Assembly: GCA_964016885.1 (NCBI GenBank) | Contig: OZ024747.1 | Location: 83,886,001 to 83,950,000, forward strand | Direction of reading: 5' to 3' | DNA length: 64,000 nucleotides | Source of the DNA: Eledone cirrhosa | Lineage: Eukaryota | Part shown: positions 1 to 64,000 of the stretch, one piece after another | Numbering within the stretch: the first letter of the stretch is position 1 | Layout of the letters: every line of letters begins with the position of its first letter | Notes under the pieces: generated by a model | Seen by the model: the letters and a program-made list of their open reading frames with translations, nothing else | Told to the model about the DNA's origin: nothing | The model's database searches: none | Translations under genes and position numbers: made by a program

Positions 1-12702: not shown

Positions 12703-13845
12703 TACACGCAATCACACAATTTTTATCTTCGCGACCCTCTCATGTCTACTGTTCTTTCATACCTCGCCACTATCTTTTCTTTGTTGTTCTTTTAACTTGT
12801 TTAAAATTATTTAGGATTTTGTTTTCTTTTAAAAAAGGGAGAATAATATTTTTGGCGAACTTGCAAGAATTTTGCTTTTTTAACGAAGACATTCTGTATT
12901 GTTTTTATATTCTTCTTATACTTTATTATTTTGTCTATAAGAATTTAAAAGTTTTGGAGAAAGAAGTATTCCGACAACCTTGTTTTAGAAATGTTATAAC
13001 TATGTTGGCTTAAAAAAAAAATAGAAAAAGGAAAAGTTTGGAGGTTTAAAGTTATTTTAATTTTTAGAAAGATTCTTGTTTTCGCAAAATTCTTCGCAGA
13101 AAATGTTTTAAGGAAAACCGTATATATGTGTCTGTATCTATGCATGTATATATATGTATGTATATGTGCATATGTACTTGTGCATATGTACTTGTGCATG
13201 TATATAGGAATCTGTGGAAGAAAAAAAAACAAGAAAGATATGGGACGAAGATGTGAAGAATGACCTCTAGAAATTAAACCTCACGAAAAAAATGACACAG
13301 GACCGACACAAAACACCAACCTACCATTACAAACGCTGCGAAACTAAAGTTAAACGTAATGAGAGACCAGACACTTTAGTGTTTAATGATCGAATGGAGA
13401 CAATGTAGAATTTGAGAGGACTCTTTGGTATGATCGAATATGTGACAACTTCTTTGATACTGATACACGTTTATATAGAAATAAAATTCACCCAGTACGC
13501 CTTGTAAAGCTTCAGTCTTGGTGCCACGATAAAATGCACCCAGTGCACTCTGCAATGCGATAGTATTGGTGTCACGAAAACATCGCACCAGTACACCCTT
13601 TATGGAGGTTGGCGTTGATTGAGAATATTCTTAATCAAAGACATTCCAGCCTATTATGTTCCTCTTTAACACATTGTTTATCTAAAACTTGATCATCAAA
13701 TGCAAGTTTCTTTTGAAGGGCGGTGTTTGACTACTGTGACAGACACTTTGACCCACAATGGACCTGAAGTACCAACACTGCAATATTATCTTTGACGCAA
13801 GAGGCTCCCCCTCGTTTTTGTTAAATATACATACATACACACACA

Positions 13846-13912
<67 letters not shown>

Positions 13913-13961
13913 AAAGATTGCTAGCTAGATAGATAGAGGCAAGGCTTCAAGAATTTGAATA

Positions 13962-15113
13962 TCTATACATATATATAAAACTGTAGTTGTCTGTGTGTGT
14001 CCTCATTTTTGCAAAGTCTATACAAATCCACATTTCTACTCTGATTGACATCAAACTTGCATTTATATATTCTTTGCGGTCTAAAGATATTAACTGCAGC
14101 TTTTATTTTTCAATTTTCTGTTGTTAGGCGCCGGTTATCGATCTCCGTCGAGCCCTTATAATATCAGTCTGTATGTCTGGCTGTCTGCATTACGACATTA
14201 TTACAAACACATCATTGCTGACGTATTACGTTCGCTTTTTTCCGTTCATTGCCAGGGAACGTCTTCACGAACCAAAGTATCATCTACCTGTTTTCCTTCG
14301 GTTGCAAAGTTTTTCGAAATATTTACTTCTGCGTTCACAGATTGATTTTTTTTAGTTTTAGAAGATCCCGTTAAGGGTGAAAGCAGCGATTATTTGCTTA
14401 AACTTTAATCTGTTATTTTAATATATAATATAAGCGAGGCAAGCCAGCCCAGTTGCCACTTCTTGCCAATAAACCCTTTATGCGCGATTCATCTAACTGT
14501 AGACACGCAAATACCAACTAAACGGAGCGTTGACAAGAACGATGGCGAATGAATCTTCGAGGTAAGCAGTTTCCTCCCGAGCTGTTAGTTCACGCGGGAT
14601 TCTCTGCTACACCGTTTCGTAATACCGAACAACTGCTGGTCACTCCTTCTTCCAAAAGCCGTACAAAGCGGACATGTGCATCGGGCAGATGGATCGGGTG
14701 CAAATCTACACCAGGCCTACGTGAGAAATTCGCAAAGGACTGCACCGAGAGGGATAGAGAGAAAGAGTAACTTAGTGACAAGAGTGCGAATGAACTTTTG
14801 CGGTAAGTAGCCTACGCCTTACTGCTATGGCACTGGAACCTTCTGCCAACTTAACCTGTGACTTTCTCTTTCACATTTACTCCAATAGGCCAAAACAGAG
14901 GAGTATGAAAAGAAGGGGCTCAACAATACTTCTATGAACAATGCACGTAGACAGCTAAACTGTACTTTCAACTTCTTAATTTTCTCCAAATAAAACAAGT
15001 TTCCTGTCGGTATATTTTCGTGAACTTTTAACAGGCACTCACAAATAAACGTTTCTCATTGGAGGTGCTATTGCCAATGTTCTTATCCGTGCAACGCCGG
15101 GATACACTGCTAG
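13962..15113 (+). mobile_element. non-autonomous Helitron
   Basis: 5' A|TC tatacatatatataaaac; 3' ccgtgcaacgccggg hairpin followed by CTAG|T. Confidence 0.75.
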
Positions 15114-15609
15114 TATATATATATATATAGAGAGAGAGAGGGGGGGGGGGGTAAAGAGGCTGACATAGTCAGGTGCAGTTTACATGCCGAGAGATAGAGA
15201 CTGTGTGATAGACTGACACGCAAATACCAAGATATAAATACATAAAAGACAAAACAAAACAACAAATACCGTTGTGTCATGTCTCATGCACAGAAGAGAA
15301 CGAAAATCCAAGAAATATATAAGCCAATACATAAGATACTGAAGAAAATTATAAAGATGATCTCTTTCATTTTAATATTCAATCTGTCACCAGCTGACCT
15401 AAATGTTAGTGTTGGTTTGACACATGGCAGTAGTTTAGAATAGATATGTTACAGTAATTAACTCATTTCCTTCCCTCCACCCACGCCGTCTCCTTGCAGC
15501 AGTGAAATATATAAAGAATCTGTAGAGTATCTTTCTAAACACATCTACTCACGGTTAATGAGATAAGAGATTTAAGGATAGTCAAATTACTTTATAAGCG
15601 GTGAGTTGT

Positions 15610-15803
15610 AATAACTGTTTCTACTTTTGGCACAAGGCCAGCAATTATCCCAGTGCATTACTAGTACTTTATTTTATCGATCCCGTAAGGATGAAAGGTA
15701 AAGTTAACCTAGGCGGGATTTGAACTCAGAGCGTAAAGTACCATAACTCTATGCTGTAAAGCATGGTGTCACACACTCTAGCGATTCTGCCAATTCACCG
15801 CCA
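15610..15803 (-). mobile_element. full-length tRNA-derived SINE
   Basis: Reverse complement of the 10495-10685 type. Confidence 0.85.
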
Positions 15804-15819
15804 CCTCAGAGTTGTAATA

Positions 15820-15950
15820 ACGTCGAACAGAATGCTTTGCGGTGTTCATATCGGCTCTCTGCGTTTTCTGAGTTTAGTTTAAATCATGACGAGGTCAACT
15901 GTGCCTTTCAACCTTTCGAGGGCGATAAAGTCAAGTACTAGGGTCACATT
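15820..15950 (+). mobile_element. SINE fragment
   Basis: 'gaggtcaactgtgcctttcaacctttcgagggcgataaa' core. Confidence 0.6.
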
Positions 15951-15952
15951 AC

Positions 15953-16026
<74 letters not shown>

Positions 16027-16178
16027 CTCTCTATCTATCTATCTGGATCTCGCGGCACGGGCCATTTTCCATATCTGAATTATATATAGTCTTAAGCAGT
16101 GCCGGGTTTAGGAGAAATGAGGCCCTGTGCTAGTTAAGTTATGATATAGTGGTCACATATCTGAATTATATATAGTCT

Positions 16179-16750
16179 TGTAGCGAGATCTGTCCACGCC
16201 TTGAACCTTGGATGACACCTAAAGGTCAAACTCTAGGTCACCACCCTTTTGGTGTGAACAGGTTCATGCGTGGGCTATCCCCTCAAGGTGTGAGACAGAA
16301 GGTGACAGGTATATAAAGCCTATATTTCCCACCTTAGATATAGAGACATCGGAGCACCACGATACAGACAAGCTATGTAAAGATTCACCCCTACCTTCAG
16401 GTCCCAGAGGTCTACAGAAACACAGAGAGATCGGAGCAGTACGCTATTACAAGCTATGTGAAAGATTCACCGCTATCTACAGGCCACGGTGGTCTACAGT
16501 CAACTACAGACCATTCAGAGGTCTACAGACCATTACTTTCTTTCTCTCCTGGTCACAGACTAAACCAGCCTCATGAACCAACAACAAAAATGACATTGTC
16601 AACCTTTGCAACACGTGGTAATATGTTTATTGTTCTTTTTGACTCAAGTGAAATAAACCTTTATATATAAACCAAATCTTTATTCTTGTTATTTCATCTA
16701 ACAATCGTGTTAATCCATTTAACAATACCTTACTTATACCCTTCGTTAAA
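16179..16750 (+). mobile_element. solo LTR (Gypsy-like)
   Basis: Starts TGTAGCG, ends CGTTAAA (degenerate ACA), flanked by GTCT/GTCT; TATATAAA at about 16310 and AATAAA at about 16652; the uninterrupted target sequence is present at 16071-16144. Confidence 0.7.
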
Positions 16751-17364
16751 GTCTTAAGCAGTGCTGGGTTTAGGAGAAATGAGGCCCTGTGCTAGTTAAG
16801 TTATGAGGTCCCTTGAAACAAATTTGAAAAATTCATCGTAAAAGATTTTGGAGGCAGGAAGATACCCCCACCCCACCCGCCCCTGGTCAACGGGGTCCTG
16901 AGCTTAAGTACATCTAACCACAATGGTAAATCCAGCAATAGTCTTGAGATACTAGCATCAGATTTTTCCTCAGCGTGATCACAGCCCAATGAACAGAGAT
17001 TTCTTTCAAAGACCCGGCGGCGTTCTTCGCAAAATATATCGCTATACTTCATATTCTATTAGAATTTTCCAAATACCCCAAAGACGAACACACAGACAAA
17101 TACACATATACACATGCAGAGAGAGACTTACCATATACATATGCACACACGCTCACGGAGATAGATACACACACACATATATATATCCCTCACACACACA
17201 TATATACATGAACGGACACACCTACACACACACGCACACCCATAGATACACACACACACACACATACATACACACACACACACATATATATATATAGATA
17301 TATACACCTTTGCAGATACTTATGCACATATATATACATGCACAACCCCCTCATACACAAACAC

Positions 17365-17429
<65 letters not shown>

Positions 17430-17456
17430 AATATACACACGCATGTACACACACAC

Positions 17457-17503
<47 letters not shown>

Positions 17504-17906
17504 TCTGCGATCTGTTATTAATATTTGTCTGCTGTTCAAATCGAGAAGTTTCTGGAAAACGAGGGAAGAAAATAGAAATTTTTTTCATCATTCTGGAAAT
17601 TATAATCCAACTGAATGAATTTCATCATTCAAGATCGAATAACATTCCTTCTCTTTCCTTTACATCTAGAACTCGTTCTTTCTCTGTCTGTTTCTCTTTT
17701 TTCTGTCTGTGTGTCTATCTTTCAGTCTCCCCCCCCCCCCTCTCTCTCTCCCCTTCCCCTTATTCTCCCTTTTTACAGTTACTGTGTGAGGTAAAAACTG
17801 TTATGAATAGAAAGACAGACATATAGAGAGTGAAAAGGCACACACTCAATCATATATGTATGTATGTATATGTATCATATATGTATCATATATGTATCAT
17901 ATATGT

Positions 17907-18452
17907 ATCACTGATGAAGGACTAAATTTATTCATATGTAACCCATTTGCAACCGCGCAGCACGCCATGTTTTTATATTCATATATAATTTCCCCCGGTG
18001 TGACCCGTCTGTTTCTTTCTTACTGCTTCCTCTTTTCTCTGTATCTCTCACTTCCTTTTACCCCCTCTAACAGTCACTCTCTCTGTTAGCCTTTTCCTCA
18101 CACTTTCACTCACTCACTCTCTGCTACTCCCTCTCCTACTTCCTCCCGTTAGACCTGTGCGAGATTCTTTCCTTACTCACATTTCGACCAGGTTTGATGG
18201 TCTTTATTCTCTCTCGTCCACAATTTCACAGAACTTATGTTCATCGATTTCAGGGACTTGACTCCTTCTTCCTCACTTTTCGTTGCATTACCATCTTTGT
18301 TTGTTTACTGTCTCGCGCGTTCCCCTTATTTACGTGTCCCAACGACTTTCTTTAGCCGTTGCTCGCACCAACCAGAAGTATATGGTCTTTAAAGCGATGA
18401 AATACCAATGAAGGCTGGAAGATCACTGATGAAGGACTAAATTTATTCATAT
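17907..18452 (+). mobile_element. 515-bp-unit element with 31-bp terminal direct repeat, in AT microsatellite
   Basis: atcactgatgaaggactaaatttattcatat at 17907-17937 and 18422-18452. Confidence 0.75.
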
Positions 18453-18580
18453 ATATATATATATTAATAAAAGGAATTCCAACTTTGTCTGATTTACTCG
18501 TTTTATTTACAATCCTTTAAAATTTATAATGGTATTAGAATGAAATAGTATGGTAGAATATTAAATGTTAAGTGTTAATT

Positions 18581-18617
18581 GAACAAGTACTTTCATGCTT
18601 TCGCAATCTTCAGGTTC
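18581..18617 (-). ncRNA. minimal type I hammerhead ribozyme (family A)
   Basis: GAAC-CTGAAGA-t tgc gaaa gca t-GAAA-GTAC-TT-GTTC, palindromic stem III. Confidence 0.85.
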
Positions 18618-18705
18618 ATAATGTGTGGTGACCGTCAAGTTTGCAATTTTCAACTGCAATTTTCAACAGTTGAAAATTGCAAACTTGACTGTCACCACAC
18701 ATTAT

Positions 18706-18742
18706 GAACCCGAAGATTGCGAAAGCATGAAAGTACTTGTTC
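18706..18742 (+). ncRNA. hammerhead motif, CCGAAGA core variant (family A)
   Basis: Same as 18581-18617 except U4->C. Confidence 0.7.
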
Positions 18743-19007
18743 AATTAACACTTAACATTTAATATTCTACCATACTATTTCATTATAATACCATTATACA
18801 TTTTAAAGGATTGTAAATAAAACGAGTAAATCAGACAAAGTTGGATTCCTTTTATTAATATAATCTTCTATACACAATCATACACACCCGTGTATATTTA
18901 TCTATCTATATATATATATGTATATATATATGTGCATATAGATTTATAGGAGCATACATACGAACATGTGTATATATGTTATACGTATAAGTGTGTTTAC
19001 ATATGCT

Positions 19008-19084
<77 letters not shown>

Positions 19085-19094
19085 GCATATACAA

Positions 19095-19143
<49 letters not shown>

Positions 19144-19146
19144 TAA

Positions 19147-19192
<46 letters not shown>

Positions 19193-19357
19193 CAGTGTAT
19201 ATATAATTATATATATATTCACACAGTGTATATATATATGTATATATATACATATATATAGTGTATATATAATTATATATATACACAGTGTACATATATA
19301 TACATATATATATATACATATATATAGTGTATATATAATTATATATATATACAGTGT

Positions 19358-19418
<61 letters not shown>

Positions 19419-19440
19419 TATGCATACTTATATATGTATG

Positions 19441-19479
<39 letters not shown>

Positions 19480-19553
19480 GCACGCATGTTCCTTTTACAT
19501 GGTTTATTTATATGTATGCGTATGTGTGTATATGTCTATACACACACACATAT

Positions 19554-19597
<44 letters not shown>

Positions 19598-19838
19598 CTG
19601 AAAGATAGAAACAGACAGAAAAAAAGGGAGAGAGAGCAAGAGAGAGAGAGAGAGAAAGAGACGAGTTGGCATAAGGGCAGGGTACCGGACGTCTGAACTA
19701 AACTTAGTATTTAGCTTCGTAAAATACCACGATAAAAGTTCATTTGCCGCAACGAGAGGTGAGTTCTGACGTCATACTACTCACCTCTACTATACTTACT
19801 ATACACATTTTATTAACACTATTTTGTTTGTTCTTATT

Positions 19839-19959
<121 letters not shown>

Positions 19960-19963
19960 CTTA

Positions 19964-20042
<79 letters not shown>

Positions 20043-20599
20043 TTATATATATAATCTTACTTATATATATAATCTTACATTACATTCACTCTCTCTCTCT
20101 CTGTGTTATCTTATTTTGCTGTCGATGCAGATCATCACTACGTTTTTTGGAGTCTAGGTTGTTTGTTTTTGTACTTTAGTACCGAGGCTGACTGTCCATT
20201 CAGGTATTTTAAGCAATTCCCAGCGGTCCACTGAGCAGATTATAAAGAAAGAAAAACTGAAAAATATGTTAAGGAACAATTGACCACCCTGGTAAATGAC
20301 AGATTATCAGGTACGGGTGGATGGGACCACTTATTTTATTTAGTTATCTAACGACAGCAACAGTTGACTGATAAATCGACAAGTCAGTGAATCATATTGG
20401 TGGCCTCCCCACAGCCCCGGCGGACAGAATGGAGAAGGCGTTTCCCCGGAGGACGGCAAAGGAGACGCGCTGGAAAAGCCATTCCAACTCGCGAGGCTCA
20501 CACCTGCGGCTGACCAGCTCAGCGCCTATGGTGGTGAGTAAGGAGGTAGCCCTAGGGTCGAGGGGGTTAGTTTTGAGACCACTTCTTGTTTAGTATTGT

Positions 20600-20920
20600 G
20601 TAGATGCAGCTTGGTCGGATGGTTACTAAGTTTACTTCACAATTATATGTTGCTGGATTCGATCCCACTACGTAACATCTTGGACAAGTACTAAGCCTTT
20701 AGAGGGAAATTGGGTGGGCGGAAACTGCTTGGAAGCCCATTAGATGGGTTGTATCTGTAATTGAAAGAACCAGCCTTTCCACACACTATCACGCCGAATC
20801 TCTTAGGGGATTACTTTAAGGCTACACGTGTTAGTGGTATCCTCAATAACTAGCACGTTAAGTTGACGAGCAGGCTGTTCCGTTGACCCAACTGGAACAG
20901 CCATCGTTGAAACAATCGAC
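20600..20920 (+). mobile_element. second SINE family copy
   Basis: B-box-like ggattcgatccc; body homologous to 5125-5360. Confidence 0.6.
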
Positions 20921-21644
20921 GCTCCATTCGATTTCATTCCAGTTGAGTATTTAGTTTTGTCACTCAACATTCAAACTACACACCTCACGAAACCTGAACT
21001 CGTCCCCAGAAAAACATTGAAGAAGCAAGGAGCCAATCGCCTGATGGAACCAAGGAAACTATGTTTCCATAACTGATAATTATCTGCTGATCGCAACTTC
21101 TGTCAGAAACGTAGAGCCGCTTTTTTCGGTGGCAGGAAGCAGAATTTGAACTCAGAACACACAGAGACACAAATAAGCCCGTAGTATCTTGGTCAATTGT
21201 CTTTTAATCGTAGCCTGAGTTCAAACCATGCCTCGTGAATGAAATTAGGTGGATGAAATTTGTATGTAAACCCATCCGATGGATTTGTACTTGTAACTCA
21301 AACACCAGTTGACTGACAACAGTTACTTATTTTACTAAATTCATTCAAATTGTTACTACTATTATTATTTGCAAAATGAATTAGTAAACATAAGTAGTAT
21401 ATCTCATAATATAAATAATTTATCTCATCAGAAATATGACAATAAAAGGGTTTACCTGAAGGTATTGCTCATCGTCGAAACTAACGGAATACCCAACAAT
21501 ATTGTGTTCTGAAAACTACAACCTATAATCAACCAAATATTGCTTCTAATATAGGCACAATGCCAGCAATTTGGGTATAGGTGAAAGTCGATTAACTCTA
21601 CTCCAGCACTTTACTGGAGTAGAGAGAATTAAACAGACAGATGT

Positions 21645-21957
21645 GATAACAATACTGCTATATTTAGCTCTCGGCTCTTAACTATTGATCTAGTCGTAGG
21701 GGCGCTGTTTTTATATTAGGCCTGTCTTGAGCATGTAAACCTTTTCCAGGTCTGAACTCAACCGATTTCTTCTTGAGAAAGAGATAGTGAGAAAGGATCG
21801 AGTTCAGTACTGGGTTAGTACTTTATTTATCGACCCCTAAAAGGATGAAAGGTAAAGTTGACCTCGGCGGGATTTGAACGCAGAATGTAACGGGGTCATA
21901 CCTAAATGCTACAAAACATTTGTCTGGCGCTCTAACGACCCTGCCAGCCTACCACCC
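21645..21957 (-). mobile_element. tRNA-derived SINE with long tail
   Basis: Collinear with 61795-62090. Confidence 0.75.
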
Positions 21958-22788
21958 TTATAACAAACGAAATATAACAACAATATCTGCTCTAAAAGGT
22001 TTCTTATAAGACAAGACAAATGTCTTTCTTTGTCAGTATTTTCTCTTCATTTCTTTACATTTATCATTTGTCGTCAAGGTGACCCCTTTAACCCTCTTAA
22101 ATTACAGCTTAACCAACTCAGCACGTGCTCACAATTCAGTAGACTACCACAGCCCTAGTGGGAGTGTTTACCTACTAATTGCACGGATAATCCCAGTAAA
22201 CCGGAGTTTTTAAAACACTATTGCACACGCAAGACATTTACACTATGTATATTTAGTATGCAGAATGCACCCCAGGGGGTAATTTCTCTCAGCCTTATTG
22301 TTGATAGACACAACACACCAAGCTCACTTACCCTACATCGTCCCTTCACTCGACCTATATCCGCCGCCCAAACCCTTCCCAATACCAATGCTACATTTAC
22401 CCTACACCTAATACTTACCCTACATACTCCTAACACCCCCATTACACTCGTCCTTCATCTCCCTACCCTATGTCTACCATAAACACGTCCTACATACATG
22501 ATAGCTTCCTTCCCACTCTGCAGAGCCTTACGGGCTCTCGTTAGTCCCTACCCTACTTCTCCCGTACCAAACAACAAACTATTCACTCAAAACACAATTC
22601 AATCTTCTGATCTCCTTACCCCTGGTGTAACTTTAATAGACAGACCCCACCCCACAAAAAACAACAACAACCTAGTATCCAAAACATTTTAACAAGGCCC
22701 TGCTACAACTCAACCAAAGAACGACCATACACTTCAACCTACATCTATTGTTGAATCCCATCACATCCCACCCCATACTGCAGCAATC

Positions 22789-22842
<54 letters not shown>

Positions 22843-22846
<4 letters not shown>

Positions 22847-22911
22847 CGAACAAAGCGGCGTTATAATAAGCATTCGCTAAACTGATACGTGCATATATGT
22901 ATGTGTACCTG

Positions 22912-23007
<96 letters not shown>

Positions 23008-23437
23008 CATGCTACTGTACGTCTGTATACATATATGTATGTACGTATACACACATACTTACATTTAAGTAAGTGCCATACTAAGAGTGAGAAATGAAAT
23101 TTCGTTTTCATTTTATTTCAACTTATCGTCTTCGGTATGCCTGACCGACTTAGCTCACTCGATATGCAAATTAGGCTGTTCAGCCGTTAATTTTCATAAG
23201 GAAAGTATATACTTTCGAACGTTCAACTATCTGGCAGATGGGTATACGGTGCTGATGATAGCTAACAAGCTGGAAACTAGTACATCGTTCCTGTGTCAGT
23301 GTTGAACAAAAAGGTGACGTGGTTGCCTTAACACCGTACGGCATACAAATTCAGGCTGTTCAGTTTGTTTACAAACGAACAAAGCGGCGTTATAATAAGC
23401 GTCCGCTAAACTGATACGTGCATATATGTATGTGTAC

Positions 23438-23510
<73 letters not shown>

Positions 23511-23623
23511 CATGCTACTGTACGTCTGTATACATATATGTATGTACATATACACACATACTTACATTTAAGTAAGTGCCGTACTAAGAGTGAGAAATGA
23601 AATTCGTTTTCATTTTATTTCAA

Positions 23624-23628
<5 letters not shown>
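22843..23628 (+). mobile_element. retrozyme-like tandem 1.5-mer (unit about 529 bp, family D)
   Basis: 22843-23126 repeated at 23372-23628; a single HHR lies between; ends in (TA)n. Confidence 0.8.
23247..23287 (+). ncRNA. minimal type I hammerhead ribozyme (family D)
   Basis: CGGTG-CTGATGA-t agct aaca agct g-GAAA-CTAG-TA-CATCG. Confidence 0.88.
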
Positions 23629-23700
<72 letters not shown>

Positions 23701-24110
23701 ATAATAATAAATGTGAAGACTAAAATCCGAAGAGGGCTCGATAAGGATAAATATATATCAAATATATAAGAACCGTAGAGGAATATTTATTAAAATAACA
23801 GGTTAAAGTTTAAGCAAAGAATCGGTGCTTTCACCCTTAACTGGAAAACAGCGATTCTTTGCTTAAACTTTAATCTGTTATTTTAATAAATATATATATA
23901 TATATAGTATTAGTTATACTATTTATGGTTATGTAAACACAAAACCTTAAGCAGTTGTAAGTATTTTACACACACCCTAAATAGTGGTAGGCAGTAATGT
24001 ATTACTACCTTATTACCAGTAAGTTAAGTAGCTCAATGTAAAAACATCAGATGATTTACAGAGCAGTTATATGAAATATAAGAATCAAAGAACTGTTCAA
24101 AACATTATTG

Positions 24111-24157
24111 TGCTTACAGCTGTTTCCTCCAAACCGAGGTTTGGATTCTTCGGAGCA
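24111..24157 (-). ncRNA. hammerhead motif of PLE1 (inverted arm)
   Basis: TGCT-CCGAAGA-a tccaaacc tc ggtttgga g-GAAA-CAGCTG-TA-AGCA. Confidence 0.8.
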
Positions 24158-25587
24158 ATTTATTAATGCATGGACAGTTATATGACCTCCTTTTCAGCTG
24201 AGAGACATACCAATACATATTCAAACATTGATACATATTCAAACATTGTGGGTCAACATTCATTACAGAATTTAGAGTGGCAGTACACACTTCGAGATTA
24301 CATTTATATTAATAGGTACAATCAAAAATCAAAGATATAGGTTAAAGTACAACATGAAGATAAGTGGTTATATAGTGCAAATGTTATATGTGTGGCACGC
24401 ATGTGCGTCTTGTTTATATAGTGTGGCAGAGAGATATGTGTGGTAGAGGCACTTAGGTAGGTAAATAAGAGTGTTAGGTTGGTAGATCTGGTGGCAAAGT
24501 CTTTATATGATTGATATAGTCTGCGTGTGGAGAAATATTATAAGCATTAAAGATAGTGCAAGCATTAAAAGTGTTATAAGTATTGGAGATGCACAGCGCA
24601 GGGATGTCAAGTAATTCATGTACTTCGGTATTTTCATGGTCAAGGGAGTGTATATTTCGATTATATGCCTTTCACATAATCCACGACAATCCAGTTAGAG
24701 ATCGTAGTCTGGTGTTCTTTAGTTCGATACAGGAGGTTGTTACGTTTCGAGAGACGCCATTGAATACCGGAAGTGTGTGTGTGGCTAAGGGGAGTTAATG
24801 CATGCGGGGAGGTAACTCTGGGGTTTCTATATCTAGCCATTAAAATGTGTCTCAATATAGACCCTAAATTCTATGGTGAGGTGCACCTTCCAAGAGAGAC
24901 TTTTAAAGCATAAAGTGTACTAACTATAGAGTAGTTTAACTAAATTATGCTGAAGGTGATCATATTATTATTAGGGTGGATTAACCCATCTCAAGGTGCT
25001 ACAAATGGAAATTATAGATGATGAGCGAGGATTCTAAATTAATGATCTCTATGGTTGTAGTCTGCTCATATGACCAGGCGCGGTGATTGCAGGATTGCTT
25101 CAGGACCCAATGATCTCTGGTAAGATCTGGGTCATCGCTTGCTACATTGGATGTCGAAAGATAATCATCCCCAGGCAGGCCAAAGGTCAATCCGCAGTCC
25201 TCGCGACCCCTCTCTGACCGTCAGATCATCCATATACGTACAACCCGCACGGCAGTTGCATTGCATTCACTCACTGCGTTCAGCAGCCTGGTCCTACTGG
25301 TCAACAGCGCTACTCGATTAAATCATTTTACATCTGTCTAAGGAAGGTGTTTCCTCTGCCCAACACCATCCAACCGATCAATTCATGCTCAAATTACCCT
25401 TAGAGCGGTGTAGTGCCGTCCAGGTGGGTGGATGTTGTCACACCTGCCGTAGAGGTATAAATGGGTATTTTCCCTGTGTGTAAAATACTTACAACTGCTT
25501 AAGGTTTTGTGTTTACATAACCATAAATAGTATAACTAATACTATTAACTGCTCCATATCGTTGAGCTGACATATAATATTGCCAAT

Positions 25588-28047
25588 ATGCTAATCAAAG
25601 ACCAACTCCCCATGTCAACCAAGAACATACCAATACCATCCAGGAATACATATGAGAAATTGCTGATCAACAGTGTAAATTCATTTATCAATAGAGTGAG
25701 ATGGAGGACATTCCATTATGATAGAAACAAATCTAACAACTTGAATAATACTAACAATTTTGACTCCTTCGGCTTTAAAACCTTTAAAAGCCCCCCTCAT
25801 AACACTCTACTTAACTCCTTTGAAAATGACCTAGTTAAACTAGTTAAGAACATTAAATACAATAAGCACCATATTAGAAGCAACACCTTCTTAAACAAAC
25901 TTAACACTTCTATTAGTGGATTCAAAACTAGTAATAAAATTATTGTACACGCAGATAAAACTAATAACATATACAGCCTAGATTATATTACTTATAGAAA
26001 GTTTATATATAATGAACTACATAAAAGCTACAAAAAAACCACCTTGAAAAACTTAGAAGATATTAATGTAGAGGGTTATAATATAGTGTCTAAACTAGGA
26101 CTACAGAGGCATACACAACCTTTCACTCCGAACCCCCCTAGATTCTCTCTGAAGGACCATAAGGAGAACTTCATCAGCAACTCCACGATAAGACTTATCT
26201 GCCCTTCCAAGTCCGACATTGGTATTATCAGCAAGAAGATTTTGGATAAAATCATCCCACAAATTAAACACAAGATACACCTTAAACAATGGGGAAATAC
26301 GGGTGAAGTAATTGAATGGTTTAAGGATATCAAGAATAATAAGAACAAAAAATTTATTCAATTTGATATCAATTCATACTACACCTCTATTTCCCCTATC
26401 CTATTAAATAAGGCACTTATCATGGCCATGACCAATAGCGACCTGACTAGAGCCCAGGTTGATGTCATCCTTGCGGCCCGTAAAACCATAATCACCTTCG
26501 AGGACCAACTATGGACACGCAAGGATACGCACAACAACTTCGACATAACCATGGGATCTAGTGACTCGGCGCAGGTCACTGATTTGGTCGGCCTATACCT
26601 CCTCAATGAAATCCATAAAGACCTCCCTTACCTCAACGGTGGTTTGTACCGCGATGATGCACTTCTACTCATAGAATATAAAAAATTTAATATAGAAAGA
26701 ACTAGAAAACAACTGCATAAGACATTCAAAAACTTTAACCTTAGTATCACCATGGACAAAAACACTAAAAATGTTAACTTCCTAGACGCCACACTATACC
26801 TAGACTCAAAAATATATACACCCTTCCATAAGCCTAATGAGAAACTTATTTACGTAGATACCAAGTCTAATCACCCTAGATCAATATTAAACTCTATCTC
26901 TAAGGGGGTGTCCAATAGAATCTCTAGTCTGTCCTATGACGCAAACATATTTAGCAAAAACTCACAATATTACAATCAAGCATTAGCTAGCTCCGGCCAT
27001 AATATAGAAATTGAGTTCCTACCTAAGAAAACACATAGCTACAACATCATCTCGCATAACATGTCCATGAGGAAATCTAATAATAGGAATAGCAACCACA
27101 AGTACACCAAAGCGGAGGGTGCCACCGGAAGTAACCATTACCATGGAAACTACTGTGAGGCCTTAGGAGGAAGCAACACACCAAACACTAAAAGCAAAAA
27201 TAGAAGAAGAAATAATACATTTTTCAACCCTCCTTTCAACCTAAATGTCTCCACCAACATACCTAGGGCTTTCTTCTCACTACTAGATAAAAACTTCCCT
27301 CTAGGACACAAGTACCACAACCTCTTAAACAAAAACACCATTAAAATCTCATACTCCACGACGCCTAACTTAGCATACCACATAGCTAGCAGCAATAATA
27401 GTAAAATTAGTTCTTACTTCCAACAAACAAAATCGCAACGGGATGCAAACCCTCTAAATACCACTGTAGCAAGCAACAATAGCAACGGCAGTAACAATAG
27501 AAATAACACTAGTATAAGTAATAACACCAGGGTTGTCAACCTGAACACCCAAAATCCTATACCCACCACACAGACTTCCGCATTGCATTATAACCAGCGG
27601 ACTAACGCACAGAATAATTGTAACTGTAGAGCTAATAGAACCTGCCCTTTAGATAAAAAATGCCTAACCAAGGATGTCATATACTCATGCACAGTCACGA
27701 CTAATAACTCTTCAGAAACCTATGTAGGCTCCACTTCTAACTGCTTCAAAATTAGATATAACTCGCACATCCACTCGTTCAAAAAGCACAGCCTAGCCAA
27801 CTCCACCTCACTTTCTAGCTACATTCACTATCTAAAATCTAAAAATAAACCATACACACTCAAATGGGAAGTGATAGGCAGCGCGACCTCGTACAAACCA
27901 CCTAATAAATTCTGTAACCTCTGTATACTAGAGACACACAATATTATCTTCTCCAACCGTAACCTACTTAACAAAAAATCTGAGGTGTTTGCAACTTGCC
28001 AGCACCGCCTCAGACATTCCTTCCAAAACTTTAAGCCCCATATATAG
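25588..28047 (+). CDS. PLE reverse transcriptase with C-terminal GIY-YIG endonuclease (819 aa)
   Basis: RT motifs FDINSYYTSI, TMGSSDSA, YRDD, NFLD; thumb SNHP; linker CNCRANRTCPLDKKC (CxCx5Cx5C); EN VIY...YVG..R...H, CNLC..E, LLN; no stops. Confidence 0.95.
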   Translation: MLIKDQLPMSTKNIPIPSRNTYEKLLINSVNSFINRVRWRTFHYDRNKSNNLNNTNNFDSFGFKTFKSPPHNTLLNSFENDLVKLVKNIKYNKHHIRSNTFLNKLNTSISGFKTSNKIIVHADKTNNIYSLDYITYRKFIYNELHKSYKKTTLKNLEDINVEGYNIVSKLGLQRHTQPFTPNPPRFSLKDHKENFISNSTIRLICPSKSDIGIISKKILDKIIPQIKHKIHLKQWGNTGEVIEWFKDIKNNKNKKFIQFDINSYYTSISPILLNKALIMAMTNSDLTRAQVDVILAARKTIITFEDQLWTRKDTHNNFDITMGSSDSAQVTDLVGLYLLNEIHKDLPYLNGGLYRDDALLLIEYKKFNIERTRKQLHKTFKNFNLSITMDKNTKNVNFLDATLYLDSKIYTPFHKPNEKLIYVDTKSNHPRSILNSISKGVSNRISSLSYDANIFSKNSQYYNQALASSGHNIEIEFLPKKTHSYNIISHNMSMRKSNNRNSNHKYTKAEGATGSNHYHGNYCEALGGSNTPNTKSKNRRRNNTFFNPPFNLNVSTNIPRAFFSLLDKNFPLGHKYHNLLNKNTIKISYSTTPNLAYHIASSNNSKISSYFQQTKSQRDANPLNTTVASNNSNGSNNRNNTSISNNTRVVNLNTQNPIPTTQTSALHYNQRTNAQNNCNCRANRTCPLDKKCLTKDVIYSCTVTTNNSSETYVGSTSNCFKIRYNSHIHSFKKHSLANSTSLSSYIHYLKSKNKPYTLKWEVIGSATSYKPPNKFCNLCILETHNIIFSNRNLLNKKSEVFATCQHRLRHSFQNFKPHI

Positions 28048-29490
28048 CAATGTCGGACTGGAACCTAACACCACATCTAGCATCAAACACCAGAGACACA
28101 CCCTATACTACATACCCAACACTAGCTGATCCATTATAACACAAACAACGACATCCCTCTGGAACCCTTCGCAGGGAAAATACCCATTTATACCTCTACG
28201 GCAGGTGTGACAACATCCACCCACCTGGACGGCACTACACCGCTCTAAGGGTAATTTGAGCATGAATTGATCGGTTGGATGGTGTTGGGCAGAGGAAACA
28301 CCTTCCTTAGACAGATGTAAAATGATTTAATCGAGTAGCGCTGTTGACCAGTAGGACCAGGCTGCTGAACGCAGTGAGTGAATGCAATGCAACTGCCGTG
28401 CGGGTTGTACGTATATGGATGATCTGACGGTCAGAGAGGGGTCGCGAGGACTGCGGATTGACCTTTGGCCTGCCTGGGGATGATTATCTTTCGACATCCA
28501 ATGTAGCAAGCGATGACCCAGATCTTACCAGAGATCATTGGGTCCTGAAGCAATCCTGCAATCACCGCGCCTGGTCATATGAGCAGACTACAACCATAGA
28601 GATCATTAATTTAGAATCCTCGCTCATCATCTATAATTTCCATTTGTAGCACCTTGAGATGGGTTAATCCACCCTAATAATAATATGATCACCTTCAGCA
28701 TAATTTAGTTAAACTACTCTATAGTTAGTACACTTTATGCTTTAAAAGTCTCTCTTGGAAGGTGCACCTCACCATAGAATTTAGGGTCTATATTGAGACA
28801 CATTTTAATGGCTAGATATAGAAACCCCAGAGTTACCTCCCCGCATGCATTAACTCCCCTTAGCCACACACACACTTCCGGTATTCAATGGCGTCTCTCG
28901 AAACGTAACAACCTCCTGTATCGAACTAAAGAACACCAGACTACGATCTCTAACTGGATTGTCGTGGATTATGTGAAAGGCATATAATCGAAATATACAC
29001 TCCCTTGACCATGAAAATACCGAAGTACATGAATTACTTGACATCCCTGCGCTGTGCATCTCCAATACTTATAACACTTTTAATGCTTGCACTATCTTTA
29101 ATGCTTATAATATTTCTCCACACGCAGACTATATCAATCATATAAAGACTTTGCCACCAGATCTACCAACCTAACACTCTTATTTACCTACCTAAGTGCC
29201 TCTACCACACATATCTCTCTGCCACACTATATAAACAAGACGCACATGCGTGCCACACATATAACATTTGCACTATATAACCACTTATCTTCATGTTGTA
29301 CTTTAACCTATATCTTTGATTTTTGATTGTACCTATTAATATAAATGTAATCTCGAAGTGTGTACTGCCACTCTAAATTCTGTAATGAATGTTGACCCAC
29401 AATGTTTGAATATGTATCAATGTTTGAATATGTATTGGTATGTCTCTCGGCTGAAAAGGAGGTCATATAACTGTCCATGCATTAATAAAT

Positions 29491-29537
29491 TGCTCCGAAG
29501 AATCCAAACCTCGGTTTGGAGGAAACAGCTGTAAGCA
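29491..29537 (+). ncRNA. hammerhead motif of PLE1 3' end
   Basis: Identical to 24111-24157; 4-bp stem I, palindromic stem III, predicted cleavage 29533|29534. Confidence 0.8.
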
Positions 29538-29575
29538 CAATAATGTTTTGAACAGTTCTTTGATTCTTATATTTC

Positions 29576-29627
<52 letters not shown>

Positions 29628-29674
29628 TATATATTTATATATATAAAAATATATATATATATATATATATAAAT

Positions 29675-29805
<131 letters not shown>

Positions 29806-29869
29806 TTTCGAATTTTGTTTATCGTGAACTCGTGCGTCGATTTTTCGATACTCGATTATTCTACTATAT

Positions 29870-29940
<71 letters not shown>

Positions 29941-29968
29941 CATATATATATATAACATATATATATAT

Positions 29969-30007
<39 letters not shown>

Positions 30008-30020
30008 CATATATATATAT

Positions 30021-30085
<65 letters not shown>

Positions 30086-30090
30086 TATAT

Positions 30091-31207
30091 ACTAGCTAGA
30101 AAAATGCGTACAGCAAAAAAAAGTAATATTGTTGGAACAAACCTTTAAAAATACAGGACAAGGAAGTAAGATAAACCTTTAAAAATACAGGACAAAGAAC
30201 TAAGATAAAACTTTAAAAGAATAGGACAAGGAATATAAATTTTTACAATAATATTAGTGGCAAAATTCAATTGGTAAAAAATTGAGTTTCCATCATTACA
30301 CCAATTACAACTATGATGTTCCGCATGCATCCACTCCAACCATGATCACTTGTCTGTCATCTTTCCCGGTCCAACTCCTCGCGGATGACCCGGCGCAACT
30401 CGGACTGGGTCGGAGCAGGAACTGGAGGGGGAGAGGGAGGGGTACGGGTCTTGACTCTGGGACGATGACGGCGAGTGACCAAGGTGAATGGGCCCGTGTT
30501 TGACTCGGAATCCTGCTGGTCCTCGATGACACTTTGAGGCACGGTTGACGGTTCCGGACTGGCTTCATGGGCAGTGGTAGAAGGGCAGGTGGATAGGGCA
30601 GAGTGCTTCTTCCTGGGAGAGCACTTGAAGCAGGTGAAGCCGGCGCCGGACTCGTTGAACCACTTCCAGACAGCACTGGGCATGTTGGCGCAGCAATGAT
30701 GAAAGTTGAAGCAGGCGACGAGGGGGGAGGAGGTGGAGGCGTTGGTGCAGGAGCAACAGACTGCTGATTTGGGAGTCATTGTAGCTGGGGGATGCAGGCG
30801 CTGAGGGGGCTCGAGTAGAAGGGAAGAACAGAAATGAACCATGATGACTTTTCCTACATTTTTCCTGGCCCACTTCCTCATGAACCAATGAACCAGTTGG
30901 TACAACTCGGACTTGGAGGAGGAACACAAGATAGGGATCAATTTCATTGTATTGATATTTCTCATTAAGTAATTTCATGTTACTCAAATAAATCACTTTT
31001 ATTTGATCAATTATCTATTTTTCCAATAAAATTTTTGCCACTAATATTATTGTAAAAATTTATATTCCTTGTCCTATTCTTTTAAAGTTTTATCTTAGTT
31101 CTTTGTCCTGTATTTTTAAAGGTTTATCTTACTTCCTTGTCCTGTATTTTTAAAGGTTTGTTCCAACAATATTACTTTTTTTTGCTGTACGCATTTTTCT
31201 AGCTAGT
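30091..31207. mobile_element. element bounded by about 176-bp inverted repeats
   Basis: 30091-30266 is the reverse complement of 31032-31207; the arms contain internal repeats 'aaaatacaggacaa'. Confidence 0.8.
30320..30800 (-). pseudogene. LINE (CR1/L2-type) ORF1 fragment with PHD-like finger
   Basis: GC-rich island: CCSC...VAC..FHHCC.MP..VWK.F.....FTCFKC, Pro/Ser linker, then ELRRVIREELDRE / RQVIMVGV across a frameshift. Confidence 0.6.
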
Positions 31208-31675
31208 TTCCTATTTTTCAAGGCAATGCAAACAACAACTACTTAATTAAATAGTTATTACTTTAGTTACTTCTATCAAAAAATCCCAAAAATGATGTTA
31301 ATGAAAACTATAGGTGAAAGTGAAGCTATTCTTTTGTGACCTCTTAGTTACTTGTACCAATTTTGAATTTAATTCAAGCTACAGTGTCAGCCTGTGCATT
31401 GGAGTCACAGAAATAAGTTGAGATATTTTATCTAATTGGTACAAGCATCCACTCCACATGGCGGGGACATAGGTCAGATCGTGGAGCACTCACCTATCTT
31501 AAAAATATTAACTTATGATAAATAAGAGTCATTTAAGAAAATACAATTTTTTTAAATTAGTAGGTGAGCATTAACAACTGAATCTAAATGGAGCAAATTT
31601 GCACCATTTGCATTTAGTTGAAAATAACATTTTAATTAAACATGACAAATTCTAATGCAATAGAAGGCAAATATC

Positions 31676-31940
31676 AATTTTCACATGCAAATTTTTTGGG
31701 GATTTTTTTCACGCGCGCCATTTTTGGTCGATTTTTTGTCAATTTTTCACATGCAAATTTTTTTGGGTTTTTTTGATTTTTTTTCACGCGCGCCATTTTT
31801 GTCGATTTTTTGTCAATTTTTCACATGATAATTTTTTTTTGGATTTTTGGATTTTCTTCACGCACGCCATTTTTGTCGATTTTTTGTCAATTTTTCACAT
31901 GATAATTTTTTTTGGATTTTTGTATTTTCTTCACGCGCTT
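31676..31940. repeat. about 65-75-bp tandem repeat
   Basis: Recurring aatttttcacatg...cacgcgcgccatttttgtcgattttttgtc, about 4 copies. Confidence 0.85.
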
Positions 31941-32520
31941 TTTGGTATGCATTATTCATATGTTTTGCTTGTTCTGATTGTCTTTTTTCTTTTATTTCAG
32001 CAGCTTTCCGTTTTTTATACTCCCTATTCCTAATGGCATTTTTTCTCCGTTTTTCATTCTCTTTATGAATTTTTTGATCTTTGGGACATTCGGAAGCACT
32101 ATCAGTCTCATTGAATTCAAATTCAGGTCCAGGATTTAATTCAACACAACCGATAATAAGCAATGATAAGATCAGTGCACGTGTTCTATATTTCTGATTG
32201 GAAATCGGGTAAATTCGTTTATTGGATTTGTAAAAAGCCGCCTGAATGTGAATTTCATCATTCGAATTGCCCGATTGTGGAATTGTTTCATTCGAAATGG
32301 AAATATTGCATTTTCGCGCCAGGCAAAAAAGTAATAAGCCGATCAAAAAGCCGCGAAACGTATATGGTGACTTTTTTCGAAAGCCGCGAAACGTATGAAG
32401 TGACCTTTTGCGATTTTTTTTGCGACCATTTTGGCGAGACTTTTGCAGGGAAACAAATTTTTCATTTGTAATAGTCAAAATAAATAAGCCGATAAAAAAG
32501 CCGAGAGACGTCATTTTCAT
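31858..32520 (-). pseudogene. degenerate transposon-like ORF with 2A-like motif and K/E/R-rich region
   Basis: RALILSLLIIGCVELNPGP (GCVELNPGP at 32125-32151), followed by charged helical sequence running into tandem repeats. Confidence 0.5.
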
Positions 32521-32844
32521 ATGTCAAATGAGCACACTATTCGCACCTATCGCAAATGAGTTCACTACTCGCACCTATCGGTACAAAAAATAGCACAACT
32601 ATTCACAACTATTAGTACAAATCCAAATGATTTTCTGAATTTCTAGTATATCAATCAGCGACTGCTTTGAAAGAGAACAATGCAGTGAGTGATTACTCAT
32701 TTGAATATAAATAGAAGACAACCTCAACTAGTTTGCAACGTGTGACCACTTATCGCGAGATAGGAGAACATAATAGCTCCTAATTAGCTCAATGATTAAT
32801 GTTTACTGCCACATTGTATCAACATTTAAAATTCAAATTCAAAA

Positions 32845-33400
32845 AAATAACCGCAGTCACTGGGGGGGGGGTTCAAATAACCACCGCACCCCGAATAACC
32901 GCAGTCACTAGGGGGGGTTCGAATAAGACCCTCACCCCAAATAACAGCAGTCACTGGGGGAGGGTTCGAATAAGCGCCTCACCCCGAATAATCGCAGTCA
33001 CTGTGGGGAGGGGTTCGAATAAGCGCCGCACCCCGAATAACCGCAGTCACTGTGGGGGGGGGGTTCGAATAAGCGCCTCACCCCGAATAATCGCAGTCAC
33101 TGGGGGAGGGTTCGAATAAGCGCCGCACCCCGAATAACCGCAGTCACTGGGGGGAGGGTTCGAATAAGCGCCGCACCCCGAATAATCGCAGTCACTGGGG
33201 GGAGGGTTCGAATAAGCGCCGCACCCCGAATAACCGCAGTCACTGGGGGGAGGGTTCGAATCAGCGCCGCACCCCGAATAATCGCAGTCACTGGGGGGAG
33301 GGTTCGAATAAGCGGGGGGGGGGGGGTTCGAATAAGCGTCTCACCCCGAATAATCGCAGTCACTGGGGGAGGGTTCGAATAAGCGCCGCACCCCGAATAA
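32845..33400. repeat. 39-bp minisatellite
   Basis: gaataagcgccgcaccccgaataaYcgcagtcactggggggagggttc-like units, more than 10 copies (period read by eye as roughly 46-49 bp including the G run). Confidence 0.85.
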
Positions 33401-33402
33401 CC

Positions 33403-33758
33403 CCTTATCCTCCTCTGACCGGTCCCAAGAGATGCATCAAATGCACAGAGCGTCACCCTTACTCACTCACTTACTCACTTGAACACAGTTTTTTTCAGCA
33501 AACTTTGATCATAACTTTTTTTGTGCTGAACGAAATTTCGAGATTTTTAGCTTAAGAGATGTGCAATGATTTACTCTCCATGCTCATATAACTTTCATGT
33601 GATTTTGATAATCGGAAGACATTCTAATAATGCTGTAAAGAGACGATTGCCAACGAAATCACTAAGACAACAATATTACTAAACCGACTACCGTCGGTTT
33701 AGGATATATGTATATGTATGTATGTATGTGTATATATATATATATGTATGTATGTATG

Positions 33759-33789
<31 letters not shown>

Positions 33790-34178
33790 GTATGTATATA
33801 TGTATGTATATATGTATGTATGTATATATATGTATGTATGTATTATATATATATGTATGTATGTATGTATGTATATATATATGTATGTATAACAGAGCGT
33901 CACCCTTACTCACTCACTTACTCACTTGAACACAGTTTTTTTCAGCAAACTTTGATCATAACTTTTTTTGTGCTGAACGAAATTTCGAGATTTTTAGCTT
34001 AAGAGATGTGCAATGATTTACTCTCCATGCTCATATAACTTTCATGTGATTTTGATAATCGGAAGACATTCTAATAATGCTGTAAAGAGACGATTGCCAA
34101 CGAAATCACTAAGACAACAATATTACTAAACCGACTACCGTCGGTTTAGGATAAACCGACTACCGTCGGTTTAGGATA
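33403..34178 (+). mobile_element. tandemly duplicated HINE/DINE-like (Helentron-type) non-autonomous element
   Basis: 33445-33705 repeated at 33892-34153; ends ttatcct...aggata; terminal palindrome taaaccgac-tacc-gtcggttta present three times; internal (ACTC)n. Confidence 0.5.
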
Positions 34179-34326
34179 TATATATATATATTTACAGAAT
34201 TAACCGTCGAAACGGCTTGAGCTCAGCCGTCGGGGTCTTACTTGTTCCTATTACCCACTCTACTACCCTAAGTATTGAGTACTTTGGTGCGTATGGTTCA
34301 CCTGGTTCCTTACCACATTTCCTTCG

Positions 34327-34438
<112 letters not shown>

Positions 34439-34659
34439 CGAGCCTGGGGAGTGCACAAATCACGGGGTTCATACCCCATTCTCTCTCTCTCTATATATAT
34501 ATATGTATTTATATGTATATATATATATGTATATATATATGTATATATATATTATATATATATGTAAACACATATATACATATATATATATATACACATA
34601 TACATATATATATATATATATAATATAAGATCAAAAGATGGTTAAAGGAGTTCCATGTA

Positions 34660-34726
34660 TTTTATTATGCGCATTTCAAAAACAAACATCATCATGCAAT
34701 AATATTTGTGTTTTCATCAGATAAAA
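34660..34726 (-). ncRNA. type I hammerhead ribozyme of PLE2
   Basis: TTTTAT-CTGATGA-long AT-rich stem II-GAAA-TGCGCA-TA-ATAAAA. Confidence 0.85.
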
Positions 34727-35722
34727 CAGGAGAACATGATATGAAGGCTAAAAAACACTTGTTGATAGTGCAGTTTTAAATCAACATATGAAAAGTGGTT
34801 TTAGATTGATGTGTGATATTGGGAAACATATTTTATTTAGAGAGGGGGGGGGGGATGAAAAGGGAGGGAGATGAGAGGGAGAGATGGGTGATAGAGAGAA
34901 AGAGATAGTTTTTATAACTGAGAGGAGATATATTGTTTTACATAGAGAGGTTGAAAACCGTTGGAAGATAATGTATAAATTAAAAATTTTGAAAATTAAC
35001 GAAGGGAGGATATGTGCGAGGAAAAAATATTTTATTTAGGGAGGGGGGGGGTGGAAAGGATGAAAAAAAGGGGGAGGAGATGAGAGTGAAGGTGGAGAGG
35101 GAGAGATGGGTGATAGAGAGAAAGTGATAGTTTTTATAACTGAGAAAAAGATATATTGTTTTAACATAGAGAGGTTGGGAACCGTTGGAAGATAATGTAT
35201 AAATTAAAGGAATTTGAAAATTAACGAAGGGAAATTATGTATGAAGATAGAGAGAAAAAAATAATAATTGTGGATGAATATTCTAACGTCAAAAAAAGAA
35301 ATGTATGTATTGTGGCAATTTCAAAATTAACGAAGAGAAAAATTATTAAGGTTTGTGTGTAGAAGGATTTGAGAAAAATAATGTGAAGTTAAAGTTTGTA
35401 TATTGAAGGAATTAATATATGCGAATAAAGAGTTGATATGTATTAATAATGAGTTCGTTGATGGGGAGAAAAAAATAATAAATTAAGGATGAAATTGAGA
35501 TTAAAAAGATTTATGATAGAGAGAAAAAATAATAATGATTGCGGATGAATATTCTAACGTCAAAACAACAAATGTATATGTTATGATAGAATGAGGGTAA
35601 TGAGTAAACAAGTAATATAGAGTGTATAATGCCCTTTAAAGTAAGGTAGATGGGTATATTTTAAAGAGGTGTATGTATATGTGCCTTTGAGAAAAGATTC
35701 TAAATTGATAAAGAATTGAATA

Positions 35723-36971
35723 TTAACTGTATACTTTGTGAAAAGTTCTATGGAATTTATGCAGGCAGATAGAAAACAAATCTGTGCGTCTATTTATTAT
35801 AGAATCTAGGTTAGAGATAATGGTAAATTTTTCATTTAGGCAGAGATTACAGATTTTAGATAGAGAGCTGTTCAAGTATGAGGATGCAGAAGAAATCTTC
35901 TTCCAAAAGATGGTATATTTAATGTTTTTGTCTTTTAAGGACCATATGAGTTCTGAGAGAGCAGTGTTAGTTCTTTTAAGTTTGTATTTGAAAGATGAAT
36001 GATGATTATAGAGACGAGCTTTAAAAGAGGTGGAAGTGGAGCCAAAATAGGTGAAGGAATTGGTGCTAGTTATAATTTTACATTCATAAATTAAGTTTTT
36101 ATCGAGACAATGGTTGTTGAGAGGACATTTATTTTTAATGCGGCAGTTGCAATTAGAGAGATTATTAATGAGTGATCTAGTGTTATCTATAGAAGGAATT
36201 GGATTGGAGAAGTTGTTTGCGATAGGAATAATAGGAATAATAGTTTCTTGATTTAGAGTTGGATTATGAACATTTAGCGAAGTTGTGTTTGACGTTGTAT
36301 TTGGGTTTACAGAAGTTAGCCTAGGGTTTACAATGACGTCGGGAGTACTATTACTGTTATTATGAAATTCAATATTGGAAGGAAGAGATTTAGTATTTAG
36401 TATTTTATTGTTGTGTTTAGAGATGATGTTGGAAATATTGGAGGATGTAGAATACGAAAATTTGATGGTGTGTTTGTTAAATATTTTACTATAGATATGT
36501 GAGGGAGGGAAGCATTTATTTAAGGCACTAAAAAATAATTTAGGAATATTGTTATTAATAGAGATGGAGAAAGGAGCATTATACCAGATTATGTTTTTGT
36601 ATCTAGGTCTTTTATTAAAATTATTGGAATGGTCATGATTAATTATTCTACTGTAAGTTTTTCTAGAATTTGTTTCTTTACTATATTTGATTTTATCTGG
36701 ATAGCCGGCTTTAGAAAGTGCGTTATTATAGTAATTGGCGTTAGCATCAAAGATGTTTTTATTAGAAGATATGTTAGATATTCTATTTCCAATATTATTA
36801 ACTATAGCATTCTTGATATTGGTAGGATGGTTAGATTTAAAGTTAACATAATTAAGGTTCTCATTGTTTTTATGGTAAGGGTAATATAGGCCAGTGTCAA
36901 GATTAAGAGATACGTCCAAGAAATTAGCTAGTTTGATACTAATATCAAATTCAATTTTTAGGTTATGTTGG
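35723..36971 (-). pseudogene. 5'-truncated PLE ORF: RT motifs D/E, thumb, CxC linker, GIY-YIG
   Basis: NFLDV, SNHP, CNCRIKNKCPLNNHC, LIY...YFG..FKARLYNH, CNLCLNEK; homologous to the C-terminal half of 25588-28047. Confidence 0.9.
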
Positions 36972-38162
36972 TATATACGTAATCTCTTTAACCAACATAA
37001 CCTGCATCCTCATACTTGAACAGCTCTCTATCTAAAATCTGTAATCTCTGCCTAAATGAAAAATTTACCATTATCTCTAACCTAGATTCTATAATAAATA
37101 GACGCACAGATTTGTTTTCTATCTGCCTGCATAAATTCCATAGAACTTTTCACAAAGTATACAGTTAATATTCAATTCTTTATCAATTTAGAATCTTTTC
37201 TCAAAGGCACATATACATACACCTCTTTAAAATATACCTATCTACCTTACTTTAAAGGGCATTATACACTCTATATTACTTGTTTACTCATTACCCTCAT
37301 TCTATCATAACATATACATTTGTTGTTTTGACGTTAGAATATTCATCCGCAATCATTATTATTTTTTCTCTCTATCATAAATCTTTTTAATCTCAATTTC
37401 ATCCTTAATTTATTATTTTTTTCTCCCCATCAACGAACTCATTATTAATACATATCAACTCTTTATTCGCATATATTAATTCCTTCAATATACAAACTTT
37501 AACTTCACATTATTTTTCTCAAATCCTTCTACACACAAACCTTAATAATTTTTCTCTTCGTTAATTTTGAAATTGCCACAATACATACATTTCTTTTTTT
37601 GACGTTAGAATATTCATCCACAATTATTATTTTTTTCTCTCTATCTTCATACATAATTTCCCTTCGTTAATTTTCAAATTCCTTTAATTTATACATTATC
37701 TTCCAACGGTTCCCAACCTCTCTATGTTAAAACAATATATCTTTTTCTCAGTTATAAAAACTATCTCTTTCTCTCTATCACCCATCTCTCCCTCTCCACC
37801 TTCACTCTCATCTCCTCCCCCTTTTTTCATCCTTTCCACCCCCCCTCCCTAAATAAAATATTTTTTCCTCGCACATATCCTCCCTTCGTTAATTTTCAAA
37901 ATTTTTAATTTATACATTATCTTCCAACGGTTTTCAACCTCTCTATGTAAAACAATATATCTCCTCTCAGTTATAAAAACTATCTCTTTCTCTCTATCAC
38001 CCATCTCTCCCTCTCATCTCCCTCCCTTTTCATCCTTCCCCCCCCTCTCTAAATAAAATATGTTTCCCAATATCACACATCAATCTAAAACCACTTTTCA
38101 TATGTTGATTTAAAACTGCACTATCCACAAGTGTTTTTTAGCCTTCATATCATGTTCTCCTG

Positions 38163-38229
38163 TTTTATCTGATGAAAACACAAATATTATTGCATGATGA
38201 TGTTTGTTTTTGAAATGCGCATAATAAAA
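38163..38229 (+). ncRNA. type I hammerhead ribozyme of PLE2 (inverted arm)
   Basis: Reverse complement of 34660-34726; predicted cleavage 38223|38224. Confidence 0.85.
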
Positions 38230-38355
38230 TACATGGAACTCCTTTAACCATCTTTTGATCTTATATTATGCATACTCCAGTCCTACAAACTGTAGAGTGC
38301 TTCTTATCCGATATCTGCATTGCTTTATTGTACTACAATAAAACTCACCTCCTAC

Positions 38356-39228
<873 letters not shown>

Positions 39229-39455
39229 TCTTATAGTCTTGCCAGGAGTAACTGTCTATCATGTGTTCTTATTGAAGTAACAAATAAAAACTTGACGTTA
39301 ATGAAATACTCTAACCCAGAACTGACGTACCTTTCTTAGAGTGGGGGATGGGCGTTCACCCCCTTTACCCTCATAAACGAATACTAGCATTGGTTAAAGT
39401 GTGTCACCTACTTGTCTGGGGTTATTTACACCGATGGGGTTTCTATTTAACTTTG

Positions 39456-42400
39456 CAACCCCTGCACACTATCACTCAGTATCACACACAGACACACTCA
39501 TGTTATATGTAACCCCTGCACACTATCACTCAGTATCACACACAGACACACTCACAGTTATATGTAACCCCTGCACACTATCACTGAGTATCACACACAG
39601 ACACACTCACAGTTATATGTAACCCCTGCACACTATCACTCAGTATCACACACAGACACACTCACAGTTATATGTAACCCCTGCACACTATCACTCAGTA
39701 TCACACACAGACACACTCACAGTTATATATAACCCCTGCACACTATCACTCAGTATCACACACAGACACACTCACAGTTATATGTAACCCCTGCACACTA
39801 TCACTCAGTATCACACACAGACACACTCACAGTTATATGTAACCCCTGCACACTATCACTCAGTATCACACACAGACACACTCACAGTTATATATAACCC
39901 CTGCACACTATCACTCAGTATCACACACAGACACACTCACAGTTATATATAACCCCTGCACACTATCACTCAGTATCACACAGACACACTCACAGTAATA
40001 TGCAACCCCTGCACACTATCACTCAGTATCACACAGACACACTCACAGTTATATGTAACCCCTGCACACTATCACTCAGTATCACACACAGACACACTCA
40101 CAGTTATATGTAACCCCTGCACACTATCACTCAGTATCACACACAGACACACTCACAGTTATATATAACCCCTGCACACTATCACTCAGTATCACACACA
40201 GACACACTCACAGTTATATGTAACCCCTGCACACTATCACTCAGTATCACACAGACACACTCATGTTATATGTAACCCCTGCACACTATCACTCAGTATC
40301 ACACACAGACACACTCACAGTTATATGTAACCCCTGCACACTATCACTCAGTATCACACACAGACACACTCACAGTTATATATAACCCCTGCACACTATC
40401 ACTCAGTATCACACACAGACACACTCACAGTTATATGTAACCCCTGCACACTATCACTCAGTATCACACAGACACACTCATGTTATATGTAACCCCTGCA
40501 CACTATCACTCAGTATCACACACAGACACACTCACAGTTATATGTAACCCCTGCACACTATCACTCAGTATCACACACAGACACACTCACAGTTATATAT
40601 AACCCCTGCACACTATCACTCAGTATCACACACAGACACACTCACAGTTATATGTAACCCCTGCACACTATCACTCAGTATCACACAGACACACTCACAG
40701 TTATATATAACCCCTGCACACTATCACTCAGTATCACACAGACACACTCATGTTATATGTAACCCCTGCACACTATCACTGAGTATCACACACAGACACA
40801 CTCACAGTTATATGTAACCCCTGCACACTATCACTCAGTATCACACACAGACACACTCACAGTTATATGTAACCCCTGCACACTATCACTCAGTATCACA
40901 CACAGACACACTCATGTTATATGTAACCCCTGCACACTATCACTCAGTATCACACAGACACACTCACAGTAATATGCAACCCCTGCACACTATCACTCAG
41001 TATCACACAGACACACTCACAGTTATATATAACCCCTGCACACTATCACTCAGTATCACACACAGACACACTCACAGTTATATGTAACCCCTGCACACTA
41101 TCACTCAGTATCACACACAGACACACTCACAGTTATATGTAACCCCTGCACACTATCACTCAGTATCACACACAGACACACTCATGTTATATGTAACCCC
41201 TGCACACTATCACTCAGTATGACACACAGACACACTCACAGTTATATGTAACCCCTGCACACTATCACTCAGTATCACACACAGACACACTCACAGTTAT
41301 ATGTAACCCCTGCACACTATCACTCAGTATCACACACAGACACACTCACAGTTATATGTAACCGCACACACTATCACTCAGTATCACACACAGACGCTCT
41401 CACAGTTATATGTAACCCCTGCACACTATCACTCAGTATCACACACAGACACACTCATGTTATATGTAACCCCTGCACACTATCACTCAGTATCACACGC
41501 AGACACACTCACAGTTATATGTAACCGCACACACTATCACTCAGTATCACACACAGACACACTCACAGTTATATGTAACCCCTGCACACTATCACTGAGT
41601 ATCACACACAGACACACTCACAGTTATATGTAACCCCTGCACACTATCACTCAGTATCACACACAGACACACTCACAGTTATATGTAACCGCACACACTA
41701 TCACTCAGTATCACACACAGACACTCTCACAGTTATATGTAACCCCTCACACTATCACTCAGTATCACACACAGACACACTCATGTTATATGTAACCCCT
41801 GCACACTATCACTCAGTATCACACAGACACACTCACAGTTATATGTAACCCCTGCACACTATCACTCAGTATCACACACAGACACTCTCACAGTTATATG
41901 TAACCGCACACACTATCACTCAGTATCACACACAGACACTCTCACAGTTATATGTAACCGCACACACTATCACTCAGTATCACACACAGACACTCTCACA
42001 GTTATATGTAACCCCTGCACACTATCACTCAGTATCACACAGACACACTCACAGTTATATGTAACCCCTGCACACTATCACTCAGTATCACACACAGACA
42101 CACTCACAGTTATATGTAACCCCTGCACACTATCACTCAATATCACACACAGACACACTCACAGTTATATGTAACCCCTGCACACTATCACTCAGTATCA
42201 CACACAGACACACTCACAGTTATATGTAACCCCTGCACACTATCACTCAGTATCACACACAGACACTCTCACAGTTATATGTAACCGCACACACTATCAC
42301 TCAGTATCACACAGACACACTCACAGTTATATGTAACCCCTGCACACTATCACTCAATATCACACACAGACACACTCACAGTTATATATAACCCCTGCAC

Positions 42401-45400
42401 ACTATCACTCAGTATCACACACAGACACACTCACAGTTATATGTAACCGCACACACTATCACTCAGTATCACACACAGACACACTCACAGTTATATGTAA
42501 CCCCTGCACACTATCACCCAGTATCACACACAGACACACTCACAGTTATATGTAACCCCTGCACACTATCACTCAGTATCACACACAGACACACTCACAT
42601 TTATATGTAACCCCTGCACACTATCACTCAGTATCACACACAGACACACTCACAGTTATATGTAACCCCTGCACACTATCACTCAGTATCACACACAGAC
42701 ACTCTCACAGTTATATGTAACCCCTGCACACTATCACTCAATATCACACACAGACACACTCACAGTTATATATAACCCCTGCACACTATCACTCAATATC
42801 ACACACAGACACACTCACATTTATATGTAACCCCTGCACACTATCACTCAGTATCACACACAGACACACTCACAGTTATATGTAACCCCTGCACACTATC
42901 ACTCAGTATCACACACAGACACTCTCACAGTTATATGTAACCCCTGCACACTATCACTCAGTATCACACACAGACACACTCACAGTTATATGTAACCCCT
43001 GCACACTATCACTCAGTATCACACACAGACACTCTCACAGTTATATGTAACCCCTGCACACTATCACTCAGTATCACACACAGACACTCTCACAGTTATA
43101 TGTAACCCCTGCACACTATCACTCAGTATCACACACAGACACACTCACAGTTATATGTAACCCCTGCACACTATCACTCAGTATCACACACAGACACTCT
43201 CACAGTTATATGTAACCCCTGCACACTATCACTCAATATCACACACAGACACACTCACAGTTATATATAACCCCTGCACACTATCACTCAATATCACACA
43301 CAGACACACTCACAGTTATATGTAACCCCTGCACACTATCACTCAGTATCACACAGACACACTCACAGTTATATGTAACCCCTGCACACTATCACTCAGT
43401 ATCACACAGACACACTCACAGTTATATGTAACCCCTGCACACTATCACTCAGTATCACACACAGACACACTCACATTTATATGTAACCCCTGCACACTAT
43501 CACTCAGTATCACACAGACACACTCACAGTTATATGTAACCCCTGCACACTATCACTCAGTATCACACACAGACACACTCACAGTTATATGTAACCCCTG
43601 CACACTATCACTCAGTATCACACACAGACACACTCACATTTATATGTAACCCCTGCACACTATCACTCAGTATCACACAGACACACTCACAGTTATATGT
43701 AACCCCTGCACACTATCACTCAGTATCACACACAGACACACTCACAGTTATATGTAACCCCTGCACACTATCACTCAGTATCACACACAGACACACTCAC
43801 AGTTATATGTAACCCCTGCACACTATCACTCAGTATCACACAGACACACTCACAGTTATATGTAACCCCTGCACACTATCACTCAGTATCACACAGACAC
43901 ACTCACAGTTATATGTAACCCCTGCACACTATCACTCAGTATCACACACAGACACACTCACAGTTATATGTAACCCCTGCACACTATCACTCAGTATCAC
44001 ACACAGACACACTCACAGTTATATGTAACCCCTGCACACTATCACTCAGTATCACACACAGACACACTCACAGTTATATGTAACCCCTGCACACTATCAC
44101 TCAGTATCACACACAGACACACTCACAGTTATATGTAACCCCTGCACACTATCACTCAATATCACACACAGACACACTCACAGTTATATGTAACCCCTGC
44201 ACACTATCACTCAATATCACACACAGACACACTCACAGTTATATGTAACCCCTGCACACTATCACTCAGTATCACACACAGACACACTCACAGTTATATG
44301 TAACCCCTGCACACTATCACTCAGTATCACACACAGACACACTCACATTTATATGTAACCCCTGCACACTATCACTCAGTATCACACACAGACACACTCA
44401 CATTTATATGTAACCCCTGCACACTATCACTCAGTATCACACAGACACACTCACAGTTATATGTAACCCCTGCACACTATCACTCAGTATCACACACAGA
44501 CACACTCACAGTTATATGTAACCCCTGCACACTATCACTCAGTATCACACACAGACACACTCACAGTTATATGTAACCCCTGCACACTATCACTCAGTAT
44601 CACACACAGACACACTCACAGTTATATGTAACCCCTGCACACTATCACTCAGTATCACACACAGACACACTCACATTTATATGTAACCCCTGCACACTAT
44701 CACTCAGTATCACACAGACACACTCACAGTTATATGTAACCCCTGCACACTATCACTCAGTATCACACACAGACACACTCACAGTTATATGTAACCCCTG
44801 CACACTATCACTCAGTATCACACACAGACACACTCACATTTATATGTAACCCCTGCACACTATCACTCAGTATCACACAGACACACTCACAGTTATATGT
44901 AACCCCTGCACACTATCACTCAGTATCACACAGACACACTCACAGTTATATATAACCCCTGCACACTATCACTCAGTATCACACACAGACACACTCACAT
45001 TTATATGTAACCCCTGCACACTATCACTCAGTATCACACACAGACACACTCACATTTATATGTAACCCCTGCACACTATCACTCAGTATCACACAGACAC
45101 ACTCACAGTTATATGTAACCCCTGCACACTATCACCCAGTATCACACACAGACACACTCACAGTTATATGTAACCCCTGCACACTATCACTCAATATCAC
45201 ACACAGACACACTCACATTTATATGTAACCCCTGCACACTATCACTCAGTATCACACACAGACACACTCACATTTATATGTAACCCCTGCACACTATCAC
45301 TCAGTATCACACAGACACACTCACAGTTATATGTAACCCCTGCACACTATCACTCAGTATCACACACAGACACACTCACATTTATATGTAACCCCTGCAC

Positions 45401-48400
45401 ACTATCACTCAGTATCACACACAGACACACTCACAGTTATATGTAACCCCTGCACACTATCACTCAGTATCACACACAGACACACTCACAGTTATATGTA
45501 ACCCCTGCACACTATCACTCAGTATCACACACAGACACACTCACAGTTATATGTAACCCCTGCACACTATCACTCAGTATCACACACAGACACACTCACA
45601 TTTATATGTAACCCCTGCACACTATCACTCAGTATCACACACAGACACACTCACATTTATATGTAACCCCTGCACACTATCACTCAGTATCACACAGACA
45701 CACTCACAGTTATATGTAACCCCTGCACACTATCACCCAGTATCACACACAGACACACTCACAGTTATATGTAACCCCTGCACACTATCACTCAATATCA
45801 CACACAGACACACTCACATTTATATGTAACCCCTGCACACTATCACTCAGTATCACACACAGACACACTCACATTTATATGTAACCCCTGCACACTATCA
45901 CTCAGTATCACACAGACACACTCACAGTTATATGTAACCCCTGCACACTATCACTCAGTATCACACACAGACACACTCACATTTATATGTAACCCCTGCA
46001 CACTATCACTCAGTATCACACAGACACACTCACAGTTATATGTAACCCCTGCACACTATCACTCAGTATCACACACAGACACACTCACAGTTATATGTAA
46101 CCCCTGCACACTATCACTCAGTATCACACAGACACACTCACAGTTATATGTAACCCCTGCACACTATCACTCAGTATCACACACAGACACACTCACAGTT
46201 ATATGTAACCCCTGCACACTATCACTCAGTATCACACACAGACACACTCACAGTTATATGTAACCCCTGCACACTATCACTCAGTATCACGCACAGACAC
46301 ACTCACAGTTATATGTAACCCCTGCACACTATCACTCAGTATCACACACAGACACACTCACATTTATATGTAACCCCTGCACACTATCACTCAGTATCAC
46401 ACACAGACACACTCACAGTTATATGTAACCCCTGCACACTATCACTCAGTATCACACACAGACACACTCACAGTTATATGTAACCCCTGCACACTATCAC
46501 TCAGTATCACGCACAGACACACTCACAGTTATATGTAACCCCTGCACACTATCACTCAGTATCACACACAGACACACTCACAGTTATATGTAACCCCTGC
46601 ACACTATCACTCAGTATCACGCACAGACACACTCACAGTTATATGTAACCCCTGCACACTATCACTCAGTATCACGCACAGACACACTCACAGTTATATG
46701 TAACCCCTGCACACTATCACTCAGTATCACACACAGACACACTCACAGTTATATGTAACCCCTGCACACTATCACTCAGTATCACACAGACACACTCACA
46801 GTTATATGTAACCCCTGCACACTATCACTCAGTATCACACACAGACACACTCACAGTTATATGTAACCGCACACACTATCACTCAGTATCACACACAGAC
46901 ACACTCACAGTTATATGTAACCCCTGCACACTATCACTGAGTATCACACACAGACACACTCACAGTTATATGTAACCCCTGCACACTATCACTCAGTATC
47001 ACACACAGACACACTCACAGTTATATGTAACCCCTGCACACTATCACTCAGTATCACACACAGACACACTCACAGTTATATGTAACCCCTGCACACTATC
47101 ACTCAGTATCACACACAGACACACTCACAGTTATATGTAACCTCTGCACACTATCACTCAGTATCACACACAGACACACTCACAGTTATATGTAACCTCT
47201 GCACACTATCACTCAGTATCACACACAGACACACTCACAGTTATATGTAACCCCTGCACACTATCACTCAATATCACACACAGACACACTCACAGTTATA
47301 TGTAACCGCACACACTATCACTCAGTATCACACACAGACACACTCACAGTTATATGTAACCCCTGCACACTATCACTGAGTATCACACACAGACACACTC
47401 ACAGTTATATGTAACCCCTGCACACTATCACTCAGTATCACACACAGACACACTCACAGTTATATGTAACCCCTGCACACTATCACTCAGTATCACACAC
47501 AGACACACTCACAGTTATATGTAACCCCTGCACACTATCACTCAGTATCACACACAGACACACTCACAGTTATATGTAACCTCTGCACACTATCACTCAG
47601 TATCACACACAGACACACTCACAGTTATATGTAACCTCTGCACACTATCACTCAGTATCACACACAGACACACTCACAGTTATATGTAACCCCTGCACAC
47701 TATCACTCAGTATCACACACAGACACACTCACAGTTATATGTAACCCCTGCACACTATCACTCAGTATCACACACAGACACACTCACAGTTATATGTAAC
47801 CTCTGCACACTATCACTCAGTATCACACACAGACACACTCACAGTTATATGTAACCGCACACACTATCACTCAGTATCACACACAGACACACTCACAGTT
47901 ATATGTAACCTCTGCACACTATCACTCAGTATCACACACAGACACACTCACAGTTATATGTAACCGCACACACTATCACTCAGTATCACACACAGACACA
48001 CTCACAGTTATATGTAACCCCTGCACACTATCACTCAATATCACACACAGACACACTCACAGTTATATGTAACCGCACACACTATCACTCAGTATCACAC
48101 ACAGACACACTCACAGTTATATGTAACCCCTGCACACTATCACTGAGTATCACACACAGACACACTCACAGTTATATGTAACCCCTGCACACTATCACTC
48201 AGTATCACACACAGACACACTCACAGTTATATGTAACCCCTGCACACTATCACTCAGTATCACACACAGACACACTCACAGTTATATGTAACCCCTGCAC
48301 ACTATCACTCAGTATCACACACAGACACACTCACAGTTATATGTAACCTCTGCACACTATCACTCAGTATCACACACAGACACACTCACAGTTATATGTA

Positions 48401-51400
48401 ACCTCTGCACACTATCACTCAGTATCACACACAGACACACTCACAGTTATATGTAACCCCTGCACACTATCACTCAGTATCACACACAGACACACTCACA
48501 GTTATATGTAACCCCTGCACACTATCACTGAGTATCACACACAGACACACTCACAGTTATATGTAACCTCTGCACACTATCACTCAGTATCACACACAGA
48601 CACACTCACAGTTATATGTAACCGCACACACTATCACTCAGTATCACACACAGACACACTCACAGTTATATGTAACCTCTGCACACTATCACTCAGTATC
48701 ACACACAGACACTCTCACAGTTATATGTAACCCCTGCACACTATCACTCAGTATCACACACAGACACACTCATGTTATATGTAACCCCTGCACACTATCA
48801 CTCAGTATCACACAGACACACTCACAGTTATATGTAACCTCTGCACACTATCACTCAGTATCACACACAGACACACTCACAGTTATATGTAACCCCTCAC
48901 ACTATCACTCAGTATCACACACAGACACACTCACAGTTATATGTAACCCCTGCACACTATCACTGAGTATCACACACAGACACACTCACAGTTATATGTA
49001 ACCCCTCACACTATCACTCAGTATCACACACAGACACACTCACAGTTATATGTAACCCCTGCACACTATCACTCAGTATCACACACAGACACACTCATGT
49101 TATATGTAACCCCTGCACACTATCACTCAGTATCACACAGACACACTCACAGTTATATGTAACCCCTCACACTATCACTCAGTATCACACACAGACACAC
49201 TCACAGTTATATGTAACCCCTCACACTATCACTCAGTATCACACACAGACACACTCACAGTTATATGTAACCCCTGCACACTATCACTCAGTATCACACA
49301 CAGACACTCTCACAGTTATATGTAACCCCTGCACACTATCACTCAGTATCACACACAGACACACTCACAGTTATATGTAACCCCTCACACTATCACTCAG
49401 TATCACACACAGACACACTCACAGTTATATGTAACCCCTGCACACTATCACTGAGTATCACACACAGACACACTCACAGTTATATGTAACCCCTGCACAC
49501 TATCACTCAGTATCACACACAGACACACTCACAGTTATATGTAACCCCTGCACACTATCACTCAGTATCACACACAGACACACTCACAGTTATATGTAAC
49601 CCCTCACACTATCACTCAGTATCACACACAGACACACTCACAGTTATATGTAACCGCACACACTATCACTCAGTATCACACACAGACACACTCACAGTTA
49701 TATGTAACCCCTGCACACTATCACTGAGTATCACACACAGACACACTCACAGTTATATGTAACCGCACACACTATCACTCAGTATCACACACAGACACAC
49801 TCACAGTTATATGTAACCGCACACACTATCACTCAGTATCACACACAGACACACTCACAGTTATATGTAACCCCTGCACACTATCACTCAGTATCACACA
49901 CAGACACACTCACAGTTATATGTAACCCCTGCACACTATCACTCAATATCACACACAGACACACTCACAGTTATATGTAACCCCTGCACACTATCACTCA
50001 ATATCACACACAGACACACTCACAGTTATATGTAACCCCTGCACACTATCACTCAGTATCACACACAGACACACTCACAGTTATATGTAACCCCTGCACA
50101 CTATCACTCAATATCACACACAGACACACTCACAGTTATATGTAACCCCTGCACACTATCACTCAATATCACACACAGACACACTCACAGTTATATGTAA
50201 CCCCTGCACACTATCACTGAGTATCACACACAGACACACTCACAGTTATATGTAACCGCACACACTATCACTCAGTATCACACACAGACACACTCACAGT
50301 TATATGTAACCGCACACACTATCACTCAGTATCACACACAGACACACTCACAGTTATATGTAACCCCTGCACACTATCACTCAGTATCACACACAGACAC
50401 ACTCACAGTTATATGTAACCCCTGCACACTATCACTCAATATCACACACAGACACACTCACAGTTATATGTAACCCCTGCACACTATCACTCAATATCAC
50501 ACACAGACACACTCACAGTTATATGTAACCCCTGCACACTATCACTGAGTATCACACACAGACACACTCACAGTTATATGTAACCCCTGCACACTATCAC
50601 TGAGTATCACACACAGACACACTCACAGTTATATGTAACCCCTGCACACTATCACTCAGTATCACACACAGACACTCTCACAGTTATATGTAACCCCTGC
50701 ACACTATCACTCAGTATCACACACAGACACACTCACAGTTATATGTAACCCCTGCACACTATCACTCAGTATCACACACAGACACACTCACAGTTATATG
50801 TAACCCCTGCACACTATCACTCAGTATCACACACAGACACACTCACAGTTATATGTAACCCCTGCACACTATCACTCAGTATCACACAGACACACTCACA
50901 GTTATATGTAACCCCTGCACACTATCACTCAGTATCACACACAGACACACTCACAGTTATATGTAACCCCTGCACACTATCACTCAATATCACACACAGA
51001 CACACTCACAGTTATATGTAACCCCTGCACACTATCACTCAGTATCACACAGACACACTCACAGTTATATGTAACCCCTGCACACTATCACTCAATATCA
51101 CACACAGACACACTCACAGTTATATGTAACCCCTGCACACTATCACTCAGTATCACACAGACACACTCACAGTTATATGTAACCCCTGCACACTATCACT
51201 CAGTATCACACAGACACTCTCACAGTTATATGTAACCCCTGCACACTATCACTCAGTATCACACACAGACACTCTCACAGTTATATGTAACCCCTGCACA
51301 CTATCACTCAATATCACACACAGACACACTCACAGTTATATGTAACCCCTGCACACTATCACTCAGTATCACACACAGACACACTCACAGTTATATGTAA

Positions 51401-54400
51401 CCCCTGCACACTATCACTCAATATCACACACAGACACACTCACAGTTATATGTAACCCCTGCACACTATCACTCAGTATCACACACAGACACACTCACAG
51501 TTATATATAACCGCACACACTATCACTGAGTATCACACACAGACACACTCATGTTATATGTAACCCCTGCACACTATCACTCAGTATCACACACAGACAC
51601 ACTCACAGTTATATGTAACCCCTGCACACTATCACTCAGTATCACACACAGACACACTCATGTTATATGTAACCCCTGCACACTATCACTCAGTATCACA
51701 CAGACACACTCACAGTTATATGTAACCCCTGCACACTATCACTCAGTATCACACACAGACACACTCACAGTTATATGTAACCGCACACACTATCACTCAG
51801 TATCACACACAGACACACTCACAGTTATATGTAACCCCTGCACACTATCACTCAATATCACACACAGACACACTCACAGTTATATGTAACCGCACACACT
51901 ATCACTCAGTATCACACACAGACACACTCACAGTTATATGTAACCGCACACACTATCACTCAATATCACACACAGACACACTCACAGTTATATGTAACCC
52001 CTGCACACTATCACTCAGTATCACACACAGACACACTCACAGTTATATGTAACCCCTGCACACTATCACTCAATATCACACACAGACACACTCACAGTTA
52101 TATGTAACCCCTGCACACTATCACTCAGTATCACACACAGACACACTCACAGTTATATGTAACCCCTGCACACTATCACTCAGTATCACACACAGACACA
52201 CTCACAGTTATATGTAACCGCACACACTATCACTCAGTATCACACACAGACACACTCACAGTTATATGTAACCCCTGCACACTATCACTCAATATCACAC
52301 ACAGACACACTCACAGTTATATGTAACCGCACACACTATCACTCAGTATCACACACAGACACACTCACAGTTATATGTAACCCCTGCACACTATCACTCA
52401 GTATCACACACAGACACACTCACAGTTATATGTAACCCCTGCACACTATCACTCAATATCACACACAGACACACTCACAGTTATATGTAACCCCTGCACA
52501 CTATCACTCAGTATCACACACAGACACACTCACAGTTATATGTAACCCCTGCACACTATCACTCAATATCACACACAGACACACTCACAGTTATATGTAA
52601 CCCCTGCACACTATCACTCAGTATCACACACAGACACTCTCACAGTTATATGTAACCCCTGCACACTATCACTCAGTATCACACAGACACACTCATGTTA
52701 TATGTAACCCCTGCACACTATCACTCAATATCACACACAGACACACTCACAGTTATATGTAACCCCTGCACACTATCACTCAGTATCACACACAGACACA
52801 CTCACAGTTATATGTAACCCCTGCACACTATCACTCAGTATCACACACAGACACTCTCACAGTTATATGTAACCCCTGCACACTATCACTCAGTATCACA
52901 CACAGACACTCTCACAGTTATATGTAACCCCTGCACACTATCACTCAGTATCACACACAGACACTCTCACAGTTATATGTAACCCCTGCACACTATCACT
53001 CAGTATCACACACAGACACTCTCACAGTTATATGTAACCCCTGCACACTATCACTCAGTATCACACAGACACACTCATGTTATATGTAACCCCTGCACAC
53101 TATCACTCAGTATCACACACAGACACACTCACAGTTATATGTAACCCCTGCACACTATCACTCAGTATCACACACAGACACACTCATGTTATATGTAACC
53201 CCTGCACACTATCACTCAATATCACACACAGACACACTCACAGTTATATGTAACCCCTGCACACTATCACTCAGTATCACACACAGACACACTCACAGTT
53301 ATATGTAACCCCTGCACACTATCACTCAGTATCACACACAGACACACTCACAGTTATATGTAACCCCTGCACACTATCACTCAGTATCACACACAGACAC
53401 TCTCACAGTTATATGTAACCCCTGCACACTATCACTCAGTATCACACACAGACACTCTCACAGTTATATATAACCCCTGCACACTATCACTCAGTATCAC
53501 ACACAGACACACTCACAGTTATATGTAACCCCTGCACACTATCACTCAGTATCACACACAGACACACTCATGTTATATGTAACCCCTGCACACTATCACT
53601 CAGTATCACACAGACACACTCACAGTTATATGTAACCCCTGCACACTATCACTCAGTATCACACACAGACACACTCACAGTTATATATAACCCCTGCACA
53701 CTATCACTCAGTATCACACACAGACACTCTCACAGTTATATGTAACCCCTGCACACTATCACTCAGTATCACACAGACACACTCATGTTATATGTAACCC
53801 CTGCACACTATCACTCAATATCACACACAGACACACTCACAGTTATATGTAACCCCTGCACACTATCACTCAGTATCACACACAGACACACTCACAGTTA
53901 TATGTAACCCCTGCACACTATCACTCAGTATCACACACAGACACACTCACAGTTATATGTAACCGCACACACTATCACTCAGTATCACACAGACACACTC
54001 ACAGTTATATGTAACCCCTGCACACTATCACTCAGTATCACACACAGACACACTCACAGTTATATGTAACCGCACACACTATCACTCAGTATCACACAGA
54101 CACACTCACAGTTATATGTAACCCCTGCACACTATCACTCAGTATCACACACAGACACACTCACAGTTATATGTAACCCCTGCACACTATCACTCAGTAT
54201 CACACACAGACACACTCACAGTTATATGTAACCCCTGCACACTATCACTCAGTATCACACAGACACACTCACAGTTATATGTAACCCCTGCACACTATCA
54301 CTCAGTATCACACAGACACACTCATGTTATATGTAACCCCTGCACACTATCACTCAGTATCACACACAGACACACTCACAGTTATATGTAACCCCTGCAC

Positions 54401-54710
54401 ACTATCACTCAGTATCACACACAGACACACTCACAGTTATATGTAACCGCACACACTATCACTTAGTATCACACACAGACACACTCACAGTTATATGTAA
54501 CCCCTGCACACTATCACTCAGTATCACACACAGACACACTCACAGTTATATGTAACCGCACACACTATCACTTAGTATCACACACAGACACACTCACAGT
54601 TATATGTAACCCCTGCACACTATCACTCAGTATCACACACAGACACACTCACAGTTATATGTAACCCCTGCACACTATCAATCAGTATCACACACAGACA
54701 GACAGACAGT
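39456..54710. repeat. 55-bp satellite array, about 15.2 kb (about 280 monomers)
   Basis: Unit aacccctgcacactatcactcagtatcacacacagacacactcacagttatatgt, period 55 with 53-bp deletion variants. Confidence 0.98.
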
Positions 54711-54880
54711 GGCAGAGAAACAAACACACACACACGTCCACGTGTGTTGATATACCGAGGGTGCTACACTATGGTATTGAGCATTATAGCTTACGTAAAT
54801 TGAAACGAAGTTATATAAAACTAAATAACACATTTTCAAGAGACAGATTGTTTTGTTAGTAAATATTGTTGGATAAGAGA

Positions 54881-54924
<44 letters not shown>

Positions 54925-54928
<4 letters not shown>

Positions 54929-55087
54929 TAAAGTGGTCCTTCATCAGTGATCTTCCAACCATCATCGGTATTTCTTCGCTTTAAAGACGATATACCTCCG
55001 GTTGGTGCGAGCAACGGCTAAAGAAAGTCGTTGGGACATGTAAATAAAGGGAACAGCGAGAGTGTAAACAAACAAAGATGGTGATAC
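54925..55087 (-). mobile_element. copy of the 17907-18452 family 3' part
   Basis: Collinear with about 18290-18452, ends at the same 'ttattcata(ta)n' point. Confidence 0.8.
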
Positions 55088-55096
55088 AGAGAGAGA

Positions 55097-55178
<82 letters not shown>

Positions 55179-55254
55179 ATGTGTATTGGGATCATATCGT
55201 AAATATAACCCTCATTATATCTATATCTGTATCTTAATATATATATATAATTAT

Positions 55255-55322
<68 letters not shown>

Positions 55323-55426
55323 TATATGCATATATATATGTATATATATGCATATATATGTATATATATGCACATATATATGTATATATATATATGCATA
55401 TATATGCATATATATATTTGTATATA

Positions 55427-55476
<50 letters not shown>

Positions 55477-55717
55477 TATATGTATATACCTATATATATG
55501 CATATATATATGTATATATATGCATATATATATGTATATATATGCATATATATATGTATATATATATATAGATATATATGTATATACCTATATATATGCA
55601 TATATATGTATATATATGCATATATATATGTATATATATATGTATATATGCATATATATGCATATATATATATGTACACATATATATATATGCATATATA
55701 TATATATGTATATATAT

Positions 55718-55885
55718 GTAGGAGGTGAGTTTTATTGTAGTACAATAAAGCAATGCAGATATCGGATAAGAAGCACTCTACAGTTTGTAGGACTGGAGTA
55801 TACATAATATATAATATATAATATCAAAATGCGCATAATAAAATACATGGAACTCTTTTAACCATCTTTTGATATCATATATTAT
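55718..55885. mobile_element. tiny inverted remnant of the PLE2 family
   Basis: 55718-55810 is the reverse complement of about 38262-38355; 55828-55885 matches 38213-38268 directly. Confidence 0.8.
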
Positions 55886-56072
55886 ATGTATATATATGCA
55901 TATATATACATATATTTATACATATACATATATATATGCATATATATATATACATCTATATACATATATATATATGCATATATATGCATATATATATATA
56001 TACATATATATGAATATATATACATATATATGAATATATATACATATATATATACATACATATATATGCATA

Positions 56073-56122
<50 letters not shown>

Positions 56123-56696
56123 TATATATACATATATATATACATATATATATGTATATATGTATCTATGCATATATTTATATATGTATATATATGTATA
56201 TATATGCATATATATTATATATATATATGCATATATATATACATATATATAAATACATATATATATATGTGTGTGTGTAAGAGAGAGAGACGAAGCAGAT
56301 ATTATACAACCTGTCAAGTAGCATAACTACAGCAGGTTTATTCCGAATCAAAACAAGTTCGAGGGGTTGGATTCCCTTCTAGTTCTTTCCTCCTGTTCTG
56401 TTACTCGGGAAAGATGACTTCTATGTACAAAGGGTAAGAGGGGTGAAAAGATATGATTTTTGTTTAGTTTTACTTGTATAATTATTTACTTGTATAATTA
56501 TTTATCATAAAACATATGTTTATTTGTCAGAGTTTTCTCAATCTGACATATTTGTGGGATGTGGAAAAATATAAAACGGATCCGATGCAATTTTACCTAC
56601 TGTTTACATAACTTATTTACAGATTAGTTATTTTTGATTATATGAGATATTTACTTTATATCGCAATTGGTGAACAACAGCGTCGTTGGTTATGTG

Positions 56697-56732
<36 letters not shown>

Positions 56733-56742
56733 ACATTATATA

Positions 56743-56930
56743 TGGTGGATTGGCAGTATCGGTAGAGGGTCGGACGCCATGCTTTCCAGCATAGTTACGT
56801 CCCTTTACGATCTGAGTTCAAATCCCGCCGAGGTTGACTTTGCCTTTCATCCTTACGGGGTCGATAAAATAAAGTACCAGTAATGCACTGGGTAATTGCT
56901 GGCCTTGTGCCTAAAGTAGAAACAATTATA
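56743..56930 (+). mobile_element. full-length tRNA-derived SINE
   Basis: A box, B box and core as at 10495. Confidence 0.85.
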
Positions 56931-56991
56931 TATATATATATATACAACATTATATATATATATATATACAACATTATATATATATTGAGAG

Positions 56992-57400
56992 GATAACAAG
57001 GACGATTGGTTACTCCTTCATTATATTTATTGGTAGGTGACGCGCGTTTCGCCACTGACCAGCTCAAGGTTCGATCTGTATCGATCCTACCCGACTCAAT
57101 GATCGGCAGCTCGATGGGCCCTTTAAAATGCTATAAGAAAATGGGTCCGTTTAAAGGGTCCGTCGAGCTGCCGGTCATTGAGTCGGGTAGGATCGATACA
57201 GATCGAACCTTGAGCGGATCAGTGGCGAAACGCGCGTCACCTACCAATAAATGTAATGATGAAGTAACCAATCGTCCTTGTTATCTCATTTAACTACAAC
57301 ACACTCTGTATAGCTCTACCCCTCGACACTGAAGTGAACCTAAACATCGAGTGCTCTCCAGGGTGAACCTGCAGTAACTCCAAGTTACACCCCCTGGATA
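56992..57400 (+). mobile_element. fold-back PLE-type element with half-hammerhead
   Basis: Arms 56992-57127 and 57150-57285; GAAA-CGCGCG-TC then AATAAA; flanked by TA tracts. Confidence 0.75.
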
Positions 57401-57415
57401 TATTGTATATATATG

Positions 57416-57465
<50 letters not shown>

Positions 57466-57540
57466 TTGCGAGGTTTTTGATATGAAATCGTGTGGTCGAA
57501 ACAAATATTGTTATACTTGGGGGAGGGGGTGATATTGTTG

Positions 57541-57955
57541 TAATAATTGTTTCTACTTTTGGCACAAGGCCAGCAATTACCCAGTACATTACTGGTACTT
57601 TATTTTATCGACCTCGTAAGGATGAAAGGCAAAGTTAACCTTGGCGGGATTTGAACTCAGATCATAAAGGGGCGTAACTCTGTGCTGCAAAGCATAGCGT
57701 CCGACCCTCTACCGATACTGCCAATCCAACGTTGTAATAATATTGGTTTCCTATATAGGCACAAGGCCAGTGATTTTGGGGGAGGAGAAAGTCTATTAAA
57801 CCGACCCCAGTGCGTGACTGGTACTTTATTTTATCAACCCCATGAGGATGAAAGGCAAAGTTAACCTTCGCGGGATTTGAACTCAGAACGTAAATGACCA
57901 TAACTCTATGCCGCTAAGCGTGTTGTCCGACGCTCTACCGATTCTGCCAATCCAA
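57541..57955 (-). mobile_element. two tandem tRNA-derived SINEs
   Basis: Copies at 57541-57728 and 57740-57955, both followed by 'ccaatccaacgttgtaataatatt'. Confidence 0.85.
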
Positions 57956-58010
57956 CGTTGTAATAATATTGTCAACCAAACAGTGCGTGTGTATACATAT
58001 ATATATATCG

Positions 58011-58579
58011 CTGGAGTAGGTAAATATTTCAATTATATTTTTTTATTTATTTTAAAAAATTGTTTGAATTTTGCTTGTTCTGCTTATCTCAATATTATAG
58101 TTCTGGTATGTCAAATTAATACCATTGAACAACCCTGTATCATAGACAACCTATATATTTCCAGGGGTACTTAGTACCCGTGGGCATATTAACTTCATTT
58201 AATATTCCCCGTTATGTAGAGAACAAATCTGTTGTTCTATTTGGCTGCTATTTTTAGTGGCGGTGTAGACAACACGTCTATGTTTACTTCCGCTTTTGCT
58301 ACGGACTGGTTGAAGTATAGGTCAAATTTTGGCCTCATTCGATCCTGTACTAGCTAGCAGATGGCAATATATTTTGCCGTTCCTGGGACTTTTTGTCCTA
58401 GGAAAGGAAAATGCTCTCTGATGAACTTCACTTTTCCATTGGAGGTCCCTTGGATTTCTAATGTTTTGTGAAGCGAAACCGATCGGTAAAAGCACTGGAG
58501 TAGGTAAATATTTAAATTATATTTTTTAATTTATTTTTAAAAATTGTTTGAATTTTGCTTGTTCTGCTTATCTCAATAT
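58011..58579 (+). mobile_element. retrozyme-like element, 484-bp unit plus 85-bp terminal redundancy (family G)
   Basis: 58011-58095 repeated at 58495-58579; HHR immediately before the repeat; (TA)n flanks. Confidence 0.85.
58412..58494 (+). ncRNA. type I hammerhead ribozyme with extended stem II
   Basis: TGCTCT-CTGATGA-a cttcac..cattggag gtcc ctt ggat ttctaatg..gtgaag c-GAAA-CCGATCGG-TA-AAAGCA. Confidence 0.85.
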
Positions 58580-58839
58580 ATATATACATATATATATATA
58601 TATACATATATATATACATAATATATACAAATAAAGAATTTGGTCTTTAATATAAAGAATAAATATGGTTTTATAAATATAGTTTCAATTTGTTAATATC
58701 GTATTTTTACTCCAAATATTTGTTGAGTGCTTTATATCAGTTATAAAAATATTTGTTTGTTGTATCCCAACAATTTAAATAGAACTTTTACATATATAAA
58801 TATATATATATACATATATAATATATATATATATATATA

Positions 58840-58928
<89 letters not shown>

Positions 58929-59109
58929 TATATACATATATATTTATATATATATACATATATATACATATACATACTGTATTTAAGGTCGAGTGACGCA
59001 ACTTCGAGTGATTAGCGGCCTTTAGACTCACCTGATCAATGAAATAATCGTTAATACTATAAATAAAACCCTTTTTGTACAGCCGACCATGTTATTCTTC
59101 ACTCTTTTA

Positions 59110-59167
<58 letters not shown>

Positions 59168-59169
<2 letters not shown>

Positions 59170-59333
59170 GTATTTCCCGGCACCGAAGACGCTTCGTCCT
59201 CGAGGACGCACCCTAATTTTGAAAACCAAAATTTTGAAAAAAAGTAACAAACATCCTTTGGCCTCCAGGACGCATGGTAGATTTTCGAGACTTATTTTCG
59301 GAAAAAAGTAACCTCTTCGACGCCTGTAAATGC

Positions 59334-59335
<2 letters not shown>
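59168..59335. mobile_element. pogo/Tigger-type MITE
   Basis: TA|CCGTATTT...AAATGCGG|TA; related to 62834-62982 in the opposite orientation. Confidence 0.75.
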
Positions 59336-59390
<55 letters not shown>

Positions 59391-59523
59391 ATAGTTAAAA
59401 GAGAAAACAAAAACAATAGCGAAGAGTGCAGTACAAAGTGTTAGTATTAGGTTCACGCTTGAGAGTGGGGGTATATTAAAAGATCGGAAGTCATACTCAG
59501 TCGATTCAGGTTTATTTAAAACT

Positions 59524-59582
59524 CTGTTATACATATTATCACTGAGGGGTATCAGTTGTGATATCCTGAGCTCTTCAGACGA
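59524..59582 (-). ncRNA. degenerate hammerhead motif (family H)
   Basis: CTGAAGA-gctcagg..tatca caac tgata..cctcagt-GA(T)AA-tatgta-TA; core disrupted. Confidence 0.45.
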
Positions 59583-59618
59583 CAACAACTAAGTAAGCCT
59601 GCGCAATGCACGCTACAT

Positions 59619-60153
59619 GTGAATGGGGTTCCACTGAAGCAGGTGAAGAAGTTCAAGTATCCCAGGTGCTATTCACAAGTGAAGGCTGAATTAAGTGCCA
59701 GAATTGCAGGGGCTGGTACAGTAATGCATCAGCTTCAGCATTCAGTAATCAGAAAAAGGGAGGTAGGCGTAAAAGCCAAACTCGCTATTTTCAATTCGGT
59801 TTTTGTGCCAACCTTTACCCATGGTCATAGTTTCTGTCCAGCGATTCTTTCCCGAGACATTCTAACCACATGCCCATAGTAGCGGAGCTAAATTCTCTCA
59901 ATTCGGTGAAGTAGCGGCTCTACCTGGAGTGACTCCCTGATCTCCAAGATAACCAAGATTCATGAATCTTGGTTACGAAATGGGATTCCTCCAAAGGGTC
60001 TTTGGAGTAATGTTACTCGATAAAGTGCGTAATTTGGAGATCAGGGAGTCACTCCAGGTAGAGCCCCTACTTCACCGAATTGAGAGAATTTAGCTCCGAT
60101 ACTATGGGCATGTGGTTAGAATGTCTCGGGAAAGAATCGCTGGAAAGAAACTA
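59619..60153 (+). pseudogene. RTE-like LINE 3' fragment with internal inverted duplication
   Basis: LKQVKKFKYP..ELSARIAGAG; 59828-59947 is the reverse complement of 60034-60153. Confidence 0.8.
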
Positions 60154-60159
60154 TTATTG

Positions 60160-60475
60160 GTGAGTGGATTGACAGAATCGGTAGAGCGTCGGACAACACG
60201 CTTAGCGGCATAGAGTTATGGTCCTTTACGTTCTGAGTTCAAATCCCGCCGAGGTTAGCTTTGCCTTTCATCCTTACATGGTCGATAAAATAAAGTACCA
60301 GTAATGCACTGCGCTCGATTTAATCGACTTTCCCCCTCTCCCAAAAGTTGGCATTGTGCCTAAATCAGGTCCCTTTACGATCTGAGTTCAAATCCCGCCA
60401 AGGTTAACTTTGCCTTTCATCCTTTACGAGGTCGATAAAATAAAGTACCAGTAATCGAAAGTAGAAACAATTATT
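60160..60475 (+). mobile_element. SINE plus partial tandem SINE
   Basis: Two B-box/core blocks at about 60235 and 60385. Confidence 0.8.
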
Positions 60476-60747
60476 ATTGGCTGAGTCAGACGTGCCGAGC
60501 AAATGTGCCATGAGGCTTCAGGGGGAAATATTTACTTTCTTTAGATGTAAGTCGCTTTTAATTTTTTCATTACATTTGTAACATATTTATTTAGTAACAG
60601 GAGAGAAGCCTTTTTTTTTATTTTTCTAGAACATTTTTACCTTCGAGAGAAATCTGTGTGAACTTTATTTGCCGCTGCTGACAAGGCAAACACATTTCTC
60701 ACAAATAGAATAGCTACGGTGATCGTGGAGGTGTCGGCAGATGTGGT

Positions 60748-61530
60748 GCTAGTAGCGGTGAAGGTGGTGGTAGCAGCAGTAGTGGTGGTAGTAGCGGGGT
60801 GGTGGTAGTAGTGAAGGTGTTGGTACTAGTACTCGTGATAGTGGTGGTGGTGGTGTTAGCAGCAGTAGTGGTGGTAGTAGCGGTGAAGGTGGTGGTAGTA
60901 GTGAAGGTGTTGGTACTAGTACTCGTGATAGTGGTGGTGGTGGTGGTGTTAGCAGCAGTAGTGGTGGTAGTAGCGGTGAAGGTGGTGGTAGTAGTGAAGG
61001 TGTTGGTACTAGTACTCGTGATAGTGGTGGTGGTGGTGTTAGCAGCAGTAGTGGTGGTAGTAGCGGGGTGGTGATAGTAGTGAAGGTGTTGGTACTAGTA
61101 CTCGTGATAGTGGTGGTGGTGGTGTTAGCAGCAGTAGTGATGGTAGTAGCGGTGGTGGTAGTAGTGAAGGTGTTGGTACTAGTACTCATGATATTGATGG
61201 CAATAGTGGTGGTGGTGGTGGCGTTAGTGGTGTTAGCAACAGTAGTGGTGGTGGTGGTGGCGTTAGTGGTGTTAGCAACAGTAGTGGTGGTGGTGGTGGC
61301 GTTAGTGGTGTTAGCAACAGTAGTGGTGGTGGTGGCGTTAGTGGTGTTAGCAACAGTAGTGGTGGTGGTGGCGATAGCGATGGCAGTAGTAGTAGTGGTG
61401 GCGGGGGTGGCGGTAGTGGTGTTAGTAGCAGTAATGGTAGTGGTGGCGGCGGTAGTGGTGTTAGTAGTAGTGGTGGTGGTAGTGGTGATACTGGTAGCAA
61501 CAGCTGTAGCAGCAACAGTAGCAGCAGCAA
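60748..61530. repeat. (GTG/GTA)n trinucleotide array with about 30-bp and 75-bp higher-order units
   Basis: Recurring 'gtgaaggtgttggtactagtactcgtgata' and 'gcgttagtggtgttagcaaca'. Confidence 0.92.
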
Positions 61531-61632
61531 TAAATTTACTCTGACAGATTATACTCCCCCACCACCGCCTGATCAAAAAACAAGAACAACACCAATAATA
61601 ACAGAAACACAATCACCAATAAGAACAAAAAA

Positions 61633-61791
<159 letters not shown>

Positions 61792-61794
61792 GAG

Positions 61795-62090
61795 CTGTGA
61801 TAACAATACTGCTATACTATACTCATCTAGTCGTAGGGGCGCTGTTTTTGTATACAGCCTGTCTTGGGCATCTAAACCTTTCCAGATCTGAACTCAACTG
61901 ATTTCTTCTTGAGAAACACATTGTGAGTAAGAATCGACCTCAATACTGAGCTATTACTTTATTTATCGACCCTGAAAAGATGAAAGGCAAAGTTGACCTT
62001 GGCCGGATTTAAACTTGGAATGTCTAGTGCCGGAACAAATACTGCGAAGTATTTGTTCGACTCTCTAACGAGTCTGTCAACCCATCGCTC
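61795..62090 (-). mobile_element. tRNA-derived SINE with long tail
   Basis: Collinear with 21645-21957. Confidence 0.75.
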
Positions 62091-62833
62091 TCACAACAAC
62101 AACAATAACAATAGCAACAACGATAAGAGTTAGAGCTGCGGCAACTCTAACGAAAGACTTACTTGCAATTGAACAGCGAATGATTTCTGGTGACGTATTG
62201 ATATCGATAGATGCAACTGACAGTGGTCATTGAAGCACTTTGGCTGCTTCATGATGTGGAAGCTTCTAAGTCTAAGTAAGTAATTGGTAGAGGAATTAAA
62301 TTCTTCAGTATTTTTTGGGGGTCTCTGGACTCTAAAAAATATGGAACTCGGTTCTTTGCGCTCTGAGTTCAAATCCCGCCGTAAACTTTTTTAATCCTAT
62401 TGAGGTCAATGAAATAGTAACAGCCCAGTTCTGATGTTGGCCTCTCTACTCTCAGCTGTCACACACTGAGTGTTCAACTGAAATAAAAGAGAGTAGATCA
62501 AGAGGGTGCCTGTATCAGCTCGCGAGTACATAAATATCTAAAACCCTTATCGAAAACATGGTATATAATACCGAATCAAACTCGACGGCGAGAGGCGGCT
62601 GTAGTTTATGGTGGAGATAATATTTTGTAAACATTCTAGCTGAGTAAATAAATTTTTGGTCTCGAGCCAACGAGAAAGCCTGTACGCAGAACTCGACCTG
62701 TTGGAAATAGCAGCTAAATTTCCAAAATTCACATATCAACGTATATAAATAAAAGCAAGAACACTTTACAAAAAGATAACTCAGCCATAACTAGAACGCC
62801 TTTGTTTATAAGTCATTGGATCAGCAGGAAATA

Positions 62834-62982
62834 CCGTATTTCCCGACGCTACCTTTTCCCTAAAATAAGTCTAAAAAATCTACCATGCGTCCTGGAGGCC
62901 GAAGGTTGTTTTCAAATTTTTGGTTGTCAAAATTAGGGTGTCGTTCTCGAGTACGAGGCGTCTTCAGTGCTGGGAAATACGG
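62834..62982. mobile_element. pogo/Tigger-type MITE
   Basis: TA|CCGTATTTCCC...GGGAAATACGG|TA. Confidence 0.8.
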
Positions 62983-63224
62983 TAATTACTAAATTTCTTC
63001 AACTCACTGCTCCCAGATAATGTATTTCTAGATATAAAAACAAACATAATAATCAGGTCAAGATCTGCCCACTTTGTGTTTGCCTGTGGGTAAACAGCAA
63101 GAACAACAGAAACATTTCTGTGGTCACTCTGTTGGATTCCACACTATACATATATATGCAAGAACGACAGTATTGGCTGTGGCAGTTTGGTTGTAGGTTT
63201 TGGCTGGTGGTAACTACAGTGGAA

Positions 63225-63530
63225 TGGTGACGAATCGGCAGAGTCGTTAGACCGTTGTATAAGACGCTATACAGTATTTATTCCGGCTTTCTGTGCACTG
63301 AGTTCAAAACCTGCCGAGGTCAACTTTGTTTTCTGTCCTTTTAAGGTTGACAAAAAGTACCAGTTTAGAATTGGGGTCGATTCTTTCTCTAAATCCCTTT
63401 CTGATTTCGTCTATCATTCTCCCCCTTCATCTCCTTCTTTGGAAGAAATCAGCTGTGTTCAGACCTGGAGAGGGAATGGGTTCTGCCAGGTTTAAGGTGC
63501 CCAAGATGCGACGGCATCCCTACGACTAAC
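63225..63530 (+). mobile_element. tRNA-derived SINE with tail
   Basis: Head 'cggcagagtcgttag', B-box-like gagttcaaaacc, tail ending ccctacgact. Confidence 0.65.
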
Positions 63531-63534
63531 AGTA

Positions 63535-63852
63535 ATTGATCACTCAATTGGGAGAAGTAGCGACTCTGATCTCCGAGCTACGCACTCTATCGAGTAACGT
63601 TACTCCAGAGACCCTTTGGAGAAACCCAAATTTGTCGCTTGTATTCGAGAACGTATTCTTTCGTTCATCCCCTAAGGCCCGAGTAATAGAAGGCAGAAGA
63701 CTGAATTAAGTGCAAGAATTACAGGAGCTGGTGCAGGAATGCACCAGCTTCAGCATTCGGTCATCAAAAGATGGAAGTTAGGTTTAAAAGCCAAACTCGC
63801 TATCTTCAATTCGGTATTCGTGCCAACCTTTATCTATGGTCATGAATCTTGA
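63535..63852. pseudogene. RTE-like LINE fragments in opposite orientations
   Basis: 63535-63670 (-) and 63690-63852 (+) are both homologous to 3330-3640. Confidence 0.75.
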
Positions 63853-64000
63853 ACTCCGAATTTTTAATATTATTTTATTAAATCTGCAATCTTGTATTAA
63901 AATAAATCCCCGGATATTGAAGAAATTTCAGATAAGATTCTAAATCAAAAGTCGCTTTGGGTAAGAAAAAAGGTTGGCTACATTCATGTTACATGGCATG

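Follow-up and report, generated by a model that had tools for sequence, protein, structure and literature searches.

The OZ024747.1 copy in the window (the whole stretch of Eledone cirrhosa DNA that was analysed, 64,000 nt) is a two-armed insertion of a Penelope-like element (PLE) with (TA)n on both flanks. Its arms end at E1 and E2, which are fixed 3' ends lying 165 nt apart, each just before a bulged hairpin. The parts of the insertion are:

23890-23903, no strand: left (TA)n target flank
23904-25476, minus: E1-ended arm, 1573 nt, with 5'-truncated 3'UTR, hammerhead, E2, hairpin 1 and tail; E1 end in (TA)n
23904-24068, minus: tail, 165 nt, from E2 (24069) to E1 (23904); its final 71 nt correspond to 25475-25545
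24031-24067, minus: hairpin 1 (GCTC stem, TT bulge, GAGC), immediately following E2 on its 3' side; predicted reverse transcriptase (RT) start signal
24107-24159, minus: hammerhead motif, inverted copy
25475-25476, no strand: head-to-head inversion junction, overlap of 2 nt
25475-29579, plus: E2-ended arm, 4105 nt, with partial 5'UTR, ORF, 3'UTR, hammerhead and E2
25548-25567, plus: hairpin 2 (GCTC...TT GAGC motif, as in hairpin 1), immediately downstream of the internal E1 position (25545)
25588-28047, plus: ORF, 819 aa, with PLE RT, CxCX5C linker and C-terminal GIY-YIG
28048-29579, plus: 3'UTR, 1.5 kb, of which 28172-29579 is duplicated in the inverted arm
29489-29541, plus: type I hammerhead motif whose core is U4C; stem II has A.G at its base and stem III is palindromic; predicted cut after 29533
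29580-29586, plus: reiterated E2 end, 7 nt, abutting the (TA)n flank
29587-29620, no strand: right (TA)n target flank

The first-pass annotation had described near-identical inverted arms of 1408 bp, and this was borne out: 24069-25476 and 28172-29579 are 1408 nt long with a sole mismatch at 24199/29449. The equivalence it had drawn between 23904-23974 and 25475-25545 is an exact reverse complement of 71 nt, and its permuted unit of about 4.2 kb was recovered as 4105 + 94 = 4199 nt, closed by 23975-24068, a 94-nt segment with a single occurrence in the window. Elsewhere in the family, 52 of 53 tandem seams keep the exact 4199 register. Reads across the copy's own inversion junction (25475/25476) were not seen in four public runs, which is uninformative either way. 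Sharp read starts or loose ends at 24157, 24613, 24801/24804 and 24870 in three RAD runs sit on GCATGC and AATT, which we take to be the cut sites of the RAD library enzymes, and were dismissed as library artefacts. The reiteration at 29580-29586 is likely due to priming slippage. The window copy probably no longer serves as a template, although it could still supply protein: it has one sense hammerhead only and ends at E2 with neither hairpin present 3' of the ORF, and so lacks 3' parts that a template needs.

Protein and clade assignment

The ORF is uninterrupted, as first annotated, with no stop over 819 aa from the ATG, and its translation has the catalytic motifs of the RT (motif A QFDINSYY, motif C YRDD) and of the GIY-YIG endonuclease (EN; VIY...YVG, R, E, N). 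Two disordered N/S/T-rich inserts span residues about 482-540 and 621-677, and a private P199S change falls at a position where 11 of 14 aligned homologs, and the other copies of the family, have P. Pfam gave no match over its cut-off for either PLE ORF of the window; in the structure model (pLDDT 79.9), the top three Foldseek matches are telomerase RTs. A dimer prediction for residues 1-480 scored 0.00, which is not evidence either way.

A single ORF joining a telomerase-related RT to a GIY-YIG endonuclease, and direct plus inverted pseudo-LTRs (pLTRs) with a tail on one side, are features of EN+ PLEs. The C-terminal EN+ PLEs of the Hydra clade (Hydra-1_Obim, Hydra-2_Amil, Penelope-13_HM; PMC8557442) have in common with the window family RW[KR], DKT, a CxCX5C linker, CxxC and CxH around the EN E and N, and no CCHH, as well as the (TA)n insertion target, a hammerhead in the 3' part and a 5'-truncated inverted copy. 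Within the ORF, the RWK-type motif is kept as RWR and GxKF/Y is not (GFKT), DKG is replaced by DKT (ADKTNN), the linker reads CNCRANRTC, CNLC precedes the EN E and CQH follows the N; by eye, CCHH is absent and the RT blocks agree with the published Hydra alignment. The EN is C-terminal, without the Naiad CxC domain or IFD. DK[TS] was found in 115 of the 120 listed homologs and ADKG in none. A quick tree of 27 rows (20 of the 120 matches, five DKG-type PLEs and one non-LTR RT of the same genome, all rows coming from outside the published Hydra set) placed the window RT among DKT-type matches, in a seven-row group (support 100) distinct from the DKG types (98), although long branches meet there. 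The published 3' end of Hydra-2_Amil, read by eye, likewise carries this GCTC...TT GAGC hairpin after the hammerhead.

The Hydra clade is also characterized by units under about 3 kb, tails of 30-40 nt and, in most matches, about 700 aa, whereas the window family has a 4199-nt unit, a 165-nt tail, 819 aa with the two N-rich inserts, a 1.5-kb 3'UTR and about a thousand copies; the short length is a tendency of the clade and not a criterion (PMC8557442). Combined, the ORF, the clade motifs and the copy data support the original description of a young, intact Hydra-clade PLE, and the element itself adds a further family to an established clade.

The first-pass annotation had also read a hammerhead in the inverted arm. 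The motif lies in both arms, but its core is CCGAAGA, not the canonical CUGANGA...GAAA, and CUGANGA is found in all Hydra rows of File S2 (PMC8557442); the family thus carries a variant U4C motif rather than lacking one. In that file, the hammerhead of Penelope-3_NV is listed with the core only. The motif was identified by eye and its stem II folds; Rfam reported no hammerhead in 23700-29580 at E<=10, and its matches there and in the whole window were discarded as microsatellite-driven miRNA noise. The U4C core is present in 190 of 197 segments, and the canonical U form occurs 26 times genome-wide. Since U4C reduces hammerhead activity in vitro (PMC3088659), circle formation by self-cleavage is weakened.

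Two fixed ends per inverted insertion

The family is young, with roughly a thousand recent copies: each end is present in about 900 copies, 132 copies are near full length and insertions diverge by about 0.9%. Exact genome-wide matches number 854 for E1+(TA)n, 619 for E2+(TA)n and 272 for E2 with a 9-nt reiteration, with 0 for each reversed control. Both E1 and E2 ends are also found alone, and reiteration is seen at both. Only one pair of internal E1 sites 4199 apart was found among the first 100 of the 132 listed.

Inverted insertions were found to carry one end of each type. The 209 ends listed for C1 as far as 392.8 Mb formed 42 pairs that face outward within 15 kb, namely 41 E1+E2, no E1+E1 and one E2+E2 (p about 1e-11), and the sole E2+E2 pair proved on inspection to be E2+E1. 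Among 92 adjacent inverted arm pairs drawn from 120 fetched insertions, 86 were E1+E2, none were of the same type and six were unresolved, two of these later being assigned to E1+E2. This one-end-each rule was not found in the published literature searched.

Alternatively, a single cDNA could have folded back and primed itself, or an antisense template could have been used, to give such inverted arms, with E2 as a resolution site and not a start; fold-back has been proposed from palindromes at inverted junctions (PMC3846280). Near-equal arm endpoints are indeed present in 16 of the 86 pairs against 1.2 expected, mostly where the sequence is locally palindromic, as in hammerhead stem II, and fold-back fits them equally well, making equal endpoints ambiguous as proof of a single molecule. 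In 37 of the 86 pairs, including the window copy, the E2 arm is nevertheless the longer one and has sequence missing from the E1 arm; the tail cannot arise from an E2-first fold-back, and lone E2 ends exist with the reiterations typical of priming. Fold-back is therefore considered improbable. A collision of E1 arms at E2 was weak as a signal (six ends at 150-190 nt against five in the next bin) and was not retained.

Template and proposed priming of both strands

Across 61 segment pairs, inverted arms shared 195 non-majority variants against seven recurrent differences, whereas 840 segment pairs between insertions gave 304 shared variants against 3190 differences; not all of these segment pairs are independent. 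Direct pLTR pairs shared 75 variants against three differences. Inverted arms differ at 53 positions in 49,367 nt and direct repeats within an insertion at 19 in 13,207 nt. Variants shared by the arms were private to one sampled insertion in 51 of 183 cases, and the arms of the window copy share nine, two of them private. Of 35 long inverted pairs, six had an arm closer to another insertion than to its partner and eight were equally close. The shared variants show one source, not one molecule, and arm-to-arm gene conversion or assembly polishing could have added to them.

Additionally, deletion junctions unique to single insertions were recovered from both arms. The junction of a 507-nt derivative occurs four times genome-wide, letter-identical and all within insertion L213 (three in the E2 arm, covering several rounds, and one in the E1 arm), and that of a 502-nt derivative occurs twice, once in each arm of L083. 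Both junctions lie away from the hammerhead cut site, and their source copies could be absent from the assembly. Splicing was rejected as the origin of the 507-nt derivative, its junction having no GT-AG.

From insertion structure, we propose that both target strands are probably primed at E1 and E2 on one, presumably circular, RNA of the 4199-nt unit. The GIY-YIG endonuclease would nick both strands of (TA)n, each 3'-OH would anneal to a short TA match at E1 or E2, and hairpins 1 and 2 would position the RT. Synthesis primed at E1 would halt near E2, or displace the E2 cDNA and continue, and the two cDNA ends would be joined via microhomology. Hairpin 2 lies 3' of E1 and is therefore never copied into a 3' end, so that an E1-primed copy with the full ORF requires a template whose 3' end continues into its 5' end. 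The joining of 3' and 5' ends that had been read from the window is backed by these family-level data, which are the better support because the window by itself would look no different if a partial tandem had been inherited. On balance, a closed circle is the favoured form of this continuity, the alternative being a homology-guided jump. Neither permuted units and tails nor a circular template are new to the literature: the permutation is the known PLE pseudo-LTR plus tail, and the circular template goes back to a 2014 proposal (PMC4209133).

A dimer carrying two RNAs that stem from a single source locus, with E1 used on one and E2 on the other, would account for overlapping arms without strand displacement and for the shared variants, and a PLE dimer has been predicted (PMC11167929). 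This is unlikely, as it does not by itself explain ends that are never alike and leaves unexplained the junctions found in both arms and nowhere else. A more ordinary origin, as read-through RNA of inherited partial tandems primed at E1 on read-through (UA)n, with gene conversion or assembly polishing later evening the repeats, would agree with the partial tandems and one-sided tails that are standard in PLEs (PMC8557442, PMC3846280) and with one locus exceeding two units (L211). It is given little credence, because repeats and arms within an insertion are nearly alike while insertions differ by about 0.9%, private arm-to-arm mismatches remain, and neither the one-each rule nor hairpin 2 behind E1 is accounted for.

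Two-site priming could also take place on a linear RNA, with RT starting at E1 or E2 in the 5' pseudo-LTR, running off the 5' end and jumping by homology to the 3' pseudo-LTR (as in retrovirus-like strand transfer) or end to end. The variant hammerhead core, the dispensability of ribozyme cleavage in vitro (PMC11167929) and the template jumps visible in L073, L102, L138 and L219 suit this possibility, which would explain the homogenised direct repeats as well. It is nonetheless considered less likely, since 5' ends do not pile up at any one site: at the hammerhead cut or a capped start, nine arm ends fall in 4055-4080 of the unit against 12 in 4020-4045. The predicted cut also lacks indels (none at unit 4045-4075 in 189 spanning segments, 1.9 expected), the L213 junction is identical at every occurrence, and the L211 arms, which exceed two full units seamlessly, would demand repeated exact jumps.

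For priming on a circle, a more specific and tentative form is a concerted two-strand insertion unlike LINE target-primed reverse transcription (TPRT). Twin hairpins 165 nt apart on a covalently closed circle might place two RT active sites that extend both nicked target strands simultaneously, with rolling-circle strand displacement and telomerase-like repeat addition at the start; any circle with both hairpins, ribozyme-cut or not, might be copied likewise, which may be how retrozymes originate. The family yields its own 500-nt hammerhead derivatives. The first-pass proposal that the window copy is the best candidate driver of the small hammerhead elements was not upheld: these have ends of their own, the copy is a poor template and carries P199S, and no sequence link was detected, with blastn of the tail and 5'UTR against the rest of the window giving nothing above chance (best match 13 nt, E 0.39).

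Relation to other elements

In L1 twin priming, both target strands prime on one RNA to give a 5' inversion, the second site being random and the two pieces without overlap, whereas both sites of the window family are fixed and its arms overlap by up to 4 kb. Another parallel is the Anolis PLE Poseidon_Ac (PAc), for which both strands of an AT-rich target were nicked and extended in vitro from two internal RT start sites bounding the tail, an uncleaved hammerhead being tolerated (PMC11167929). The PAc sites lie within the ORF in one stem-loop, with no strand difference and no target homology (PMC11167929), whereas the window family has its sites in the 5'UTR, where each precedes a hairpin of its own, with one used per insertion end and TA microhomology.

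The circular-RNA model for PLEs and non-LTR retrozymes (PMC4209133, PMC7229834, bioRxiv 10.64898/2026.07.22.740005) likewise covers head-to-tail copies of more than one unit and small non-coding tandem hammerhead derivatives. In the window family, by contrast, the derivatives can be traced, as deletion circles, to a known autonomous family and are found in both arms of single insertions and with junctions away from the ribozyme cut. The Penelope families of Adineta vaga (PMC3846280) are alike in the tail on one inverted pLTR, palindromes at inverted junctions, N-rich ORF inserts and permuted copies, but belong to a canonical clade, have low copy numbers and were explained by self-priming.

The origin of the inverted pseudo-LTRs and one-sided tail of PLEs, and their use of circular RNA, are stated open questions (PMC8557442, PMC11167929), and two-site priming would explain the odd shape of PLE insertions. 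The model lends itself to direct testing in vitro: intact ORFs that are nearly identical are plentiful in the family, its two start sites are precisely mapped and, at 165 nt from each other, easily resolved, and it has two candidate cis signals as well as 500-nt derivatives as natural mini-templates. Because PLE RTs are the sister group of telomerase, hairpin-set starts and repeat addition would bear on telomerase origins.

Structure and clade of the element

The two-armed insertion at 23904..29579 contains a stop-free ORF (25588-28047, plus strand, 819 aa) and two inverted arms of 1408 nt (24069-25476 and 28172-29579) with one mismatch, 24199/29449, as the first-pass annotation had reported. 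Its reading that 23904-23974 repeats 25475-25545 was confirmed in reverse orientation, and the 94 nt at 23975-24068 complete the proposed 4.2-kb unit at 4199 nt. At 24199 the left arm has a private T where nearly all raw reads of three public runs show C, and P199S is private to this ORF. (TA)n lies on both sides of the element, preceded by a 7-nt reiteration at the right end.

Among 7,995 scored candidates, 302 protein homologs were detected at E<=0.001, the best at 46%. The earlier assignment to the Hydra clade of Penelope-like elements (PLEs) agrees with the RWR, DKT, CxCX5C, CxxC and CxH motifs, the absence of CCHH and the (TA)n target, all of which PMC8557442 lists as features of the clade (with an RWK-type motif); the reverse transcriptase (RT) blocks also match the Hydra alignment there by eye. 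The three best structural matches of the predicted protein model (pLDDT 79.9) were telomerase RTs. A quick tree of 27 rows without any published Hydra sequence, subject to long-branch caveats, placed the RT among DKT-type RTs and separated it from five DKG-type PLEs found in this genome. Long-ORF DKG-type families, labeled Neptune-like and Poseidon-like from their motifs, were found in fetched genome stretches L191-L201.

Compared with described Hydra families, this family is longer (4.2 kb), its ORF has two N-rich inserts (already known from Adineta PLEs, PMC3846280), and its hammerhead combines a U4C core with A.G at the base of stem II. The core CCGAAGA occurs in 190 of 197 family segments and the U form just 26 times genome-wide; U4C reduces activity in vitro according to PMC3088659. 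The element represents a new family within an established clade.

The family also appears young, as previously proposed, the best 21 full-length matches being 99.3-100% identical to the window copy. Full-length ORFs were intact in 26 of 31 cases (21/21 picked by similarity, 5/10 picked by coordinate). Across 25 equal-length ORFs, the shared changes split into 10 synonymous and 8 non-synonymous ones where a ratio of 1 to 2.68 was expected (p 0.01), and the singletons into 21 and 35 (p 0.06). Pieces 98-100% identical to the family (compared with L002:1501-5790) were present at low depth in public read runs X1, X5 and X7, which bear the codes of three other organisms; such pieces may equally stem from close relatives, from mixed samples or from recent transfer.

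Two fixed ends and the source of the arms

Family copies terminate at one of two 3' ends, E1 (window 25545/23904) or E2 (29579/24069), which lie approximately 211 and 46 nt, respectively, beyond the predicted ribozyme cleavage site. Exact genome-wide counts were 854 for E1 with (TA)n, 619 for E2 with (TA)n, 272 for E2 with a 9-nt reiteration and 0 for controls. From 209 listed ends on one contig (C1), 42 outward-facing pairs under 15 kb comprised 41 E1+E2, 0 E1+E1 and a single E2+E2, which on inspection was E2+E1 with internal reiteration. In 120 fetched insertions, excluding the partial windows L031-L060, 86 of 92 inverted arm pairs were E1+E2 and six were of unassigned type, two of which were then assigned E1+E2; a further 20 stretches, several of them truncated at their edge, held no pair of like ends. 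One-armed insertions of both types exist, some with a mini-arm of the opposite type (L064, L097, L116). The same bulged GCTC...TT GAGC hairpin follows E2 (hairpin 1) and E1 (hairpin 2) in the template and occurs nowhere else in the window; the published sequence of coral Hydra-2_Amil, read by eye, has it as well. At L009 and L118, the 9-nt reiteration of E2 lies inside E1-primed arms, as 1 and 4 units respectively, where they first pass over E2; it is missing from the second pass.

Within 73 young insertions, where pairs are not independent, the two arms had 195 shared non-majority variants vs. 7 recurrent differences, compared to 304 vs. 3,190 for random other insertions. In long pairs, 51 of 183 shared variants were private to their own insertion within the sample, and in 21 of the 35 long inverted pairs no other insertion was as close to an arm as its partner, while in 8 another was equally close and in 6 closer. 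Two non-coding deletion derivatives of about 500 nt keep the hammerhead and both hairpins, each in tandem at a single locus, with a junction confined to one insertion and found in both arms: 507 nt at L213:4094-6258 (four occurrences of the junction, the E2 arm accounting for three rounds) and 502 nt at L083:8353-9520 (junction twice). The sources of these junctions could be absent from the assembly, and the derivatives are possibly a snapshot of retrozyme birth. Judged from these sequence comparisons, both arms of an insertion come from one source and were probably copied from one molecule. Fold-back alone as the origin of the inverted arm was rejected because the E2 arm carries sequence that the E1 arm lacks in 37 of 86 pairs, including the window copy.

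Support for a joined template

The earlier suggestion that 3' and 5' ends were joined in the template is backed by several results. The direct repeats of an insertion resemble each other as closely as inverted arms do (75 shared variants, 3 recurrent differences), so each insertion likely remakes them; of 53 tandem seams, 52 are in exact register; none of 189 segments crossing the predicted hammerhead cut has an indel there; no pile-up of 5' ends was found in the arm set; and one arm, at L211, exceeds two units. The joining could reflect either a circle, circular RNA being proposed for PLEs in PMC4209133, or a homology-guided jump. Should E1 priming require hairpin 2, a linear transcript could act as template only if its locus held two full units; the first 100 of the 132 exact internal E1 sites, which mark near-full-length copies, include one such pair. 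The variant ribozyme and mini-circle junctions away from the cut argue that self-cleavage would not be the sole route to joining. The window copy itself is likely not a template under either model because its forward copy begins 113 nt upstream of the ATG, stops at E2, contains a single hammerhead in sense orientation and lacks a hairpin downstream of the ORF. Overall, we consider it fairly likely that this is a young two-armed Hydra-clade PLE insertion made on both strands of (TA)n from start sites E1 and E2 of one, probably circular, RNA.

Neighboring elements and relation to published work

The window copy had also been named the best candidate driver of the small hammerhead elements, a proposal that lost support, as no similarity above chance links the two. 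Both these elements and the second Hydra-type family at 34627-38355 terminate at ends of their own that bear a related ACTC...GAGT hairpin, which would make cross-mobilization possible; movement of retrozymes by PLEs is proposed in PMC7229834 and bioRxiv 10.64898/2026.07.22.740005.

Features neighboring the element in the window
11340-11510, minus: canonical hammerhead (11485), then ACTC...TT GAGT hairpin and (TA)n end; probable tail of a further Hydra-type family
18448-18860: palindrome of ~410 nt, CTGAAGA hammerhead-like core (18613, minus) in one arm, CCGAAGA in the other
22844-23630: retrozyme-like partial tandem of ~530 nt, canonical hammerhead at 23252, internal (TA)n; no similarity to the PLE family
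23697-23893 (directly left of the element) and 14366-14432: small two-armed (TA)n insertion of another family
34627-38355: second, unrelated Hydra-type two-armed insertion, short end left and tail right, same layout as the element
35723-37009, minus: its ORF fragment, with CxCX5C and CxH
38274: ACTC...TA GAGT hairpin in its right-hand tail
39350-54700: 15-kb minisatellite, 55-nt unit, >200 copies
~55775-55823: solo piece of the second insertion's tail

The family of the 23697-23893 insertion also flanks L025, L211 and L218; therefore, (TA)n hosts gather several families.

Earlier publications already describe permuted units and tails, two start sites and the idea of a circle. The one-end-each rule, the twin hairpins and the both-arm junction evidence were not found in a literature search that left most subscription papers, including older PLE reviews, outside its scope. 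The family contributes an autonomous element that is intact and abundant, carries a long tail and supplies natural mini-templates.

What the first reader, a model, noticed from the sequence alone, without database searches (positions are those of the whole stretch)
58011..58579. Clearest retrozyme: insert starts 6 nt after the ribozyme cleavage site and runs 1.18 units
Predicted cleavage is 58488|58489, and the repeated block starts at 58495, matching the element's 5' end at 58011. This is what a cleaved monomer of about 484 nt, copied past its junction, would leave. There is no coding capacity, the HHR has an extended bulged stem II and a CCGATCGG palindrome, and both flanks are TA tracts.
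Basis: partly seen in the sequence, partly recalled or inferred. Interest (0 to 1): 0.75.

Follow-up and report, generated by a model that had tools for sequence, protein, structure and literature searches.

The report
Truncated Penelope-type hammerhead retrozyme copy
This is one shortened copy of a common, protein-free jumping repeat that carries a predicted self-cutting RNA motif and is likely copied by a Penelope-type transposon enzyme; its many sister copies share fixed right ends but scattered left ends, so its start next to the predicted cut site is likely chance.

Summary
The anatomy is real: a type I hammerhead (cut predicted 58488|58489), an 85-nt direct repeat, period 484, TA flanks, no ORF. 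It belongs to a dispersed family (886 intact-core matches of this hammerhead shape). The fixed ends are the 3' ends, at unit +91 or +191 to +203 (+1 = first base after the cut), always against (TA)n; 5' ends scatter. At the cut site, 8 of 76 crossings stop nearby in window-type copies (4.3 expected, p 0.06) and 3 of 87 in a younger sister subfamily (3.0 expected). The 1.18 units are one unit plus the 91-nt stretch to the first start site, less 6 nt. In 49 of 55 two-armed insertions with one end at +91, the other end is at +191 to +203: the Penelope 'tail' footprint. Repeats inside one insertion agree (24 of 1145 polymorphic sites differ, 30% between insertions), which favours a monomer or circle step, unproven. 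No RNA or cleavage data. This scan already reported the same footprint for other units in this and other genomes. Verdict: new member of the animal non-LTR retrozymes.

The parts
58011..58579 (+). Whole insertion: one 484-nt unit plus 85 nt; runs from unit +7 round to unit +91
   Evidence: flanks differ between copies
58011..58095 (+). First copy of the 85-nt repeat (unit +7 to +91); 5' end is a truncation point
   Evidence: 5' ends of 75 copies scatter
58495..58579 (+). Second copy of the repeat; ends at the family's first fixed 3' end (+91)
   Evidence: 75 exact genome matches to this end plus TA, 0 for the reversed control
58412..58494 (+). Type I hammerhead motif with 50-nt stem II; A.C at the base of stem II, one C.A in stem I
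   Evidence: covariation in 40 family sequences
58478..58487 (.). 10-nt palindrome of stem III; would allow pairing of two hammerheads (inferred)
   Evidence: two-sided change C-G to T-A in the sister subfamily
58488..58489 (+). Predicted self-cleavage site (GUA^); intact in the DNA
   Evidence: motif position; cleavage untested
58575..58579 (+). AATAT at the 3' junction: inferred first start site of reverse transcription, overlapping the TA target
   Evidence: unpaired, 3' of a hairpin in the predicted circle
58195..58205 (+). Unit +191 to +201: the family's second fixed 3' end, internal in this copy
57992..58008 (.). Short left TA tract; 17 nt identical to 58583-58599, a possible target duplication that cannot be told from chance in a microsatellite
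58580..58633 (.). Right TA tract, the inferred target

Best explanation
The element is a 5'-truncated copy of a dispersed, non-coding 484-nt hammerhead repeat that was likely inserted into a (TA)n tract by a borrowed Penelope-like reverse transcriptase/endonuclease, likely copying a circular form of the RNA. Shown: family of copies, two fixed 3' ends (+91 and +191 to +203) against (TA)n, scattered 5' ends, intact read-through of the cut site, two-armed insertions that use one fixed end on each side, matching repeats inside an insertion. Inferred: the enzyme nicks the TA tract, primes at an AAUAU-like unpaired site inside the RNA, copies backwards across the joined cut site and falls off at a random point, here +7; the opposite strand is often primed at the other site and gives the inverted arm, absent here. 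Inferred from known retrozymes: multi-unit transcripts cut themselves, probably as hammerhead dimers through the palindrome, and are ligated to circles. This copy has one hammerhead with two mismatches and could not release a monomer alone.
For: 3' ends fixed: 75 and 452 exact matches for the +91 end in two subfamilies, 252 partly overlapping matches for the second end, reversed controls 0. 5' ends: 37-1050 nt in 75 window-type copies, up to about 20 units in the sister subfamily; 59 of 66 and 84 of 87 crossings read through. Two-armed: 24 of 75 and 31 of 93 insertions; far end at +191 to +203 in 22 of 24 and 27 of 31; from the other side, 25 of 31 two-armed copies anchored at the second end show +91 to +95 at the far end (8 of these loci are also in the sister set). 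Same two-start 'tail' and internal initiation shown in vitro for a Penelope-like protein (PMC11167929). [quoted passage not shown] Monomer step: 24 of 1145 family-polymorphic sites differ between tandem repeats of one insertion against 30% for random pairs; 6 of 25 young insertions with overlap carry a variant found in all their repeats and in none of the other sampled insertions; the cut junction is precise in all 68 young read-throughs. Fold z -7.2; 10 of 26 hammerhead pairs change on both sides.
Against: No RNA, circle or cleavage was seen. The unit has no sequence likeness to the one autonomous family examined, so the partner is not identified; only 2 direct junctions (L025, L010) among 89 window-type loci, both open to other readings. 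A 20-unit array has units that recur in blocks and another alternates one base over four units: not laps round one monomer, and long arrays could give linear multi-unit templates. 16 private variants lie in only some repeats of an insertion against 6 in all, and 'private' is relative to 44 sampled insertions. Window-type repeats within an insertion differ by 2.5%, no less than nearest other copies (1.8%). A weak excess of stops near the cut (p 0.06) remains in window-type copies. The hammerhead was dispensable for insertion in vitro in PMC11167929.
Confidence: 0.55

Rival explanations
1. Same Penelope-type enzyme and start sites, but the template is an uncut linear transcript of several units from a tandem source locus; the hammerhead and any circle play no part in insertion.
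For: A young array of about 20 units exists; arrays of 3-4 units are common in the sister subfamily. In vitro, uncut RNA was the main substrate (PMC11167929); 8 of 9 Xenopus retrozyme dimers did not cleave (bioRxiv 10.64898/2026.07.22.740005). The base of stem II is unpaired in 28 of 40 family sequences.
Against: The long array's marked units (a deletion in 5 of 16, a four-change type in 2 of 15 of the stretch in L362) appear in 0 of 44 and 0 of 47 sites in 43 other young insertions. Subfamilies up to 21% apart each have matching repeats, which needs a one-unit bottleneck at some point. The hammerhead keeps its pairs by two-sided changes.
Confidence: 0.3
2. One reading: this copy's 5' end marks a ribozyme cut, on a linear RNA cut at the upstream hammerhead and uncut at the downstream one.
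For: Starts at +7; other single-armed copies start at +1 (L199), +7, +9, +10, +10, +13; 8 of 76 against 4.3 expected in window-type copies.
Against: 3 of 87 against 3.0 expected in the sister set; pooled 11 of 163 against 7.2, p 0.11. A similar cluster lies at one unit length (6 of 24), at a TA-like stretch far from the cut, so joining by likeness to the target can make such clusters.
Confidence: 0.1
3. The repeat spreads at DNA level (satellite exchange, rolling-circle DNA transposition or segmental duplication), without an RNA step.
For: Some loci are plain segmental duplicates (L275-L277, L201-L202) and the 20-unit array shows block repeats.
Against: Fixed 3' ends, random 5' ends, inverted arms, unrelated flanks and a strand-specific conserved RNA fold are marks of target-primed reverse transcription.
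Confidence: 0.05

Closest known systems
Metazoan non-LTR retrozymes (Cervera and de la Pena 2020, PMC7229834; parts 2-4 of 6 read: results and discussion)
   Same: Non-coding, GC under 50%, tandem units each with a type I hammerhead, strongly self-paired, in a genome with autonomous Penelope-like elements.
   Different: Unit 484 nt against about 170-400 nt there; 50-nt stem II; mostly 0.2-2 unit dispersed copies; circles and cleavage are shown there and untested here; insertion ends were not analysed in the parts read.
Retrozymes as non-autonomous Penelope-like elements (Li, Clavereau, Pollet 2026, bioRxiv 10.64898/2026.07.22.740005; parts 1-3 of 5 read: abstract to discussion; supplements closed)
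   Same: Same conclusion on the mobilising enzyme; unit length inside their 51-972 bp range.
   Different: Their evidence is co-occurrence and pLTR homology; here there is no homology to the autonomous family tested and the evidence is the insertion footprint. This copy fails their 'active' rule (two consecutive hammerheads).
EN+ Penelope-like insertion unit: partial tandems, inverted 5'-truncated copy, tail (Craig et al. 2021, PMC8557442, passages read; Frangieh et al. 2024, PMC11167929, parts 1-2 of 4 read)
   Same: Two internal start sites downstream of the hammerhead, AT-rich or (TA)n targets, inverted arms, read-through of the hammerhead.
   Different: No ORF; the tail is about 100-110 nt against 30-40 nt; the two sites are used one per side of an insertion, whereas in vitro no strand difference was seen; a 4-5 nt likeness to the target is present at the first site.
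Type I hammerheads of metazoans and Penelope-like elements (Cervera and de la Pena 2014, PMC4209133; passages read)
   Same: Short palindromic helix III thought to work as a dimer; long helix II.
   Different: G10.1-C11.1, called highly conserved there, is lost in this copy's lineage and kept in the young sister subfamily.

Membership tests
Non-LTR retrozyme | Type I hammerhead once per repeat unit | tested here: met
Non-LTR retrozyme | Head-to-tail tandem units of a few hundred bases | tested here: met
   Window type up to 2.2 units; sister subfamily up to about 20
Non-LTR retrozyme | No protein, GC under 50% | tested here: met
   Longest stop-free frame 64 aa; GC 36%
Non-LTR retrozyme | Highly self-paired monomer | tested here: met
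   z -7.2, 0 of 100 shuffles
Non-LTR retrozyme | Expressed as linear and circular monomer RNA | not testable with these tools
   No RNA data were at hand
Non-LTR retrozyme | Self-cleavage | not testable with these tools
   Needs in vitro transcription
Non-LTR retrozyme | Target duplication longer than 4 bp when present | tested here: inconclusive
   17-nt match inside TA tracts
'Active' retrozyme locus (Li et al. 2026) | Two consecutive units with complete hammerheads | tested here: not met
   This copy has one; other family loci have two or more
Type I hammerhead | Core CUGANGA, GAAA, NUH in type I order with three stems | tested here: met
   Rfam gives no match at gathering score
Type I hammerhead | G10.1-C11.1 pair closing stem II | tested here: not met
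   A.C here; G-C in 13 of 92 distinct family motifs and in the young sister subfamily
Type I hammerhead | Stems kept by covariation | tested here: met
   10 of 26 pairs with two-sided change, 7 of 500 shuffles as high; sequences are related, so not a probability
Penelope-like insertion footprint | Two fixed 3' ends (tail), 5' truncation, inverted arms, microsatellite target | tested here: met
Autonomous Penelope-like element | ORF with RT and GIY-YIG endonuclease between pLTRs | tested here: not met
   No ORF in the unit; units join directly
Derivative of a Penelope pLTR | Sequence likeness to the pLTR of an autonomous element | tested here: inconclusive
   None to the one family examined; other Penelope families of the genome were not examined

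The most novel reading that the evidence does not exclude
One ribonucleoprotein with two reverse-transcriptase sites holds a single RNA circle and starts at two fixed points about 105 nt apart, one for each strand of the target cut; this one-site-per-strand rule (49 of 55 insertions, at most 1 using the first site twice) would explain the Penelope tail and inverted arms, and the family would give a 485-nt template to test rolling-circle target-primed reverse transcription directly.
Probability: 0.35. Interest if true: 0.65.

Novelty: new member of a known kind. Interest (0 to 1): 0.36.

Why it matters
Papers propose that Penelope-like enzymes copy retrozyme circles but the ones read do not show it. 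This family adds a genome-scale footprint (two fixed starts, one per side) and a young, near-identical subfamily that is a ready template for an in vitro test. The single copy in the window proves nothing by itself, and the scan has noted the same footprint for other units, so the added value is moderate. It also shows that a 5' end near a hammerhead cut should not be read as evidence of cleavage without a family-wide count.

Tried and rejected
Rfam scan of the window: no match. Sequencing runs: no RNA holder listed, three runs of unknown kind from one study; no reads were laid, so expression is open. Homology to the autonomous element: none. The partner's protein: Pfam RVT_1 only below cut-off (E 1.5e-4 to 2e-3, 3 of 4 pieces), two weak RT matches among solved structures; its clade label rests on the linker motif described in PMC8557442, no tree was built. 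Chimeric junctions as proof of the partner: most contacts are tail-to-tail through short TA tracts, only L025 and L010 lack one: suggestive only. My early idea that no long source arrays exist was wrong. One search's pattern missed the window's own variant and was not used for counts. One search's script failed and was redone. Rows dropped before counts: 3 of 51 single-armed window-type copies whose alignment stops at a subfamily insertion; 7 of 100 sister anchors (6 duplicates, 1 cut by a run of N), 2 of 56 too short to chain, and copies with short inverted arms were left out of the 10 crossings added. Only the first 100 of 452 sister ends, in genome order, were examined. Two-armed insertions were left out of the stop counts. 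No look-alike earlier finding by sequence or nearby.

Full report
Observation. The coordinates hold. The window carries CTGATGA at 58418, a 50-nt stem II, GAAA at 58475, the palindrome CCGATCGG at 58479-58486 and GTA at 58486-58488, so a type I hammerhead would cut at 58488|58489. An 85-nt repeat (96%) lies at 58011 and 58495, 484 nt apart. The longest stop-free frame is 64 aa. A strict descriptor finds this site alone in the window and none in 100 shuffles. The unit folds far better than shuffles (z -7.2). Two flaws were missed: an A.C mismatch where hammerheads have G10.1-C11.1 and a C.A mismatch in stem I. Below, +1 is the first base after the predicted cut; the insertion runs from +7 round to +91.

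Family. A DNA search of the own genome gave 73 matches from 40 scored of 2189 candidates. The hammerhead shape with an intact core matches 886 times (a few belong to other repeats). A younger sister subfamily, 485 nt and 79% identical to this unit, has near-identical copies, a G-C pair at the base of stem II and a palindrome changed on both sides. On 40 diverse hammerheads, 10 of 26 pairs change on both sides and 88.8% of cells pair; the base of stem II is unpaired in 28 of 40. The sequences are related, so this is support, not a probability.

Which end is fixed. The 3' ends are. The +91 end followed by TA matches exactly 75 times for the window type and 452 times for the sister spelling; a second end at about +191 to +203 gives 252 partly overlapping matches; reversed controls give 0. 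With copies anchored at the 3' end, so without bias on length, 5' ends scatter: 37-1050 nt in 75 window-type copies and up to about 20 units in the sister set. The '1.18 units' are therefore one unit plus the 91 nt up to the first fixed end, less 6 nt.

Do 5' ends mark the cut? In 48 single-armed window-type copies, 7 of 66 crossings of a cut site stop within 20 nt 3' of it (3.7 expected) and 59 read through. Adding 10 crossings from copies anchored at the second end gives 8 of 76, p 0.06. In 62 single-armed sister insertions, 3 of 87 stop within 17 nt (3.0 expected, p 0.57) and 84 read through; 10 of 97 stop in the A/T run just beyond, p 0.10. Pooled: 11 of 163 against 7.2, p 0.11. A cluster as strong lies at one unit length, at a TA-like stretch (6 of 24). 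The start at +7 is most likely an ordinary truncation.

Penelope footprint. 24 of 75 window-type and 31 of 93 sister insertions carry an inverted second arm. Its far end is at +191 to +203 in 22 of 24 and 27 of 31; at most one uses the first site on both sides. Anchored at the second end, 25 of 31 two-armed copies show +91 to +95 at the far end, 3 ran beyond the stretch scored (8 loci are shared with the sister set). Partial tandems, inverted 5'-truncated copies, a tail at one end and microsatellite targets are the described structure of endonuclease-bearing Penelope-like elements (PMC8557442, passages). In vitro, such a protein nicks AT-rich DNA, extends both strands and starts at two internal sites that delimit the tail, with the hammerhead dispensable (PMC11167929). 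Both sites here fall in unpaired stretches 3' of hairpins in the predicted circle of both subfamilies.

Partner. One copy (L025) abuts a fragment of an autonomous element. [quoted passage not shown] It shares no sequence with the unit. Junctions without a TA tract occur at L025 and L010 among 89 loci. It shows that suitable machinery with the same target is present; it is not shown to be the partner.

Circle or line. For a monomer step: tandem repeats inside one insertion differ at 24 of 1145 family-polymorphic sites against 30% for random pairs; in L167 the two arms differ at 2 of 413 sites and share five rare variants; 6 of 25 young insertions with overlap carry a variant in all repeats and in no other sampled insertion; all 68 young junctions are precise, which argues against end-to-end jumps between cut monomers. 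Against: 16 private variants lie in only some repeats; a 20-unit array has marked units recurring in blocks and L264 alternates one base over four units, so multi-unit templates or DNA-level duplication also act. The long array's marked units are absent from 43 other young insertions, so it is not their main source. I put the circle at slightly better than even.

Comparison and novelty. The element meets the sequence-level features of animal non-LTR retrozymes (PMC7229834), for which circles are shown and Penelope mobilisation is proposed; a 2026 preprint argues for Penelope origin from co-occurrence and pLTR homology. Palindromic helix III and dimer cleavage are known (PMC4209133, passages). 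In six searches (listings only, apart from the five papers named) I saw no title or abstract on this family or on a one-site-per-strand rule; the library lacks most subscription papers. The host looks like a cephalopod by a recalled SINE likeness and by the wording of earlier notes; this was not tested. Earlier scan notes describe the same two-armed footprint for 310-, 422-, 467- and 518-601-nt units in this genome and for 473-535-nt units in others; my reading was set before the first look-up, and these notes are unchecked. Verdict: a real, ordinary member of a known kind whose family data are more telling than this copy; interest 0.36.

Noticed in passing
window 57463-57545 (-): 3' end and tail of the autonomous Penelope-like family (88%), in the TA tract 470 nt upstream; a 20-nt piece resembling the same element's end lies at about 57974-57993, just left of the insertion.
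   Followed up: partly
window 57535-57975: Two tandem copies of a SINE-like repeat, period 226, 86%; the SINE label is recalled.
   Followed up: no
window 9741 (-) and 9758 (+): Back-to-back pair of short hammerhead-like cores; the same motif flanks L128 as an inverted pair: another small family.
   Followed up: no
window 23252 (+), 11485 (-), 38169 (+) and 34720 (-): Further hammerhead-like cores; the last two are an inverted duplicate.
   Followed up: no
window 39457-54700: 55-bp satellite, about 280 copies, 96% matches, strongly skewed.
   Followed up: no
L344 and L362: Young array of about 20 sister units from +15 to +92, with marked units recurring as a four-unit block.
   Followed up: partly
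L264: One base alternates over four consecutive units, as a two-unit template or a two-unit duplication would give.
   Followed up: partly
L171, L173, L215, L225: The two arms meet at or beside the stem III palindrome, where the two new strands could anneal.
   Followed up: no
L014:1565-1693: Short duplication exactly at the hammerhead junction, replacing the palindrome.
   Followed up: no
L145, L160 (pLTR region): The autonomous family has a minimal hammerhead-like core with a bulged base before stem II, and its second 3' end falls at an ATG that precedes the ORF region.
   Followed up: partly
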